Origin: Owenia fusiformis
Taxonomy: Eukaryota
Assembly: GCA_903813345.2 (NCBI GenBank)
Contig: CAIIXF020000001.1
Span: forward strand, 8,804,001-8,868,000
Reading direction: 5' to 3'
Length of the DNA stretch: 64,000 nucleotides
The translations under genes were made by a program, and so were the position numbers. A model generated the notes under the pieces. It did not search any database. It was not told where the DNA came from and worked only from the letters and a program-made list of their open reading frames with translations. Below are positions 1 through 64,000 of the stretch, one piece after another (the stretch's first letter is position 1; every line of letters begins with the position of its first letter).

Positions 1-2397
1 ATCACTTGATGTTGACATTATATTAAAGGAAAATGAAGACAAACTTACTAATGACAGAAAATGAATCCTTGGAGTCTCTAATATTGCAACATTTTAATGA
101 AGCATTCCAGATAATTAGAAACCTGGAGAGGCTTGCAATGTAATACAATTCTACAAATATTGTATATCAAAGCAAGTAAAACAAGTTTGTTACTATAGTA
201 TTATAACTGATGCTCTAACTACAATTATTTTTTCTGATCAAGGAAAACTCATCATTGGCAATCAGTATCAGTGGTTGTTTAAAGTGGGGAAAGAGAAAAC
301 AAGTTGACAAAGGAATACAAATCTTGATTTAGGCATGTCAAATGGCCTTAGATCTGCAAATGTAATTAGGATAAGTGACATAAGTGAAAAAATAATGAGG
401 AAAATTGCTTGAAGAATTACTTAGGCCATCTCCTCATGCTACCACCAAACATAAGCACAGAGTCTAGTTCTCTACTAACAAAGCCCTCTTTTAAAAAGCG
501 AAGTCAAAGAATGCAAAGAGAACATACACACTTTATCAATTGATAAGTGATATATATATTTGTACAAGAAGCCATATACAACTCCTCGTTAACTTTTAAA
601 ACTGTAATGTCTATTTTTGCAAAGAATTTCTCCTCAAAGAATCCAATCAATCTTGAATATTTCATATAGATACTTCAATGACTTCATTGACAAGCTCTGG
701 TTGATGTTGCTAAAGATGTGATGTGTAATATGATGATAAAGAGTGAGTAGTAAATGCTTATTAACTTCATAGTGGTGACCTAGGAAACAAGGGCCTAAAG
801 AGGTGAAACCCATACTTCCTAAACAAATTGAAATAAATCAATGAGAAGCTCAACAGCTCAATAATAATCCTGATTTCCCAACATTGGAGATAAAGACATC
901 CCTTGCAAAATGTTGCTTTATCAATTTTATAATTCGACGCCTGGTCATGGAGACTATAAATATAACACCTATAGTCATGGAGACTATGTGATGTTCAAGC
1001 TAAAACAGCTTAAAACTATTATGAAACAAACTATAACATCTACTTGTACTATATATAGTAAAACCTGTATGAGAACAATGTTATTAGGTAGGAACACCTA
1101 AGTGAAACACTTTCCCAGTTACCCAATGAGTTATGGAGACATCTGTAAGTGGAACACCTCCCAAAGTAGAACATCATTTTAAGATACCAAAGGTATTCCC
1201 CTTAAACAGGCCCTACAGACTTAGCAACTACATGACTCAGTATTCCTTGGACATACCCTACAAGTTATATGGGTATGCACACTGTACCCTGATCATATCA
1301 TGAGCTACATATTATGGGGTGTTGATATTACAGTCATATATGAGAGTGAGTAGTACTCACAATTTGATAATACCAGAAGTTGGCCAAGCTCACATATAAA
1401 TGGGGAGTCATGGATTCTACCCATAGATACAACTTGTTTAAAATAAAATAAACTCCTAAACTAACTCTGAGATGAAGACCAAAGAGAACCTATATGGTTT
1501 ATTGTACATGTATTTCATGTATAGGGGATTACCTTAATCCAAACAAGCAAGATAAATCAATGGAGAAATTATTTCATAACGATCTAGCTTGGTACAATAT
1601 ACACAAGGAATATACAATAAATAGTTAAGTAATAGTACCAGGAAGAGAGAATTCCTCTTTAAGGGAAAATCACTGTTTTTTGACAGACATTGACAAATTT
1701 AGGCTCTTGCAAAGGGTCATTTTCTACCAATTACTACAATTTTACGGTTGATTATTTATTTTCACAGAAAATCCATATAAAACCTTAAATCCGATAAATC
1801 GCAGTATGATTTATATTTCATTTTTCCTCACCTAGAAAACTAATTTCATTTCAAAGCTTCTTGTATGAAGAACTCATGCCAAATCTTAAGATTTCTCATT
1901 TCCTTTTTGCTATTAAGCACTTCCATAAAGAGGTGCTTATAAGATCTCTTTAGAACCATAAGAAATGTCTTTAGGGTCCAATGATCAACTGATTGCAGTT
2001 TATTCTGTAGAAATACCCTTTGCAAAACTGATCACCTTTGGTTCATCCAAATTGCCACAATTTTCCAGATGTACAGCTGTATGCTAAAATAGTTTAACAT
2101 ATGAGTAGAGGTTGAGAATGAAAATAAGAACTATTTCCCACTTACCTTTGCTATTCTTTGCTATTGTTGGTGATGAGGTATGTATTTTCACTTTTCAGAC
2201 TTTCCTCTTTCAAATCTGAAAATATAAAGAGAAAATTGTTATATTTTACAATTTATAGTACTTTTGTTATTATATATTCTGTGTAAATCCCTAATATTTA
2301 TGATAAAGATCACAAATATGCTAAATTGTTCAGAGATTCCATTATCTATATAAATGTGATATTATAGGAATATCCTATGGTTTTGAAAAAATATCAT

Positions 2398-2900
2398 TTA
2401 TATCCATGAGTGGATATTGATATCTTCATGAGTGAGCGCAGCGAATGAGTGAAGATATTTGTATCCATGAGTGGATATAATTGATATTTTTGAAAAACCA
2501 TGGGATTGTCCGTTTATCCCATGGGAAATCATCATCAGCGAAAAAAGTTGAAAAATATAATTTGAGAAAAAATTTGAAAATATAATTGAAAAAATTGTGA
2601 AAAATTGTTGAAATATTTTTGGAAATTTTGAAAATCTTTTTAAATATTTTTGAAAATAATAAAAAAAATGTAAAAAGAATTTTTTTGAAAAAATTCGAAA
2701 CCATCGAATATCACTTTTAAAACCATCGAATATCACTTTTCAAACCATCGAATATCACTTTTTAAGACGTGATATTCGATAGTTTAAAAGTGATATTCGA
2801 TGGTTTGCGAATTTTATGCTAAAATATGATATCTTGATCCACATATCAAATATATCTTCATGTGATATTCGATCTATATCCTTGTAACCATGGGATAAAT
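2398..2900. mobile_element. Hairpin-type non-autonomous DNA element
   Basis: Imperfect palindrome centred on GAGTGAGCGCAGCGAATGAGTG. Second inverted pair TTTATCCCATGG / CCATGGGATAAA. Internal AAACCATCGAATATCACTTTT x3 plus inverted copies (~2698-2806). Confidence 0.65.
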
Positions 2901-5382
2901 ATTCTTCTCCTAACCTACTGTTTGTCTTGTTAAAATTGATCAGATGTTATCTGTCAGATGTTTATATTTCACCAGTTCTTTCAATATAGTATGGCGTAAT
3001 GCATTGACAAGATAGATTTAACAATAAAGGACATCCAGATGCTTAACAACTACAGCAAACAAATTTAACATTTATAAATACTTTTTGTTGCTTCCAAGCA
3101 TGATCAAATAGTTACCTATGATTGAATTTCACATACATTGGTAATTACAGATGTCACTCTCAGTTTTTGATTTATGCAATTGCGTGTTCTGAAGCATTAG
3201 TATTTACTCTTTAATAACATGTAGGTTGGGCTGATAGATAGGCTTTAATAGCACTGATTGTTAATCTTGAGATTACAAGGGTGTTTGCCATCACTAATAG
3301 CATATCCTTTTGTTCTTTCCTTTCTCATTCAGATCAATAAGAATCAACAATACATTTCTATGTAAAGCTCCTTTATTTATGGAGAAAATTATTTTCTTAG
3401 TATTTTTTACATAATCATGTGGCTATGTATTAAGTGAAAATAGATTCTCTAAATCACAACATACAGCGTGACATATACCACAGTTAAAATAAATGCAAAT
3501 CAATCATTATACTATAATCAAAAAAATATTTACTGATATAAAAAAACATTTATTGATACAAAAAATAACTTTGTAGTGTGAACTTTCGAGATAAAGATAA
3601 GGCATATAATATACAACCAAAACTTAAAAAATGATACCACTTAAAGGTTTATGTATTCTAAAGGGAACTCACAAGACAGTCAACTTATCCCTTTGTAAAC
3701 CGCAGAGGTCTTGTGTACCTCCTAAACCAACAAATATTGAGACTTAAAACACATTTCAAAGCTCATTTGATCTTTCTCTCAATATTTTGACACTGCTCAT
3801 GATATTTTTCCAATCTGATTATGTTGGACTGAAGGTATCTAATCTAATGTTGAAATAAACATTAAAGGGTATAATATAGAGCCCTGGGTTATGCTACAGA
3901 TTACATTTGCTTTAAATCAGATCACTGCCATAAGTTGTGAGTTTAACTTTGTAAGAAATGAACCTTCTTATACTGTATATTGAATAGTTTTGACAGATAT
4001 TAAATAAACACGGTTTGATCTCCTAATCAAATACTAGAACCCTCTGTATTTTACCTTTCACAAGGGTATTGTAAGATTATATCAGAAGGAAAACTGTAAC
4101 ATCATCAGTAGGAGTGAAAGGGTAGTGTCAGAAACATTTGTAGATTCTGTGGAAACACATTATGATTAAAACATACATAAGACTATTCTGACAAAATAAT
4201 GCTGACATTTCCAAATGATGATATCTAATCTATTTCAAAAACCTCATCTTTAGAATAATGAAAACTGGTTTACATGTATTTTTGATGTTAAAAACTCAAT
4301 ATCCTTTTTTATTTTTAATCTGTGACATAATGTGTTCTATCTTTCTTCATGCATTACAATAATGTCATATGACATTTGCACTGCAGTCATATTTCTACAA
4401 TTCATTGATCATTCTACTCACAACATACACATATAAGTGATTTATATGATCAATAAAACAAGCAAAACAATGGCTTCATTGAGGTTTTATTGATGAAGCA
4501 ATATTGCACTTACCTTGATGGATTATGTTCATGTAAAGTTAGATTTCATCTACTCCTGTTATTAGATATTTCACGGTATTAATGTCAGCCAAAGGTTCAC
4601 CAACATGTGCTTTGAGATAATATATCTATAAATATGCTCTTGACTATATTCTTGCCTAATCAAATCACTGCACTATGAGACCTGGCAAAAATGTTTGGAT
4701 TGGTTGGTGTTCACATTTCGAGGTTTTTTAAAAACATTGAAGTCTGCAGTAGATTAACCATCAAGAGGTGTTCAAATATACAGGTTTTTACTATATCATT
4801 AGAGAACGGAAATCCTTTGAGGATGATGCTGATTGAGAGATTTCATCATATACAGCTTATAGTGACTTGTATGATTGATCAAGTTTATGCTTTGGTAGAG
4901 TAAAAATAAAATCATTAACACATATTAATTCATAGTAAGTTGAAATTTCATGTTATATCATCTAGCATAAAAACAACTCTAAAGTAAAATAAAAACAACT
5001 TTACCACAAGATTGTTACTTAATTTTATTATATATATTATATATGATATTTTTACTTACTTTTTAAAACATCTAAACACCAGGTCCATAACTGTTGTAAA
5101 TAACATACAGGGAAAAACCATTAAACTGTCCATACAAGTTGTTTTCTGAACATGCCAAGCTCAAAAGCATCATTGTACAGTTGTTGTGGCACATCTGGTT
5201 TGAAGGGAATAAACACACTTAGCTTGTGTTTAAACTATAGGTGGGGACATGCTCATTCCATGTTATTTATCTCTAGTACTTTGAAGAAGTGTCTGATTTG
5301 CCTGTATTTTTGCATGACTAAGAGTTTTGACTATACATCTGTTTATTTTGCTAATTTACAATTCCACATATTTCCATGATAT

Positions 5383-6252
5383 TGTAGCGGTAGCACAATT
5401 TTTATTATTAATTATATTCGTTCATTAATTACACATTGATACATTTTACTTTTAACATAACATTTATATGCGTTAAAAAGAGCAGAGTGTCCCCTTTTTA
5501 ATGGTTTTTACCCCGTGTAAATCAGATTAGTATTTTTCGAGTTATGACAATTTGAAAAACATGAGTAAATTGAGATTATTTCGTTTTGTCGGCACTGCCG
5601 TAATAGTTGTCCAGCTTTAGCGATCAATAATTTACTTAGATCTTGGACGGGTCACTTTGAAGTTTTAATTAGTTTGACAAGTTGACAGCTTGGGCTGGTC
5701 TCCGCCCCCTTAATTTGCATATTTCTCGAACGATCGTAAGACTTTTGTTGGGAAAGTCAGTCCTGAGTTTGTATCTGAAGAGATAGGAGGTTCAATTTCT
5801 CCATTTTTATAAAGTCTCAAGTTTTAGTATTCTGCGAGCATCTCAGTGTTTGGATTATTACACTCATTTGATCATACAAGTGGATTTATCATATAACTGG
5901 ATTTATAGCTGGATTTATAATTGGATTATACTTATTGGATTTAACGGATTATTGTCATCATGTCATACACACCTGTAAGGTAAATAAAGTTATTTGTTGT
6001 TTATTGTCTAGAAATCGAAATCATATCTTTTGTTCAGTTATTCTTCATGCAGTAAATTACAATATCCATTAGTGACCATTAAGATACAAATTCCTTTCAC
6101 GCACAAGACGTATCCACACATCATCTTTCCAGTGCCATTTATTGTTAAAGGGGTTTCCGCTCGGCCCAATTCATTCTTTCCAGTAATTATTATTTGGATC
6201 ATTTTATTCCATACTGGTGAAAAACATTTCATTTTAAATAACTCCCGCCACA
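5383..6252 (+). repeat. 5' LTR (870 bp)
   Basis: Matches 12109-12978 with no differences seen by eye. Contains short TGGATTTA-like repeats (~5880-5950) and an AATAAA near 5984. Confidence 0.96.
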
Positions 6253-6253
6253 C

Positions 6254-6276
6254 TGTTGGCTTAGCGTTGGGATTCG
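6254..6276 (+). promoter_or_regulatory. Primer-binding site, tRNA-Leu-like (degenerate)
   Basis: TGTTGGCTTAGCGTTGGGATTCG lies 1 bp after the LTR. It resembles TGGTGGCAGCGGTGGGATTCG, the complement of a typical eukaryotic tRNA-Leu 3' end, with mismatches and a 2-nt insertion. Confidence 0.65.
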
Positions 6277-6732
6277 CAAGATATTGAATGTTATATTGTT
6301 GTTTCTATTGTGAGATAATATTTTGCATTTTCTTGTGGTGTTAAAGGCTTGTATCTGTCTCGCAAAACTTGAGATAACTTCACGGTAACTTTGCAGTGCA
6401 AACTTGGGACTCACCATTTATAATTCGGGGGGATTTTTCCTCACTGATGTCATTTCATTGTTTTATTAACAGTGCCCAAGTGAACTTTAGTAGTGTAAGT
6501 CGACCCAAATCGGATCTACATTGTTCATACTTGAGTACATGTATATGATAATACTCCTTAGCAATTGGTTTTCTACAGAATGCAGTAATAAAGGGTCCAT
6601 GTTAATTCGGTGGTCGTAAATCTGTATTTGAGAAACTAGTTCTTTGAGAGTTGTGATATATTGCAATATTGTATTGGTTGCAGGCGCCCGTAATTGTCCT
6701 GTATATTGTAATATTGTATTTTGTTTGAAGGT

Positions 6733-7163
6733 GCCCAGAATTTTATATTCTGCGCGGAGCTCCATAGAGAGACATTATATTGGGTAATTATTAAAACTCA
6801 ACCTTGTATTATTAGCCCAGGGTAACACCTGCGCGGAGCTCCTGTGTGAGACATATAGTTGAGTAATCTCTGAACCCAATATTGTATATTTTAGCCCAGG
6901 AGCAATCCTGCGCGAAGCTCGGACTGGAAAATTTATTTACCGTTCGGAGCAATACTCATTGATAATATTTGCCCAGGAGCAATCCTGCGCGGAGCCCATA
7001 AGGGACATTTATTAAATTTGCAAAGCACATTGTGTTATTATTATATTGCCCAGGTTAATCCCTGCGCGGAGCTCTTAATGAGACATTTATGAAAATATTG
7101 TGAGTATAAAATTTCTGTGAATTGCCCAGGTTTATTCCTGCGCGGAGCCTCTGAGAAGGACAT
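6733..7163 (+). repeat. Array of six interspaced structured repeats in the retroelement 5' leader
   Basis: Units start at 6733, 6815, 6894, 6971, 7048 and 7124. Consensus is GCC-CAGG(loop)CCTG-CGCGGAG-stem(loop)stem-ACAT, separated by AT-rich, largely unique spacers. Confidence 0.9.
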
Positions 7164-7443
7164 ACATTTATCTTGATAGAGTTGACTCTCAATGAAATTG
7201 ATTGTGAGGAAAATTTCTGATCACTGTAGAGTAGTCAATGTGTTGAGTTGTCTGCGAAGTGAGCACTGAACAGGGAGGGGACAATGTAATGATGTGTTCA
7301 TGGAGTCTCCACTGAAAGGGTGTACATTCAATTGTGCAACCCTTCCCCCACTCTTATAGTGATCTTGAATTTTTCTATTATTTTGAGAGTTTGCTCATTC
7401 ATGATATAATTATAAACACAGAATAGAATCATTGCTCATCAAT

Positions 7444-10400
7444 ATGGCATCTGACCGAGACTCTGATCAGATGGATTTAACACAATGTGCAAACAGCGCT
7501 CGCTCGAGCCCAGATAATACTGTTTTTATCAAAGGGAATAATAAAGAAATAGATAATCCCTTGGCCTCAGATAATACTGTTACGTGGCAGAATGAAATGC
7601 GCCTTGCTCAAGGGCCTGGTGCTATTTTGAAAAATTTTGAATCTGTCAGAGTGCCAAAAAGTACAGGCTATTGGTCACGGGAGAATGATCCATTGTTCAG
7701 CCCCGTAAATGAGCTCACAAATGAGGGAGTAAAGCCTGCTCCTCGAACATCCACAGTGATGCGTTCCTCAGATGCTGAAAATGCTAAATCAATGAGTGAA
7801 CAAATTGGCTATTTGTGGAGCAATATTGAGCTCATCAACCATAAATTTGATAAAATTGATAGCAACTTGGATATGAGTGCTCTTGAGAAAAATGTTTCCA
7901 TGGCAGTAGCTCAAGCACTGGTCCCTGTTCTGAAAACAGGTGTTAATTCAGCAGTTGCTGAGGCAATGGCTCCAGTAATAGAAATGAGCCAAAATCAAAA
8001 TATGGCCCTACAAGAGCAAATGAATGAAAGTCTCTCCAAACAGAAATCTGAATTGCTCAAACTGATAAATAGTAAGACTGTTATGGAAGAGAAAATTTCA
8101 CATGATGAAGTGAAGTTATCACACATGTATGATAATGAGAGGACTCATGAGGAGCAATCAAGAGATTTTAAGAGGAAAGAAATTTCTCCTCCTCCTCCTC
8201 CTCCTCCTCGGCCATATGCTCTAAAAAGACAGAGCGCATTTTATCAGCCTCATTCTCATAGAGAAAATGAGTTGCTTGCTCCTGAGCAAAAAGTACCTGC
8301 TAGTGTATACGCTCAGCCAGGTGAGAGAAATGTTATGTTTGCTCCTCCTAATACGCCAACTTCTGAGCGAAGTGAATTGTATAGGAGTGGAGTTCAGAGT
8401 AGCTCAGACTCTGGAGCAAGCAGAAGTGCTGCTCATGAGGAGTACACTCCTCCTCTTACTATGGATAATGAGCATTCTCTCAATAATCAAGGAGTCCAGA
8501 GTAGCTCAGATTCTGGAGCAAGCCGGAGTGTTGCTCATGAGGAGTACACTCCTCCTCTTGCAATGAAAAATGAGCATTACAATGAGCAACATTATGAGCA
8601 AGATGAGCGCTCCAGTAGATATTTTGAAAATGTTCATGATTTAACTCATTCTCTCCAAAATGCTCAAGGAGAAAAGAGAAGCTCTTCTTTTATGAATGAG
8701 CGTAAAAAGAGACATGAGCAAGATAATGATGAATTTACCTCATATAACTCTCAAAGAGAGGCCTATGGCTCCTCTTATATGATGAACGCATTTAGAGATG
8801 TTACTCAAACACTCTCAGATGTGGTAAAATCTGTATCATCCAGGCAAAATAATGATAAGGCTGTGAAAATCAGACCTGATAAATATGAGGGTACATCCCC
8901 ATGGCTAGATTATGTGAGACACTTTGAAGTGTGCTCTTCCTCCAATAGATGGAGTGATATTGAAAAACGAGATTTTCTAGCTTCTAGCTTACGTGGCCAA
9001 GCTCAACAAATCTTGAATGAGGTTGAATTAGAGTACACCTATCAAGATTTGGTTAATGCATTGAGTAAACGATTTGGCCCTGAGGGTAAAGCAAAATTGT
9101 ATGAGGCTGAATTTAATAATCGTCAGCAAAGACCTCATGAGCCAATACAAAAGCTGGCGCAAGATATGAGAAGGCTCGCAGCCTTAGCATATCCTGAAAT
9201 GTCACGAGAGGCCCAAGATAGGTTGGCCCGTGCCAGGTTCCAACATGCTTTACTGGATGATCAAATCCGGGAAACAATTAATATAAAGGAACCAGAGACT
9301 CTAGATAGAGCAGTGATAATTGCTCTCAAGCAAGAGTCATATCTTGAGTCAGAGAGGATTCGAAAGAGTTCGAAACTAAAGTCCCCAACAGATGAAATGT
9401 CTGCTATTGATGAAAGGCTAGAATCTGATGATTCAGCTGAAATAAGTGCTCTTAATGAGGCTGATAAATTAGAGCAAATTATGGCTAAATTATTGGCAGC
9501 GCAGAATGCGCAAGCTACAGCCCAGATTGATAACTTTGAGAAAATGTTGGCTGGATTTTCAGAGAAAATACCTCAACAAAAACCTCGAGCTGAAGTGACC
9601 TGTTTCTATTGTGGAAAGAAAGGACACATAAGTAGAAAATGCAGCTCTCGAAATGGAGGAAAGAAAATTGATTCCTCAGTTGCTCCTCCAAAGTTTGTGG
9701 AGTTAGAAACTCCCGAGGGTGAGGTATATGGCAGCCAAGTTGTGAGCATGTCAAATGATAAATCTGGTTTTGCGGCCAAAGAGGAAATGAATGAGGCACA
9801 AATAGAGCATTGCCAGTATCAGCCCATAGAGACTGAGCAAGAGAAGGCGAACTCTGTTATAGAGAGCCCTTCCAGAGTTACCTCATCACCAGTAGATACA
9901 GACATTGAGTGTGTTCATGTCGATTTCTCTAATAGAAAGAAGCTGCTAGATTTTGATGTTCGCTCATCAAAGTTGAGTAGCATAGAGCACCAGAGCACAA
10001 AGAGGAAATATGATCCTCTGAATTCCCTCTCTGGTAAATGTTATGCTCATGTTGAAAATGGGAATTGTATAAATGATAAAACAAGTTCTAAGTGTAGGAA
10101 CTTGGAGCGCCAGAGCACAAAGAGGAAATATTATCCTCTGAATTCCCTCTCTGGAGAAAACAGCGCTCATATAATGGAAGGGAATAAAACTGATAATGAA
10201 AGTAGCTCTACAGATAGGAGCACAGAGCCCCAGAGCAAAAAGAGGAAATGCGCACCTCTGAGTTCCCTCTCTGGAAAAATGAATGCTCATTATGATAAAG
10301 GGAGCACTGAATATAGGAGCTCGGAAAACCAGAGCATGAGGAGAATTGAATCTCCAGCTCCTCCTCCTGAAAAATGTAATAATAGCGCACAGGGAGCAAA

Positions 10401-10923
10401 TGATGAGGAGAGCTCTGGTTGTAAAATTCTCTCAAATTGCTCAATGAGAGAAACAAAATCTGTAGAGAAGAGCACTGTGTATGAGGACAAAACATTGGCA
10501 ACTGAAATGCTCACTCATTTAGAAGAGGTCCTCAAAACTAGCTCAGAGAGAATGAGTAATGAACCGGTGTTAGAGTTCACAAAAACGGAGGGAAAGATAA
10601 ATGAGCAGCATGTAGAGCTCTCAAGAGTGTCAACTGCACTCCTCCCTTCAGTGACTGAAACCTCTCAGATTGATAAAGCGTCCACAGAGTTTGCACTCCC
10701 GTGGAAAAACAGTGCAGCTCCCATCTTACAATTGCGAGCAACTCATATGTTTAAAACACATTGCACTGTTGTATTGTACTCCTGTTCTCTACATGAACTG
10801 GAGCGTTTTCTTTCCAGGACCAGCGATGAATATGTGTGTGCTCATGTGAAAGCCTCTGTACCCAGGGACTGGAAGAAGAGGAAAAAGGTGCAAAGTGACT
10901 ATAATGAAGATGTTATAAGATGA
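7444..10923 (+). CDS. gag: Retrotransposon Gag-like polyprotein (~1159 aa from ATG 7444) with capsid-like region and CCHC zinc knuckle; no protease, RT, RNase H or integrase
   Basis: ORF track 7432..10923 (first ATG at 7444). Gag signature KIRPDKYEGTSPWLDYVRHFEVCSSSNRWSDIEKRDFLASSLRGQA...RQQRPHEPIQKLAQDMRRLAALAYP. Zinc knuckle CFYCGKKGHISRKC. No D[TS]G or YxDD motif. Confidence 0.9.
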   Translation: MASDRDSDQMDLTQCANSARSSPDNTVFIKGNNKEIDNPLASDNTVTWQNEMRLAQGPGAILKNFESVRVPKSTGYWSRENDPLFSPVNELTNEGVKPAPRTSTVMRSSDAENAKSMSEQIGYLWSNIELINHKFDKIDSNLDMSALEKNVSMAVAQALVPVLKTGVNSAVAEAMAPVIEMSQNQNMALQEQMNESLSKQKSELLKLINSKTVMEEKISHDEVKLSHMYDNERTHEEQSRDFKRKEISPPPPPPPRPYALKRQSAFYQPHSHRENELLAPEQKVPASVYAQPGERNVMFAPPNTPTSERSELYRSGVQSSSDSGASRSAAHEEYTPPLTMDNEHSLNNQGVQSSSDSGASRSVAHEEYTPPLAMKNEHYNEQHYEQDERSSRYFENVHDLTHSLQNAQGEKRSSSFMNERKKRHEQDNDEFTSYNSQREAYGSSYMMNAFRDVTQTLSDVVKSVSSRQNNDKAVKIRPDKYEGTSPWLDYVRHFEVCSSSNRWSDIEKRDFLASSLRGQAQQILNEVELEYTYQDLVNALSKRFGPEGKAKLYEAEFNNRQQRPHEPIQKLAQDMRRLAALAYPEMSREAQDRLARARFQHALLDDQIRETINIKEPETLDRAVIIALKQESYLESERIRKSSKLKSPTDEMSAIDERLESDDSAEISALNEADKLEQIMAKLLAAQNAQATAQIDNFEKMLAGFSEKIPQQKPRAEVTCFYCGKKGHISRKCSSRNGGKKIDSSVAPPKFVELETPEGEVYGSQVVSMSNDKSGFAAKEEMNEAQIEHCQYQPIETEQEKANSVIESPSRVTSSPVDTDIECVHVDFSNRKKLLDFDVRSSKLSSIEHQSTKRKYDPLNSLSGKCYAHVENGNCINDKTSSKCRNLERQSTKRKYYPLNSLSGENSAHIMEGNKTDNESSSTDRSTEPQSKKRKCAPLSSLSGKMNAHYDKGSTEYRSSENQSMRRIESPAPPPEKCNNSAQGANDEESSGCKILSNCSMRETKSVEKSTVYEDKTLATEMLTHLEEVLKTSSERMSNEPVLEFTKTEGKINEQHVELSRVSTALLPSVTETSQIDKASTEFALPWKNSAAPILQLRATHMFKTHCTVVLYSCSLHELERFLSRTSDEYVCAHVKASVPRDWKKRKKVQSDYNEDVIR

Positions 10924-12095
10924 GACTATAGACGATACCACTAGATCAAAATGGATATATGATCATTGAGAAACTATATGTGCTGATATTTCAGACTGAG
11001 CAATTACAGGGACTCATCTCATAAAAGAGAGCATTGGACACCACTTAATGCCTGATGTATAGTTTGGAGCCAAGAACATTTGCAGATCTTGTGTCATCTT
11101 GCATATGAGAATGTTGGAAAAACTAGAACTTATGAGAAGCTAATGAGTTTTGTAGTTTGGTAATTTAGTAATAATCATATCCACTTTCATAATAAGTAGT
11201 TCTTTAGGATTTTTGATAATGCTCATGAGTATTTGATGAGGAGAATTTTCATTATGATGTTTTCATGTTAAACTTACCTACTCCTCGTGATATTGGAGGA
11301 AAACTCTTGAGAAGTTTTGGTGTATTTTATAGATGATGAGTTTTCTCCTCATTCTCCTCATTTTGAGAAATTATTTTCCTCATTTATATTTTGGAGTTGT
11401 TTGGGAGGAAAATGATAAAATATGTTTTACTCATTTTAGTTTGGAGCATGCTCAATGAGCATTTGTGTTACATAGTATATGGTTGTAAGGATAACTCTGT
11501 TCATGGAACTGAAGAGTAACATTTACATGTGCCTCATATAACTGAAGTTTTGTTGAGAAGTTTTCACACTTAGAGTAATGTGTTTTTTATCTGCTCATTT
11601 TGGAGAAAATATTTTCCTCATAATGTGTTCATGAAAAATGATAAAATATGAGAAAATTATTCTCCTCTTGAGCTCATTTTAGTTAATAGTATTCTATGTG
11701 GGAGTGTAAGCCATGATGGCTTCAGTAAATATTTGTATTTGTTTAAGGAGAACAGTTTTGGTAAAATCTTTGTGTTCTCCAGAGTATAAGGTGGGCTCAG
11801 CTCAATGAGCAACTACCTTGTAACATAATATTTTCAGAGTTTCTCCTTTTTGTCTTATCTACTCATCGTAGCTTAACTTGAGTAAATTTTGGAAAACTTT
11901 TGAAATAGTTATATTGAGATTAAAGTAAAGGATAATCTGCTCTTTGCTCATTTGTAAAACTTAAGATATTTTTGCTCTTGAGGAAAACTTGTATAGCTGA
12001 GTTAAGAGTTACTCATTTTTGCAAATTGATAAAAATTGTTTTCCGCCTGCTCCTCTTTGTGTAACCATGCATGTATGAGGACATACATATTTCTT

Positions 12096-12108
12096 AAGTT
12101 GGGGGATG
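12096..12108 (+). promoter_or_regulatory. Polypurine tract (PPT)
   Basis: AAGTTGGGGGATG immediately precedes the 3' LTR. Confidence 0.75.
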
Positions 12109-12978
12109 TGTAGCGGTAGCACAATTTTTATTATTAATTATATTCGTTCATTAATTACACATTGATACATTTTACTTTTAACATAACATTTATATGCGTT
12201 AAAAAGAGCAGAGTGTCCCCTTTTTAATGGTTTTTACCCCGTGTAAATCAGATTAGTATTTTTCGAGTTATGACAATTTGAAAAACATGAGTAAATTGAG
12301 ATTATTTCGTTTTGTCGGCACTGCCGTAATAGTTGTCCAGCTTTAGCGATCAATAATTTACTTAGATCTTGGACGGGTCACTTTGAAGTTTTAATTAGTT
12401 TGACAAGTTGACAGCTTGGGCTGGTCTCCGCCCCCTTAATTTGCATATTTCTCGAACGATCGTAAGACTTTTGTTGGGAAAGTCAGTCCTGAGTTTGTAT
12501 CTGAAGAGATAGGAGGTTCAATTTCTCCATTTTTATAAAGTCTCAAGTTTTAGTATTCTGCGAGCATCTCAGTGTTTGGATTATTACACTCATTTGATCA
12601 TACAAGTGGATTTATCATATAACTGGATTTATAGCTGGATTTATAATTGGATTATACTTATTGGATTTAACGGATTATTGTCATCATGTCATACACACCT
12701 GTAAGGTAAATAAAGTTATTTGTTGTTTATTGTCTAGAAATCGAAATCATATCTTTTGTTCAGTTATTCTTCATGCAGTAAATTACAATATCCATTAGTG
12801 ACCATTAAGATACAAATTCCTTTCACGCACAAGACGTATCCACACATCATCTTTCCAGTGCCATTTATTGTTAAAGGGGTTTCCGCTCGGCCCAATTCAT
12901 TCTTTCCAGTAATTATTATTTGGATCATTTTATTCCATACTGGTGAAAAACATTTCATTTTAAATAACTCCCGCCACA
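12109..12978 (+). repeat. 3' LTR (870 bp)
   Basis: Direct copy of 5383-6252, followed by the ATAT TSD. Confidence 0.96.
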
Positions 12979-14602
12979 ATATTTTTTCTAATATATGGTC
13001 GCAATGAAATTATGTTGATAGACAGTTAGACTTTTATGTTCAATTTACAGCTTTTTTCTAGAGACAGAGGTAGATTAAGAGATTAACAGGATTTTACAAT
13101 GGCACTTCAGCCACTAATAAAACCTAGAATTCCGCTGATGTTGTATCTTAACATGCAAAAGAGCCAATCAGTCGACACATCGACTCTCTTTTTTATTCAT
13201 CACATACTGACAACATGTCATGTTAAAATACTGTCACTTTGAACTCTGGTTTCATCACTTATTTATGTCAAGTATTATTTTCTTTCAATTGTGTCATTGG
13301 CATCACATAGAATATCAACCTTTTAATTTAATATCTGAAGACATTTTATTTAATTTTCATCAATCAATCAAAAAGTCTCTGTTTTGAGCTCTCTTACTCA
13401 GCATATATTTATATGAAATGAAGATGTAGATAATTGAATAACAGATTGCAATTTGGTATAATTTTTCTAATTTTAATAGTCAATCATATCATAAATCTCA
13501 CCAAACAGGTCAAAGCTATATTACCTTACCTTCTACAACATGTCAAGCATTGTTTATCCTAGGGCAGTATCAGTTGATCCAAAGAGAAATACCCCACTTT
13601 CCTCTGGTATATAAAATCTTGCATCTTCCATCAGTTACTCTAAGTGATCTATCAAATTCAGGAAACCCAGGTAAAGCAATTACATTGTCAGGAATAATTG
13701 TCCTTCTGGTGGATATTGAACACAAAACAGTTGCTTCTCCCGCCAGGAAAAGACTGTTACTTTGGACAAGCTAAACAGGACACAGCTGTCGCAACAAATT
13801 CCAATGCACAGACCAATGAAGCACCTATAGCTCCTTCTTGTGACTTGAGGAAAATGCCTATATTAACTGCAAAAATTTGACAAGTATACAGGCTTTCTGT
13901 TTATACATATTTTGTTTAAAAACAAAAAACAATCAAATTATACAATGTACTACCACTGTCACTTTTTCCATATATACATGGGTCTTTCTATCATGGTAAA
14001 CTAATCTGGTAACCATATATGAAGACAACACAATCAATACCAGGAGCCTGGGGCCTGTTCACCTACGTCAATTGATGATGTTTTGAAATGAACACATGAC
14101 ACCTTTACCATTGCTCCTGCTATCCTTGATAACCCATTGTCCCAGCAGTGGGCAAGGATAGAGGCTCCACAAACAACTGCGATAAGTAGGTTTAGATCCA
14201 ATTTTAAATTGAATTAGTGTGAAGGTTTAGGATAGCAAACCTGAAGTACCACTTTTACAGGAAGAATGTGATGGCTAATTAACTTTTACAAAACCAAAAA
14301 CAGATGCTTTGTAGTAATCTGCCACAAAATCTATAAAAACATTTGTGGAGTGACCATTGCTCTCTAACAAGACTGATGAGCTCTTCATTAACGGAAATTG
14401 TTTTCTCTTTTTCTGGTTTTACAACTAACTAACATACAACCATGAAAACAAACAGAACATAAAAATAAAGATTATTAGTCCATCCATATAAAAGAAAATG
14501 ATTGATTGATAATTGTAATGAAAACTATATCTTGGATTAAATTGAAATGACATGTAAATGCCCATATATAATTAGACTAAGGTATAATAATGGCTTTGTA
14601 TA

Positions 14603-15085
14603 AAAACCTCCTACCTCATACCCACCTAGCCACCTATGTGGAACATGATACAGTCATTGAATGGTTCAATTTTAAAGATTATTAAATCTCAAAATAGCTC
14701 CAATTTAATTATTATCATTTCTTCAATTCCGGTCTTATTTTATGACTAGACAGATCCATAAATAAAGGCATATGAATGCATTTTAATGTGTTATGATCCG
14801 AGGGCGCCCCATGGGAATGAATAACTAACGCCCGCGAGCATAGGTCCAACAAGCCAGGTAAAGAAATTGAAAGAAAGTGTGCTAAATTCGATGCTCCGAG
14901 TGGAAATCGAACCCAGCTGGGATGTAGTAGCAACTTGCTATCAAGGGTCGTTACAAATGCATCTATAATTCATCATAAACTAAGATTTAATAAACTAAGA
15001 TCTTTAAAATTGAACCCTTCAAAGACTGTATCATGTCCCACGTACGTGGGTAGGACGGTAGGTGGGTACGAGGTAGGAGGATTTT
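14603..15085. mobile_element. MITE with ~90-bp imperfect TIRs
   Basis: CTCCTACCTC...CATGATACAGTC..GGTTCAATTTTAAAGAT is mirrored by ATCTTTAAAATTGAACC..GACTGTATCATG...GAGGTAGGAG. Confidence 0.7.
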
Positions 15086-18000
15086 GAAAAATGGACACAT
15101 TTTCACCAAGTTAGTCAAAACAGTGTAAAAAGAGGATTTTCATACCTACAGAGGGTCTATTACTTGTAGTTTTCTTCGCCCTCCTAAGAGAGTATATGTT
15201 AACATGAAGTTGGGAGACGTATGCCTTATACAGATGCTATTCCAATTTGAGTTTCATTCAGAAGGTCAAAGAGGAAATTCTCAAACTTGAAGCTATTAAT
15301 TTTCCAAATCAGATGCCATAATTAGTGATCTCCTAGCATTAAAGTAAGTAAGCCCTATAACTTCTTGAGATTTTGCAGACATGCACTTAACAAATGAGAA
15401 ATAAAAACAGTAAAAATTGCCTGATTTTGACCAATTTTTGTCAGAATTGTGAAAATGAGAATTTTTTTTTCAAAAAAATCAATGTTGAAGGCTGAATTAT
15501 AAAATCAAGAGCTTTTTCTTCTGAGTTGAGTAGTAAACCTTGACCAACATTAAAATATTTATATCTAAGAATGTTCAAAGATATTGTTTAATAAACACAG
15601 CACTAACACAGGCCATTTATATAGGAGATTATATCATGTTTCAAATTATACTACCTTATACTAAGAAGTCTGAATATCTTAAAGCTTCAACTGTGAAAAT
15701 GTGACTTTTCCAAAACTTCATTCATAGCTGCTTTGATAGTCTTGCATTGAGCTCCTGTGACAACCTATACACACATCTCATCTCCCTGGGGAGGTAGAAG
15801 TATGGGAGAGTGCAAGACTTCTAATTTGATAGCAAAGCTGGTAACATGAAAAAAGAGGGACACGTCTCTAAGTAGAACAGAACCCAGTTACCTATTAACA
15901 AATATAAAATGAACCTCTGTACATAAGTAGAACAACTTCAAAATGTAAAAATATTTTGAGGTACAAAATATGTCTGTTCCACTTACACAGTTTTTACTGG
16001 ACATGACAATAGTAATTCCAGCTGTATATTTATTTTTGGAAAGGTGTATTTCAATGTTTCTTAAGATAGCTATAGTACATCCATTTATCTTCATTTCCAA
16101 TGCTTACAACAGTAAAGGCCTACTTATTGGGCCTTATATTAAGGTACAATGTCAAGGAATCTTAAGAGAACCAAAAAATGAAGTTGTCTGACATTTGAGA
16201 AATGGATAACTCTCCCAAACTGTCTGTATTTGCCTTTGGTGTAATCCAGCCCATAATAAATCATTCTACTTTAAAAAGACTGTTTGAGATATATTCTAAG
16301 AGTATTAAGACTAACTGGATGGGTTTATTGAACAGACAACACTAATGAACACATATCACACCATACCATTTTATACCATTACCACACTATACCATACTCA
16401 ACCATAGTATACCATACTATAACATACAGCATTATATGAAAAAATACATTTTATACTTCTTCCAAAACTTCTGCACCCACTTGAAATTTAAAAAAAATAG
16501 GCTTGCACCCACTTCAAAATGAAAAAAGCATGAAATATAGGCATATTTTGACCAAAGGTATAAATTGTGAAATTAAGAATTTTGCACCCACTTGAGACAA
16601 AATTCTGGGGAAAACACTCACACCACACTATATTTACATCAGTAAGGATTGAACATAGATGGTTCAAATAACCACCAAAATTCCAACATCACACTAACTT
16701 GAAAAACATTTCAAATTGGACTGATTTTAATATGTTTGATTTGAAACAAACAAAATGGCCATGGTCCAAGCAGTCAACATGTGTGTTATGGCCTTTCTCT
16801 ACAGAGAAGCAAAAAGAAGCTCTCAACCTCTCAGGCAGTCACTTGACCTCTATTAACACCAGGCATGTTGAATTCTCCATCAGGCATGAACTTTGAATCT
16901 CTGAAACCATCCAAACAATTGTGAATCCTTCCTTCACTGATCCCAATCATATTGCCACATTATCCTCTGACCATTTTCTGATGATTTTAGAGTTTTGAAG
17001 CTGAAAAGAACTGAATGATCTCAAATGTAGCTTTTGCAAGTTTTTATGGCTATGACTTTTGCATACAGATTGATTGCGCCGCTGACACACCAGGCATGGA
17101 GAACAAGCACCCATACAAAGCACCACAGGCAAAAAGTGCTGCTGCAAGCTATGGGGATTCGGAAAATTTTTGAAATCTATACCCTCTCTGATACATTCTG
17201 AACTTATCTGAGAGCCATATTTGCATCATTAAATGCAAATCTCTAATAAAATTTGTTTTTTCTGGAAAAATGGAGGAGGTCGTTGCCTCCAACACCCTCT
17301 CCTGTTGGATGGGCCTGGATAGTAAACCTTCTACATGCATTTGAAAACTGAATTAATGCCTCAATTAAAAGAATATAGTACTGGTCATGATGTCTTACCT
17401 TCTACAGTTTCAACTGTATCTATTTCAATACTGGATGCCTATCACCTCTACAGAAACTGAAAATACAAAAAAACATTTACATTAAATTAGGATGTCTATA
17501 AAATACTGAATCCGAATTTTGAAACTGATACAATTCTAAACAGACATGTGACACTTCTGGAGCAACTGCATCAACAGATTTCTGTCCCAGTTAGGTACAT
17601 CACATGTCTTGGGGATTTGTTGTTTGTAACATGCTGTCTTGGGCTGTGTTTATACAGAAACTATCATTTATCATAGCTAACAACATGTCAAATTATATTC
17701 TCATAATTCAACAGAAAACATACATGATACAGTGGGAAGTTTGTAACCTTTAAACAATACTTATCACTTGCGGATCTAGCGGGACCAGTTGCTCCCCCCC
17801 TTAAGGTAGGCAGGTTCAAAATGATTTTTGACTCCTGTCAACTGAACATGAAAAACAGATAGTTTTATTACAGTACATGTATATACAATATACTAAATTT
17901 GGATCAGAAAGCACTAATTAGAATCAGTACTTTTTAAATAGCATTCAGTCCATATCCTCCTCTGACTAAAATGGTTAAGCATATTTGTTCTTATATTTGC

Positions 18001-18593
18001 TCAAGTTGCCCCATATTAAGCCATTTGTTAAAATGAAAGCATTTGCTAGAATTTGAAATTTCCTCATAAATATTGGTTAGTATTCCAGGCACAAGTGTCA
18101 TGTATGCATACTCCCAAATTGGAATAATTGTGAGGACCTTACATTGTAAACTGGAGAATATTGAAAGCAGCAGCAATTTCACGATCAAATAATTCAAACA
18201 ACCATTTGATTGAATTAGCCTTTTTCTTACAAACTAATTTCTGCAAATATTTGTTACTGCTAAGTATAAATACATTAGTTACTGCACTTGGCATAATGGA
18301 TACCACACCAAACAATACAACTCAAGTCTAGCATAAAGAATCATTAATTACGGATGAATTTTTTGCAGAGAATAAATATCACTTTGGAATTCAATTGAAT
18401 TGGCATCAGTTCTATTTTGCAATATCTGAGTTTGATATGTTTCTCCAGACATTATTATTATTAATTTATTAACCTGTATTTATAAAGAGTAGTACAAAAC
18501 ATGAGCTCTGATTTGCAAGATATATCTCTATATTATAGCCATGTCATTAAAACCAGTTATTTTAAGACCTGTACAAACCAATGCATATTATAT

Positions 18594-18971
18594 TACCCTG
18601 CGTGCAGAGTCTAGTTAAACTACACTCTGCCTAGTAGAGACCATATCACAGTTTAGTAGCCCTGCCCCCACGACGGGTACAGGTGACAGTTTGGGTAATA
18701 AATCACTTTTGACCTAAGCGCTGACCTTTCTTCCACCAATTAGCGAGCTTGAAGAAACATACGCCAAACGCGTTCTAATTAAATATGCGCATGTCATTGG
18801 TCAATTCCGGGCTCAATGATGACGTCAGAAGGAATGACCATATATAGAACGTCGGTCAAATTTGGCCGACGAACACTGATTGGCGCGGTGAGTTCACAGG
18901 TTAATTTTAGTTTGAAAGAGTGAAGACGAAGCTCTCTTTTAAGAAGTGAAGTCAAACGAATGCAAAGGGTA
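18594..18971 (+). mobile_element. Mutator-like non-autonomous element (9-bp TSD)
   Basis: Ends TACCCTG.../...AAAGGGTA, flanked by ATATTATAT at 18585-18593 and 18972-18980. Related copies at 40458-~40760 (inverted) and 43558-43624 (internally deleted). Confidence 0.7.
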
Positions 18972-19260
18972 ATATTATATAAGATATTCAAAGAAAATCA
19001 TCACCTGTATTTTAAATAGCTAATTACAGGTTCAACTTTTAAGAGAGGAACACGGAGCAGTCTGTGAGGTAAAGAACTCTAGGAATGACCTATACAAACA
19101 AGCAATACCTCTCTTACATCTACAGAATGTCAGTGAAGCAAGACCTAGGCGTGCTGAGAAGACTGAAACATGATGTATAATGGCTTGTAGCACATCTGGG
19201 AAGGCCAGGCCAGCCAGCTGTGATCCCATCTGGAGTAAGCAACCTTGCTAATGTCACTCT

Positions 19261-19570
19261 CATAGACCATTATAATGACAAACATGATATCTTCATTGCA
19301 AAGCATCAACATACTGATCAGGAGCACATAGACCATGATAATGACAAACATGATAGCTTCATTGCAAAGCATCAACATACTGATCAGGACCACATAGACC
19401 ATGATAATGACAAACATGATCTTCATTGCAAACCATCAATATACTGGTTAGGACCACTAAGACCATGATAAAAGCACATGTGATATCTTCATTGCAAACC
19501 ATCAACATACTGATCAGGACCACATAGACCATGATAATGACATACATGATGTCTTCATTGCAAAGCATCA
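19261..19570. repeat. ~60-bp minisatellite, about 5 copies
   Basis: Repeated unit CATAGACCATGATAATGACAAACATGATATCTTCATTGCAAAGCATCAACATACTGATCAGGAC. Confidence 0.9.
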
Positions 19571-22500
19571 TGATACTTGTCGTCAGGACTGAACTGTAGA
19601 CGATGATAATGACATAATATAACTATAGAAATACTTGTTCCAAAGGCTATGAAAATATAAATCAACAGTAAGATGTTCAACTCACACAGGTTTATATAGT
19701 TCATCAACAGGCAATCTCCCCAAGTGTTCAGTCTTCCACCTGTCTGATTACTTTGTTTTCCTTGCAACTGTCCTTGATGACAGGGAAGCAACAAGTCTTT
19801 GAATTCCAATATATGCTTCTATTCTTATACATCCAGTGACTATAACTCTTGTAGATAACACCAGAAAGTTGCACAAAGTGGTAAGCAACTAGTTAGCTGG
19901 CTAAATGATCATAATGAAATACATTCTTCAGTTCAAGATACTCTAAAGGCTAAAGCATATCTTTCTATCACTGGAGCAAATGTTTTCCATCACCCCTCAT
20001 CATTTGTTAGTCTATATTACACAACAGCCTTCAGATGTTTGTATTTCTGCTTGGTTTGTATCTTACTAGATGTGTGGCAGCATATAACCATCATATGTTT
20101 GGAAAAGCTAGCATCTCAGTATCAATGCATCATTTTGCATCCTTTTTATGTCATTTTTGCCTTTGTTTGACTGGATCTGTTATCAATATTACATGTGCTA
20201 TATTGTAGCATATGACCATTCCCACGGCATAAGAAAACAAGAAGCACAGATTTAGATTTAGAACTCTCATTTTGAGCTTGCAAGGAGGCTTCCAGGCTGA
20301 CCTTGGTGTGGTTCAACTTCTTAAAAGAAAATGTGGCTTCACAAAACAAATAAACAAAGGACTCCTCAAATGATTGAAAGGGTGATCTACACATGGTTTG
20401 GCGACTTCAAAGTCATCATATAGCTAATTCATAATAGGTGTTGATGGTAAATCAGGGATAAGGGAAAGAAATCGACCTCCATAAGTAAATATATCAATCA
20501 ATGTCAAATACACATAACACACAGACATGCAAGTTCTCTATGTTTAACATCAGCTACAACAAGTCAGCAGATGACTCCATGGACGAAGGTCATTTTGGCC
20601 TTCTGCATGTCATTTTGGCTTTTAGAGAAGGGCACACCACTGTGGGATCCTGCAGTATCCCTTAGAGTACAAGCTTCAGATAAAGAGCAACACTGATGAA
20701 TCTAAATGAGGGTGTATTGCTGTTGGCTAAATGGTGAAAGACCTTTGTCAATGCAAATGAATGTTGGGCACTCTTGTTGATGTTGTTTGAAATAAGACAT
20801 TGTGCTATTTTAATAATTTCTTCACATCTAGAATATGATCGTTAATTGGTGATGTGATCTTCCATATTCCATCTATCTAGAACTACAGATGCTTGATTTT
20901 GGATATTGAGATGTCTGCAATGCTAGAGGCAGTACAATCAAAAATTACTTATTGAAATCAAATATTCTTGTGAAAACAGAAGCATGTTCCAGTATGTTTT
21001 GATGACCCTATTGAATTAACAGAACATTTCAATCAATATAACTCCTCTTAATCTATATCAAAAAAATCTTTTTCTTGAGTCTTATATCTTGGAATAATAT
21101 TTGCTTTGGAATGCTTGCACAATTTTTTAATGTGTTGCTTAGAAAAATTGTTAACATTGACTACAATAGATGCTGTTCATTTAGCCTTCAATAAGACTGT
21201 GAAGATATATTGACCAACTCGATAACAATCTTGTGTGAAACAACATTAAATGTTATTTTTTACTTACCCTCAACCCAATAACTCACATTGAACATTTTGT
21301 AATATACATTTGCATTTGTGTAATTATGACCATTTTCTAGAATTACAAAGGAACTAATCCTTGTTCTTTGTATGTCCCAAATATGATTTCAATTTATATA
21401 ATGTGCATAATGATATTTCATTTTAATTTGATCTTTCAGTCAAACCATACTTCAAATATTCAATGAACACACATATCTCCATGGCAACATCAATATTAAA
21501 ACATGACTTGAAGTTACTATTGTAATAAAATACTAAATTCAAACGTGAGAAATGAAACATCTATACAATGAGATGAGATAAGGTATACCCCTGAGTTATT
21601 TTCATCTAATAAAGTTTCTAATCATCAGCTTCTTTATGTATTGGGTTACAATAAAAACAGATCAATTATATATGTGATAAACTCGAAAAATAAATCATGA
21701 GTAAAAAATCAAAGATACCAACTACCACGTTAACCTACTGTATGAAGCTCAACTTAAAATAGTAAAGTTCATTATTTTGTGTATGTGTAGATATCACTAA
21801 TGAACAATTTCAACAGTAACCTCTGAAGTCATTTACAATACTTATTATCTGATAGGAAAATATATAGGAATAGCATAGTATAATAGTATCATTATGGATT
21901 TTGGAACTTCCTTATGATTTAGAATTTTGGCAAGGTGGAAATAATTTGTGACATCACACTTCATAATCATTTGTGACTTTACTTACTAACACTAAACCCC
22001 AAACCTTGAAAATAAAGTTTAACAAAAATGCAAGGGGCAATATTTTATAACAGAATAAAACCCAAATACCGAAAAGCCTATATGAACCATACCAGTCAAT
22101 ACAAAATATGATGTAATTTTAGAATATAGGACAGATTCATATTTTAAACCACTCGGATTTACTTCCAAAACATGTTGTAGTTGTCTGGTAAGATTATTCC
22201 AACCAACTTGAAAACAAAGTACTGGTTACCACAGATACAGAAAAGCATGTAATGCATACTATGAACCAAACCTGGCAGAAAAAAGAAAACAGATTTTTAG
22301 CCTCATTATAGGAATGTTGATTTGAAGATGAATAATATATTTGTTAATGCATGTCCTAATTTATATCTATTATGTATAATACATACTGGCACCTGGGGCG
22401 GATCTAGGAACCAACAAGGCGGGGGCCAAATGTAATGACCAAAAAAGACCCACGTTTTGGGGTTTAAGGCCTTTTTGGCCCAAATTTGTTTTGCCCCCCC

Positions 22501-25500
22501 ACCCAGATCCACCAGTGGGCACGTTAGTGCATCTTCATTCTTCAACTATAAAGGTTGGAATAACCGAAGTCTCATAAATCAATATGGTGTCAGTATTATA
22601 ATGCAACTATTTGTATTTCAATATATCCAGATTTTAACAGATCAATTTAAACTGATACTTTCAAGTTTCCTTTCCAATAATTGTAACAATAATAGTAAAT
22701 GTGTGCATAACTTTTGGAACCAAATTGTGGGTGTATGCTGCATTTAGTTCATTACTCATGGTATGTTGAATATTTGAAATGTATCCATCTTGATATGTTC
22801 ATGATTTGTAACACAGAATTAGGAAATTTTCCAGAACTGGTTCTTGTTGTTACATAGCCACATACTGTCGCAATTAATTGTAGACATTATCATTCCATTG
22901 AAGCCTATCAGTCTGGCACATCATCTCTTGATTTTCTAATCAACATCTCTAGTTCCCAATATGGCCCTTCAACAAAACTACTCAATGTTTCCACCAAAGG
23001 ATTCTAATTCAAGAATCAGACACAACCCACACCATCTTGGACAACTCTATACCACAAAGGGTATATATTGCACTATAACAATATTTCAAGAGCAAACAAC
23101 ACCATGTGACAGACATTGTGATAGCACTCAGTAAAACAAATTATTTATAAAGGGCCATGTGTGGAAAGAGCTCATCAAGGGCCCCTGTGGTAAATGAGCG
23201 GATGGCTTTAATTTGGACAACTAACACCAGGTGTGGAGGCCATCTTTGTGCCAGATTTTAAGAAATTGAATCCAAATACTAGAAATTCAACCAAGGTCAA
23301 CACTAGTATAAAGGGAGACAATCAGTTTCATTTAATACATCTTTTCTGAATAGATACATTTATAATGCAGTACTATAATTCTATGTAATTGTCCAATAGA
23401 TTAAAAAACATGAATAATAGCTCCCAATATAAACATCTCAATGAGTACCAAAATTGTAGCTTCTAATGCATCTTGAAACATTTTAATTCTACTCTAGTTC
23501 TTCATTAGATAATTTTAGAACAGAACAGCCCAAGATGAAGATTACTTCAACATTATTTGAACACATATGGTATTGAATGCTGAACTGTGGAACTTATGAC
23601 TCTTCCTAAATATCAAATATTCAGTCTATATATTAACATTTTAAGACACAGAAGTCAAGAAATCAATGATGATGAAGTTAATCAAAATGTTGATTTCTGC
23701 CTGTGTATAAGTGACTTATCTGACATGTTACATGAAAACATGATATTAGATGTGACTTTTAGCCATATCAAATAATTCGGCTAGATGTGCTAATCAAGCT
23801 CACATTTAGGATTTATTAGCAGAGTTCTGACATTCTTGATTTTACATGATTCAATTTATCACTCAGTTAGCCCTGATCTTTGGCACCAGGATAAATATAA
23901 TCAGACATTTCAACAGGTTCTGGAAAAACTCTGACTAATAAGGGAATCAACTTGGTTCTTTCCTCTCTAGTCATAATGTTTTAAAGAAGCTCTGGGCAAC
24001 AAAATGCCACCTCTGTAAAATGCCACCAAGGTAACTGCCATTAGTAATTGTGCTCCATAGTCATTCATTTATCAACATACAGTACATGATTTATTTTTGC
24101 AAGAATGCCAAAATTCAAAGTGTCCTGGTGCTCTTTCAAATTTTAAATATAATTTTCTGTAACTGTTCAAGACAAAGAAATTCAATTCAATACCACAATC
24201 CCTCCATCCCATCTCATCAAGCCATATGAACAGTTCTGTGACAAAGCACTTGATGTTTTAACATTGTTTCATGTATTCTACCACATATGCATAACAGAAG
24301 AGAATTTTCTTGGGAAATATAGGCCTCTTGCATGCACTGGCAGAATGATTTAACATGTTTTGTATTAGAGAACATCCACAGACAGGTTCCAGAAACTGCA
24401 ATATTGTAGAATATTCATCAGTCACAATGAATGTGTCACCTATTGCAATATAGTGGTATGTTCTGGTATTCTCAAAGGGGGTCATGTTACCATATCATCA
24501 TTTACTGCAAAGAAAGCTGAATAATTAACCCTATTACAAATACAACCATGCAAATCATGACATTGTAGAAAAAGCCATAATTGCTTAAGATGGTGGTAAT
24601 GTACCCTAATAGTAAACAATATGTTATTGTCTGTTCTGACTCTAAGGGGCCAAAATAGATGACATAATCTTCAGAAATAGCACACTAACCCTGGATCATG
24701 AGAGCACAATTCTTGAACTTGATAACTTGGTGAAACACTGAAGTTGAAGGCTAAGATGCTGAAGAAATATAGAGATAAATTTGAACAAAGTGGGTGGTAT
24801 TTTGCTGCATTGAAGATGAGTGGACTAAGTACTAAGGCCTTATTATACCTTTTATAAAAACTTTGACTATTCTCTTTTCCAGAATGCACATAGTTATCTT
24901 ATCCATAATTTCACCCCTAATTCCAATTATTACTGACATCTATTTCAGATTTACGCTCCCATGAAAGCTTCTCTGAGATTATTAAAGCTGAAGACTCCAA
25001 GATACAGCATCAATGTGCCTCAATATTGAGAGAATCATAGCTCAATGAACACACAACTGGCCATTTAGCAGGTACAACCCCTGTGCCGAAACATCATCTT
25101 GAAAAAATATTTATATAAATACCAAATCTTCAGTTTACATAGATTCTGTAATATTTGCTGTTAGGCACAACTTCCTGATAGAAGGACAAATGTGTTTTTC
25201 TTCAACATAAAACTGACCAATAATCCTGAGGGTAAAACAAATCCAAACAAATCCAGTTTTATCTCCTAGTAATCTGATCATACTGTCTCTATGGTTCTTT
25301 CCCATAGCTCTGATCTTTTCAGATATATGGAATGCACTTGTGATCCCAAATGCAGCACCAAAGTTATCAAAAACACTGTAGGAGATGAAGTTGATATTTT
25401 CAAAAATGAAATAACTTATCTGACATGCTGGGAGGAAAAATGAGAGCTATGGTAATAAATAACATGTTGATATAGGGCTCTATTTCCATTATCAAAATTA

Positions 25501-25860
25501 ATATGATCCTAAAAAATAAACTAATGATCTGCTTAAAAATGCCAAAGAGTCTAAGTGAAGGCATCATGGCAGATATACCACAGTATTAGCATCGTTCCGG
25601 CCCAAGGTCCAATATTTCACTATCTTGCTCGAAGAAATGACGTTATTAGTATTATTACCAACGTTTACAGGGCTGAAATAGCAATGAACTGCCACTGAAC
25701 AAAAAATTATACGTACTAAATGACATATAATTTCTCGGGGAACATTGGTGGGCTGAAATAACATTATTGGCCCACCACTATGACCTCACATATTGCTCAG
25801 GTCAATATAGTAAAATAAACTAGCACTAATACCCCTAGAACAGGCCCGGCAAGGTGATAA

Positions 25861-26244
25861 TAATCTTAATTTACGTCATTAAATAATCACAATTCAGTCA
25901 AAGTGATGTCATATTTGAAATCTACATGTAAAAGTACATCTGGTAATATGGTTTTGAAAACTGTTTCTCAACTTTGAAAATCTAATTTTTTTAAAAATGT
26001 GCATTTTTGTTCGGGGAGATTCCCCATAGACCCCATGTTACGAAATCAAAAGTGAAATATCTTTTCTTGTATTGGACAAATAACATTCTCTTTTAATGGA
26101 GATATTCTAATTTGGATGACTATTAGATATATACAAGGGTGATATGAAAATTAATGTAATTAGGGAACTTTCTACTATACCCTCCATGCTATCTGACCCG
26201 AACAAGCCACCTGGTGGTGAAACGTAACTACCTACTCGCATCTG
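25861..26244 (-). mobile_element. Diverged inverted copy of the MITE at 55991-56376
   Basis: Shares CTACCTACTCGCATCTG, GGGGAGATT.CCCATAGAC.CCATG and TTTACGTCATTAAA blocks in reverse orientation. Confidence 0.7.
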
Positions 26245-26500
26245 CATTATTGGAAGGTTGCAATTTTGGATATGTAAAAATAAACAGTACGGACCTGGCT
26301 AATATATTTGATTAAAACAATTTGAGTGTGATAAATAAAAATTCTCTGTTAATTTATTTATTTTTTAAAATTCATTTTATTGTTATGATTGTTTGAGGTT
26401 GTACACTGTAGCTTGGTACTGTGTCTAGATGTGAGTTTGGTACTGTGTCTAGATGTGAGTTTGTGGTTAGGTTCAGGATGTTGGTATGCTGGCATAATGG

Positions 26501-27338
26501 TAGAGCTCTGATCATTTGTCGGAATCGTCGATTGGCGATCAAAATGTCACTTTGACATCGACATCGACATAAGCGTCCAGCCGTCCAAAGTCGACATAGA
26601 ACGACATAGAAATAATACAATGATAAACAAAGAACATACCTTAATTTCCCAACATACTTTTATCACTCTTGTTGAGATAATGGTTGCATTATCTAATAGA
26701 ATTTACAGCGAATTTAAATGAGATAATGGTTGCATTATCTAATAGAATTTACAGCGAATTTAAATGTTGTGTTTTTCCCCCATTTTATTTTTATATTCTT
26801 GTTTCACATCTCGTCTCGTTTTCGATCTCGAGAAGTCGTCTGTAGGGGCCCCTGATCGGAACGGTAAGTCATTTTATTCAATTTCGTTGATATTCTTACA
26901 AAGTTTAAACTAGAATTACAATCCGTGTTAAAGATTACTCCCCAGAGATATTTTATTTCGAAACTTCGTGTGTGGCTTTGGCTTGCATGGCTACTGGGCC
27001 ATTCGAAGTGCTGCAACAGGACGAACCGGATCCACCGGAAGTGTAAGTAGCAGAACAATAACAATGGCGGTTCGCATTCAAAGTTTGTTTATTTACTTCT
27101 CGATCTCTAACATACATATGTATATGCATATTAATCTATAATATCAATATACAGTACATGCGAGGGGTCGGGATAGACAATGTATGCTCATTTTTTACCG
27201 GAAGTAAAATCTAAGTTCGCTATTTTTTATTTTTTTCTTTGCCGATTTTTTGTGGAGATTTAATTCCGACAGTCGATACTGTTGTCGACCTTGGGCTTCG
27301 ACATGTCGACATCAGATTCCATTTCGACCAGAGCTCTA
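26501..27338. mobile_element. hAT-type non-autonomous transposon (838 bp)
   Basis: TIRs TAGAGCTCTG.TC / GA.CAGAGCTCTA. Perfect 8-bp TSD CATAATGG at 26493-26500 and 27339-27346. Subterminal CGACA repeats. Confidence 0.88.
26673..26764. repeat. Perfect 46-bp tandem duplication
   Basis: TGAGATAATGGTTGCATTATCTAATAGAATTTACAGCGAATTTAAA x2. Confidence 0.95.
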
Positions 27339-29006
27339 CATAATGGTAACACTGATTGATGTTCAATAATCAACTTTACGTTATCCACAAGTGCGTGTAT
27401 ACCTGTGATAAAAGTGGTCTCTCTTATTTGACAACAATAAAACCATAATAAAGTGATGTATGCATTTGTAATAAACTCTTGAGTAAGTCATGTTTTCATG
27501 TCCAGCTGACAAAGTCTTACTACTGGATGAGCATAATGTAAAAGTGGTTTTGAAAAGTAGCAAATTTCTCTTTATGTAGGTTTTTTGTGGTTTATTATTC
27601 TACATTGATTCTGAAACTATTGGTGTCTAGTTTTTCAGCGTTTTGGAAATATGCAGATTTATACCCCCCTGGTGTTATTTTAAGGAGGGTCCTAGGAAAG
27701 CCATGTATAATTCCTAGAGTATCCAACCAATCATCTTGAAATTTACAGGTAATCATCTTCTTATCATGTCCTATCATTGTGAGCAGTTTCATCAATATTG
27801 GTTAGCTGGTTGCTATGGTAACAGAAATCACTTGTTAAAAAAGTACACATTTTCGTAAAAATTTAAGACCTACCCTGAGACAAAGCACATAATATTTTCC
27901 TGGAATTGGGAGGAATTAGCATGAAAACATATTAGAAAACTTATTTAGAGTATGGTTGATAATACTAAATCAATTGATGTTTTATTTTAGCCATACAATT
28001 AATTATATTTGCCGATGATAATATGGCTATGCAAAAAAATGTGTAAAAGGGGGCGTGGCACTTTTCCCAAGAAAACTTTATTTGTACCCAAGTTTGTGAA
28101 TAAATATATGACTATTCATTCTGATATTAACAGCTATTAGTATAGTTATGATGTTTAACCATCATGGGAAGTTTCGCTATTGTTGGTCTACTGGTTGTTA
28201 TGGTAACAGAAATCATTTGTTAAAACAGCTGACCATTAAAGGGGTATGGGGTATATTATCTAATTAAGGATATAAACTTTGTCTTCAAATATACATTCAT
28301 GGCTTTGTGAGGTCATCAATGTGATTTTATTTATGTGTGCTTAATTTGCATCTTGGAATGAAGTAAAAACGCATTTTAACAAAATCAAATAAATTATTGT
28401 TTATATTAAATAAATTCATTAATCTCATTCTGGATGATACTAATTTATCACTCACTCACATGCTTACCTATATATTTGTTTCTTTTTAAATCAACCTGAC
28501 ATCTTTATGAAATATACATGTTTGAGTGATTCCCGTCATGCTTAATATCCAGATAGAAAATAATGTTATTCATAAAAATAGTTAATAATTCCTATTTGGT
28601 ATAACAATAATACCAAATTTAGAGCATTAATTAAATGTTGCAATTAGAATTTAGACTTCATTAATGTGATGGCAAATTAAATCTGCATTCCTAGGAATAA
28701 GTTGTATATGCAATGATAAATCAGTTGTTGATATGAGCTTTTGTTGTCAATGTTATGCTTCAATTACCACAGTTCATGCCTTCTTGATTAGCTGTGCAGA
28801 CCTGATGAAATAGATATACGTTGTGCGGTTAAGCTGTGCTACATCTAGATAGAGGTGAGTGATTGTGGACAGGTGAGTGATTTTAGTCAGGTGAGTGATT
28901 TTGGACAGTGGTTCCAAACAGTGCGGTGTGGTTGCCTAACTGATTACGGGGCAGTTGCGAGTGATTTTGGACAGTGGTTCCAGACAGTGCGGTGCGGTTG
29001 CGTAAC

Positions 29007-29526
29007 TGTGTTTATCCCATACTTGGACGTGTTACAGGTACATAAAGCCGGTTTGTAAAAACTTATATTTTCACCAGCGGGCAGATATAGCTTTACGTCC
29101 CGCTCCGAGCGGGCAGATATAGTATATCTGCCCGCTACGTCATAATCGCCGCTCGCATATTTGTTCATAATTTGTAACGTTCGCGTAATGACTGTAAACG
29201 ACAATGGAGAAAACACGGACAATCGGGATCTGTTTGATGGTTTAAAAAGGGAAGGAGCATCCTCTTAATCAATCAAAAATTCGAGAAAATAAATGTGGGA
29301 ATATTTGAGAGAACAGGAAATCCGCCCACGGCCGAACAATGTGAACCAGATGATCAAGATTGGTATGGGATAAACATATTATCCTATAGTCGGTTCAGGG
29401 TATTGGGATTATCCCTTGGCCAATATAATATATTTTCCCTCGGGACCTGCGGCCCTCGGGCAAATATATTATATTTGCCTCGGGATAATCCCAATATCCT
29501 GAACCTCATATAGGATAATCTCTATA
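29007..29526 (-). mobile_element. Hairpin-type non-autonomous DNA element nested in the long-TIR element
   Basis: Inverted pair TGTTTATCCCATAC / GTATGGGATAAACA followed by a ~140-bp palindrome ending CTCTATA. Same architecture as 55124-55765 in reverse orientation. Confidence 0.65.
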
Positions 29527-29863
29527 GATGCAGAGGCATTCTTTATTTTCTTTATTTTATAATTTTAGGGTGAAGTCAAGGTAGGTGATCTAATACACAA
29601 TGTTTATGTGTGCTGCATACAGATAAAGTTTAGTGACTCTGTGTTAATAGATTGAGTGATTTTGGACAGTGGTTCTAGATAGTGTGCTGCGGTTGCAGTT
29701 GTGCTATATACACAGTTATTCCTTATTTTTTACTTCACCATCGTTTAGTTTCCATTATTGCATCGTGGGGTGTTGCCCTTCCAATATATATACTTTTTTC
29801 CATATATCATGCAACTGAGTAGAACCATGTAAATTAATGTATTAGTGTTGTTACGTGTATATC

Positions 29864-30410
29864 ATGTCCGAGAGAAGTTTGAGGAAAAGATCCTCTGCTC
29901 TAGCAATTGGTGAAGAATGTCATAGTAAGAAATTACGCCAAAGCAACCTTTTTGAACAAAACAAGTGCCTCTTTTGTGAAAAAGATCTGAAATATCTCAA
30001 AGGAAACACAAAAGAATCATTAACAAAATGCCAAACAGACAACGCTTCATCATCAATAATAAATGCAGTGAAAGCCAAAAAAGACTGGACTTTATGCAAA
30101 AATAGGAGGACGCTGTTTGATATCAGCAGAAGCTTGGTACCATAATACCTGTAGAAGAAATTACTTGTGCAAGAAAGTACGAACGATAAATGAAGAGGAA
30201 AAGGTTTTAATAACATCATTTGACTTCATATGTAAGCATATAGATGAACATGTCCTTCAAACCGATGGAGTTGAAACACTTGAACATGTCCATGAGCTGT
30301 ATCAGGCACATATGAAGGAAAACAATCTGAGTGACTATAACCCCAAATATAAACAGCTCTTCCTGAAGAACAAACTTTCTGTTCGCTATAAAGATGACCT
30401 TTGTTGCAAT
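29864..30410 (+). pseudogene. Truncated, frameshifted transposase N-terminus
   Basis: ORFs 29855..30145 and 30117..30485 join by a frameshift into MSERSLRKR...KCLFCEK...ISAEAWYHNTCRRNYL. Confidence 0.6.
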
Positions 30411-30575
30411 CTACTCTTTATTGCCTTTCATTTGAGTATTATAAATTTCTGTTTTCCTGAAAAACACAGAATATATGTGAAATAGATAGATGTTGCGAAT
30501 ATAAATATATAAATTATATATAATAATATAAATTTCAAACAATAATATTAATTACTTTGGTTTAGAATGAAAAAT

Positions 30576-30727
30576 TTATGATTTTTGCGAAAAAGTCCCG
30601 TCATTTTTAAAGCGGCGGCCATCTTGAAAATTTTTTTTTTGCGTAAAACTATTCATCAATATACATCTTTCCACCAAATATGAAGAAAATCCGTCAACTA
30701 ATATTTGAGTTATCTTCCGGACGGACG

Positions 30728-30758
<31 letters not shown>

Positions 30759-30914
30759 GGACGGACGGACGGACGGACGGACGGACGGACGGACGGACGG
30801 ACGGACGGACGGACGGACGGACGGACGGACGGACGGACGGACGGACGGACGGACGGACGGACGGACGGAGGGCTTAACTATGTCCCTACCGAACTTCGTT
30901 CGTTGGGATAATAA
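30576..30914 (-). mobile_element. Helentron-associated (HINE/DINE-1-like) element with (CGTC)n microsatellite, truncated
   Basis: Minus-strand 5' end TTATTATCCCAACGAACGAAGTTCGGTAGGGAC, then (CGTC)n at ~30717-30868 and AAGATGGCCGCC motifs. Similar to the start of the element at 57368. Confidence 0.75.
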
Positions 30915-32859
30915 TGTAGATATCAAGGAAAACTGACATTATTTTTTCACTTTGAACACAAATAAAGAATTCTTAGGAAATTGTGCCATGGCCCCTTTCT
31001 AACTTTTTTGCAAAGCCAGTTTACCATCAGCAAGTAGAATTCTTTGTATGGCTAAGATAAAGCATCAATTGATTTAATTTTATGAAACATACTCTAAATA
31101 AATTTTCTAAAATGTTCTCATCCTGACTGTCATAAAAATATTATGTGTTTTGTGTCAAGGTATGTCTTAGATTTTTAAGAAAATACAATCTTTTTTAACA
31201 AATGATTTCTGTTACCATAACAACCAGCAGACCAACAATAGTGAAACTTCCCATGATGGTTAAACATCATAACTATACTAATATCTGTTAATATCAGAAT
31301 GAATAGTCATATATTTATTCACAAACTTGGGTACAAATAAAGTTTTCTTGGGAAAAGTGCCACGCCCCCTTTTACACATTTTTGCATAGCCATATTATCA
31401 TTGGCAATTATAATTAATTGTATGGCTAAAATAAAACATCAATTGATTTAGTATTATCAACCATACACTAAATAAGTTTTCTAATATGTTTTCATGCTAA
31501 TTCCTCCCAATTCCAGGAAAATATTATGTGCTCTGCTCAGGGTAGGTCTTAAATTTTTACGAAAATGTGTACTTTTTTAACAAGTGATTTCTGTTACCAT
31601 AGCAACCAGTTAACCAATATTGATGAAACTGCTCACAATGATAGGACATGATAAGAAGATGGTTACCTGTAAATTTCAAGATGATTGGTTGGATACTCTA
31701 GGAATTATACATGGCTTTCCTAGGACCCCTCTTAAAATAACACCAGGGGGGTATAAATCTGCATATTTCCAAAACGCTGAAAAACTAGACACCAATAGTT
31801 TCAGAATCAATGTAGAATAATAAACCACAAAAAACCTACATAAAGAGAAATTTGCTACTTTTCAAAACCACTTTTACATTATGCTCATCCAGTACCAAGA
31901 CATTATTGTGAAACTACATGTGGAGGTATCAAAGTCCAGGGGAAAAGTAGTATTTAGCTCAATCAAGAATAGGTATATTAGAAAGAGACTTTCTATATTG
32001 AGCTATTGCTTCTTTCCCTTGGCCCATGGGAGGTGTGGTATATGTGTAATGAAGATATGTTACACGATTAATAAAAAAAGTTTTTCAGTACAGCATGAAA
32101 ATGGTTAAATGTCTCTTAATCAGTTCAGATTTGAATTTTTGATTTTGAATTTTTTCTAAATAGTGCAGTTTTCACTTACCTGTTTATGAAATGGTTGGAA
32201 CCTGGTTCTGCTTAAGTTGGATGGAAGACTTCTACTTGTAGAAAGCAGCTGTATATGGATACGTTTTTCTGGCAAGGTTCTCTCTAAAAACACAAACATA
32301 CCCCTTGTTTATCATAACATTTCTACTTAAATAGTCCAAAAGATAAAAATAACATAAACGTTTATAAACACTTGAAAAATCTTGTGTTGACCTGTAATGG
32401 AATGTAACAAAAAGCAATGTTATATCAGAGTTCACAACAAGCAAAGAACTATGAAATTAAAGTTGAATGAAAACCCTGCACATTTGTGTGCTATTACGCT
32501 TAGATTCACCTGTATATTTGCAAAGACTGCATTTGTAGAAGGCCCAGAAGGCACCAATTTTGGATATCAAAGATGTAGCCAAAGTTGAGGTCTTACAAAT
32601 GGTACATGATGAATTCATTTTTTCATGATCTTAATCAGAATTTCTGTACATTTTAATTAATTATGCAGATGAGTTTACATTGTGATAGATAGTAAAGTGA
32701 ATCTGGTATAGTGTGGACAACCAAGCACACGTACCATCCTGAGTCAGCACTCACTAACTAGGATCAACCTCAACACAACCCAATTAACGTGACAAAATTA
32801 TCACATGGAAAGTCATTGCAACTGGTTATAACAAGGCACATGATGTGAACGAGATCACA

Positions 32860-33285
32860 CCATCGAAAAACCTTCAAAATGCCTGGCAGAAAACAAAATG
32901 GCTGCCCAAAAGTTAGTCAGCTCTAGAACTTGATATCCTCTATCATTTGTGCAAATTTGGAGTAAATCCGATGAGCACTTTTCCTGAAATGGCGATGACG
33001 AGATTTGTTGAAAAAACTTCAAGATGGCCACCAGAAAACAAGATAGCCAGCCAAAAGTTAATCAGCTCTAGAACCTATGTTCTTCATCATATGTGCAAAT
33101 TTGGAGAAAATTGATGAGCGGTCTTCCTGAAATCTCAATGACAAAATTTATCAAAAAAGATGGCCACCCAATAGCTAATCAGCTCTAGAACTAGATATTC
33201 AAATTGGATGTGCAAATTTGGAGAAAATTCGATGAGCGCAGTTTTCCTGAAATCGGATTTTTTCGAAAACATTCAAAATGGCTTT
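32860..33285. repeat. Degenerate ~125-bp tandem repeats of HINE-like internal type
   Basis: Three units containing CAGCTCTAGAAC...TGTGCAAATTTGGAG...GATGAGC...TTCCTGAAAT. Confidence 0.6.
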
Positions 33286-36200
33286 TAGTTGACAGAGTTT
33301 AGTTTACTAGCCCTTGGGCTCAAGACTCAGGATGGTAACTGCTGATAACATACAACCTTTCTCAGTATTTGTATGACTGGCATTCCCCAAATATAAACAT
33401 CGACTTCCTGTAAACATGATAAAATTGGTCCCAGTCTAGATGCAGTACTTGATTTTATATAAACAAAATACAAAAACACTTCTTGGTTTTTTTAAATGAT
33501 CCTTTACCCAATATCCCTTAAAACATACAATATACCATCATGAAATACCATGGCCCTCTCTTCTTGCATCAAAGAATGGTATGGAATTTGGTATAGGCCA
33601 CTTTCGATTTCGAATTGGTGGAATTGATGGACGCATCAAAGTCTTTGTAACAAACACGTGTTTTAAACGTCACAAAATTCTCAACGAATTGCATAGCAAC
33701 AGTGTAATAAACAATTTCTGATCACAAAAGTTAATTTCCTTGTAAAATCCTAATTATTCACTTATTTCTAACAGTTCCTATGAATTATCTTATATTTTTC
33801 AAATAAATGAATTCTTATAACATTAGAAATAAACATCTTATAAAATATGGTAAATTTACTAATCCGTAGAAAACGGTAAGAAATTAATTTTTTAAAGTAT
33901 GTCAACTTTTTTACAAGAGTTAACTTTCCGGGAACTTCAACATCGTATGGGAAGCCCCACACCCTTGATCAGTGGGATTGGCATGGAAAATCAGAGCAAC
34001 TAAACACAGACAGGTTTTTAGATGTGATATGTACCAGAATGACAATATACTGTAAAACTTTATATCTGAACACCTCTATAATCTGATCATCTCTTTATTA
34101 TGAACCTTTTTTGAATCTAATTTAGATTACAATTGTTACAAAATGTGAAATGTGAACATAATCAGATGTTGGCACCACTTTGCTCAAATATCTTAAAAAA
34201 TTTAAAGTTGAATAGATTAACATAACAGTTTTTCTGAAGTTTTGATGACAAGATTTAGCAGAGCCTGAGGTACAAAAGTAGAGGTTACAAATGTTAATTG
34301 CAAAAGACAACAATACAACACATTTTCCAAGTATGATAAAAAGAGAACTTCAATCTTATTCCTTAAAAGAAATGATTCATAATATACATCTGAAGACCAT
34401 TCTTGCTATATGAGTACATAGTCACAATTATTACAAAGATGATTACATTTAATACATCATGTCATAAATCTTCAATTGTCGAATGCGCATGTTCTGGAAA
34501 ATATATTTGCGAAATTCGGAAATCGCGAAGAAATGGCTACTGTATTAATAGTAATAAAAATTCCTGGGATCTATCATGCTCTTTTAGCTAAAATTCCATG
34601 GATAATACTGTATGATTAGCAGTCAACAGTATCTCAGTTGTGGTCAAGGGTACAAAAGTATTGGTCAACAGTATATAATTAGTTGTCAACAGTACCTCAG
34701 TAAGCAAAACTTTATCAGAGGCCAACAGTATATTGCAACAGTCAATAGTATACATCAACGTTTACAAAATGTCCGTCTACCATGTTTTTTTCTGTAAACA
34801 TTATGACATCATGAAAATTATTTTTATAAGTAGCGGTCAACAATACCTAGTAGCGGTCAATAGTACACAATGTTGAACGCTTATCAACCAATCAGAATCG
34901 ATTATTTCAGTTGAGGTACTAACAATCAATATTGTTGACTACGATCCAACAAAATCAAATATCAAAACTGAGATATTAACTACAAAATCAATGTTCAATC
35001 ACATAGGGTAACTTTACATGTTCCATGAACAAACTGTTTTAAACTTACACTTTCATGTAACTCCTCCAGTACATCAACAGCTCAGTTGAACAGTAAGAAA
35101 CACTACATGTATGTCCGGTTTAAAATCCTCCTTTTCTTTACTACTACTTTATCTGAGTTTTATATCCTGTTCCTGCCTCGTTCTGTGTTCTTTATTAGCC
35201 TAAGGATGGCTAAAGCCTGGATGTTTCTACACATGTGTGTGTGTAACGTCTATGTACTTCTACCAGAACCAACCAGAGCTGCAGTTGGCATCAGTTTTCA
35301 TCACTTCAACCCTCACAAAGATTCTGAATATCAAGTTTAACTTCAGAATCATTACTCTCATTTATAGAAACAGAATTAGTCATTCATGATAGTTATCAAG
35401 ATCTGTTCAAATCTTTTAAAAATTTCTATTCTACTGGACTGGAAAAATGAACAGAGTTGTATTTCAGGAAAAATGAATGCTTCCTGAAATATGCTTCAAG
35501 GTTATCCTGTTCCTAATAGAACTGCTTCACCAGGTTTATCTCTCAACACCAAAGCTTGACCATCTTGAATTACCTTGCTGTATAGCATACCTGCCAACCA
35601 AAGACCGAAAGTTTTTGTAAAATGAGGTAGTTTTACGGTAGATTTTGAAAAAATCTGACAAAACTAAATCAGATCTATTTTTCAAAATCTGATATCAATA
35701 ATCAGCTAAAATCATAGATAATAGATATCCTCTCTTTCTCTCTACATTTTTGATTTTAATCAAGAATATCATTCACTTGACTATATCCCTCTTATAGAAA
35801 AGAATATTGTATCTATGCTATCAAACAGTAACACGTTGCTTCTAGATTATAATTTGAGTTCAAATTTCCTATTAAAAAAAGTCTTGCCACCTGATGCAAA
35901 TCAAAGTGATCTCTTTTTTGAATGTACCTTTTAACAATCATTATATCTAATAAAATCTAAATGACAACTCATTTTAAGAAAATTCGAGTTATCACCTTGC
36001 AACATTGTTAATGCAAACCAACTTAAATTCCTTCATATACTGTAACTGTAATGTAAAATATACAAACATTAAAAATGTCAAAGACTAAAATCCTCTGTTC
36101 ACTAAAATTCATATTAGATGATATGGGGTCATGCCAACATACCAATTGGATCATACACATCACATCATTCACAGTTATAAAAAATTACCCTAAAACTACT

Positions 36201-36815
36201 TGTCTCGATCATAAAAAAACTTCCCAGAATCCCCTATTTGGAGCATATTTTGAAAATGGCCATGAAATTGTGACCATTTGGGAGACCAATAAAAATTGGT
36301 AGAATGAAAGAACATTGAACAAGGTTTAATTGTGGTATTTATTTCAACCCATGATGAATGACTTAGTTTTTAACATACATGTACATTTGTTTGGGTTACA
36401 TTTTTGGCTCACCCTGTACTTATATGTTATGTAAATATCAGTTTTCAAAAGATAGCTACAAAGCAGATATCCAGGGCTGCATCTTCTATTTCTGTCAATA
36501 AACCATTTACTGAAATTAAATACAATTGGCAGCTTTCAAACAAACCAACGGTTTAACATAAAATGCCCTTTTTGTCATGTTTTGTACATGTTCTGAATGG
36601 ACCAATGAGCATTGCAAATCCATCACTGTTTCGGCACATGTGTTCTAAGTAATTGCCATAATCTATCAGAGCTCTACCCTGTGGTCATCATCAGCTAGTA
36701 TACTACACTCTGACTAAGCTCAATCATCTTACGGTTTGGTTTTCAGCCAATCAGATGTTACTGCAGAGCCATGCTGATATGTTTACATATACCATGATTC
36801 ATTGTCATTGATTAA

Positions 36816-39800
36816 TAGCGCAGTCAGATGTCCCTTTGGTAGTTCGACTTTTTCAGGAAAGCAACAAACTTGGCACAGTTGTAGAAACATATGATCTGAA
36901 TGAAAAATGATTTCGGGGCAATTGATTCGGGGTGGTCTTCATGGATTTTAAGCCTCTGACCCCCACCCCTATCAGGCGGGGAGGGGGTACATTATAATAA
37001 AATAAATAAAAATAGTTGTAAAGTATATTTCTTTAAATGACATCATTTGGTCATTGCTTTGACCCTTGAAATTGAGATAAACCTATTTCAGAAGTGGTGT
37101 TTAGGAAGGAAAATACATTTTAACCCAATTATCTAGCGTGAATTCATCTTTCAAAGGGTCAAATATAGGACATCAAGTACTGTATTTCAAGAATATGATG
37201 TCTGATCATCCTGAAAAAATTCATACTAATAGATATATTGATGTTTATCACTCATATGATATATGGCTTGTGTAGCTCATGTATTTTTTGAGAAATAAAT
37301 TATCGAAATTTGGATATTTAAGCCCTTGCGGCCTAGGGGTGACCTTATTTTACCTTAATAATTTTTAAGATACGCAATGTTTGGGCCTCATATGAATTCT
37401 AAATGTTGCATTAAGTATTGTTTTGTCATATTATTCCTAATTAGATGTAAAAAAATTATTGAAAATAAAAAAAAAATCAAATTTTCATTTTCGGTTCTAA
37501 AGGGCCAGGGGTAACCATATTTTACCCTAATAATTTCCCAGATATGTAATATATGCATCTCAAATTAGCTCAAGATGTTGCATATAGTTCTGTTTTATCA
37601 TACTTCTTCCAATAAGATGTAGAAAATGATCGGATATATCTAAAAAATCAAAATTTCCACTTAAGCTCTTGATGGCCCTGGGGTAACCTTATTTCACCTT
37701 AATAATTTTCTAAATATGAGACATAGTCACCTCAAATGAGCTTAAGATGGTATATTTAGTCCTGTTTTATCATATCATTCCCAAGGAGTGAAAAAATGAT
37801 TGGAAATTATAAGAAAATTACATTTTCATATTACACCCCTAATCCGCAACATCTTCTTGCAGCACTGTAAACAGTACTGAACAGTGCAGTCAGAGTACTG
37901 CACTATATAGCAAGGTACAATGCTATTCTAACACCATCTGTTTTGGACAGCGAAGTACAGTACTGTTTTTACAGCTCAGTACTGTTTTAGAAAACAGCTG
38001 TGTACAGTACTGTTTTTACAGCACTGTTTATGAAACCATGCTGTTTGATGCAGTTTGAGATTGGTAGTGTAGTTTATGATAGGTCAGGAATGACCTAATT
38101 TTACCTTAAAAATTTAAACAAAGATATATCATATTGTCTACTCAAATGAGCTCAAAATAGTGAATATAGTCTAGTTTTGTCATATTATTCCTACTGAGAT
38201 ATACAATAATGATTAACAGTTATAAAAAAAAAGAACCTCAACAGCCATTTATTCCTTTCTAGTACCAATGGCAATACTATCTAGTTTTATAGAACATTTT
38301 CTTAGATATGAAAATGTTTGATAAGTCCAGTTCATACTAGCACGAGTAGTAGCATTGTTAAGATTCTGTATATTATCATTTGAGTATAAATCCAAATCTA
38401 TAAAACCTAATCAAAGGAGTCACAATTTATGGATTCTGACAGTCTCTCCTACAGCTACATAGCTCAGAGCAAATCAGATCTGCTTTCAAACATTTGCATC
38501 TGTTCTCTTGACACAGGTATACCTACATTTTATGTTGTGGCCTCAGTATCAGCAGTGGGAGTAGGCCAGCCACATTCATGTGGTGATAGAAACTGTGGCT
38601 AAGAATGCATCAGAATGAATAAGGACTCTAGTCTTCTAATTTTAGGGTATCAAAAAAGATTTAAAGCTTTAGAACACTTGCGTAACCTCTGGGTACACCT
38701 GCTATTCCTGCAAATCAGTTGTCTAAGAGTAGTAGCAGAATGCATCTAGAGATTGTATGAAAAATGGTAAGGGCTAAACTTCGTTCATGGCCAAGTGGCC
38801 TTGAAATATCTAAGACAGGTCGTACATTCTGGAGGAATTTCCCCTTACCATAGGCCATATGCAATCCAAATTGACATTTTCAGCACAAGTTACTGCCAGT
38901 TTAAACCACACCAAAATCAACTGTATTGACTATGATTCTTATTAGGTCATGACAGAAGCAGTCTTTGGCACGCTTCTTCATACGAGCGAATGGTGATGGC
39001 AGATACTTCACTATCGGGCTAAGATATTGCATTACCTCATTGTGAGGTCACAATCTTCTTGCCATCTTCCTCCAGGGTTTCAGTTTTGATGCCTGGAAGG
39101 AAAACAGCTCCCTCTTGTTCCAACTATCTTAGGAAATCTTGCCAATTCCACAGAAGAAAATTAGTAGGATATACTTTCCTCACTGTTCCAGTTTTGTGCT
39201 GTTTGTATCTATGCTCATTAACATCAAAGTTGAATGACTAAGCTACATAGTAGATGCCAAAATAATAGACAGGGCATGAATAGTTAAACATGCTAACAGT
39301 GATATAAAAAGAAAATTGGGTGATTATGCAAATATGATATTACCCACGTAAAAGTCTGCAAATAGTTCATTGCCTTGATGTCAGCTGGAATGTTTACCAG
39401 GACACTAGCTTAAAGGGGCAACAAGGTCTGTAGAAGATTCAATTTTTTTACTTTTTCTGAGCTATCAGGGTAATATTTGGCTAAACATCTTCTTTGACAT
39501 ACCTATTTTCTTAAAATGTATGGATAAACTATCAATTTTAGCATTAAGAAGTGTAAATTTAGTTCAAAGCTTCTATAAAGGGAGGCCCACTTATAGATTT
39601 TTAAGATCCAAAACATTTCCAGAGGAATCAGCTGAAATAATGTTCATCCAGGGGGTTTCTTTGGAAAAAAATAAACATATATGTTAGTCTTGATGAAATA
39701 TCCAAACTTGAATATATTTTGACACTGGTCCATGATCGTTGAATCGTTTGCACTAATTGTTGCACCTTTAAAACAGCACTAGAGAGACTTGTGGAACTGG

Positions 39801-41846
39801 AACAAGGATAGTTTAAGGAGGAAACTGAAACCCTTGAAATGGATGGAAAGAAGATAGTGACCACATAAATTAAGGAGGCAATGCAATGTTTTAGCCCAAC
39901 AGTGAGGTTCTGCCCTTGCTCTTAAGAAGAAGCAGATTCAAGGATATTTCTCAATATTTTCAGTAAGACTGCTTCAACCATGGCCTTCAAGAGAAAGAAT
40001 AATACTCCTTACATTTAATTCTGATGTGGTTATCCTGGCATATATGTGATGTTAAAAACTGAAAAAGTCAATTTGGATAGCATATGGTAAGGGAGAAATC
40101 CTATCAATATCTACCTGCCCATGGCCAAAGTTTAACCCTCCCCATTTTTCATACAATCATTGGATGTGATGTTACATCTGTATTGTACTGCTATTGGTAG
40201 TGCTAAAATGGAATAAATGGATTGAGATTTAAATGTGTCACTGAGTTTTCTAATTGTTGTTAATCATTATCTCAATAGGAATTAAGTGAAAAACAGACTA
40301 TTTTCCCCATTTTGAGATCATTTTATCTTGACAATTAATAACATTTGGCATTCTTGTACCCAATCATTGACTGTCATTATTCACTGACAGAATCCTTGAC
40401 AGAAGCAGCTCACCTTAACCCCCCCCCCCCCCATCAGGCTAAGGTGACTGGACTTACTACCCTTTGCATTCATTCGACTTTCCTTCTCAAAAGAGAGCTT
40501 CGTCTTCACTATATCAGTTTTCAATAAATCTCTGAACTCACTGCGCTAATCAGAGTTTGTTGTCGAAATAAGGACGGCTTTCTATATGGTCATTTTCTCT
40601 GATGAAATCGCATCATTAATGTACACACATTTAGCACTTGTTCCTCAAGCTCGCTGATTGGTTGAGAATAGGTCAGCATGGTTTATTGCAGCTTGGGTCA
40701 TAAATGCTTTAAGACCCAAGCTGCCAATGGCATTGGTCATGGGGACGGGGCTGCTAAACTCACTCCATCCTTTGCTTCTATATTATGGTAATATATGATA
40801 AAATCACCTCTGACCTGTCAAAAGCTAAAGATGTCATTTTTCAAATTTCCATTATTTTTTACATCTCCTAAGGAATAATATGACAAAACAAGAGTATATG
40901 ACACAATTTTAAGCTCATTTGAGATGCATACGTCTCATAATTAAGAAAAGTCCAAGATTAAATAAGCCCCCCCCCCACAATCATAAGCTAAAATGAAAAT
41001 TTCTAATTTTAAGAAATGTCCAATCATTTTCTATATCTTATTGGAGGTATTATGATTAAACAGAACTATATGCACCATCTTGAGCTAATTTGAGATACAT
41101 ATATTACAAACCTTGAAAGTTATCAAGGTAAAATATGGTTACCCCTGGCCCTTCAGAAGTGATAATGAAATTTTTTTTTTTTTGAAAAGTTCCAATCATT
41201 TTTCAATCCAATTAGGAATAATATGACAAAACAAGACTCAATGCACCATTTTGAGCTCATATGAGACCCATACATTGCATATCTTAAAAATTATTAAGGT
41301 AGAATAAGGTTACCCCTAGGCCGCAAGGGCTTAAAAATTCAATTTTCGATAATTTTTATCTCAAAAAATACATGAGCTACCCAAGCCATATTCTATATTT
41401 GTGATGAACACCTATACCCCTATTAGTATGATTTTTTCCAAGATGATCAGACATCACATTCTTGAAATACAGTACTTGATGTCCCATATTTGACCCTTTA
41501 AAATATGAATTCACGCTAGATAATTGGGTCAAAATGTATTTTCCTCACTAAACACCACTTCTACAATCGGTTTGTCTCAATTTCAAGGCTCAGAGCAATT
41601 ACCAAATGAAGTCATTTAAAAAAATTTACTTCAAAACCATTTTTATTTATTTTTTATAATGTACCCCCTCCCCGCCTGATAGGGGTTGGGGTCAGAGACT
41701 AAAAAATCCATGAAGACCACTCCGGATCACTTGCCCCGAAATCATTTTCCACTCAGATCAAGTGTTTCTACAACTGTGCCAAGTTTGTTGCTTTCCTGAA
41801 AAAGTCGAACTATAAAGGGCTCATTTCTGGACATCTGACTGCGCTA
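36816..41846. mobile_element. Academ-like DNA transposon remnant with ~1-kb inverted arms
   Basis: Termini TAGCGCAGTCAGATGTCC / GGACATCTGACTGCGCTA with 3-bp TSD TAA (36813-15 and 41847-49). Internal relics: EEADSRIF, SDVVILA, FHTIIGCDVTS (XPG/PIN-like) and RCKCLKADLICSELCSCRRDCQN (CXC/Cys-rich). TAG ends, a short TSD and XPG plus Cys-rich domains fit AcademX. Confidence 0.82.
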
Positions 41847-44499
41847 TAAGGATTACAGGATCTGATTGGTTCACTAAGTCTAGAGGTTCATCTGCAATGT
41901 AAAGAGGGTGAGGAGTCTACCATTCTTACAAAGGGTCTCAGACCCAAAGAACATTTAATCAAGATCGGTGCCTAACAAGATAATTAAGAGTCTCTGATTC
42001 AATTAGGCAAAGGAAAGCACAAGAAAGAAGGATAATTGTAATTAATAGATACATTCCTTAGGACTTACAATAAATATTTAGTTTTTTTATGTCACTTCCG
42101 TAAGTTCTGTGGTGACATATTGTTACTGTCTCCAACTTTTTATGAACAGTGTGTTCGGTGGTTGGTGTTTGGCAGCCAGCATCTGTAACAAATGGCAGGT
42201 GATAACATTTTGCTTGTTTATGCCTTGTGTTTTACTTACTGCCATTATTCAATATTGTGACCAAGAACATACTTCACCAAGCACCAGTCAAGAAACCATT
42301 TAAAAACATTTTTACTCAATTATATATGTTATGTCAGTTACGATTGATTTTTCATTTTTTCTAGAAATTAAATGACATAACGAATTCAGAGAACAAATTG
42401 TAACATAATCATATTGCATTGTTTTTATATTGGTAAACACAGACAACAGACTGGTACTAGAATCTCATGTTTTATTCTCTTGACAAATCTATGGATGATT
42501 CTTCACTTGAATCAATATCAACACATAGAGAAACATGATTTTGTGTAAATATAAAGATATCTTGTTTGAACATAATTATAGAATTTTCTATCAGATTCTG
42601 ATTATGTTTTATTCATATTCGTTTGAGTGAAACGAATTATAATATAAATTATTTTTCCATATTACTACATATTACTATATTACTAGTGTAGCTTTAAGCG
42701 TTACGAAAGTCCTTGTAATTAAACCAACTTAATAAGAATAAAGTATTTAAAAAGAATTAATGTTTTGTTGTAAAGGAATTTGTTAAAAAATAAGCTTGCA
42801 TACTATAACATCAATTTTCAAAATAATATTGATGCATAATATTACAAATTCCTTGCACATTTCACCCAATGGCATCAGGGAATGGCCTGGATGTCAATTA
42901 ACCCTTGATTGGTAATCATATTTCAATAAATATATTTTCTCACAACTTTCAATCAAATTGATTATTGAATCACAGGGGAACCTTTTCATGTTTCTTACAA
43001 TAATAGACGAGGGTGGAATCATGGAAATAAAACCTAATAGAAACATTGTGATATAAAATATGATTACTGAAAGAATATGGTTATTAAATCAACATCCATC
43101 AAAAAATTGTTCCAACTTATTAAACCAACCCTTTTCCCTTAAAGTGAAACTTAACTGTTAATTTGCAAGTTTTGTGCCAACCAATTGCGAGTATACTGAA
43201 TATAAAACTTGGGAATACAAGAAATTCAAGTGATATAATATTACTCCAGAAATGCACATAATATTTCTTTTGTCTATATTTCTTAAGAAATAAGAAATGA
43301 GCTAAGAAAACATGACATTTTGGGGGTTTTAGTGTATTTAAAATTGATTCTTTTAATTTAACTTTTACTGTCCATGTTCAATTTTCTTACATTATTATAC
43401 ATTATATGACCTGAGTGAGTGAAGACACATCATGAGAATTCATCAGCTTGATGTAGTATGGCCAATGGCAACACCAGAAAATGTCTAAGAAGTCTTTTTA
43501 TATATCCTAAGTCCCAATCAATTAGTCACACTTACCTCTGACTATTAGAGATAATTATACCCTGTGTGCAGAGTCTAGTTATACACTAGAAAGATGATGT
43601 CAAGTTGAATGAATACAAAGGGTAGTTTGAATGTGAAATGAAAATAGACGGGTGGGATCAGAGACTTATCAAGACTAAGGTACTGTAAAAGCCCAAATTT
43701 TCAAGGTACCTTATTTTTCACTATTTTCGCTTAAGAGGGTAGACAGTGTAATTAAAGGCACAGTGAAAATTTGATTTAACATTGAATTCAATTGGATATA
43801 ATTTATTCAAACAGTGGAATTTAATGCCCATGAAACATTTCAGATTGACAAAATAGTGAAATTTTTAAAAAAGAAGTTTGACACAGTATGATCATACTAG
43901 AGTATGAGAAAAATATTCAATAAGGCATTAACATGCAAAATATCACCACCTGCCATTTTTTTACAGCTGTTGAACTCTAAACCTTGACCACCAGACATCG
44001 ATTGTCAAACACTATCCACAAAATGTTGGAGACTATAACAATATGTCACCACTTGTGGTGACATAACATTGTAAATCTTATAGCAAATTCTCGAGTCAGG
44101 TGAGAAGTATAATTATTTAAAATTCAGGTCATTCAAATGTGAAGTCTACTCTAAGCCATTATTGGTGCAAGGGTATTTCACTATATTTCATAGCTGCTGT
44201 ATAGCAGTGAGCAGTGAGCCCGATCTTGAAGGATGTTTCTTAGCATCCTTATGTCATTTCTTGGACCTCAAAGAAAGCAATTTATCCAAGTACAAATAAA
44301 ATTGACAGAATGTTCCTTACTGATGTGTCTGTTTAGGGATAGGACATCATAATGAAGACCATAATGCACTGAAATGTAGCATTAAATCTCCACAGAATGT
44401 AATTAAGGCGCTCTAATTCACTTATAGAATATTGGAAGTTGCATTAACCTTCTGATTTATTGAAGTTGATGCTCATTCTAACTTGAGATCAGGATGAAC

Positions 44500-44830
44500 A
44501 AAGATGTAAACTACATAATCATAGATGTAAATCTGCATAATCTGAGTTAAACTGTATAATCTTAGATGTAAAATTGCAAAATCATAAATGTTAAACTACA
44601 AAACCTTACATGTTAAGCTACAAAATATAGATTTTAAACTGCAGTCATAGATAGTTTTAAAATGCACAATAATTATATAAAATTCCATAATCTTGGATGT
44701 GAAATACAGTCATAGATGTTAAACCATACAATTTTTGACATAAAAATGTACAATCTTAATATACAAAGTTAAATTGCATAATCATAAATGTTTAACTGCA
44801 CAATCTTATATGTTAAACTGCAAAATTATA
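44500..44830. repeat. Degenerate ~21-bp minisatellite
   Basis: Repeated GTTAAACTGCATAATCATAGAT-like units. Confidence 0.75.
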
Positions 44831-44945
44831 AACGAAGACGTTTCAAATAGATTTCAAAAAAAAAATCAAAGTTAACATCTGATGCCAACAACCTTCAATT
44901 TTCAGATTTTTTACCAGCAGGAGTGTAAATTATTGGCAATATTTG

Positions 44946-46161
44946 TTAAATCAAGGGCGTTACAATACCCGGGAATTTATCGGTTCGTCCAGTACTTGTT
45001 TGTGATAGCGCCCTCTGTAGGTCACTGTGCTTATAGCCTACAGTAATACGGGGTAGGATATCGGGAATTCGGTCAGTTTCTATCCGTCGATTTCGCTATG
45101 AATTGAAGCAAGTGTGACCACTTTATCCACTTAAACAATTTGATAATTGATTAAATCTTTAAACAAAATCGATAAACACGTTATACACTTCCTATCTCCT
45201 TAGAAATTAGCATGTATTTATGGATTGTGTTTTCGAACAAGGCTCGACCCACCCCAATAGGGAAATCCTTATGCTAATTAGAATGACGTCATATTTTCCT
45301 GGGGAATCCTAGATTTCAAAGCCTCAGTCTGTTATTGTGTCAAATGTAAACGCTCTTGGGACGCTCTTTTGCAGACAGAAAATTGACAGATTAGCTTTTA
45401 ACTTTCAGCTTTGATGTTAAAATATTCTGTATTTCTACCGGACTTCTTGCTGAATATCATATAATGTTATAACTTGATTTGGACCATTGCTTGATTGATC
45501 ATTCTGAAATTTTGATTGTGATTCATGATTGATTGGCAAGAAAAAAGAATTCCTATTGTTTTCCAGCGAAGTCAAAATGTTACAGCATGAGTTATAATGT
45601 CGAGTTTGCATCATGTTAAATTCTGCTAGTGATTAGAAGTCCATGCACAAGCATACACATAAGAGACAAACACACCCAGGCTCCAGGCCGTGGATGGAAA
45701 TATAAAACTATTTAAGGCACAAACTGGTATTAATAGACCGATATGTAGTGTCTGCCATGTATTGAAGGTAAACCAATCTGTATTATTAATGTTTCTTCTA
45801 TCAATACATGGATTGTGCAATAGAAAAGCAATGGCACAATCAAAAATGTGCATATCAATCGTGAATATCTCTCGGTTCAAAGCTTATTTCCAACAGAATC
45901 GTGTCAAAATATGTGTCTGAGTAACAGTTATACATTATAAGATCGCAAACTCTTACCAATTATCAGCCGAATGGCTCATTTTCAACGAAATGTCCTTAAG
46001 ACAACAGCCCTGGGTCGCGCCTGAGACCAAAAACTACTTCAAATAGCCCTCCCCTAAATTATATTGGATAATCACATTTATGCGTGCGCGCGCAGCTCAT
46101 CCAATGAACGAAACGCCACTTCCCGCTGAAATCACCGAGTATTGATCTTTCCCTTGGTTAA
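44946..46161. mobile_element. Probable non-autonomous DNA transposon
   Basis: Imperfect TIRs TTAAATCAAGGG..CAATACCCGG / CCGAGTATTG..CCCTTGGTTAA around a CpG-richer interior. TSD not clean. Confidence 0.45.
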
Positions 46162-46460
46162 ATAGGATTTATGACAGTAGCCAGTGGCCTCACAAAATTA
46201 TATGTACTTCATGGTGTTCTACAGTATTTTTCTCGTCAACTTTTATGAATATGAGACAAAAATCCCATAACATCCTCATCATAGTAAAATAACAAATAGA
46301 TCCAACAATTGTTAAGAATAGAAATCATGCCCAAAGCAGTGTGTTTCATTTCCTTTGATAAACCTACCTTACAATGGTGTCATTTAAAAAAATAAGAATA
46401 CCCATCCACAAATTAACTGAAAACTCAGATTTTAGCTGTTTGGTAGGTAAATACATTAAG

Positions 46461-46930
46461 TAGTGTTGTCGCGATGTGCCATAATCATACATCGATGCAT
46501 CGGCAATTTTCAGTAGTAAACATCGATGCACATCGCGATGTACATCGAGAAAAAGTCCGAGAAAAGTGCACTGAAATACCGAACGATAATGCACTAAAAT
46601 ACCGAACATAACAAATTAATAAGAGTACGCTGGTACATCCGGGAACTTCTACAAACGGTGAAATGAAAGTAAAGTAAATTTCTTTAGATTAATGGTTCAT
46701 TTCGACTAGCTAAAACAGTTTTAAAGCGAAAGAATATCAGAAAACATTGGAAAATGAAATAAGACATGAGAAAGGTAAGCGATTTGCGTCAAAATAGAAT
46801 AAGAAAGGGTGATTTTTAGCAAATTTAATTTTTTGAAAAACATCAATGTTTTGTTTCAGACATCGATGCATCGCCAGAATCAGCTTTGGCGATGTATATC
46901 GCGATGTTTCGATTAATCGCGACAACACTA
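46461..46930. mobile_element. hAT-type MITE (470 bp)
   Basis: TIRs TAGTGTTGTCGCGAT / ATCGCGACAACACTA. Perfect 8-bp TSD ACATTAAG at 46453-60 and 46931-38. Confidence 0.92.
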
Positions 46931-49019
46931 ACATTAAGCACTGATATATACATACTACATGGTTATGAATAAGTGGAACCAAATAAAAGTAACTTACCAG
47001 CGATGTCTATCTTGATTATGACTTTTTATACATCTATAATATGATATGATCAGACTACACCTTATTGATTTACAACTAGCCAATGGCAGGAATTCATAAG
47101 CTGACAACTAGCCATCCAAATATTGACTTTTATGTTTGGTCTTTTGCCTCTAGCAAGGCCATTATCCAAAAATTAATTTACCCGATAAATCAATTAATAA
47201 AAAATGAAATTAATGTGTAAAATTTGCAAATAACTTTTTTCTTTTTTGGCCATGTCCATTTTCTAAATCAGCTGAGGAAATATATTAAATTAAATTAAAT
47301 ATTAAAGGCTTCGTTCTCAACTAAGTCAACTACACTCTTTCTAGAAACAATCTACCGGTAAATAGAAAAACTTATTCACTATAAAGCACCATCTTTATCT
47401 GTTTAAAGAGTACAGAATCGACTTCACATATGTTTGTATTGGTACTGTATGTACTGTAAAATCTACCAGATTCATATGTGATTCAAAATACAACAATTTA
47501 TTTATTTATTAGCCTTATCTCCACATTTAATTTGCAAAAACAAAATGAACATGATGCCCTCTTGGTATATTAAGCTTAATGGTGGTGACAGTGCTTTCCA
47601 AGCACTGTGTTACATTCAGTACCATCATATAATAACTATCCTGCCTGAGGTAATTGAAAATGATACACAAGTTTGTGGTTTAGAGAAGGGACTAATTGTA
47701 CTATATATTAGTCAAGGAGGGTGGACTCCCATGATTACCTCATGATATTTGTCAAGTGACGTCCAAAGAAATTTGACTTTATATCAAAGTAAATACCGTA
47801 TAAAAGTAATCTAAACTTGTGTTAGGTAGTCAAACCATAAATCACAATGAAAATTTAAGTGATAAAATAATACCGGTAATTGAAATTAGTTTTTTTGCTG
47901 AAATAAGATTTTTTTATACCCTGAAAAGCTGGATACCAAATACAAAACCCCTAGATTTGCTTACCTTTGAGCAATGTTCAATCCTGAGTTGTGCTATGTT
48001 GGCTGAGGTAGTATGTCAATGGATGGTGCTTTTGGTACACTTTCCTCACATCATGTCTGTAACAACAAGGCCATGCTTACTATCACATATTTATCCATTA
48101 GGTAATATTATGTAATCTGTTGATCAAGCACAAATAAAACACAAATAAAAAATTATAAAGATATTCAATGTCTGGGATATCACTATAATGAAAAAATTGG
48201 GCCAAACATTTTTAGGGGCCTATAAGTGGGCCTACTTTTTGGTTTAAGGGGCCGAAAGTTTTTTCCGCATTTTTTACTTGTGCGTTCCAAAATCTTCCCC
48301 TATCGAACATTGACTTGTTTAACCCAAGATTAGCATTATAGGTTCAATGAACTATGCTTTGTACATAGTAATTATTCACCTCTTTTGACCACCCTGTAAA
48401 TATTATCTATATTGTCCATTTATCCAAGTTACATCACATATAGATATTTTCATAATTTGATTTCCCATATCAGGTTAGCCTAGACATGGCTAAAGGTAAT
48501 CATGATTAGTATTACAATCATCACTTGTACTTGTATTGGTACATTAAGATGATGGCGATCTAGCTTATTTCAATGTGCAATAATAACAAGAGGTAATCTA
48601 AAATATGAACACTTCTGCCAATTTTCATACATCTGCACTTTAAAATTTGAAGTCTTTTTCCGAGCTATAGAATTTTGGGCTTCTATTTTCGTTAGAATTT
48701 CTAAAGATCTCAAACTCTCTGATAAGGACAATCCATATGTTTTCTCAAAATCGCAGGAAGATCTTAAGATTAACAATTACATTTTTAATGAACCGGAGAA
48801 AACAAAAGGAAAAGATTTTAACTTTAAATTTTTAAGAAAAAATCTTTAAGACTTTTTGTCAAGCGCCAAACGAGTGTAGCACACATAGCTTGGCAACATG
48901 GTTGGAGCAGAAACACTTGGTACTTAACAGCTTTAAAATCTACTTAGTTTTTAATTAATATTTTAGATCTTTTTTCATAGACTAATACGCAACATGGTCA
49001 TTAACATAAATATCACTTG

Positions 49020-49886
49020 TTTTTAACGAATATTTGGGGCCGAACGGGGATTAGCTGGCCGAATATTCAGTATGAGAATTTACTATTCGTTTCAGCCCTA
49101 ATTCCTACACCTGCACATGTTATTTTTTGGTACAGAATAAACTTTAAGTATGAAGGCATGTGTCATAGATCCCGGCCAGATTCTTTTGTAATAGGATCAG
49201 TAGCTCAATGAATATTCCTCCAGATGAGACACTAAAAACATTTCAAAATTTTAAATGACGATTGTGCAGCCTTATCCCGTGCCAGGACTATAGTCCTGTA
49301 ACGAGCGCATTCTTTTGCCTGTACAATTACAACTTGGGAGAATTATCTACGCCCCTTACACTTAAGATACCTACTTCAATAGATTCCTGGGTATTTTAGC
49401 ATTCTTTTCGTGTAGATGAATCCACACTTGTCTGGGTATATCGGCAGAACAAAGAAATTTTCGTTTTTGATCGCAATATTTGCGTGTAATATTTAACTTA
49501 TTCCAACCGTCAAATTCCTCCATTTTTGGTACTCCAAGCGCATGCGCTAAAAACCGAACCTAAAAACGAACCTGGCGCAGATTGCCTCTCATACAAACAA
49601 GTGTTCTTAACTTTATATTCAAGTATTTTACTCTTATGGATGCCACTGGATTAATCAGCAGTGCTCAGAGGTTACAAGTAAGACCTGCAGATGACTCTTA
49701 GGTGAGTAACCATGTAATCTATATCGGGATTGCCTTAGAATTGTGTGTGTTTTGGCGGGAGACTAAATCGGCGCGCATGCGCAGTCAATCGTTTAATATT
49801 CGAATACCACAAAATGCCATTCGAATATCACCTCAGATCTATTTGCAACCGAATACTCGAGTATTCGTTTCACCCCTAGTAGGAAT
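49020..49886. mobile_element. Rearranged hAT-type element ends
   Basis: TATTCGTTTCAGCCCTA (ending 49100) and TATTCGTTTCACCCCTA (ending 49878) lie in the same orientation. They are followed by ATTCCTAC and its reverse complement GTAGGAAT. Confidence 0.6.
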
Positions 49887-52059
49887 GTTGTTTCATGTTT
49901 GGAAATATTGAAAATCCTGTGAAAAAACAAAAACAAAACAAAATATAAGATCATATTTAATGTTCTTCCAATCTAAATTTATCATCTTTAGCTTACCTGA
50001 TGAGTTAGAACGTTCACTAATGTTGATAACTTGTTATTGTTGTGGCTAATCATATCAATACTCATGGGATTGTAACTAAATTTGCAGAAAACAAACCAAA
50101 ACAATTTTCACCACTATATGCTCTGTGATCTGATTGGTCATTTGTAAAGACAGCGACCTCTTTTGAGCATTTCTCCTGAGGATGAATATTTTATATCACG
50201 AGATACAGTATCATAGTCCATAGTCACGAAATACAACATGAAAATTCAATAGTCAGTAGACTCAGTCGATACCCATCGAGCTCTCTCTCCATCTTTCGCT
50301 GTAGGCCACAACATAGTAATATGTGGCTGGAACAGAAAAATATTCATTGGTAAATGGTTTCAGTAGCAACAACATATACAGTTTTGAGGAATTACCCTGA
50401 CGGGAAGAAGTGCTTATCGCATCCTACGACCCCAGTAGTAAGCGACGATGGCAATTACTGAAATTTTTACATGTAGATAAGTTCAGCATGGATGAAATTC
50501 GCCAAAGTAAAGCTGTATGGTATGAAGATGCGAAAAGATTTTCATTCCTATATCCATGTTTTCTTTTATTAATAAACTTTATTCATTAAATTAAAACATT
50601 AATATACTTTAAATGGTACTCACAAGTATACAGAACTTATTGGTTATAGATTTTACTTTTCTTAGTTTCCAAAGGATTGGTATCGATATGGTGAACTTTT
50701 TGAACACCGTTTCTCTAAACCAGTCATCAAAAAATACTAAAAATTTACACATCATCAATTAAATGGTCATCTTTTGAATGGTAACAATATCTCTCAATAT
50801 TGTAATATTGCAAAGGAAATTTTGGTTGATTTTAAAAAAGTATCTTGTTAATGAAATAAAAGGTTTATGTTAATTTTTATCTACATATATCCAGTCTCCG
50901 AGCCTTTCGTCCAGTGCCATCCGTACCTCCTGTGCCTTAGTAGTGAAGGTACGCAACGAACGAAATGAATTTTGAGAATGACATATATCTTGAGGGGTTT
51001 TGTTTTAATTTTTTGAATACTTTTTGTTAAATCAACCAAAATTTCATTTGTATAACTATACTATTGAGAGGTCTAAGAAAATGTTTTATATGCTATTTCG
51101 TTCCAACAAGGTTTGGAAAGACATTTTATTTCATTCTCAAGAACTGGTAGAGAGGAACAAAAAACTTACTCGAGTCTCTAGCTTACAGCTAGACGAAACT
51201 TCATTGATTTCGTATGTACTGTGCTACACGCACCTACACGCACCTAGAACTCATTTTTAATAAATTTTATAAATATTTTTAAGAATATTAATCATATTTA
51301 GGATGAAGCGTTGCTTGTCTGGATTTAGATATTTCAAAATTTCATTTCGGAGTTTGACACATGGTGAAATTTTCTCGCTGTAGCTAAAAATGGCTTCCGG
51401 TTCTGGACGTGAATAACATTTGAAATTATTCTCGCTTAAAGAAATCAAATATAACAATAGATTCAGACGGGGATGTGAGCTGATGTTCTTCAAATCTATA
51501 CATAAAGGTATATTTCATATTATTATGCCATATTTACTGTGCGTGTGACACAATGATTTACAATATTTATAATACTAAGGCAGCTCAATCTTCCTCCTCA
51601 AAGCCGGAATATAGAGAAGGCTTTGGACCGAAGTAACAAAAAACAATTGCACTAAAAAACAAAAAATGTTTGCATTAAATTGTTGTCAATCAGTCAACAT
51701 TACATAAAGGACCCTGTTTTTTACAGAATGTTTTCAATAATTGGTTTAAGAGAAAAACATTGTTGAATTCGGTTTCAAACCCAGAGACATATAAACCTAT
51801 CATGTCTCTGGTTAAACCATGGGCTCCCCCCCCCCCCCCATGGTTAAACACAAGTTGGTTTCTTTGGCATCTTGACACTGGTGTCAAATCTCATGTTATT
51901 AATTTGTTATATTTTTCATAACACGATAATATACACACTAACACTGTGACTAAGATGAGGAAATGTCTATTCTTCATCGTGGAAATACAGGATGGGTTTA
52001 TAACATCCCACTCATGATCTGAGGTGAATTGTTTACACCCTATTTACTTTCACTTTCGG

Positions 52060-52360
52060 TTACGCCCCCTTTTGTGTAAAACTTATTTTCGTATGTCGAT
52101 AAATCAAACAAATGCCTAATAAATGGAAATTAATAAATACAAAAATGATATATACGACACCTTCAAATATTTTAGATAAGATGAGATAAACTTTGATGCA
52201 ATGAATAATCTGATTTAGTCCAACTACCTATTATGTTCTTGCATACGAAACAATTTCATTTGTAGCTCTACCTATACCGGCCAATCAAACATAACCACTT
52301 TGACCTACTTTCTATTCACGTGTGTACTCAATTAGATAAAAACCCGGTTTGTTTGGAATC
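52060..52360 (+). promoter_or_regulatory. Putative PYCR proximal promoter
   Basis: GC-box-like TTACGCCCCC (~52060), CCAAT box (52281-85) and E-box CACGTG (52317-22) just upstream of the ATG. Confidence 0.45.
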
Positions 52361-52469
52361 ATGGCCAGTAGTAGTAAAAAGCGATGTGTCGTACCAGAGA
52401 ACATGTCTGTTGGATTCATAGGAGCAGGAAGAATGGCTCAGGCCATGAGCAGAGGGTTCATAGAGTCTG
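52361..52469 (+). CDS. PYCR: Pyrroline-5-carboxylate reductase, coding exon 1
   Basis: MASSSKKRCVVPENMSVGFIGAGRMAQAMSRGFIESG with Rossmann motif GxGxxA. GT donor at 52470, phase 1. Confidence 0.93.
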
Positions 52470-52917
52470 GTAACTAGATTTTAGAGCTTATTCTTCTTTT
52501 TAAATTAATTTTCTCTTTCTGATTTGTTGTTTTGATACACAGAAAGTAAGTATTCTGTGCTTATTGAGTCGAGGCTTGCTCTATTTATTTTTCCTTCTAG
52601 ACGAATTCCTTTGGTTTTGATAGTGATAGAAAATGGTAATCTTTACCTATTTCAAAGGCTAGACTGATCTGATTATTCAGCCTTTGCTCCCCAAATGTTA
52701 TCCGCCTAGTAATCTTAGGCTACACACAGAAAACTTTCAGGTGCTATGCAATCGAGACTGCTATTTTTATCGATCAAGGTGGAAATTTTATCTGAAAATG
52801 AAATGGCGGTTTTACAGTTTTAGGTCGCGAAATTTGTCTTCTAAATCCCCGGGGATTTGACCCGGGACTTTTGATATGTTTCGTTCGGCGTAAACAATAA
52901 TTCAAAAAGGGCCTAAA

Positions 52918-53227
52918 ATGTCTAATATTTTGAATTGGCTTATTAGGCCAACAAAGGCAAGAAGTGTTGACGATTATGATATCCTACAAATTGAAGTTGA
53001 AAAAGCCATACAAGAATATTCAAATAAATGCCCTAAACGTGGGAAATACAAACATTATTCGGATTCTGAACGGGCTAAAATAGCCAGATACGCATTAATT
53101 CACGGTAATCAGAAGGCGTCAATACAACTTGTGTAATCCGCCAAATGTCATCAACTCAAATCTGCGAAATTGCAATTTTGAAAAATCGCGAACTTTTATA
53201 GCGTCGAAATTTACCAGGAGTACAGTA
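52918..53227 (+). mobile_element. pogo/Tigger-like transposase N-terminal relic in PYCR intron 1
   Basis: RGKYKHYSDSERAKIARYALIHGNQKAS resembles the N-terminal HTH of pogo-type transposases. The segment ends in a ...TACAGTA terminus. Confidence 0.55.
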
Positions 53228-55123
53228 TTCTAAAAAGGAGAAAATTCAGTGACCTACAGTTTTTGTACTTTCTAAAAGTAGGTCATCAAATTTCCTAAAC
53301 TTTCATACAGTAGAAAGTTGTTAAAAATGATTTACCCTCAACTTATAATCTAAGTATATCATGTATTCATTGTGGAAAACTGATACAATGTATGAAATGG
53401 GTTGTGTAAAAAATAACATGGGACTCCCAATTAGAAACCTATTAATTTATGAACATACAGTTTTACGTTATGGCTTCTTATTTGTAGTCCTATTTTATTT
53501 TCAGTTACACTAACTCAATACATATATGGTCTACATCTCTCCGTTTACCTATATTATTAGGCGAGCAATAAATATCCAAGATATTTAAAAAGAAAATTTA
53601 TATTAACCTGTAATTTTTGTACAAAGTAGGTCATTGAATATTCTTAGTTTTCTTATTAAATTATTTACCCTAAACTATTACTCTACTTCCTTAACTAATA
53701 ATATAGGTACATTTCTTTACTTGTGCAAAACTGAAAGATGCAGACTATGTATTGAATGATATGTCCTTTAAAGTAACATGGAACTCTCATTATGAAGCCA
53801 ATAATGCTTCTGAACACACAGAACTACCTTAAACTGAATAGACTTGGTATCATTCTCATAAGGACAAAGAATAATTTGTGTTTTCCTTGAAATAAATCTT
53901 AAAAATCTCAAAGAGGTATGGTCTCCATGTTGAATAATTTGTCCTATTAAGATTTCAAGATTTCTGTTGTGACATGTTGATAGTTTTTCATATGTCATCT
54001 CGACTGAATTATTCATATGATTGGCCAATTCAGCCTCCTCCCCTCCCCTGATAAAGTAGGTCACCTTGTTCCTTCTATTTATTGTATTGAATCCTCAAAA
54101 AGAGAAAGGGCTTTGATAAAATAGCAATTTTTGTTATTTCATACAATCAGTTGAATTAGCTGTAGTCTACTGGCTGTTCAACTTATTAATAAAAAATCAA
54201 TGTTAAGTATCTACATGTATCTGAAAGAATATTTTAATTTTAATAAAATGTTAGATCCCATTCAACCTACAAGCTGACACATTTTCATCATCCTTTCAGT
54301 AGTAGGAGTTTCCTCAGGTCAATTGGTGCAGATGTTGTTATGACGGAAATGTGTTTTACGTCTGTGGCTGATGCAATATTTCATAAACCACAACTCGTCT
54401 TGCTTTATTTGTTGTAAATGATCTATGGCAAATATGATATACCCTTTGTTGCATTTGAATAGGATGAAAACGTCACGTTTATTGTCAATTGATGTGTTTT
54501 TTATGAACCTGTTTTTAGCTAAAAATGTAAAATTGCCTATGAAGTATGTGTTTTTTGTATTCCATTGACAGGAGAAGCAAGGGATGCTAATACTATCAAT
54601 TTCTACCACCTTTATTCAGATCAGTATAACGTGTCGACACCTTCGTCTCCTCGAGCTTTGACTTTCCAGAGTACCCAACTTGTCATGATAAACAACATAA
54701 AACAAAACTTGCATTCAATAAAACTTATCTGCAATGAACAGCTTTAGAATGTATTTGTGTGAAGGTCGACCACAAATTTTTTACTGGTCTTAATATCAGC
54801 TTCCAGGTATGACATTTTTTACAGTGACTGTCACGTAGATTCCAGGTATTTTTAAGTCAGAATAATAGGCAAAAAATAATATATTTATGAATCAGTCATA
54901 TTAATACTGAATATTGCCCAGAAAATGTCATTATGTATTTGAGTCCTGTACAGTATTTATAAACTGTCCAAAAAATTATATTTGATGTTTGACAAAATTT
55001 TCCTGAAATGAGCGAATTAGCATCTATCCTCACTTCTGAGCTGCAAGGCTATTATTTATTTGAACTGTCTAATCAGAATGTCGCTGGGACCAGCTAAATC
55101 TGTTTGCATTGGGAGTTGTGTAG

Positions 55124-55765
55124 ATAGAGGTTATTTAATGGGAGGGATGGAATATGGATTTTATTCCGAGGGAAAATATGATATTGGCCAAGGAAAATAT
55201 CATACTGACCGAGGGCGATAGCCCGAGTGTCAATATGATATTTTCTGAGGCCAATATCATATTTTCTCAAGGAATAAATCCATATTCCATCACGACCATC
55301 AATAACCTATTTATTTCATAATATTTTTTTTCAATTTTTGTATGTCATCATCCAATGATTGTGACATAAAATTATACAATTTATCATATAACATTTTCAA
55401 CTTTTATTATCAAGTTTTACTTAAAAATATAAATAATTTATAACAATAAAATGGCTCATAATATGGCAAAATAAACACAATATCCTTTGTCACAGTAATA
55501 GACGTAAACTAGATGATAATAATTTCAATAATTTCAATTTTCCAAACGATTTTTTTACTTCCTGTAGAGATGTGCTAGACGAAAAGCGTAAAACTCAAGA
55601 GAAATTACCGGGAATATTTCTGATACGGGATCTGATACGGGATTTTTGCTGATACGGGATCTGATACGGGATTTTGGCTGATACGGGATCTGATACGGGA
55701 TTTTTCAAATAACACTTTTATTCCCTGTTATTTTCCCAGGGAAAACATGTTATTATGGAATAAAT
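55124..55765 (+). mobile_element. Hairpin-type non-autonomous DNA element
   Basis: ~185-bp palindrome centred on CCGAGGGCGATAGCCCGAG, inverted pair TTATTTCATAATA / TATTATGGAATAA, and an internal CTGATACGGGAT x6 array (55620-55702). Confidence 0.7.
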
Positions 55766-55990
55766 TATTTGTATTTACTTGATCGTTCAGATTAACTGTA
55801 CCATATTATATCAGGGTACCTCATTTGAGAATGTCACATTGGGAACATATTTTGAGCACTATGCTACTGCATGACAGGATCCAAATTCCAAAAATTAAAC
55901 TTTGTTCCATCTACTTATTTAGCTTGGACTTCAGCCTTGTACCTTTCAGTGCATGTTTTTCAAACTTGAAAATGACATCATTCAATTACT

Positions 55991-56376
55991 CAGATGCGAG
56001 TAGGTAGTCACCAGTTTCGCCACCAGGCGGCTGATTCGGGGGAATTAACATGGCAGGGTATTAGAAATTTCCCTTAAACTTGAATATGCATTAGTTTTAG
56101 TGGTTCGCTTTTCATATTGCCTTTATGTATCTGATAGTTATACAAATTAAAATATGTCCAGTAAAAGAAAATATTATCTACCCAACACAAGAAAAGATAT
56201 TTCACTTTTTGTGGTTTTACAACATGGAGTCTATGGGCAATCTCCCCGACCTAGAAGTCATATTTTTAAAGAAAATTCAATTTTCAAAGTTGATAAACTC
56301 TTTTCAAAACCACATTTCTAAATGTAATTTTGCAATTTTTAATGACGTAAATCAAGATTATTTCTACTCGCATCTG
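55991..56376 (+). mobile_element. MITE
   Basis: TIRs CAGATGCGAGTAG / CTACTCGCATCTG; second copy at 25861-26244. Confidence 0.75.
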
Positions 56377-56851
56377 GGATATTGCATTGAAATTAGTCCA
56401 GATTATTTTAAAACTTTTCTTGCATTTACATTTTAGGCTTTTACATTAGGCATTTACATTTTAGGTACAAGCTTTTTTTAAGGGGGAGTTGTCATTATTG
56501 TTTATCCCCGGGAAATCCATTCCCGGAGGTGAGCTTTGCTTAGAAATTTTGATCGAACATTGTATACAAATTTGAGCCCTGTTTTCTCCAAAATGAGACC
56601 TAAAAATGTCCATTTTGAGGTCTGCAGTCAAAATAGGTAATGGAATTTGTTGATTATTTATCTGAACATTAGATTGGTCGGTACAGATTTTACTTTTATA
56701 AGGTACTAATTAAAGATTCTGACATTGTTTTTTTTAATAGTACATCTCTAAAAATCCCAAGAGATAAAGCACGATGAAACAGTTTATAGTGTTTTAATGT
56801 TTACAATTGCAAATATCTTATCATAAATAATATCAAATAAAACCAATAATA

Positions 56852-59145
56852 TGAGGGGTGATCAATAAGTAATGGACTTTTTTTATAGATCAATCCCTTT
56901 GATTTTCCTACCAGTGATACATTATTCAATTATCTATCAATTCTGAAGATTTGAATACAAAATATATAATACATGTTGATATATCCTTATTTCCGTGAAG
57001 GAGGTACAGGTACCCCGGGACCAACATTTACTTCGCATATTAGCCAGTTTGGCAAATTTCAGTAAGATTTCAACTTTTTATATGCAACAAGTGTTGTGTT
57101 GTTTAAAATATTCTGCTGACTGGTAACACATAAACAGAAAGCATTGTGATATTAGAGTGTTGTATGGAAGGGGTTTGCAGGTCAATTTGAGAAAGCATTG
57201 TGGAAGAAGGGGTTGGTGAGAGAAGGGAACACATATGGACAATGCACCTGCCCACAGATCTCAAAATGTTCAGAAAACAATATCCCTGGACCTCAAAATT
57301 GAGCCCTTGGCCAATGCACCATATTATCCAGATCTGCTCACGTGTGACTTATTTATTTCTATACTACTTATTATCCCATCGAACAAAGTTCGGAGGGATA
57401 TAGGGAACGCCTCCGTCCGTCCATGCCTACGTCCGTCCGGCCAATAACTCAAATACCGTTGGCCCGATTTTGTTCATATTTTGTACACATATACCCTATG
57501 GGAGTAGAAGTTCTGCTAAAAAGCCGATTTTCAAAATGGCCGCTCATTTAAAAATGGCGGCCATTTTAGTGCTGATTTTACAGTAATTTAGGTGCATTAT
57601 GTAAAACTGTGATAGTATTATGTTTTAAGTTTAAAAAAATTATATAGGACATTGATAAACCTAGAAATGTAGAAATTAAAATAGCACATGGCAGCAATCT
57701 TGAAAAATGGCAGCCTTTACTCGTTATTTTACGATTTTTGCTGTAACTCAAGAAGTATTGGAGCGATTTTGTTCATATTTGGTATGTGAATACTATAAGC
57801 ATGGCTCACTGTCTAATGACACTTTTGGTAGGAGGCCATTTTGAAAATTTGCCACCATTTTGAAAAGTGGTCGCCATTTTAACATATTTTACTTTAACTC
57901 AAAAAGTAGTGGAGCGATTTTGTTCATATTTGGTTTGTGAATACTATAAGCATGGCACACTGTCTAATGACATTTTTGGTAGAAGGCGGCCATTTTGAAA
58001 AAATTAAATGGCAAAATCGCTCCAATACTTCTTGAGTTACAGCAAAAAATCGTAAAATGACGAGTAAAGGCCACCATTTTTCAAGATTGCTGCCATGCAT
58101 ATTAAAGTATTTTACTGTAACTCGAAAAAAGTAGTGGAGCGATTTTGTTCATATTTGCCATGTGAATACTATAAAAAAAAGCATATTACTTCTTCTGATG
58201 ACAAAAAAATGGAATTTGAAAAATGGCCACCATTTAAACGTATTTTACTCGGCCTTTACTCGTTATTTTACGATTTTTGCTGTAACTTGAAAAGTATTGG
58301 AGCGATTTTGTTCATATTTGGTATTCGAATACTATTAGCATGGCACACTGTCTTATGACACTTTTGGTAGAAGGCGGCCATTTTGAAAAATGGCCACCAT
58401 TTTAAACTATTTTTTTTACTATAACTCGAAAAGTAGTGGAGCGATTTTGTTCATATTTGGCATGTGAATACTATAAAGCATATTACTTCTTCTGATGACA
58501 ATTTTCTTATGTGTGTTATTTTATGATATTTGCTATATGTTTTGTTTGTAAAAATGCCAGCTATTTCTGTTCGATGGGATTCGCTACGCTTTGGCGTTGC
58601 CGTTGTTCTGGTTTCTATAGAGAAAGGACGCCGGTTTATTGACATTGACGAAATAAAACAACCCGTGCAACTGCATCTTGCTACCATGTCAGAGAATGGA
58701 TTCTGCCTTGTCTCACAATCTTGAGTTAAGAGGATGAGGAATTATGTACATTTAGCACTTGATGGAACCTATGTAGAGGGCCCTGTAGAATGAATGTGGC
58801 ATGAATACCACACAGTGATGATAAAATATTCAAAATCAACTATGGCATAACAAAATGGAGTAATTCATGACCATAATGGTTTGTTTTGTTCAGCCTGCAT
58901 TCAACTACATTGCATGTTAAACACGCTAAAATAGCTTCAGAATGTTTGACGTCATGTCGGTCCCGGGGTACCTATACATCCTTCATGGAAATAAAGATAT
59001 ATTGAAATATATTACATGTTTTGTTTTCAAATCTTCAGAGTTGATAGATAATTGAATGATGTATCACTGTTAAGAAAATCGAAGGGATTGGTCTATAAAC
59101 AGCATCTGTGTAAAAAAGTGTCCATTACTTATTGATCACCCCTCG
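56852..59145 (+). mobile_element. Decayed mariner element interrupted by a HINE-like insertion
   Basis: TIRs (C/T)GAGGGGTGATCAATAAGTAATGGAC with TA TSD. Transposase relics DNAPAH...APYYPDLLTCDLF (57235-57355) and KGRRF...DGTYVE (~58620-58780). Confidence 0.88.
57368..58607 (+). mobile_element. Helentron-associated (HINE-like) element with internal tandem repeats
   Basis: Subterminal inverted repeat ATCCCATCGAA / TTCGATGGGAT, 3' stem-loop GCTACGCTTTGGCGTTGC, CGTC microsatellite remnant, and repeated GGAGCGATTTTGTTCATATTT / AAAATGGCGGCCATTTT units including one inverted block (~58010-58097). Confidence 0.8.
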
Positions 59146-59587
59146 TAGTAAAAGGATTATTATGCAAAGTGCAGGCTCCAAAGTGCTGATTCCAAAGTAC
59201 TATGATTCCAAAGTACAGTATTAGATTAAAGTAGTTGGACTTTACTTGCATATGTAGGTTAATGTCATCAAAACTTGTTTTATACCTAGATATTGCCCTT
59301 TGTTCTGTAAGTCCCTAACTTTAGGATACTGTAATCAAGACATGACCTGAAAAAGTCTCCGTGTCCTCTTGAACAAGATAATGGATAAATGATAAAATTT
59401 AAAATGGGTGCCTAGATGACATAGACAAAGTGACTTTATTTGACGCCAACATAATTAATTTTCTTAATGGTGCCTGGTGGATAGAAAGTATTATTGGCCA
59501 GGAATTCAGTATGGCATAATTCAAAGCAATATAGAAATGTCCCACCCCATGTATTGAGTATTTAGAGAAATGAAATTTTTATATATA

Positions 59588-60149
59588 CAGGGTGGTAAAA
59601 AAAACTGGAAATCCTTACACCAATTTCCTAATATCTTTGTCATTTTAAGAAATAACTTTGCACATTTGTACATCACTCAATTTCTCCACTGCCTACCTTA
59701 TTTCATGACCATCAGATTGATAGTCACAGTGTTGCAGCACTTTAAAGAACATTCCTGGTGGCCACTATCTTGCGCTGTAGACCAACCTGCACATGTTGTC
59801 CAAAATGTCCCTACCTATGGGGATATGGCAGAGATAGAGTGTATAAGGATGACCTCAGGACAATTGTAGACCTCAAAAGTGAGATCATTTGTATCATTCA
59901 GGCCATTCCTACTGAGGAATGCATTCGGATCATTAACAACTGTGCAGGTTTGTCTACAGCGCGATGATGGCCAAACCTGAAGAATGTTGTTCAAAGTGCT
60001 ATAAAATTGTGACTATCAGTCTGATGGTCATGAAAATGGTAGGGTTGTAGGAAAATTAATGGTTTACAAATGTGTGAAATATCAGGGAGTAGTTTCTTAA
60101 AATGACAAAGATATGAGGAAAAGGCAGGGTTTCCATTTTTACCACCCTG
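59588..60149 (+). mobile_element. Tc1/mariner deletion derivative
   Basis: TIRs CAGGGTGGTAAAAA / TTTTTACCACCCTG with TA TSD. Relic YLWGYGRDRVYKDDLRTIVDLKSEI. Confidence 0.8.
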
Positions 60150-60297
60150 TATTATATCCAAATAAATGATATATGTAACTACTTTATGTTTCTTTCATAG
60201 CTGGGCATTTTCATCAAATAAAAACAGTTTTTATGTCACCTCCAAAAAAACATAAAAATTTAATCACTGCCTAATGTTCTTATGTTTGTGTTTGCAG

Positions 60298-60362
60298 GAA
60301 TGATACGTGCCAACAACATAGTTGCTAGTGACCCTGATGCCAGTATGCTAGGGTTTATACAG
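60298..60362 (+). CDS. PYCR: Pyrroline-5-carboxylate reductase, coding exon 2
   Basis: tttgcag|...MIRANNIVASDPDASMLGFIQ|gtaatt; frame consistent with exon 1. Confidence 0.9.
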
Positions 60363-60595
60363 GTAATTGAGCCATGATAAATAAATATTTAAAACTTTAA
60401 AAATAATCAATCAAAAGTCTAGGTACCTAACTTTTTTTCATAACAATGATTGTTTGTGGTTTGGCTAGCAAATGTGTGACATCTTGTTATTTGATGCTTT
60501 CCTGCCATGTTATTTTTGAAGCATGGCCTCACATTTTCCCAAGTTCCAAGAAGCCACATCTTTACTGCACATGAAACTCATTAAAATATACAAAG

Positions 60596-61142
60596 GAGGA
60601 GGGAAAGTATCGCAACAGATTTCGGACAGTGCATATGTTAGGCCAATGCATTATCTCCAGGAAGAGCACTCATAGAGACTTCGACTTTGGAACAGGGAAG
60701 ATGCAAACAACCTACACACATGTTTTTTAAACCCTTTAAAGGAATAAGTGATTCCTTGTTTTTTTCAAAGATATCCATTATGGGTGACCAAAATTAGCTG
60801 AAATCAATGGATCGCACAAGTTTTTCTAATGGGAAAATAACATGGGAAATATTGTTTTCCACTTTATCGAAGAGGAATTACTTAATATTCCTTAAAGGGG
60901 TCTAACTGTGTCTTAAAATGCAACATATTGATGCAACAAAAATTGAAAAAGCAGGGATGGAAGGGGTTGAAAATCAGGACAACATTTCAGACAAAACATG
61001 TGAGTAGGTTGTTTGCATCTCACTTGTTTCAAAATCTGGAGATAATGCATTGGCCTAACAGATCCACCTGTTTAAATCCTCAGAAAATAGCCAAAATCCA
61101 ACATATGACTTTCCAAAATCTGTTGCGATACTTTCCCTCCTC
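60596..61142. mobile_element. MITE in PYCR intron 2 (GAG..CTC ends)
   Basis: TIRs GAGGAGGGAAAGTATCGCAACAGATTT / AAATCTGTTGCGATACTTTCCCTCCTC, with further internal inverted blocks. Confidence 0.75.
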
Positions 61143-61524
61143 TCAAAAGTTAGTTATCTAAAATGTGATTGTTTGAAAAAGTGCTATATTGTCATTGTCT
61201 TGTGCTTGGTGTGAACTTTTTACAGATACAAGGGCAGACTAACGCCAAGATCTGTTATGGTTTTCTTTGGGCATGCTTGGTAAATTGCACGGGGCCATTT
61301 AGCTCTTCAGAGTGTGATATTTATCATTTTGGGTCTTGTTCCATATAATATTGCACTGTGATCCTCTGAGTGTTAATTTTTTTTAGGTGTGATTAACTCA
61401 CAAAAAACTCTAAAATACTAGAAAATATCTCAAGCCCATGTAATTTTTTGTTCTTTCACTACATTTTCCTTATTTTGGATCAAAACTTGATTATAAATGA
61501 CCAACCATATGTCTATGTTTTCAG

Positions 61525-61704
61525 AAACTTGGTGTAAATACAACAGAAGACAACAAAGAAGTTGTTGCTAAAAGTGATCTCATCTGCATTGCAGTCAAAC
61601 CAAATAACGTCTCCAAAGTCCTAGAGGAGGTGGCGCCGGTAGTCACCACCAAGAACATATTTCTCAGTATAGCTGCTGGGATAAAAATTGGGATGATAGA
61701 AAAA
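61525..61704 (+). CDS. PYCR: Pyrroline-5-carboxylate reductase, coding exon 3
   Basis: KLGVNTTEDNKEVVAKSDLICIAVKPNNVSKVLEEVAPVVTTKNIFLSIAAGIKIGMIEK; AG/GT bounded, 180 nt. Confidence 0.95.
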
Positions 61705-62072
61705 GTATGTTGAACTTTTTATGTTTTCTTTGTGCTCATGTTTGATTTTCTTGTGTGTGCTTTATTTTGTAATGAGAATGGAATGATTTAGTTCTCTGAT
61801 TTGTGAATGAATAAATGCACTACAATTCACTGAATCCTCTTGTGCTAAAATTCTTTTCACACATAGCAAACTATTTTGAACAATATTATATTATAAAAAG
61901 ATGTGAAATTCTACCAGAAACTTTTTTGCGTGGATAAATATTGCTAGACTGTTTTGATAAGTCAGAAAGTGATATAGAATCTTTAGCTATGTAGGAATAT
62001 TATTTATTCAAAGTCTAATCAAGACTCAGTTCTTAATGTTCTACTGTATTGTATTTGTAATGTTAATTTCAG

Positions 62073-62214
62073 CTTTTACCAGAGAAGACACGAGTGATTC
62101 GTGTAATGCCAAACACACCAGCTTTGGTCCAGTCAGCTGCCTCTGTATTTGCCATGGGATCTTATGCACAGAATGGTGATGGTGATCTTGTTGCGGAACT
62201 ACTCAGTAGTATTG
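62073..62214 (+). CDS. PYCR: Pyrroline-5-carboxylate reductase, coding exon 4
   Basis: LLPEKTRVIRVMPNTPALVQSAASVFAMGSYAQNGDGDLVAELLSSIG, containing the conserved RxMPNTP motif. Confidence 0.95.
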
Positions 62215-62231
62215 GTAAGTGCCATCATTGC

Positions 62232-62400
62232 ACAGTAAAACCTGTCTTAGTGAACACCTCTCTCAAGTGAACACCTGTCTTTAGTGGACACCCTTCATCG
62301 ACACATACTCTACAGATTTTCATTTCTCTGTAGAGAACACCTACCAACAATGAACATTTTTTCTTCAAAATAATGTTCAATATACACATGTCTTACTGTA
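62232..62400. mobile_element. Tigger/pogo-like MITE in PYCR intron 4
   Basis: CAGTAAAACCTGT... / ...ATGTCTTACTGTA ends with repeated GTGAACACCT motifs. A similar decayed element lies at ~1057-1217. Confidence 0.55.
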
Positions 62401-62634
62401 CATGTACTTGTAAATCCCCAAATCCCTTTAACTTAAAAGCAATGATTTTATCATGAATGAGGCACCAGGAATAGGTGGGACAGTTAACTCAAACTATCAT
62501 AGCTAGCAAGATTTTTTGTTTAGATTCATAGTTTAAATCAGGATGTTGCAGTATGAGAATTATAGACAAATGGTAATATAGGCATGCAGTAGTCATCTGT
62601 TCTGATGTGACTGTATGTTCTTATGCTATTCTAG

Positions 62635-62705
62635 GTATATGTGAGGAGGGTAAAGAATCTCTACTAGATGCTGTCACAGGCCTGAGTGGCAGTGGTCCAG
62701 CATAT
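62635..62705 (+). CDS. PYCR: Pyrroline-5-carboxylate reductase, coding exon 5
   Basis: ICEEGKESLLDAVTGLSGSGPAY, containing the P5CR motif TGLSGSGPAY. Confidence 0.95.
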
Positions 62706-63011
62706 GTAAGTACGTTATAAGGCTAAAGTATTCTGAGATTCATGTAAAATCAATTAATTATCTTCCAAAGGAGCTGAACCTTTGTCAATGGCCTAAAGAC
62801 TCCACAAAAATGATGTTGTAGCAACCTGCAATTTTACAGGGTGTCTGTGGATAAAAATGCTGTTTCACATACTTTTAGTCCCAGTACATGTTCATGGGAA
62901 AAGATGAACTCAATTGATACAGAATTAACAAAGTGCCAACACCAATCTTGTTAGTTTTAGGACACTCTGTGTCTACATTTAATCATTTATACTGTATTTT
63001 GGGAATTACAG

Positions 63012-63104
63012 GCATTTGCCGCGATTGAGTCAATGGCAGATGGAGGAGTAAAAATGGGACTACCAAGAGACTTGGCACAAAAGCTTGCAGCGCAGACCAT
63101 GCTT
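63012..63104 (+). CDS. PYCR: Pyrroline-5-carboxylate reductase, coding exon 6 (gene continues beyond the window)
   Basis: AFAAIESMADGGVKMGLPRDLAQKLAAQTML|gtgagt. Confidence 0.95.
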
Positions 63105-64000
63105 GTGAGTTTGGACACATATTGTTTATAAAAAATGTGAAATGGTTTATGCATCAATTAGTTTAAACTATTAATTGAAAAGTTGAAAAAGAGATGGTAT
63201 GAAATAATATCACTACTTCTTTATGTATCAAGCATATAAAAAACAGGTGGTCCATATTGTGAAAATCAGCTCAAAATTTCAGAAAAGGAAGTTGATTATT
63301 TGATTGCCAGTACTTGTCTAAGGTTCTGAAAGACTTCATTATAATAGACCAATCCAGTAAATCATGCCATCTATTGGTTATGATGTCATTCTTACAATTT
63401 CAGTGCAGAAATAGGATTATTAAAATATTAGTTAGTGAGGTAGCACCGAAAAATGTACCCGCTTCTGAACAAATTGAAATTACTTGTTTCTTATGTATTT
63501 TTATGTGATACTTCAGAAAATTTTTGTCTGATGCGCCGTATCCGGGGCGAAAGTTGTCAAAATTGGGTTTTTGACCCTAAAAAGGAAAATTACAGGGGGT
63601 ACATTATCATCATTGAATAATTCATTCAGTTGGTCTTCAATCATCATAATAATTTTATCGAGAGTTGATGAGATCATTTTTAGGTAGTATGCAAAGTTTC
63701 AATGGTCTGTCACTCGTGGTTGCCATGGAAACCACAATTTTTGCTGAGAAAATCCTTAATTTTGGTAAAACCTGTACCTGTACATAATATAGAATGTGGA
63801 TTATTTTTCAAATCAACAGATATCAGAACATTTTAGCATTTTCAAAATTACAAGGGCAGTCCAAACATTTATCTAAATATAAAGGATATTGCAATTAACT
63901 TAACTGGGGAGTGTCAAAGACCATACAATTACATAAGTGATCAAAAGTGGGCGTCGCCCTTATCATAGTAGATGATTGCCATTCTCTTAAAATACAGAGT

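Follow-up and report, generated by a model that had tools for sequence, protein, structure and literature searches.

Gag-only LTR elements have been documented mainly in plants, and the literature found on TR-GAG and related elements deals with plants or plant tools, apart from one insect-mobilome preprint in which no such element appears. TR-GAG elements, described from Coffea, Arabidopsis and the Triticeae, possess LTRs, a PBS, a PPT and a GAG ORF, code for no enzymes, and are called 'semi-autonomous' (PMC13570524). The wheat element RLG_Quinta has an ORF composed of GAG together with a domain whose function is unknown, and lacks RT and INT; it is mobilised by RLG_Cereba, and is proposed to supply Gag to shared particles (PMC11302176). 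Tandem repeats are also on record in such elements: PMC3286476 cites the 5′-UTR tandem array of Drosophila gypsy as 'a powerful insulator', and describes mosquito non-autonomous LTR elements with tandem repeats.

The locus analysed here lies in a 64,000-nucleotide stretch of Owenia fusiformis DNA (the 64-kb window), in which an LTR element of 7,596 bp spans positions 5383-12978. We read it, with a probability of about 0.7, as a young, structurally complete, non-autonomous, gag-retaining Ty3/gypsy-type LTR retrotransposon that was mobilised in trans. The kind has already been described in plants, and the Owenia element would be an animal example of it. The Owenia element resembles TR-GAG elements, as portrayed in PMC13570524, in having LTRs, PBS-like and PPT-like tracts and a gag ORF with no enzymes, although its 7.6 kb appear to place it above the 'proposed size spectrum' mentioned there. 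It further differs from TR-GAG in its animal rather than plant host, in the 460-aa N-terminal extension and 419-aa tail of its Gag, and in being known from one copy plus one partial N-terminal relative, rather than as a multi-copy family. With RLG_Quinta it shares the combination of gag with an unassigned domain and the lack of RT and INT; however, Quinta's partner is known, and has PBS, LTR termini and PPT in common with it, while the Owenia element was read alone. Quinta belongs to wheat centromeres, whereas the Owenia element has no centromere link.

HeT-A of Drosophila and, in the mouse, ETn with MusD and the IAP deletion variants all require a partner's enzymes in trans; they encode a structural protein or no protein of their own, and their element classes and hosts are unlike those of the Owenia element. 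Arc, dArc1 and PNMA2 have a two-lobed capsid fold in common with the Owenia ORF, but these are fixed host genes without LTRs, whereas the Owenia ORF resides in a fresh and complete LTR element.

Structure of the element

The features of the element as a whole, given as window positions and strand, are as follows:

5379..5382, + strand: left TSD, ATAT, the same 4 bases beside both LTRs
5383..6252, + strand: 5′ LTR, 870 bp, TG..CA, with TATAAA at 5808 and AATAAA at 5983
6253..7443, + strand: leader of 1,191 nt, not translated, in which 15 ATGs precede the ORF
6257..6276, + strand: PBS-like tract TGGCTTAGCGTTGGGATTCG, its TGG beginning 4 nt past the 5′ LTR
6700..7170, + strand: leader array of six ~78-bp units, core GCCCAG(G/A)-loop-(C/T)CTGCGCG(G/A)AGC
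7444..10923, + strand: single ORF, coding for the Gag-like protein P0001 of 1,159 aa
10924..12108, + strand: non-coding 3′ region, 1,185 bp, with a degenerate ~230-240-bp duplication
12096..12108, + strand: PPT-like tract AAGTTGGGGGATG, a G-rich purine tract adjoining the 3′ LTR
12109..12978, + strand: 3′ LTR, 870/870 identity with the 5′ LTR
12979..12982, + strand: right TSD, ATAT, matching the left one

The two LTRs, which a sequence-only reading of this DNA had called apparently identical, proved to be so at every position in an exact alignment and by blastn, and their identity ends sharply at both boundaries. Their ends, TGTAGCGG...CCGCCACA, conform to TG..CA, with a terminal inverted repeat matching at 7/8 positions. 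The TSD was likewise found intact, as had been claimed; it is 4 bp long and lies in AT-rich DNA, with a chance match roughly estimated at <1%. Direct LTRs with TG..CA ends and a TSD of 4-6 bp are among the structural hallmarks of an LTR retrotransposon, and both are present here. The insertion is most likely very recent.

The PBS and PPT of the earlier reading are correctly placed tracts, but the PBS-like one has no tRNA match, and no tRNA genes to pair with it occur within the 64-kb window. Its reverse complement has CCA at the end and contains CGAATCC, which we take to be T-arm-like; the register is presumably one base short in comparison with a standard tRNA 3′ end, and this counts against the preferred reading. 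The 15 ATGs upstream of the ORF are another point against it. The longest frame in the 3′ region is 51 aa. By blastn, no further copies or solo LTRs are found elsewhere in the 64-kb window, and an Rfam search across the element yielded just two sub-threshold miRNA-like matches (25 bits, versus a 96-bit cut-off).

The ORF and its gag core

The ORF can be divided into the following parts:

7444..8823, + strand: N-terminal extension, aa 1-460, a disordered stretch for which helices are predicted at 109-215
8389..8592, + strand: 34-codon duplication inside the N-terminal extension, pN/pS 0.22
8851..9378, + strand: capsid (CA) domain, aa 470-645, two-lobed fold, model pLDDT >90
9598..9645, + strand: CCHC zinc knuckle (NC), aa 719-734, with C720, C723, H728 and C733 present
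9664..10920, + strand: C-terminal tail, aa 741-1159, 419 aa, occupying the protease position of its relatives
9967..10326, + strand: three 40-codon repeats in the tail, with a KRK or KKRK motif in each

Its own frame has no stops, whereas the five other frames have between 9 and 66 apiece, counted by region; elsewhere in the 64-kb window, beyond the element, stop-free frames reach 137 aa at most. The earlier description of a 3.5-kb Gag ORF is therefore accurate as to its openness, but not as to its content, as Gag homology is limited to residues ~470-737, or about 270 of the 1,159 residues.

In Foldseek comparisons, the best PDB matches of the capsid are the PNMA2, dArc1, Arc and Ty3 capsids, with E of 3e-4 to 4e-2 for Arc, dArc1 and PNMA2. 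A protein library of 1.84 billion representatives contains 6,777 relatives of it at E<=0.001, and the closest gag core there is just 42-45% identical. A long helix is predicted between the capsid domain and the zinc knuckle, which scores 23 bits with the Pfam zf-CCHC profile against a cut-off of 20.8. The two-lobed capsid and CCHC nucleocapsid characteristic of Ty3/gypsy (Metaviridae) gag are thus both in place. Among the 51 strongly conserved gag-core columns, 45 are kept, and with the ORF open and the knuckle intact the element possesses the intact GAG ORF typical of TR-GAG/Quinta-type elements. The other six columns are altered, with charge changes (E551K, E570K and R650D) among them; judging by sequence, these alterations could impair assembly, and we count them against the preferred reading.

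N-terminal extension and C-terminal tail

Residues 1-315 are 84% identical to a partial O. fusiformis protein of 313 aa, the sole other relative found for the N-terminal part, which appears to represent a second O. fusiformis copy of that part, 16% diverged. When the N-terminal part and the tail were compared by phmmer with 154 fetched proteins, P0005 was the sole match, and the ESM Atlas gave no usable match for either. GC content by codon position in the extension is the same as in the gag core, and the changes between the two copies of its 34-codon duplication are 4 non-synonymous and 5 synonymous. The DSGA pattern at residues 322 and 356, which we take to be a protease-like motif, was rejected as a protease site: it falls within the 34-aa repeat of the N-terminal extension, which is upstream of the capsid.

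The tail is predicted to be disordered (model pLDDT <50), and is as open as the remainder of the ORF, with 0 stops versus 11 to 51 in the five other frames; none of 20,000 shuffles was open. Its GC content by codon position is unlike that of the rest of the ORF. The three repeats differ at 35 to 47 of 120 nt and are still in frame, which implies some age, while their pN/pS values of 0.71 to 1.18, together with the missing codon-position signature, make it doubtful that the tail is functional as a protein, another point against the preferred reading. No relatives of the tail were found in the protein library, the ESM Atlas or the 154 fetched proteins, and word-index searches for proteins of similar, lesser and greater length gave 3, 3 and 1 matches, which left the tail uncovered and included no full-length copy.

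Absence of pol

A Pfam search of the ORF at E<=1 returned six families, namely the gag-type PNMA (the top match, albeit weak), Retrotrans_gag, DUF1759 and Ty3_capsid, then zf-CCHC and one stray at E=0.13; protease, RT, RNase H and integrase are all missing from the list. In tblastn searches, three relatives with protease and partial RT matched the window in the gag region only, as did a complete 2,160-aa polyprotein, and in a profile comparison with protease-bearing relatives similarity stops at residue 737. All three approaches bear out the earlier claim that pol is missing, and the four enzymes absent here are those absent from TR-GAG/Quinta-type elements. The gag relatives themselves are Ty3/gypsy polyproteins, among which P0155 carries PR-RT-RH-IN, and 13 of the 20 longer relatives have an in-frame protease after the knuckle (9 at E<=1e-5 and 4 at E<=0.01, the latter below Pfam's cut-off). 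P0152 is a possible parallel as a long-tailed gag without protease; P0062, also considered as such, was set aside, as RT-like sequence is present in it by eye. Pfam searches of 29 flanking ORFs detected neither transposon nor pol domains, and neither a helper element nor a second copy was found in the 64-kb window by blastn or tblastn, which counts against the preferred reading.

Proposed mobilisation in trans and alternative origins

Because anatomy, exact LTR identity, an intact gag core and the lack of pol are combined in one element, mobilisation in trans by another element is the most economical reading: having a capsid without enzymes, the Owenia element most likely borrowed those of another. 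Its 5′ LTR would drive a genomic RNA with the PBS, six conserved-core units in its leader, a single ORF and the PPT, and the ORF would yield a 1,159-aa Gag-like protein consisting of the N-terminal extension, two-lobed capsid, long helix, knuckle and a disordered repetitive tail, which would sit where relatives have protease and the remaining pol. Since protease, RT, RNase H and integrase are all missing from what it encodes, the element would depend for reverse transcription and integration on the enzymes of an autonomous Ty3/gypsy element sharing its cell; working on the PBS, PPT and TG..CA ends of the dependent element, these enzymes would leave the 4-bp duplication. We infer that such a helper exists, and the Gag protein presumably still assembles and contributes to particles. 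The step from identical LTRs to pol supplied in trans depends on pol having already been missing at insertion, which one copy cannot prove, as a later loss is compatible with a single copy; a simple later deletion is disfavoured by the lack of any pol remnant and by the 2.4 kb of unrelated sequence that the element carries. The anatomy, LTR identity, gag core and absence of pol in the sequence-only reading all withstood analysis, while its proposal that pol came in trans is still one that we infer from one copy.

It is conceivable, if rather unlikely, that one rearrangement removed pol from a full-length autonomous element, be it in the round of reverse transcription from which this copy came or in place afterwards, and that the result is a dead-end copy outside any evolved gag-only lineage. 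A single copy is seen in the 64-kb window, and all closer gag relatives long enough to judge carry protease or pol. The closest gag core is just 42-45% identical, so the true parent may have had a separate long gag ORF, which would survive a clean deletion of pol. Moreover, incomplete LTR elements are frequent in annelids, as in Lamellibrachia luymesi, where 32 of 182 LTR elements have all domains (PMC8220671). However, a pol remnant is absent from every frame, and a plain deletion would not give rise to the 1.26 kb of unrelated coding sequence, open and distinct in composition, or to the 1.19 kb of unrelated non-coding DNA that the element carries; the in-frame divergence of the tail repeats, at 35 to 47 of 120 nt, implies some age as well.

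The exact 870-bp identity is also what assembly collapse or polishing would give, and LTR-LTR conversion could similarly make an older element look young, but the sharp boundaries, matching TSD and unique flanks, and a 3.5-kb ORF as fully open as expected for a young copy, render an artefact of this sort highly improbable. Equally improbable is domestication under way, with the host using the Gag-like protein in the manner of Arc or PNMA and the LTRs merely driving expression. The domesticated capsids PNMA2 and dArc1 are top fold matches, PNMA is the top, though weak, Pfam match, and the ORF is long and open; yet the fold matches include the Ty3 capsid too, and the LTR identity, the TSD and the PBS-like and PPT-like tracts are signs of a fresh insertion and not of a fixed conserved gene. 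A domesticated gag would be a fixed host gene devoid of functional LTRs, PBS and PPT, whereas identical LTRs and a TSD are present here.

Significance and the leader array

Annelid surveys, PMC8220671 among them, sort LTR elements by their pol domains, and under such a classification gag-only elements would be missed or left unclassified. If the non-autonomous, trans-mobilised element favoured here belongs to a family with a helper, it would offer an animal system for studying the way in which a retrotransposon parasite maintains and employs a capsid of its own, the origin of packaging specificity, and the separation of capsid genes from pol ahead of domestication; as a single defective copy, it would be ordinary. 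A more specific scheme, to which we give limited credence, is that of a capsid satellite, in which the lineage would have been without pol for long, with Gag under selection, a basic repetitive tail in place of pol, and a private hairpin array packaging the RNA via its own nucleocapsid into particles that take the helper's Pol. Were this true, animals would have their own equivalent of Quinta/Cereba in this element, which could plausibly stand midway on the path to Arc/PNMA-type capsid genes.

The leader array, also reported in the sequence-only reading, is real: its core has 6 matches versus 0.14 expected, every one of them inside the array, and this 26-nt core is invariant across the six units, at a mean column identity of 64%. 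Shuffled sequence equals the small hairpin of each unit in stability, 11 to 92 of 200 shuffles folding as well, and covariation across units comes down to a single compensatory pair, a score that 86 of 500 shuffles reach. Tandem short conserved sites in a Ty3/gypsy leader are common to the Owenia element and to gypsy. The Owenia motif is another sequence, however, and its core may also form an RNA hairpin. The gypsy array binds Su(Hw). Going by sequence, it is equally possible that the Owenia array is a packaging signal, as the sequence-only reading proposed, or a DNA binding-site array.

Element ends and age of the insertion

The element spans positions 5383–12978 (7,596 bp) and is bounded by two 870-bp direct repeats, and since the LTRs, the TSD and the PBS-like and PPT-like tracts were all found in place, the coordinates and structural observations of the sequence-only reading are correct. 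The LTRs, which had been described as apparently identical, agree at 870 of 870 positions when aligned exactly, with identity ending precisely at both borders (blastn concurs). They have TG...CA termini with a terminal inverted repeat matching at 7/8 positions (TGTAGCGG / CCGCCACA), and ATAT flanks the element on either side as the TSD.

Sequence features of the element (window coordinates)
5808: TATAAA motif in the LTR
5983: AATAAA motif in the LTR
6257–6276: PBS-like tract; TGG start 4 bases past the 5′ LTR, reverse complement ending in CCA
12096–12108: PPT-like tract; G-rich purine run adjoining the 3′ LTR

As there are no differences over 2 × 870 bp, the insertion is young: an assumed neutral rate between 2e-9 and 1e-8 per site and year caps its age at roughly 0.2–0.9 million years (95% upper bound). 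No further copy, solo LTR or element fragment was detected by blastn elsewhere in the 64-kb window, and the flanks of the element are unique within it. The surrounding DNA is AT-rich (GC 0.28–0.41 per 2 kb), and the longest stop-free frame outside the element, considering six frames over the whole window, is 137 aa.

The CpG observed/expected ratio declines along the element, from 0.92 in the LTR to 0.64 in the leader, 0.35 in the ORF and 0.14 in the 3′ region, the flanks having 0.24 and 0.46. The LTR exhibits no CpG depletion, although TE methylation is reported for O. fusiformis (PMC11292947).

Composition of the ORF

The single ORF (7444–10923; 1,159 aa) consists of three parts. It is fully open, and the Gag core occupies only its middle, about residues 470–737. 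Pfam matches to the core (PNMA, Retrotrans_gag and Ty3_capsid) are all sub-threshold, and a CCHC knuckle at residues 719–734 scores above the Pfam threshold. An exhaustive HMMER search with the ORF retrieved 6,777 library proteins at E<=0.001, and in 149 of the best 150 of these the best stretch falls within about residues 400–775, i.e. the core and its near flanks. The closest gag core among the matches listed is just 42–45% identical. An AlphaFold model built with 60 aligned sequences has pLDDT >90 over about residues 470–645, followed by a long helix (663–706); Foldseek placed the PNMA2, dArc1, Arc and Ty3 capsids at the top ranks in PDB, and caulimovirid coat proteins, metavirus ORF1 and retroviral Gags among viral models. 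There are 51 core columns on which 80% or more of the other 59 sequences in the alignment agree. The ORF retains 45 of them, the four knuckle ligands among these; three of the six alterations are charge changes.

Residues 1–460 are mostly predicted to be disordered, with modelled helices at 109–215, and display the same GC profile by codon position as the core (0.51/0.40/0.32 vs 0.51/0.39/0.31). Residues 1–315 could be aligned with P0005, a 313-aa protein from a 37-Mb contig labelled by NCBI as “unnamed protein product, partial [Owenia fusiformis]”; the two share 266 identical residues across 316 aligned positions. Identity is mosaic: the first ~255 residues are about 80% identical, whereas the final 60 agree completely, a pattern that would fit either recombination within the family or strong constraint on one segment. 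P0005 is the only sign of more than one copy in the lineage of the element. Its end coincides with the start of a 34-aa tandem duplication in the ORF (compared stretch, window 7444–8388).

The C-terminal tail (residues 741–1159) yielded no relatives among the protein-library, HMMER, ESM Atlas and phmmer matches listed, and was modelled at pLDDT <50. It is clearly an open frame, with no in-frame stops vs 11–51 in the other five frames, and none of 20,000 shuffles remained open. Its GC by codon position is flatter (0.45/0.42/0.40), and it contains three 40-codon repeats, each with a KRK or KKRK motif, which differ from each other at 35–47 of 120 nt with pN/pS of 0.71–1.18.

Absence of pol

The reported lack of protease, RT, RNase H and integrase was confirmed. 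None of these families matched the ORF in Pfam at E<=1, and none of the corresponding domains was identified by Pfam in the 29 largest flanking ORFs. In tblastn searches of the 64 kb, the queries being a complete 2,160-aa polyprotein and three relatives that include protease and a partial RT, only the gag core was matched. The 3′ 1,185 bp contain no frame longer than 51 aa.

Relatives of the ORF reveal which parts are absent. Among 20 longer relatives that were examined, 13 have an in-frame protease after the zinc knuckle (nine at E<=1e-5 and four more at E<=0.01, the latter four below the Pfam cut-off), one further relative has RT-like sequence as judged by eye, and in the gag relative P0155 the domain order is protease, RT, RNase H, integrase. 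When the ORF is aligned with a profile built from 11 protease-bearing relatives, the match runs from residue 472 to 737 and stops there; homology therefore ends just past the knuckle, where pol would begin. In P0152, another gag relative from outside the window, three zinc knuckles are accompanied by a ~440-aa tail that matches no protease and includes a hydrophobic stretch close to its end; this protein may be a further gag whose tail is not pol, or else a gene model joined in error.

Leader array and 3′ non-coding region

The 1,191-nt leader (6253–7443) harbors six ~78-bp units at 6700–7170, and this array is real and constrained. While the flanks of the core within the units have drifted (mean column identity 64%), the 26-nt core itself is invariant save for a paired change in unit 1 and a single G/A substitution in unit 3. 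An 11-nt part of the core occurs six times in the window vs 0.14 expected, all six within the array and on the same strand. The same small hairpin is predicted for every core, with 36 of 36 pair cells paired. The paired change in unit 1 is compensatory (G-C to A-U), but its signal is not significant, as there are only six sequences and 86 of 500 shuffles do as well. Core hairpins are not more stable than shuffles, 11 to 92 of 200 of which fold equally well or better, and the whole leader array has z = −2.3. The data favor neither an RNA role (packaging, export, dimerisation) nor a DNA role as a binding-site array; for the latter, the leader insulator of Drosophila gypsy, which PMC3286476 mentions, is a candidate parallel.

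The leader contains 15 upstream ATGs, as compared to about 24 expected from composition, with two inside the 470-nt array. Translation of gag would require leaky scanning, internal entry or splicing of the leader. In the 3′ non-coding region (10924–12108) there is a degenerate ~230–240-bp duplication (about 11350–11450 vs 11590–11695), and this region holds five of the window's 16 CTCATTTT sites, all on the + strand.

Possible mode of transposition

The complete ends, TSD, identical LTRs, intact capsid-NC core and absence of enzymes partly support the earlier interpretation of a satellite element, in which the supply of enzymes in trans is the part that we infer. Such an element would provide all cis requirements and, of the trans requirements, Gag alone. 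An autonomous Ty3/gypsy element would have lent the protease, RT and integrase that turned a pol-less RNA into the present copy, whose Gag may either co-assemble with the helper Gag or replace it.

Alternatively, pol could have been lost in a single accident rather than in a standing pol-less lineage, as might be suggested by the single visible copy and by the distance to the closest listed gag core. We regard such an origin as unlikely: the element carries an open coding stretch of 1.26 kb and 1.19 kb of non-coding DNA, both of them unrelated sequence, and we favor a lineage which has been without pol for some time, because a plain pol deletion would not leave this unrelated sequence behind.

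Gag-retaining elements without enzymes are a kind already known: the plant TR-GAG and wheat RLG_Quinta type has in common with our element the two features compared, an intact gag and no enzymes. No animal gag-only example was found among the full-text papers listed, from a library lacking most subscription journals, which is not proof of absence, and the phrase “non-autonomous LTR retrotransposon” was absent among the matches listed from the mollusc, annelid, bivalve and insect literature. In their accessible text, two annelid LTR surveys classify elements by pol domains and make no mention of non-autonomous ones. Active LTR elements do exist in O. fusiformis, since LTR elements are described as the largest class upregulated upon hypomethylation (PMC11292947).

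Other repeats in the window

A foldback-like element of ~4.4 kb occupies 27511–31904, its arms (27511–28228 and 31135–31904) reaching 98% complementarity and holding ~380-bp subrepeats. Its ORFs have no Pfam match, and it encloses a (CGGA)n/(CTGA)n microsatellite at 30694–30897. A second long inverted-repeat pair at 36828–41824, with arms of ~0.95 kb that are 84–90% complementary and contain ~172-bp subrepeats, probably represents an older element built along the same lines. Two further stretches, 19223–19614 (66/130-bp units) and 57713–58375 (~124-bp units), hold families of short tandem or dispersed repeats.

Follow-up and report, generated by a model that had tools for sequence, protein, structure and literature searches.

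In the leader of a young LTR retrotransposon of Owenia fusiformis, which codes for Gag only, six copies of a short module are arranged head to tail, and these most likely constitute repeated docking sites for the capsid protein of the element itself or for a host factor. The element lies in the window, i.e., the whole 64-kb stretch of DNA that was analyzed. The reading that we favour, with a probability of about 35%, is that the modules are candidate binding sites for the zinc knuckle of Gag and would act as a packaging signal. We infer the selected form (RNA), the ligand (Gag) and the outcome (packaging) alike. The main rival is an array of factor-binding sites operating at the DNA level, of the type found in the leaders of gypsy and ZAM. 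Whichever reading holds, we are dealing with a cis-element that is under selection in an active family.

The host element is bounded by two LTRs, each with the 4-bp sequence ATAT on its outer flank. Since the LTRs are identical, the family can be regarded as currently active. The features of the element are as follows:

5383..6252, + strand: 5' LTR, 870 bp, TG...CA, letter-for-letter the same as 12109-12978 at an offset of 6726
6257..6276, + strand: putative PBS-like site, starting with TGG 4 nt past the LTR, as read from the sequence
7170..7450, + strand: structured, with a long-range stem and a 22-nt inverted repeat (7207-7228 / 7355-7376), located between the array and the gag AUG
7444..10923, + strand: gag ORF, 1159 aa, with a single CCHC zinc knuckle (zf-CCHC, aa 719-734)
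10924..12108, + strand: non-coding 3' internal region, no pol, G-rich tract (12101-12106) directly before the 3' LTR
12109..12978, + strand: 3' LTR, 100% identical to 5383-6252

The gag ORF is the sole long ORF of the element, and its matches to PNMA, Retrotrans_gag and Ty3_capsid are weak. For the core of the protein (aa 440-760), 7870 relatives were obtained at E<=0.001, the top one being 43% identical; a word-index protein search returned no relative of near-equal length, and a cluster look-up gave no informative name for six Gag relatives. In a protein atlas, Gag was associated with generic gag clusters only, and Mollusca was the commonest phylum in one of them, which is to be taken as a lead only. 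No pol ORF was found, all stop-to-stop frames in 10924..12108 being of 57 aa or less. A blastn search of the rest of the 64-kb window returned no other copy of the element at E<=0.001. A tRNA scan found no tRNA gene in the window, which left the PBS-like site without a tRNA comparison there. The leader is 1191 nt long, and the array is located inside it at 6733-7164, in untranslated sequence, starting about 480 nt downstream of the end of the 5' LTR. This agrees with the original prediction, which had placed the array between PBS and gag in a gag-only element: the LTRs, the ORF and the lack of pol all fit, the PBS itself being putative.

The six units start at positions 6733, 6815, 6894, 6971, 7048 and 7124, with a start-to-start spacing of 82, 79, 77, 77 and 76 bp. 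Each of them has a core of 39-44 nt organized as GCCCAGG-loop-CCTGCGC-GGAG-3 bp stem-loop-ACAT, with AT-rich spacers of 36-38 nt from one core to the next:

6733..6776, + strand: unit 1, CAGAA/TTCTG, GGAG, CTC/GAG, ACAT; 49.8 bits; both hairpins in the isolated fold, z -1.86
6815..6855, + strand: unit 2, CAGG/CCTG, GGAG, CTC/GAG, ACAT; 54.8 bits; isolated fold z 0.00
6894..6934, + strand: unit 3, degenerate, CAGGA/TCCTG with GCAA loop, GAAG, hairpin 2 broken, AAAT; 42.8 bits; hairpin 1 only in the isolated fold, z -0.26
6971..7009, + strand: unit 4, CAGGA/TCCTG with GCAA loop, GGAG, CCC/GGG, ACAT; 51.7 bits; isolated fold z -2.27
7048..7087, + strand: unit 5, CAGG/CCTG, GGAG, CTC/GAG, ACAT; 53.9 bits; isolated fold z -1.17
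7124..7164, + strand: unit 6, CAGG/CCTG, GGAG, CCT/AGG, ACAT; 55.9 bits; isolated fold z -0.24

All six units were recovered, at the positions and spacings first proposed, by a motif scan and by a covariance model alike, and the stem variants of both hairpins were the same on re-reading, including those of the degenerate unit 3. The latter departs from the others by CGCGAAG, by an outer C.A mismatch in hairpin 2 and by AAAT replacing ACAT, while its hairpin 1 is identical to that of unit 4. Loops vary in sequence and length, and GGAG and ACAU are invariant in five of the six units. The junction between the hairpins had been described as a conserved single-stranded CGCGGAG; this stands for its GGAG part and fails for CGC, since hairpin 1 continues into the flanking GC/GC across a conserved C.C mismatch, leaving GGAG as the single-stranded junction.

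The motif is concentrated in the array. When up to two mismatches were allowed, CCTGCGCGGAGC matched at 8 places of the 64-kb window. Six of these belong to the array and are on the + strand, with 0-1 mismatch; the chance expectation was 0.30, and 8 matches were attained by none of 100 shuffles. The covariance model built from the six cores scored them at 42.8-55.9 bits, and its next match, at 10.7 bits, corresponded to hairpin 1 on the reverse strand. No further unit was found above 8.8 bits (E 1.9) outside the array in the window. Tandem Repeats Finder did not call the array.

The pattern of pairing among these six units favours selection on base pairing, in a sample consisting of paralogous units of one element, with an alignment fitted to the structure and stems picked after inspection. 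In the alignment fitted to the covariance model, 53 of 54 stem cells are paired. Three pairs (4 cells) differ on both sides, no pair differs on a single side, and unit 3 breaks one pair. The percentage of pairing and the covariation score were reached by 0/500 shuffles each, and the number of double-changed pairs by 8/500. Besides, pairing fell to 24-61% when the 3' partners were slid by 1-3 columns. The three double changes are all between transition-related pairs (G-C to A-U, U-A to C-G, C-G to U-A), which fits with wobble intermediates. An exact permutation argument made by hand put hairpin 2 at about 1/30 and hairpin 1 at 1/6. In hairpin 1, five of the six pairs are invariant, so that this hairpin can equally be read as conserved sequence; and since every pair is Watson-Crick, the two strands are indistinguishable. 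Of the initial claim that compensatory stems point to selection on an RNA fold, the changes themselves are real and exceed shuffles, whereas their extent is three pairs in six paralogous units.

For isolated units, the MFE fold contains both hairpins with GGAG unpaired in five of the six, with z-scores that are weak throughout. Hairpin 1 reached a probability of 0.93-0.98 in five of the six units when the pairing span was limited to 80 nt. The 3-bp hairpin 2 had a probability of at least 0.5 in one unit out of six, in whole-leader and 80-nt-span folds alike; this is unit 4, the only one with a highly probable hairpin 2 (0.97-0.98). When the whole array was folded on the + strand, pairing between units displaced most of the local hairpins. 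The corresponding z-score was -1.66 (6/100 shuffles) on the + strand vs. -2.56 (2/100) on the - strand, i.e., the + strand is not favoured. As judged from these models, thermodynamic support for the motif is weak, above all for hairpin 2. Downstream of the array, the 7170..7450 stretch has an MFE of -83.5 kcal/mol and a z-score of -3.28, one of 200 shuffles being as stable. It may be this better-supported structure that really serves packaging or dimerisation.

According to the packaging reading, the array would be a cis-acting RNA element of the genomic transcript, made of six copies of one module, namely a hairpin of 6 bp containing a conserved C.C mismatch, an exposed GGAG linker, a short second hairpin and then ACAU. 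Each module would bind the single CCHC zinc knuckle, the nucleocapsid part, of the element's own Gag, and the six sites could jointly nucleate several Gag molecules on the RNA of the element. The bound RNA would be marked for packaging into particles whose enzymes are supplied by an autonomous helper element. Because it has no pol, the RNA of the element must compete for foreign particles. We tentatively propose that the signal is modular and variable in copy number, with one Gag knuckle per module, and that the resulting avidity would help a pol-less RNA to win places in helper particles. The guanosines predicted to be exposed (GGAG unpaired in five of the six isolated MFE folds) occur together with a CCHC knuckle in the Gag of the same element. 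This is in line with retroviral zinc knuckles, which bind exposed guanosines: in MoMuLV, the single knuckle of NC recognizes the 4-nt linker UCUG that joins two helices, and cooperation among several sites of this kind is assumed (PMC7599994, excerpt).

Alternatively, the six units could be composite DNA sites of about 30 bp, bound by a factor encoded by the host or by the element and serving the LTR promoter as an enhancer, silencer or insulator. This explanation, which we consider somewhat unlikely, would account for conserved cores embedded in variable AT-rich spacers in the interval that separates the 5' LTR from gag, as in the gypsy, ZAM and Idefix leader arrays, and for a period that stays at 76-82 bp despite the decayed sequence of the spacers. 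Also in its favour, the sequence itself, and not the pairing alone, is fixed at five of the six pairs of hairpin 1 and in CCTGCGCGGAGC (12 nt), and the distance between the half-sites of hairpin 1 is constant in five of the six units. The thermodynamic weakness of the RNA fold also points to DNA, as does the CpG content: the observed/expected ratio is kept in the LTR (0.92) and in the array (0.81), whereas it is depleted in the window (0.45) and in gag (0.35). A comparable interpretation exists for plant Sireviruses, the palindromic repeated LTR motifs of which, with variable intervening bases, were read as transcription-factor sites (PMC2829016, excerpt). On the other hand, three pairs with matched double changes and none changed on one side only in the five intact units would be unexpected for protein-DNA recognition, and changes matched in both arms are probably not favoured by a protein dimer on a DNA palindrome. 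In addition, the length between GGAG and ACAT varies (GAGC-to-GACAT gap of 7-9 nt), which a rigid DNA site would tolerate poorly.

A structured RNA with another role is unlikely. It may serve export, stability or localisation by recruiting an RNA-binding protein of the host, control translation from the leader, or support dimerisation through pairing between units. The evidence for pairing would serve it as well as packaging, a leader of 1191 nt calls for some handling of translation, and the partly palindromic cores pair mutually in the whole-array fold. Moreover, GGAGCTCC is self-complementary in units 1 and 2 and would permit RNA-RNA pairing there, although this property is lost in units 3, 4 and 6. 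The loops are AU-rich and non-palindromic, which makes kissing loops unlikely, and nothing points to a particular host factor.

The packaging reading was also weighed against a functionless tandem duplication in decay, in which the conserved core and matched stems would result from chance or from repeat turnover through unequal crossing-over or conversion. We regard it as improbable, and the spacers and the other copies of the element provide evidence on both sides. Tandem repeats are common in retrotransposon leaders (PMC8872304, excerpt). In the array, units 3 and 4 share their hairpin 1 and unit 3 is decaying. The spacers retain faint homology: their mean identity is 0.545 vs. 0.521 after shuffling, with an alignment score matched by 7/200 shuffles, and those following units 1 and 2 are part of a 39-nt repeat with 77% identity. 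Taken together, the residual similarity and the 39-nt repeat indicate that the array is a decayed tandem repeat of about 77 bp with a protected core. However, neutral decay should strike core and spacer equally, while pairwise identity amounts to 74% for the cores vs. about 54% for the spacers, which are near the shuffled value, and a conversion confined to the 30-nt core in all units would be contrived.

The other copies were accessed through sequencing runs of the same organism. Among the 41 substitutions listed out of 189, 11 fall inside the array: none in stems or GGAG, one in ACAT, three in hairpin-2 loops and seven in spacers or tails. Thus, the substitutions listed for this second subfamily spare the stems and GGAG, in contrast to what neutral decay would predict. 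Extra units with the same stems and new loops were seen at loose read ends (CAGG-TTCACG-CCTG, CTC-CTTGA-GAG, CCC-ATAAA-GGG). The number of units differs among copies, as illustrated by a back-joint from 6842 to 6744; one hybrid unit joins hairpin 1 of unit 1 to a hairpin 2 like that of unit 4, and in one copy two units are only about 13 nt apart. Such variation in unit number would also be compatible with neutral decay, and it implies that the exact layout is not essential. The array is present at about the same depth as the rest of the element in one of the sequencing data sets, and an element-independent satellite was rejected on this ground. Coding repeats were rejected likewise, the period being no multiple of 3 and the array containing no ORF.

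A processing signal freeing the spacers as small RNAs or an array of self-cleaving ribozymes, both put forward in the original prediction, is highly improbable: apart from the repeat-spacer layout with uniform spacers of 36-38 nt nothing suggests it, the spacers are a decayed monomer and not diverse inserts, an Rfam 15 cmscan of 5500-8500 on both strands (E<=10) gave four weak matches, none inside 6733-7163, and no pile-up of molecule ends was observed in the runs, at an RNA depth of 19 and 26 reads partly covering the array in two raw RNA runs (about 6% of each).

Database scans were directed at the motif and at Gag. The metagenome scan for two cores 55-80 nt apart yielded at least 120 loci, and none of those listed had the hairpin-1-plus-core motif. 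The listed loci mostly showed periods of 15 and its multiples, or other short ones such as 27 and 41, on contigs with a GC content of 0.36-0.73, and were taken as unrelated repeats. The sole AT-rich locus listed with a spacing of 77 was unrelated in sequence when read. Scans for hairpin 1 plus the core listed 4 loci in viral sequences and 120 in prokaryote genomes, as single matches only; they were attributed to chance, none of the 124 listed having a GC content below 0.45 and the median being 0.68. The Gag alignment search in viral contigs gave 63 pattern matches, none of which was confirmed by tblastn. In literature full text, the core motif occurred in 9 papers, with incidental uses only as judged by title (primers, unrelated genomes).

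To our knowledge, the way in which RNA is chosen for packaging is largely unknown in LTR retrotransposons beyond yeast and retroviruses, and the same holds for the way in which non-autonomous elements compete for helper particles. Nor are we aware of any retrovirus or LTR retrotransposon whose psi is tandemly repeated. If the packaging reading is true, the array would be the first such psi described in a retroelement and would offer a simple model from nature in which to see how binding sites are counted by Gag. If the array acts as DNA, leader insulator or enhancer arrays of the gypsy/ZAM type would extend beyond insects, and the array would provide a candidate site, about 30 bp long, for the binding of a factor yet to be named. 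For the questions on packaging, a 40-nt module that is repeated, keeps its GGAG linker fixed and naturally varies in number of units would be an unusually easy experimental handle.

When compared with known systems, the array resembles retroviral psi (MoMuLV UCUG, HIV-1 GGAG) in its location in the leader downstream of the PBS, which is putative here, in the unpaired G-containing tetranucleotide between helices, predicted here, and in the CCHC knuckle of Gag (PMC7599994, excerpt). However, psi is a single complex fold, whereas the Owenia array consists of head-to-tail repeats of a module whose hairpin 2 has just 3 bp. The stem-loop packaging signals of coronaviruses and alphaviruses repeat a small motif thought to recruit several capsid copies, as proposed here; they belong to unrelated viruses, have other motifs and lie inside coding regions, so that the likeness is one of possible mechanism and not of membership (PMC8206606, excerpt). 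With the RM of plant Sireviruses, the array shares dyad-symmetric CG-containing clusters with variable intervening bases in non-coding sequence that is locally CpG-rich, but the RM are located within the LTR, upstream of the TATA box, and the Owenia motifs in the transcribed leader (PMC2829016, excerpt). The CRISPR-like layout noticed at first comes down to regular repeats and a uniform spacer length. Unrelated inserts are not found, as the spacers keep faint mutual homology, and the CRISPR-like reading fails because they are a decayed monomer; a CRISPR array was rejected, the repeats being merely 74% alike, the spacers residually homologous and the host a eukaryotic LTR element, outside any prokaryotic context.

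The closest parallel is provided by Drosophila. Tandem repetition characterizes 19 of 49 LTR-retrotransposon 5'-UTRs in D. melanogaster, and for gypsy, ZAM and Idefix an activity as insulator or enhancer was shown (PMC8872304, excerpt). DNA-acting tandem leader repeats, which are well established in LTR retrotransposons, were absent from the candidate roles initially listed for the Owenia array. As in the arrays of gypsy (Su(Hw) insulator), ZAM, Idefix, Tirant and accord, the Owenia array lies between the 5' LTR/PBS and gag, and both have a short conserved core, AT-rich variable surroundings and a variable copy number (PMC8872304, excerpt). Indeed, a conserved motif repeated head to tail in variable AT-rich sequence was found here in a 5' untranslated position. 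The Drosophila arrays act on DNA via proteins of the host, and covarying hairpins are not part of their description (PMC8872304, excerpt). In comparison, and with motifs compared by description, the Owenia array has a longer core (about 40 nt), a period of about 77 bp, matched stem changes and a gag-only host. The array is a variation on the repeat arrays known from insect retrotransposon leaders.

The array lies in the middle of the 1191-nt leader (LTR end to AUG) of an LTR element, with the following features in the window:

5383-6252: 5′ LTR, 870 bp, TG...CA, identical letter for letter to the 3′ LTR
downstream of the 5′ LTR: PBS-like site, TGG...
6733-7164, + strand: array, unit starts at 6733, 6815, 6894, 6971, 7048 and 7124
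7444-10923: gag ORF, 1159 aa, sole long ORF in the entire window
12109-12978: 3′ LTR, 870 bp, TG...CA, identical to the 5′ LTR

Both LTRs carry ATAT on their outer flanks and, since they are identical, a very recent insertion of the element is indicated. The PBS assignment is putative, because no tRNA gene was found within the 64-kb window. No frame 3′ of gag exceeds 57 aa and the element is therefore gag-only, as the original prediction had proposed. Gag shows weak matches to PNMA, Retrotrans_gag and Ty3_capsid at aa 487-640, with a zinc knuckle of CCHC type further on (aa 719-734); in a representative library, 7870 relatives of the Gag core were retrieved at E≤0.001, the best being 43% identical. 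Besides, the gag ORF contains two in-frame tandem repeats, at 8389-8578 (102 bp x 1.9, 89% matches) and 9979-10303 (120 bp x 2.7, 73% matches), which encode peptide modules in N- and C-terminal extensions without Pfam match. No second copy of the element was found within the window, where a (CGGA)38 microsatellite (30718-30869, 97% matches) and, outside the element, a 66-bp tandem repeat (19261-19577, 4.8 copies, 130-bp higher-order period, 86-87% matches) were also observed.

The six units were recovered at the coordinates and start-to-start spacing originally claimed (82, 79, 77, 77 and 76 bp). In each of them, hairpin 1 (GCCCAGG / CCTGCGC) forms six pairs around a C.C mismatch retained in all six units, with an additional A-U pair in units 1, 3 and 4 and loops of 4 to 7 nt (GCAA in units 3 and 4). 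It is followed by four unpaired letters, GGAG (GAAG in unit 3), by hairpin 2, with a 3-bp stem and a loop of 4-6 nt, and by a 3′ ACAT (AAAT in unit 3). When the 12-mer CCTGCGCGGAGC was searched with up to 2 mismatches, eight matches were obtained in the window, a number reached by 0/100 shuffles, for a chance expectation of 0.30; six of the eight lay on the + strand within the array and differed from the 12-mer at 0-1 positions. Likewise, a covariance model trained on the six array cores scored them at 42.8-55.9 bits; the runner-up, at 10.7 bits, was the palindromic hairpin 1 read on the reverse strand, and nothing exceeded 8.8 bits in the rest of the window outside the array. Tandem Repeats Finder did not call the array, as the divergence between entire units is too great.

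The spacers between cores measure 38, 38, 36, 38 and 36 nt. Pairwise identity is 74% among cores and 54.5% among spacers, versus 52.1% (sd 1.3) for shuffled spacers, the observed spacer alignment score being reached by 7/200 shuffles; those that follow units 1 and 2 still resemble each other, within a 39-nt repeat of 77% identity. Hence, the array is an old tandem repeat of about 77 bp, whose spacers have become near-random while a discontinuous core of about 30 nt was kept. The residual spacer similarity rules out repeats with unrelated inserts, and the CRISPR-like layout initially described is a visual resemblance only, the spacers being decayed repeat sequence. That the period was held at 76-82 bp despite this decay hints at a constraint on spacing.

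Stem pairs were counted on a model-fitted alignment of the six units. Standard pairs occupied 53 of the 54 stem cells, the only unpaired one belonging to the degenerate unit 3. Three of nine pairs were changed on both sides (4 cells), and none on one side only:

unit 1, hairpin 1: double change G-C to A-U
units 4 and 6, hairpin 2: double change U-A to C-G
unit 6, hairpin 2: double change C-G to U-A

At least three separate double-change events, all transition pairs, are thereby implied. None of 500 column shuffles reached the observed percentage paired or the covariation score, while the number of two-sided changes was reached by 8 of them; when the 3′ partners were displaced by 1-3 columns, pairing fell to 24-61%. 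The covariation originally described is real but thin, because it comes from six paralogous units of one element, a structure-leaning alignment and stems picked after inspection, with 5/6 hairpin-1 pairs invariant across units. Selection on pairing is slightly more probable than not.

The leader was found in 20 listed sequencing runs from 6 studies, all of one organism, and copies were compared over 5383-8200 in two contig runs (X1 and X2) and two raw RNA runs. Several variant contigs of this stretch were present in X1 and X2; over 6940-7164, one contig was identical and another had 15 substitutions and 2 gaps, a second subfamily diverged by about 7%. A 187-nt skip upstream of the array (6523 to 6711) was also seen in these family copies. 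Among the 41 substitutions listed of 189, 11 fell inside the array: none in stems or GGAG, one in ACAT (6853), three in hairpin-2 loops (6844, 6998, 6999) and seven in spacers or tails; the listed indels (7014, 7109, 7166) were all in spacers. Loose ends carried further units with unchanged stems and new loops. Unit number and arrangement also varied among copies: hairpin 1 of unit 1 was joined to a unit-4-like hairpin 2, a back-joint led from 6842 to 6744, and at one junction just about 13 nt separated units. From the two raw RNA runs, 19 and 26 reads were obtained, of which some covered the array, too few to assign strand or ends.

No homologous array was found among the metagenome, viral and prokaryote matches listed. 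The at least 120 metagenome loci from a scan for paired core matches (L001-L120) were rejected as unrelated repeats; the 11-mer CTGCGCGGAGC is frequent in these contigs, most commonly with periods of 15 and its multiples, also 27, 41 and others, and these repeats are taken to be unrelated to the array. The loci listed from viral (4) and prokaryote (120) sequences were single chance matches (median contig GC 0.68, none below 0.45), and no locus was confirmed when viral contigs were searched with a Gag profile.

Predicted folding gives lukewarm support to the array fold. Isolated units formed both hairpins in five of six cases, with z-scores of -1.86, 0.00, -0.26, -2.27, -1.17 and -0.24 for units 1-6. 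Under a maximum pairing span of 80 nt, the probability of hairpin 1 was 0.93-0.98 in 5/6 units; for hairpin 2, units 4 and 1 had 0.98 and 0.48, respectively, and the others at most 0.16. In the whole-leader fold, high probabilities were kept for hairpin 1 in units 1 (0.92) and 3 (0.68) only, and for hairpin 2 in unit 4 only (0.97). The whole-array fold had a z-score of -1.66 on the + strand, where inter-unit pairing displaced most local hairpins, and of -2.56 on the - strand. According to the same predictions, the region between array and gag AUG (7170-7450) appears more convincingly structured than the array (MFE -83.5 kcal/mol, z -3.28, 1/200 shuffles as good), with a long-range stem in which the two arms of a 22-nt inverted repeat pair (7207-7228 / 7355-7376). 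This region may provide the classical structure by which the element controls packaging, dimerisation or translation.

The array is real and under selection. By analogy with known systems, we propose, with a probability of about 0.35, that it is a multi-site packaging signal bound by the zinc knuckle of the element's own Gag. The leader RNA would fold into repeated hairpin-GGAG-hairpin modules, whose most economical candidate ligand would be this knuckle, since Gag, with one CCHC knuckle, is the element's only product. A high-avidity signal with several sites for its own Gag is plausible, because the RNA of a pol-less element would have to enter particles made with a helper's enzymes. Passages of PMC7599994 describe retroviral zinc knuckles binding exposed guanosines, a GGAG tetraloop bound by HIV-1 NC and, in MoMuLV, a single NC knuckle binding a 4-nt linker between two helices, several such sites being thought to cooperate. 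The packaging-signal reading depends on the three covarying pairs.

The main rival, possible but doubtful, is a DNA-level array bound by host factors, an insulator or enhancer as in gypsy, ZAM and Idefix. Hairpin 1 and the 12-mer are fixed at sequence level, the half-site distance is constant in 5/6 units and the period is conserved, as expected of such sites. Moreover, the observed/expected CpG ratio is 0.92 in the LTR and 0.81 in the array versus 0.45 in the window and 0.35 in gag; the window depletion, with GpC at 1.02, suggests a methylating genome. However, a nucleic-acid fold is favoured over a plain DNA site because the core is protected and stem changes are matched. Other RNA roles, such as export, translation or dimerisation through inter-unit pairing, are rather unlikely, and neutral decay of the array more unlikely still. 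Small-RNA release or the ribozyme initially suggested is highly improbable: when both strands of 5500-8500 were searched against Rfam by E-value, four weak hits were returned, none within the array, where no ribozyme or other family was matched.

Repeat arrays in retrotransposon leaders are a known kind, to which this array belongs. According to PMC8872304, LTR retrotransposons commonly have leaders with tandem repeats (19/49 in D. melanogaster), those of gypsy, ZAM and Idefix acting as DNA-level insulators or enhancers via host proteins, and PMC2829016 interprets the repeated palindromic motifs with CG in the LTRs of Sireviruses as factor sites. No retroelement whose packaging signal is repeated in tandem emerged from a non-exhaustive literature search; in single-stranded RNA viruses, as stated in PMC8206606, packaging signals recurrently consist of repeats of a small structured motif. 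What is new here is that a gag-only element carries such an array made of a hairpin-GGAG-hairpin module whose stem changes are matched.
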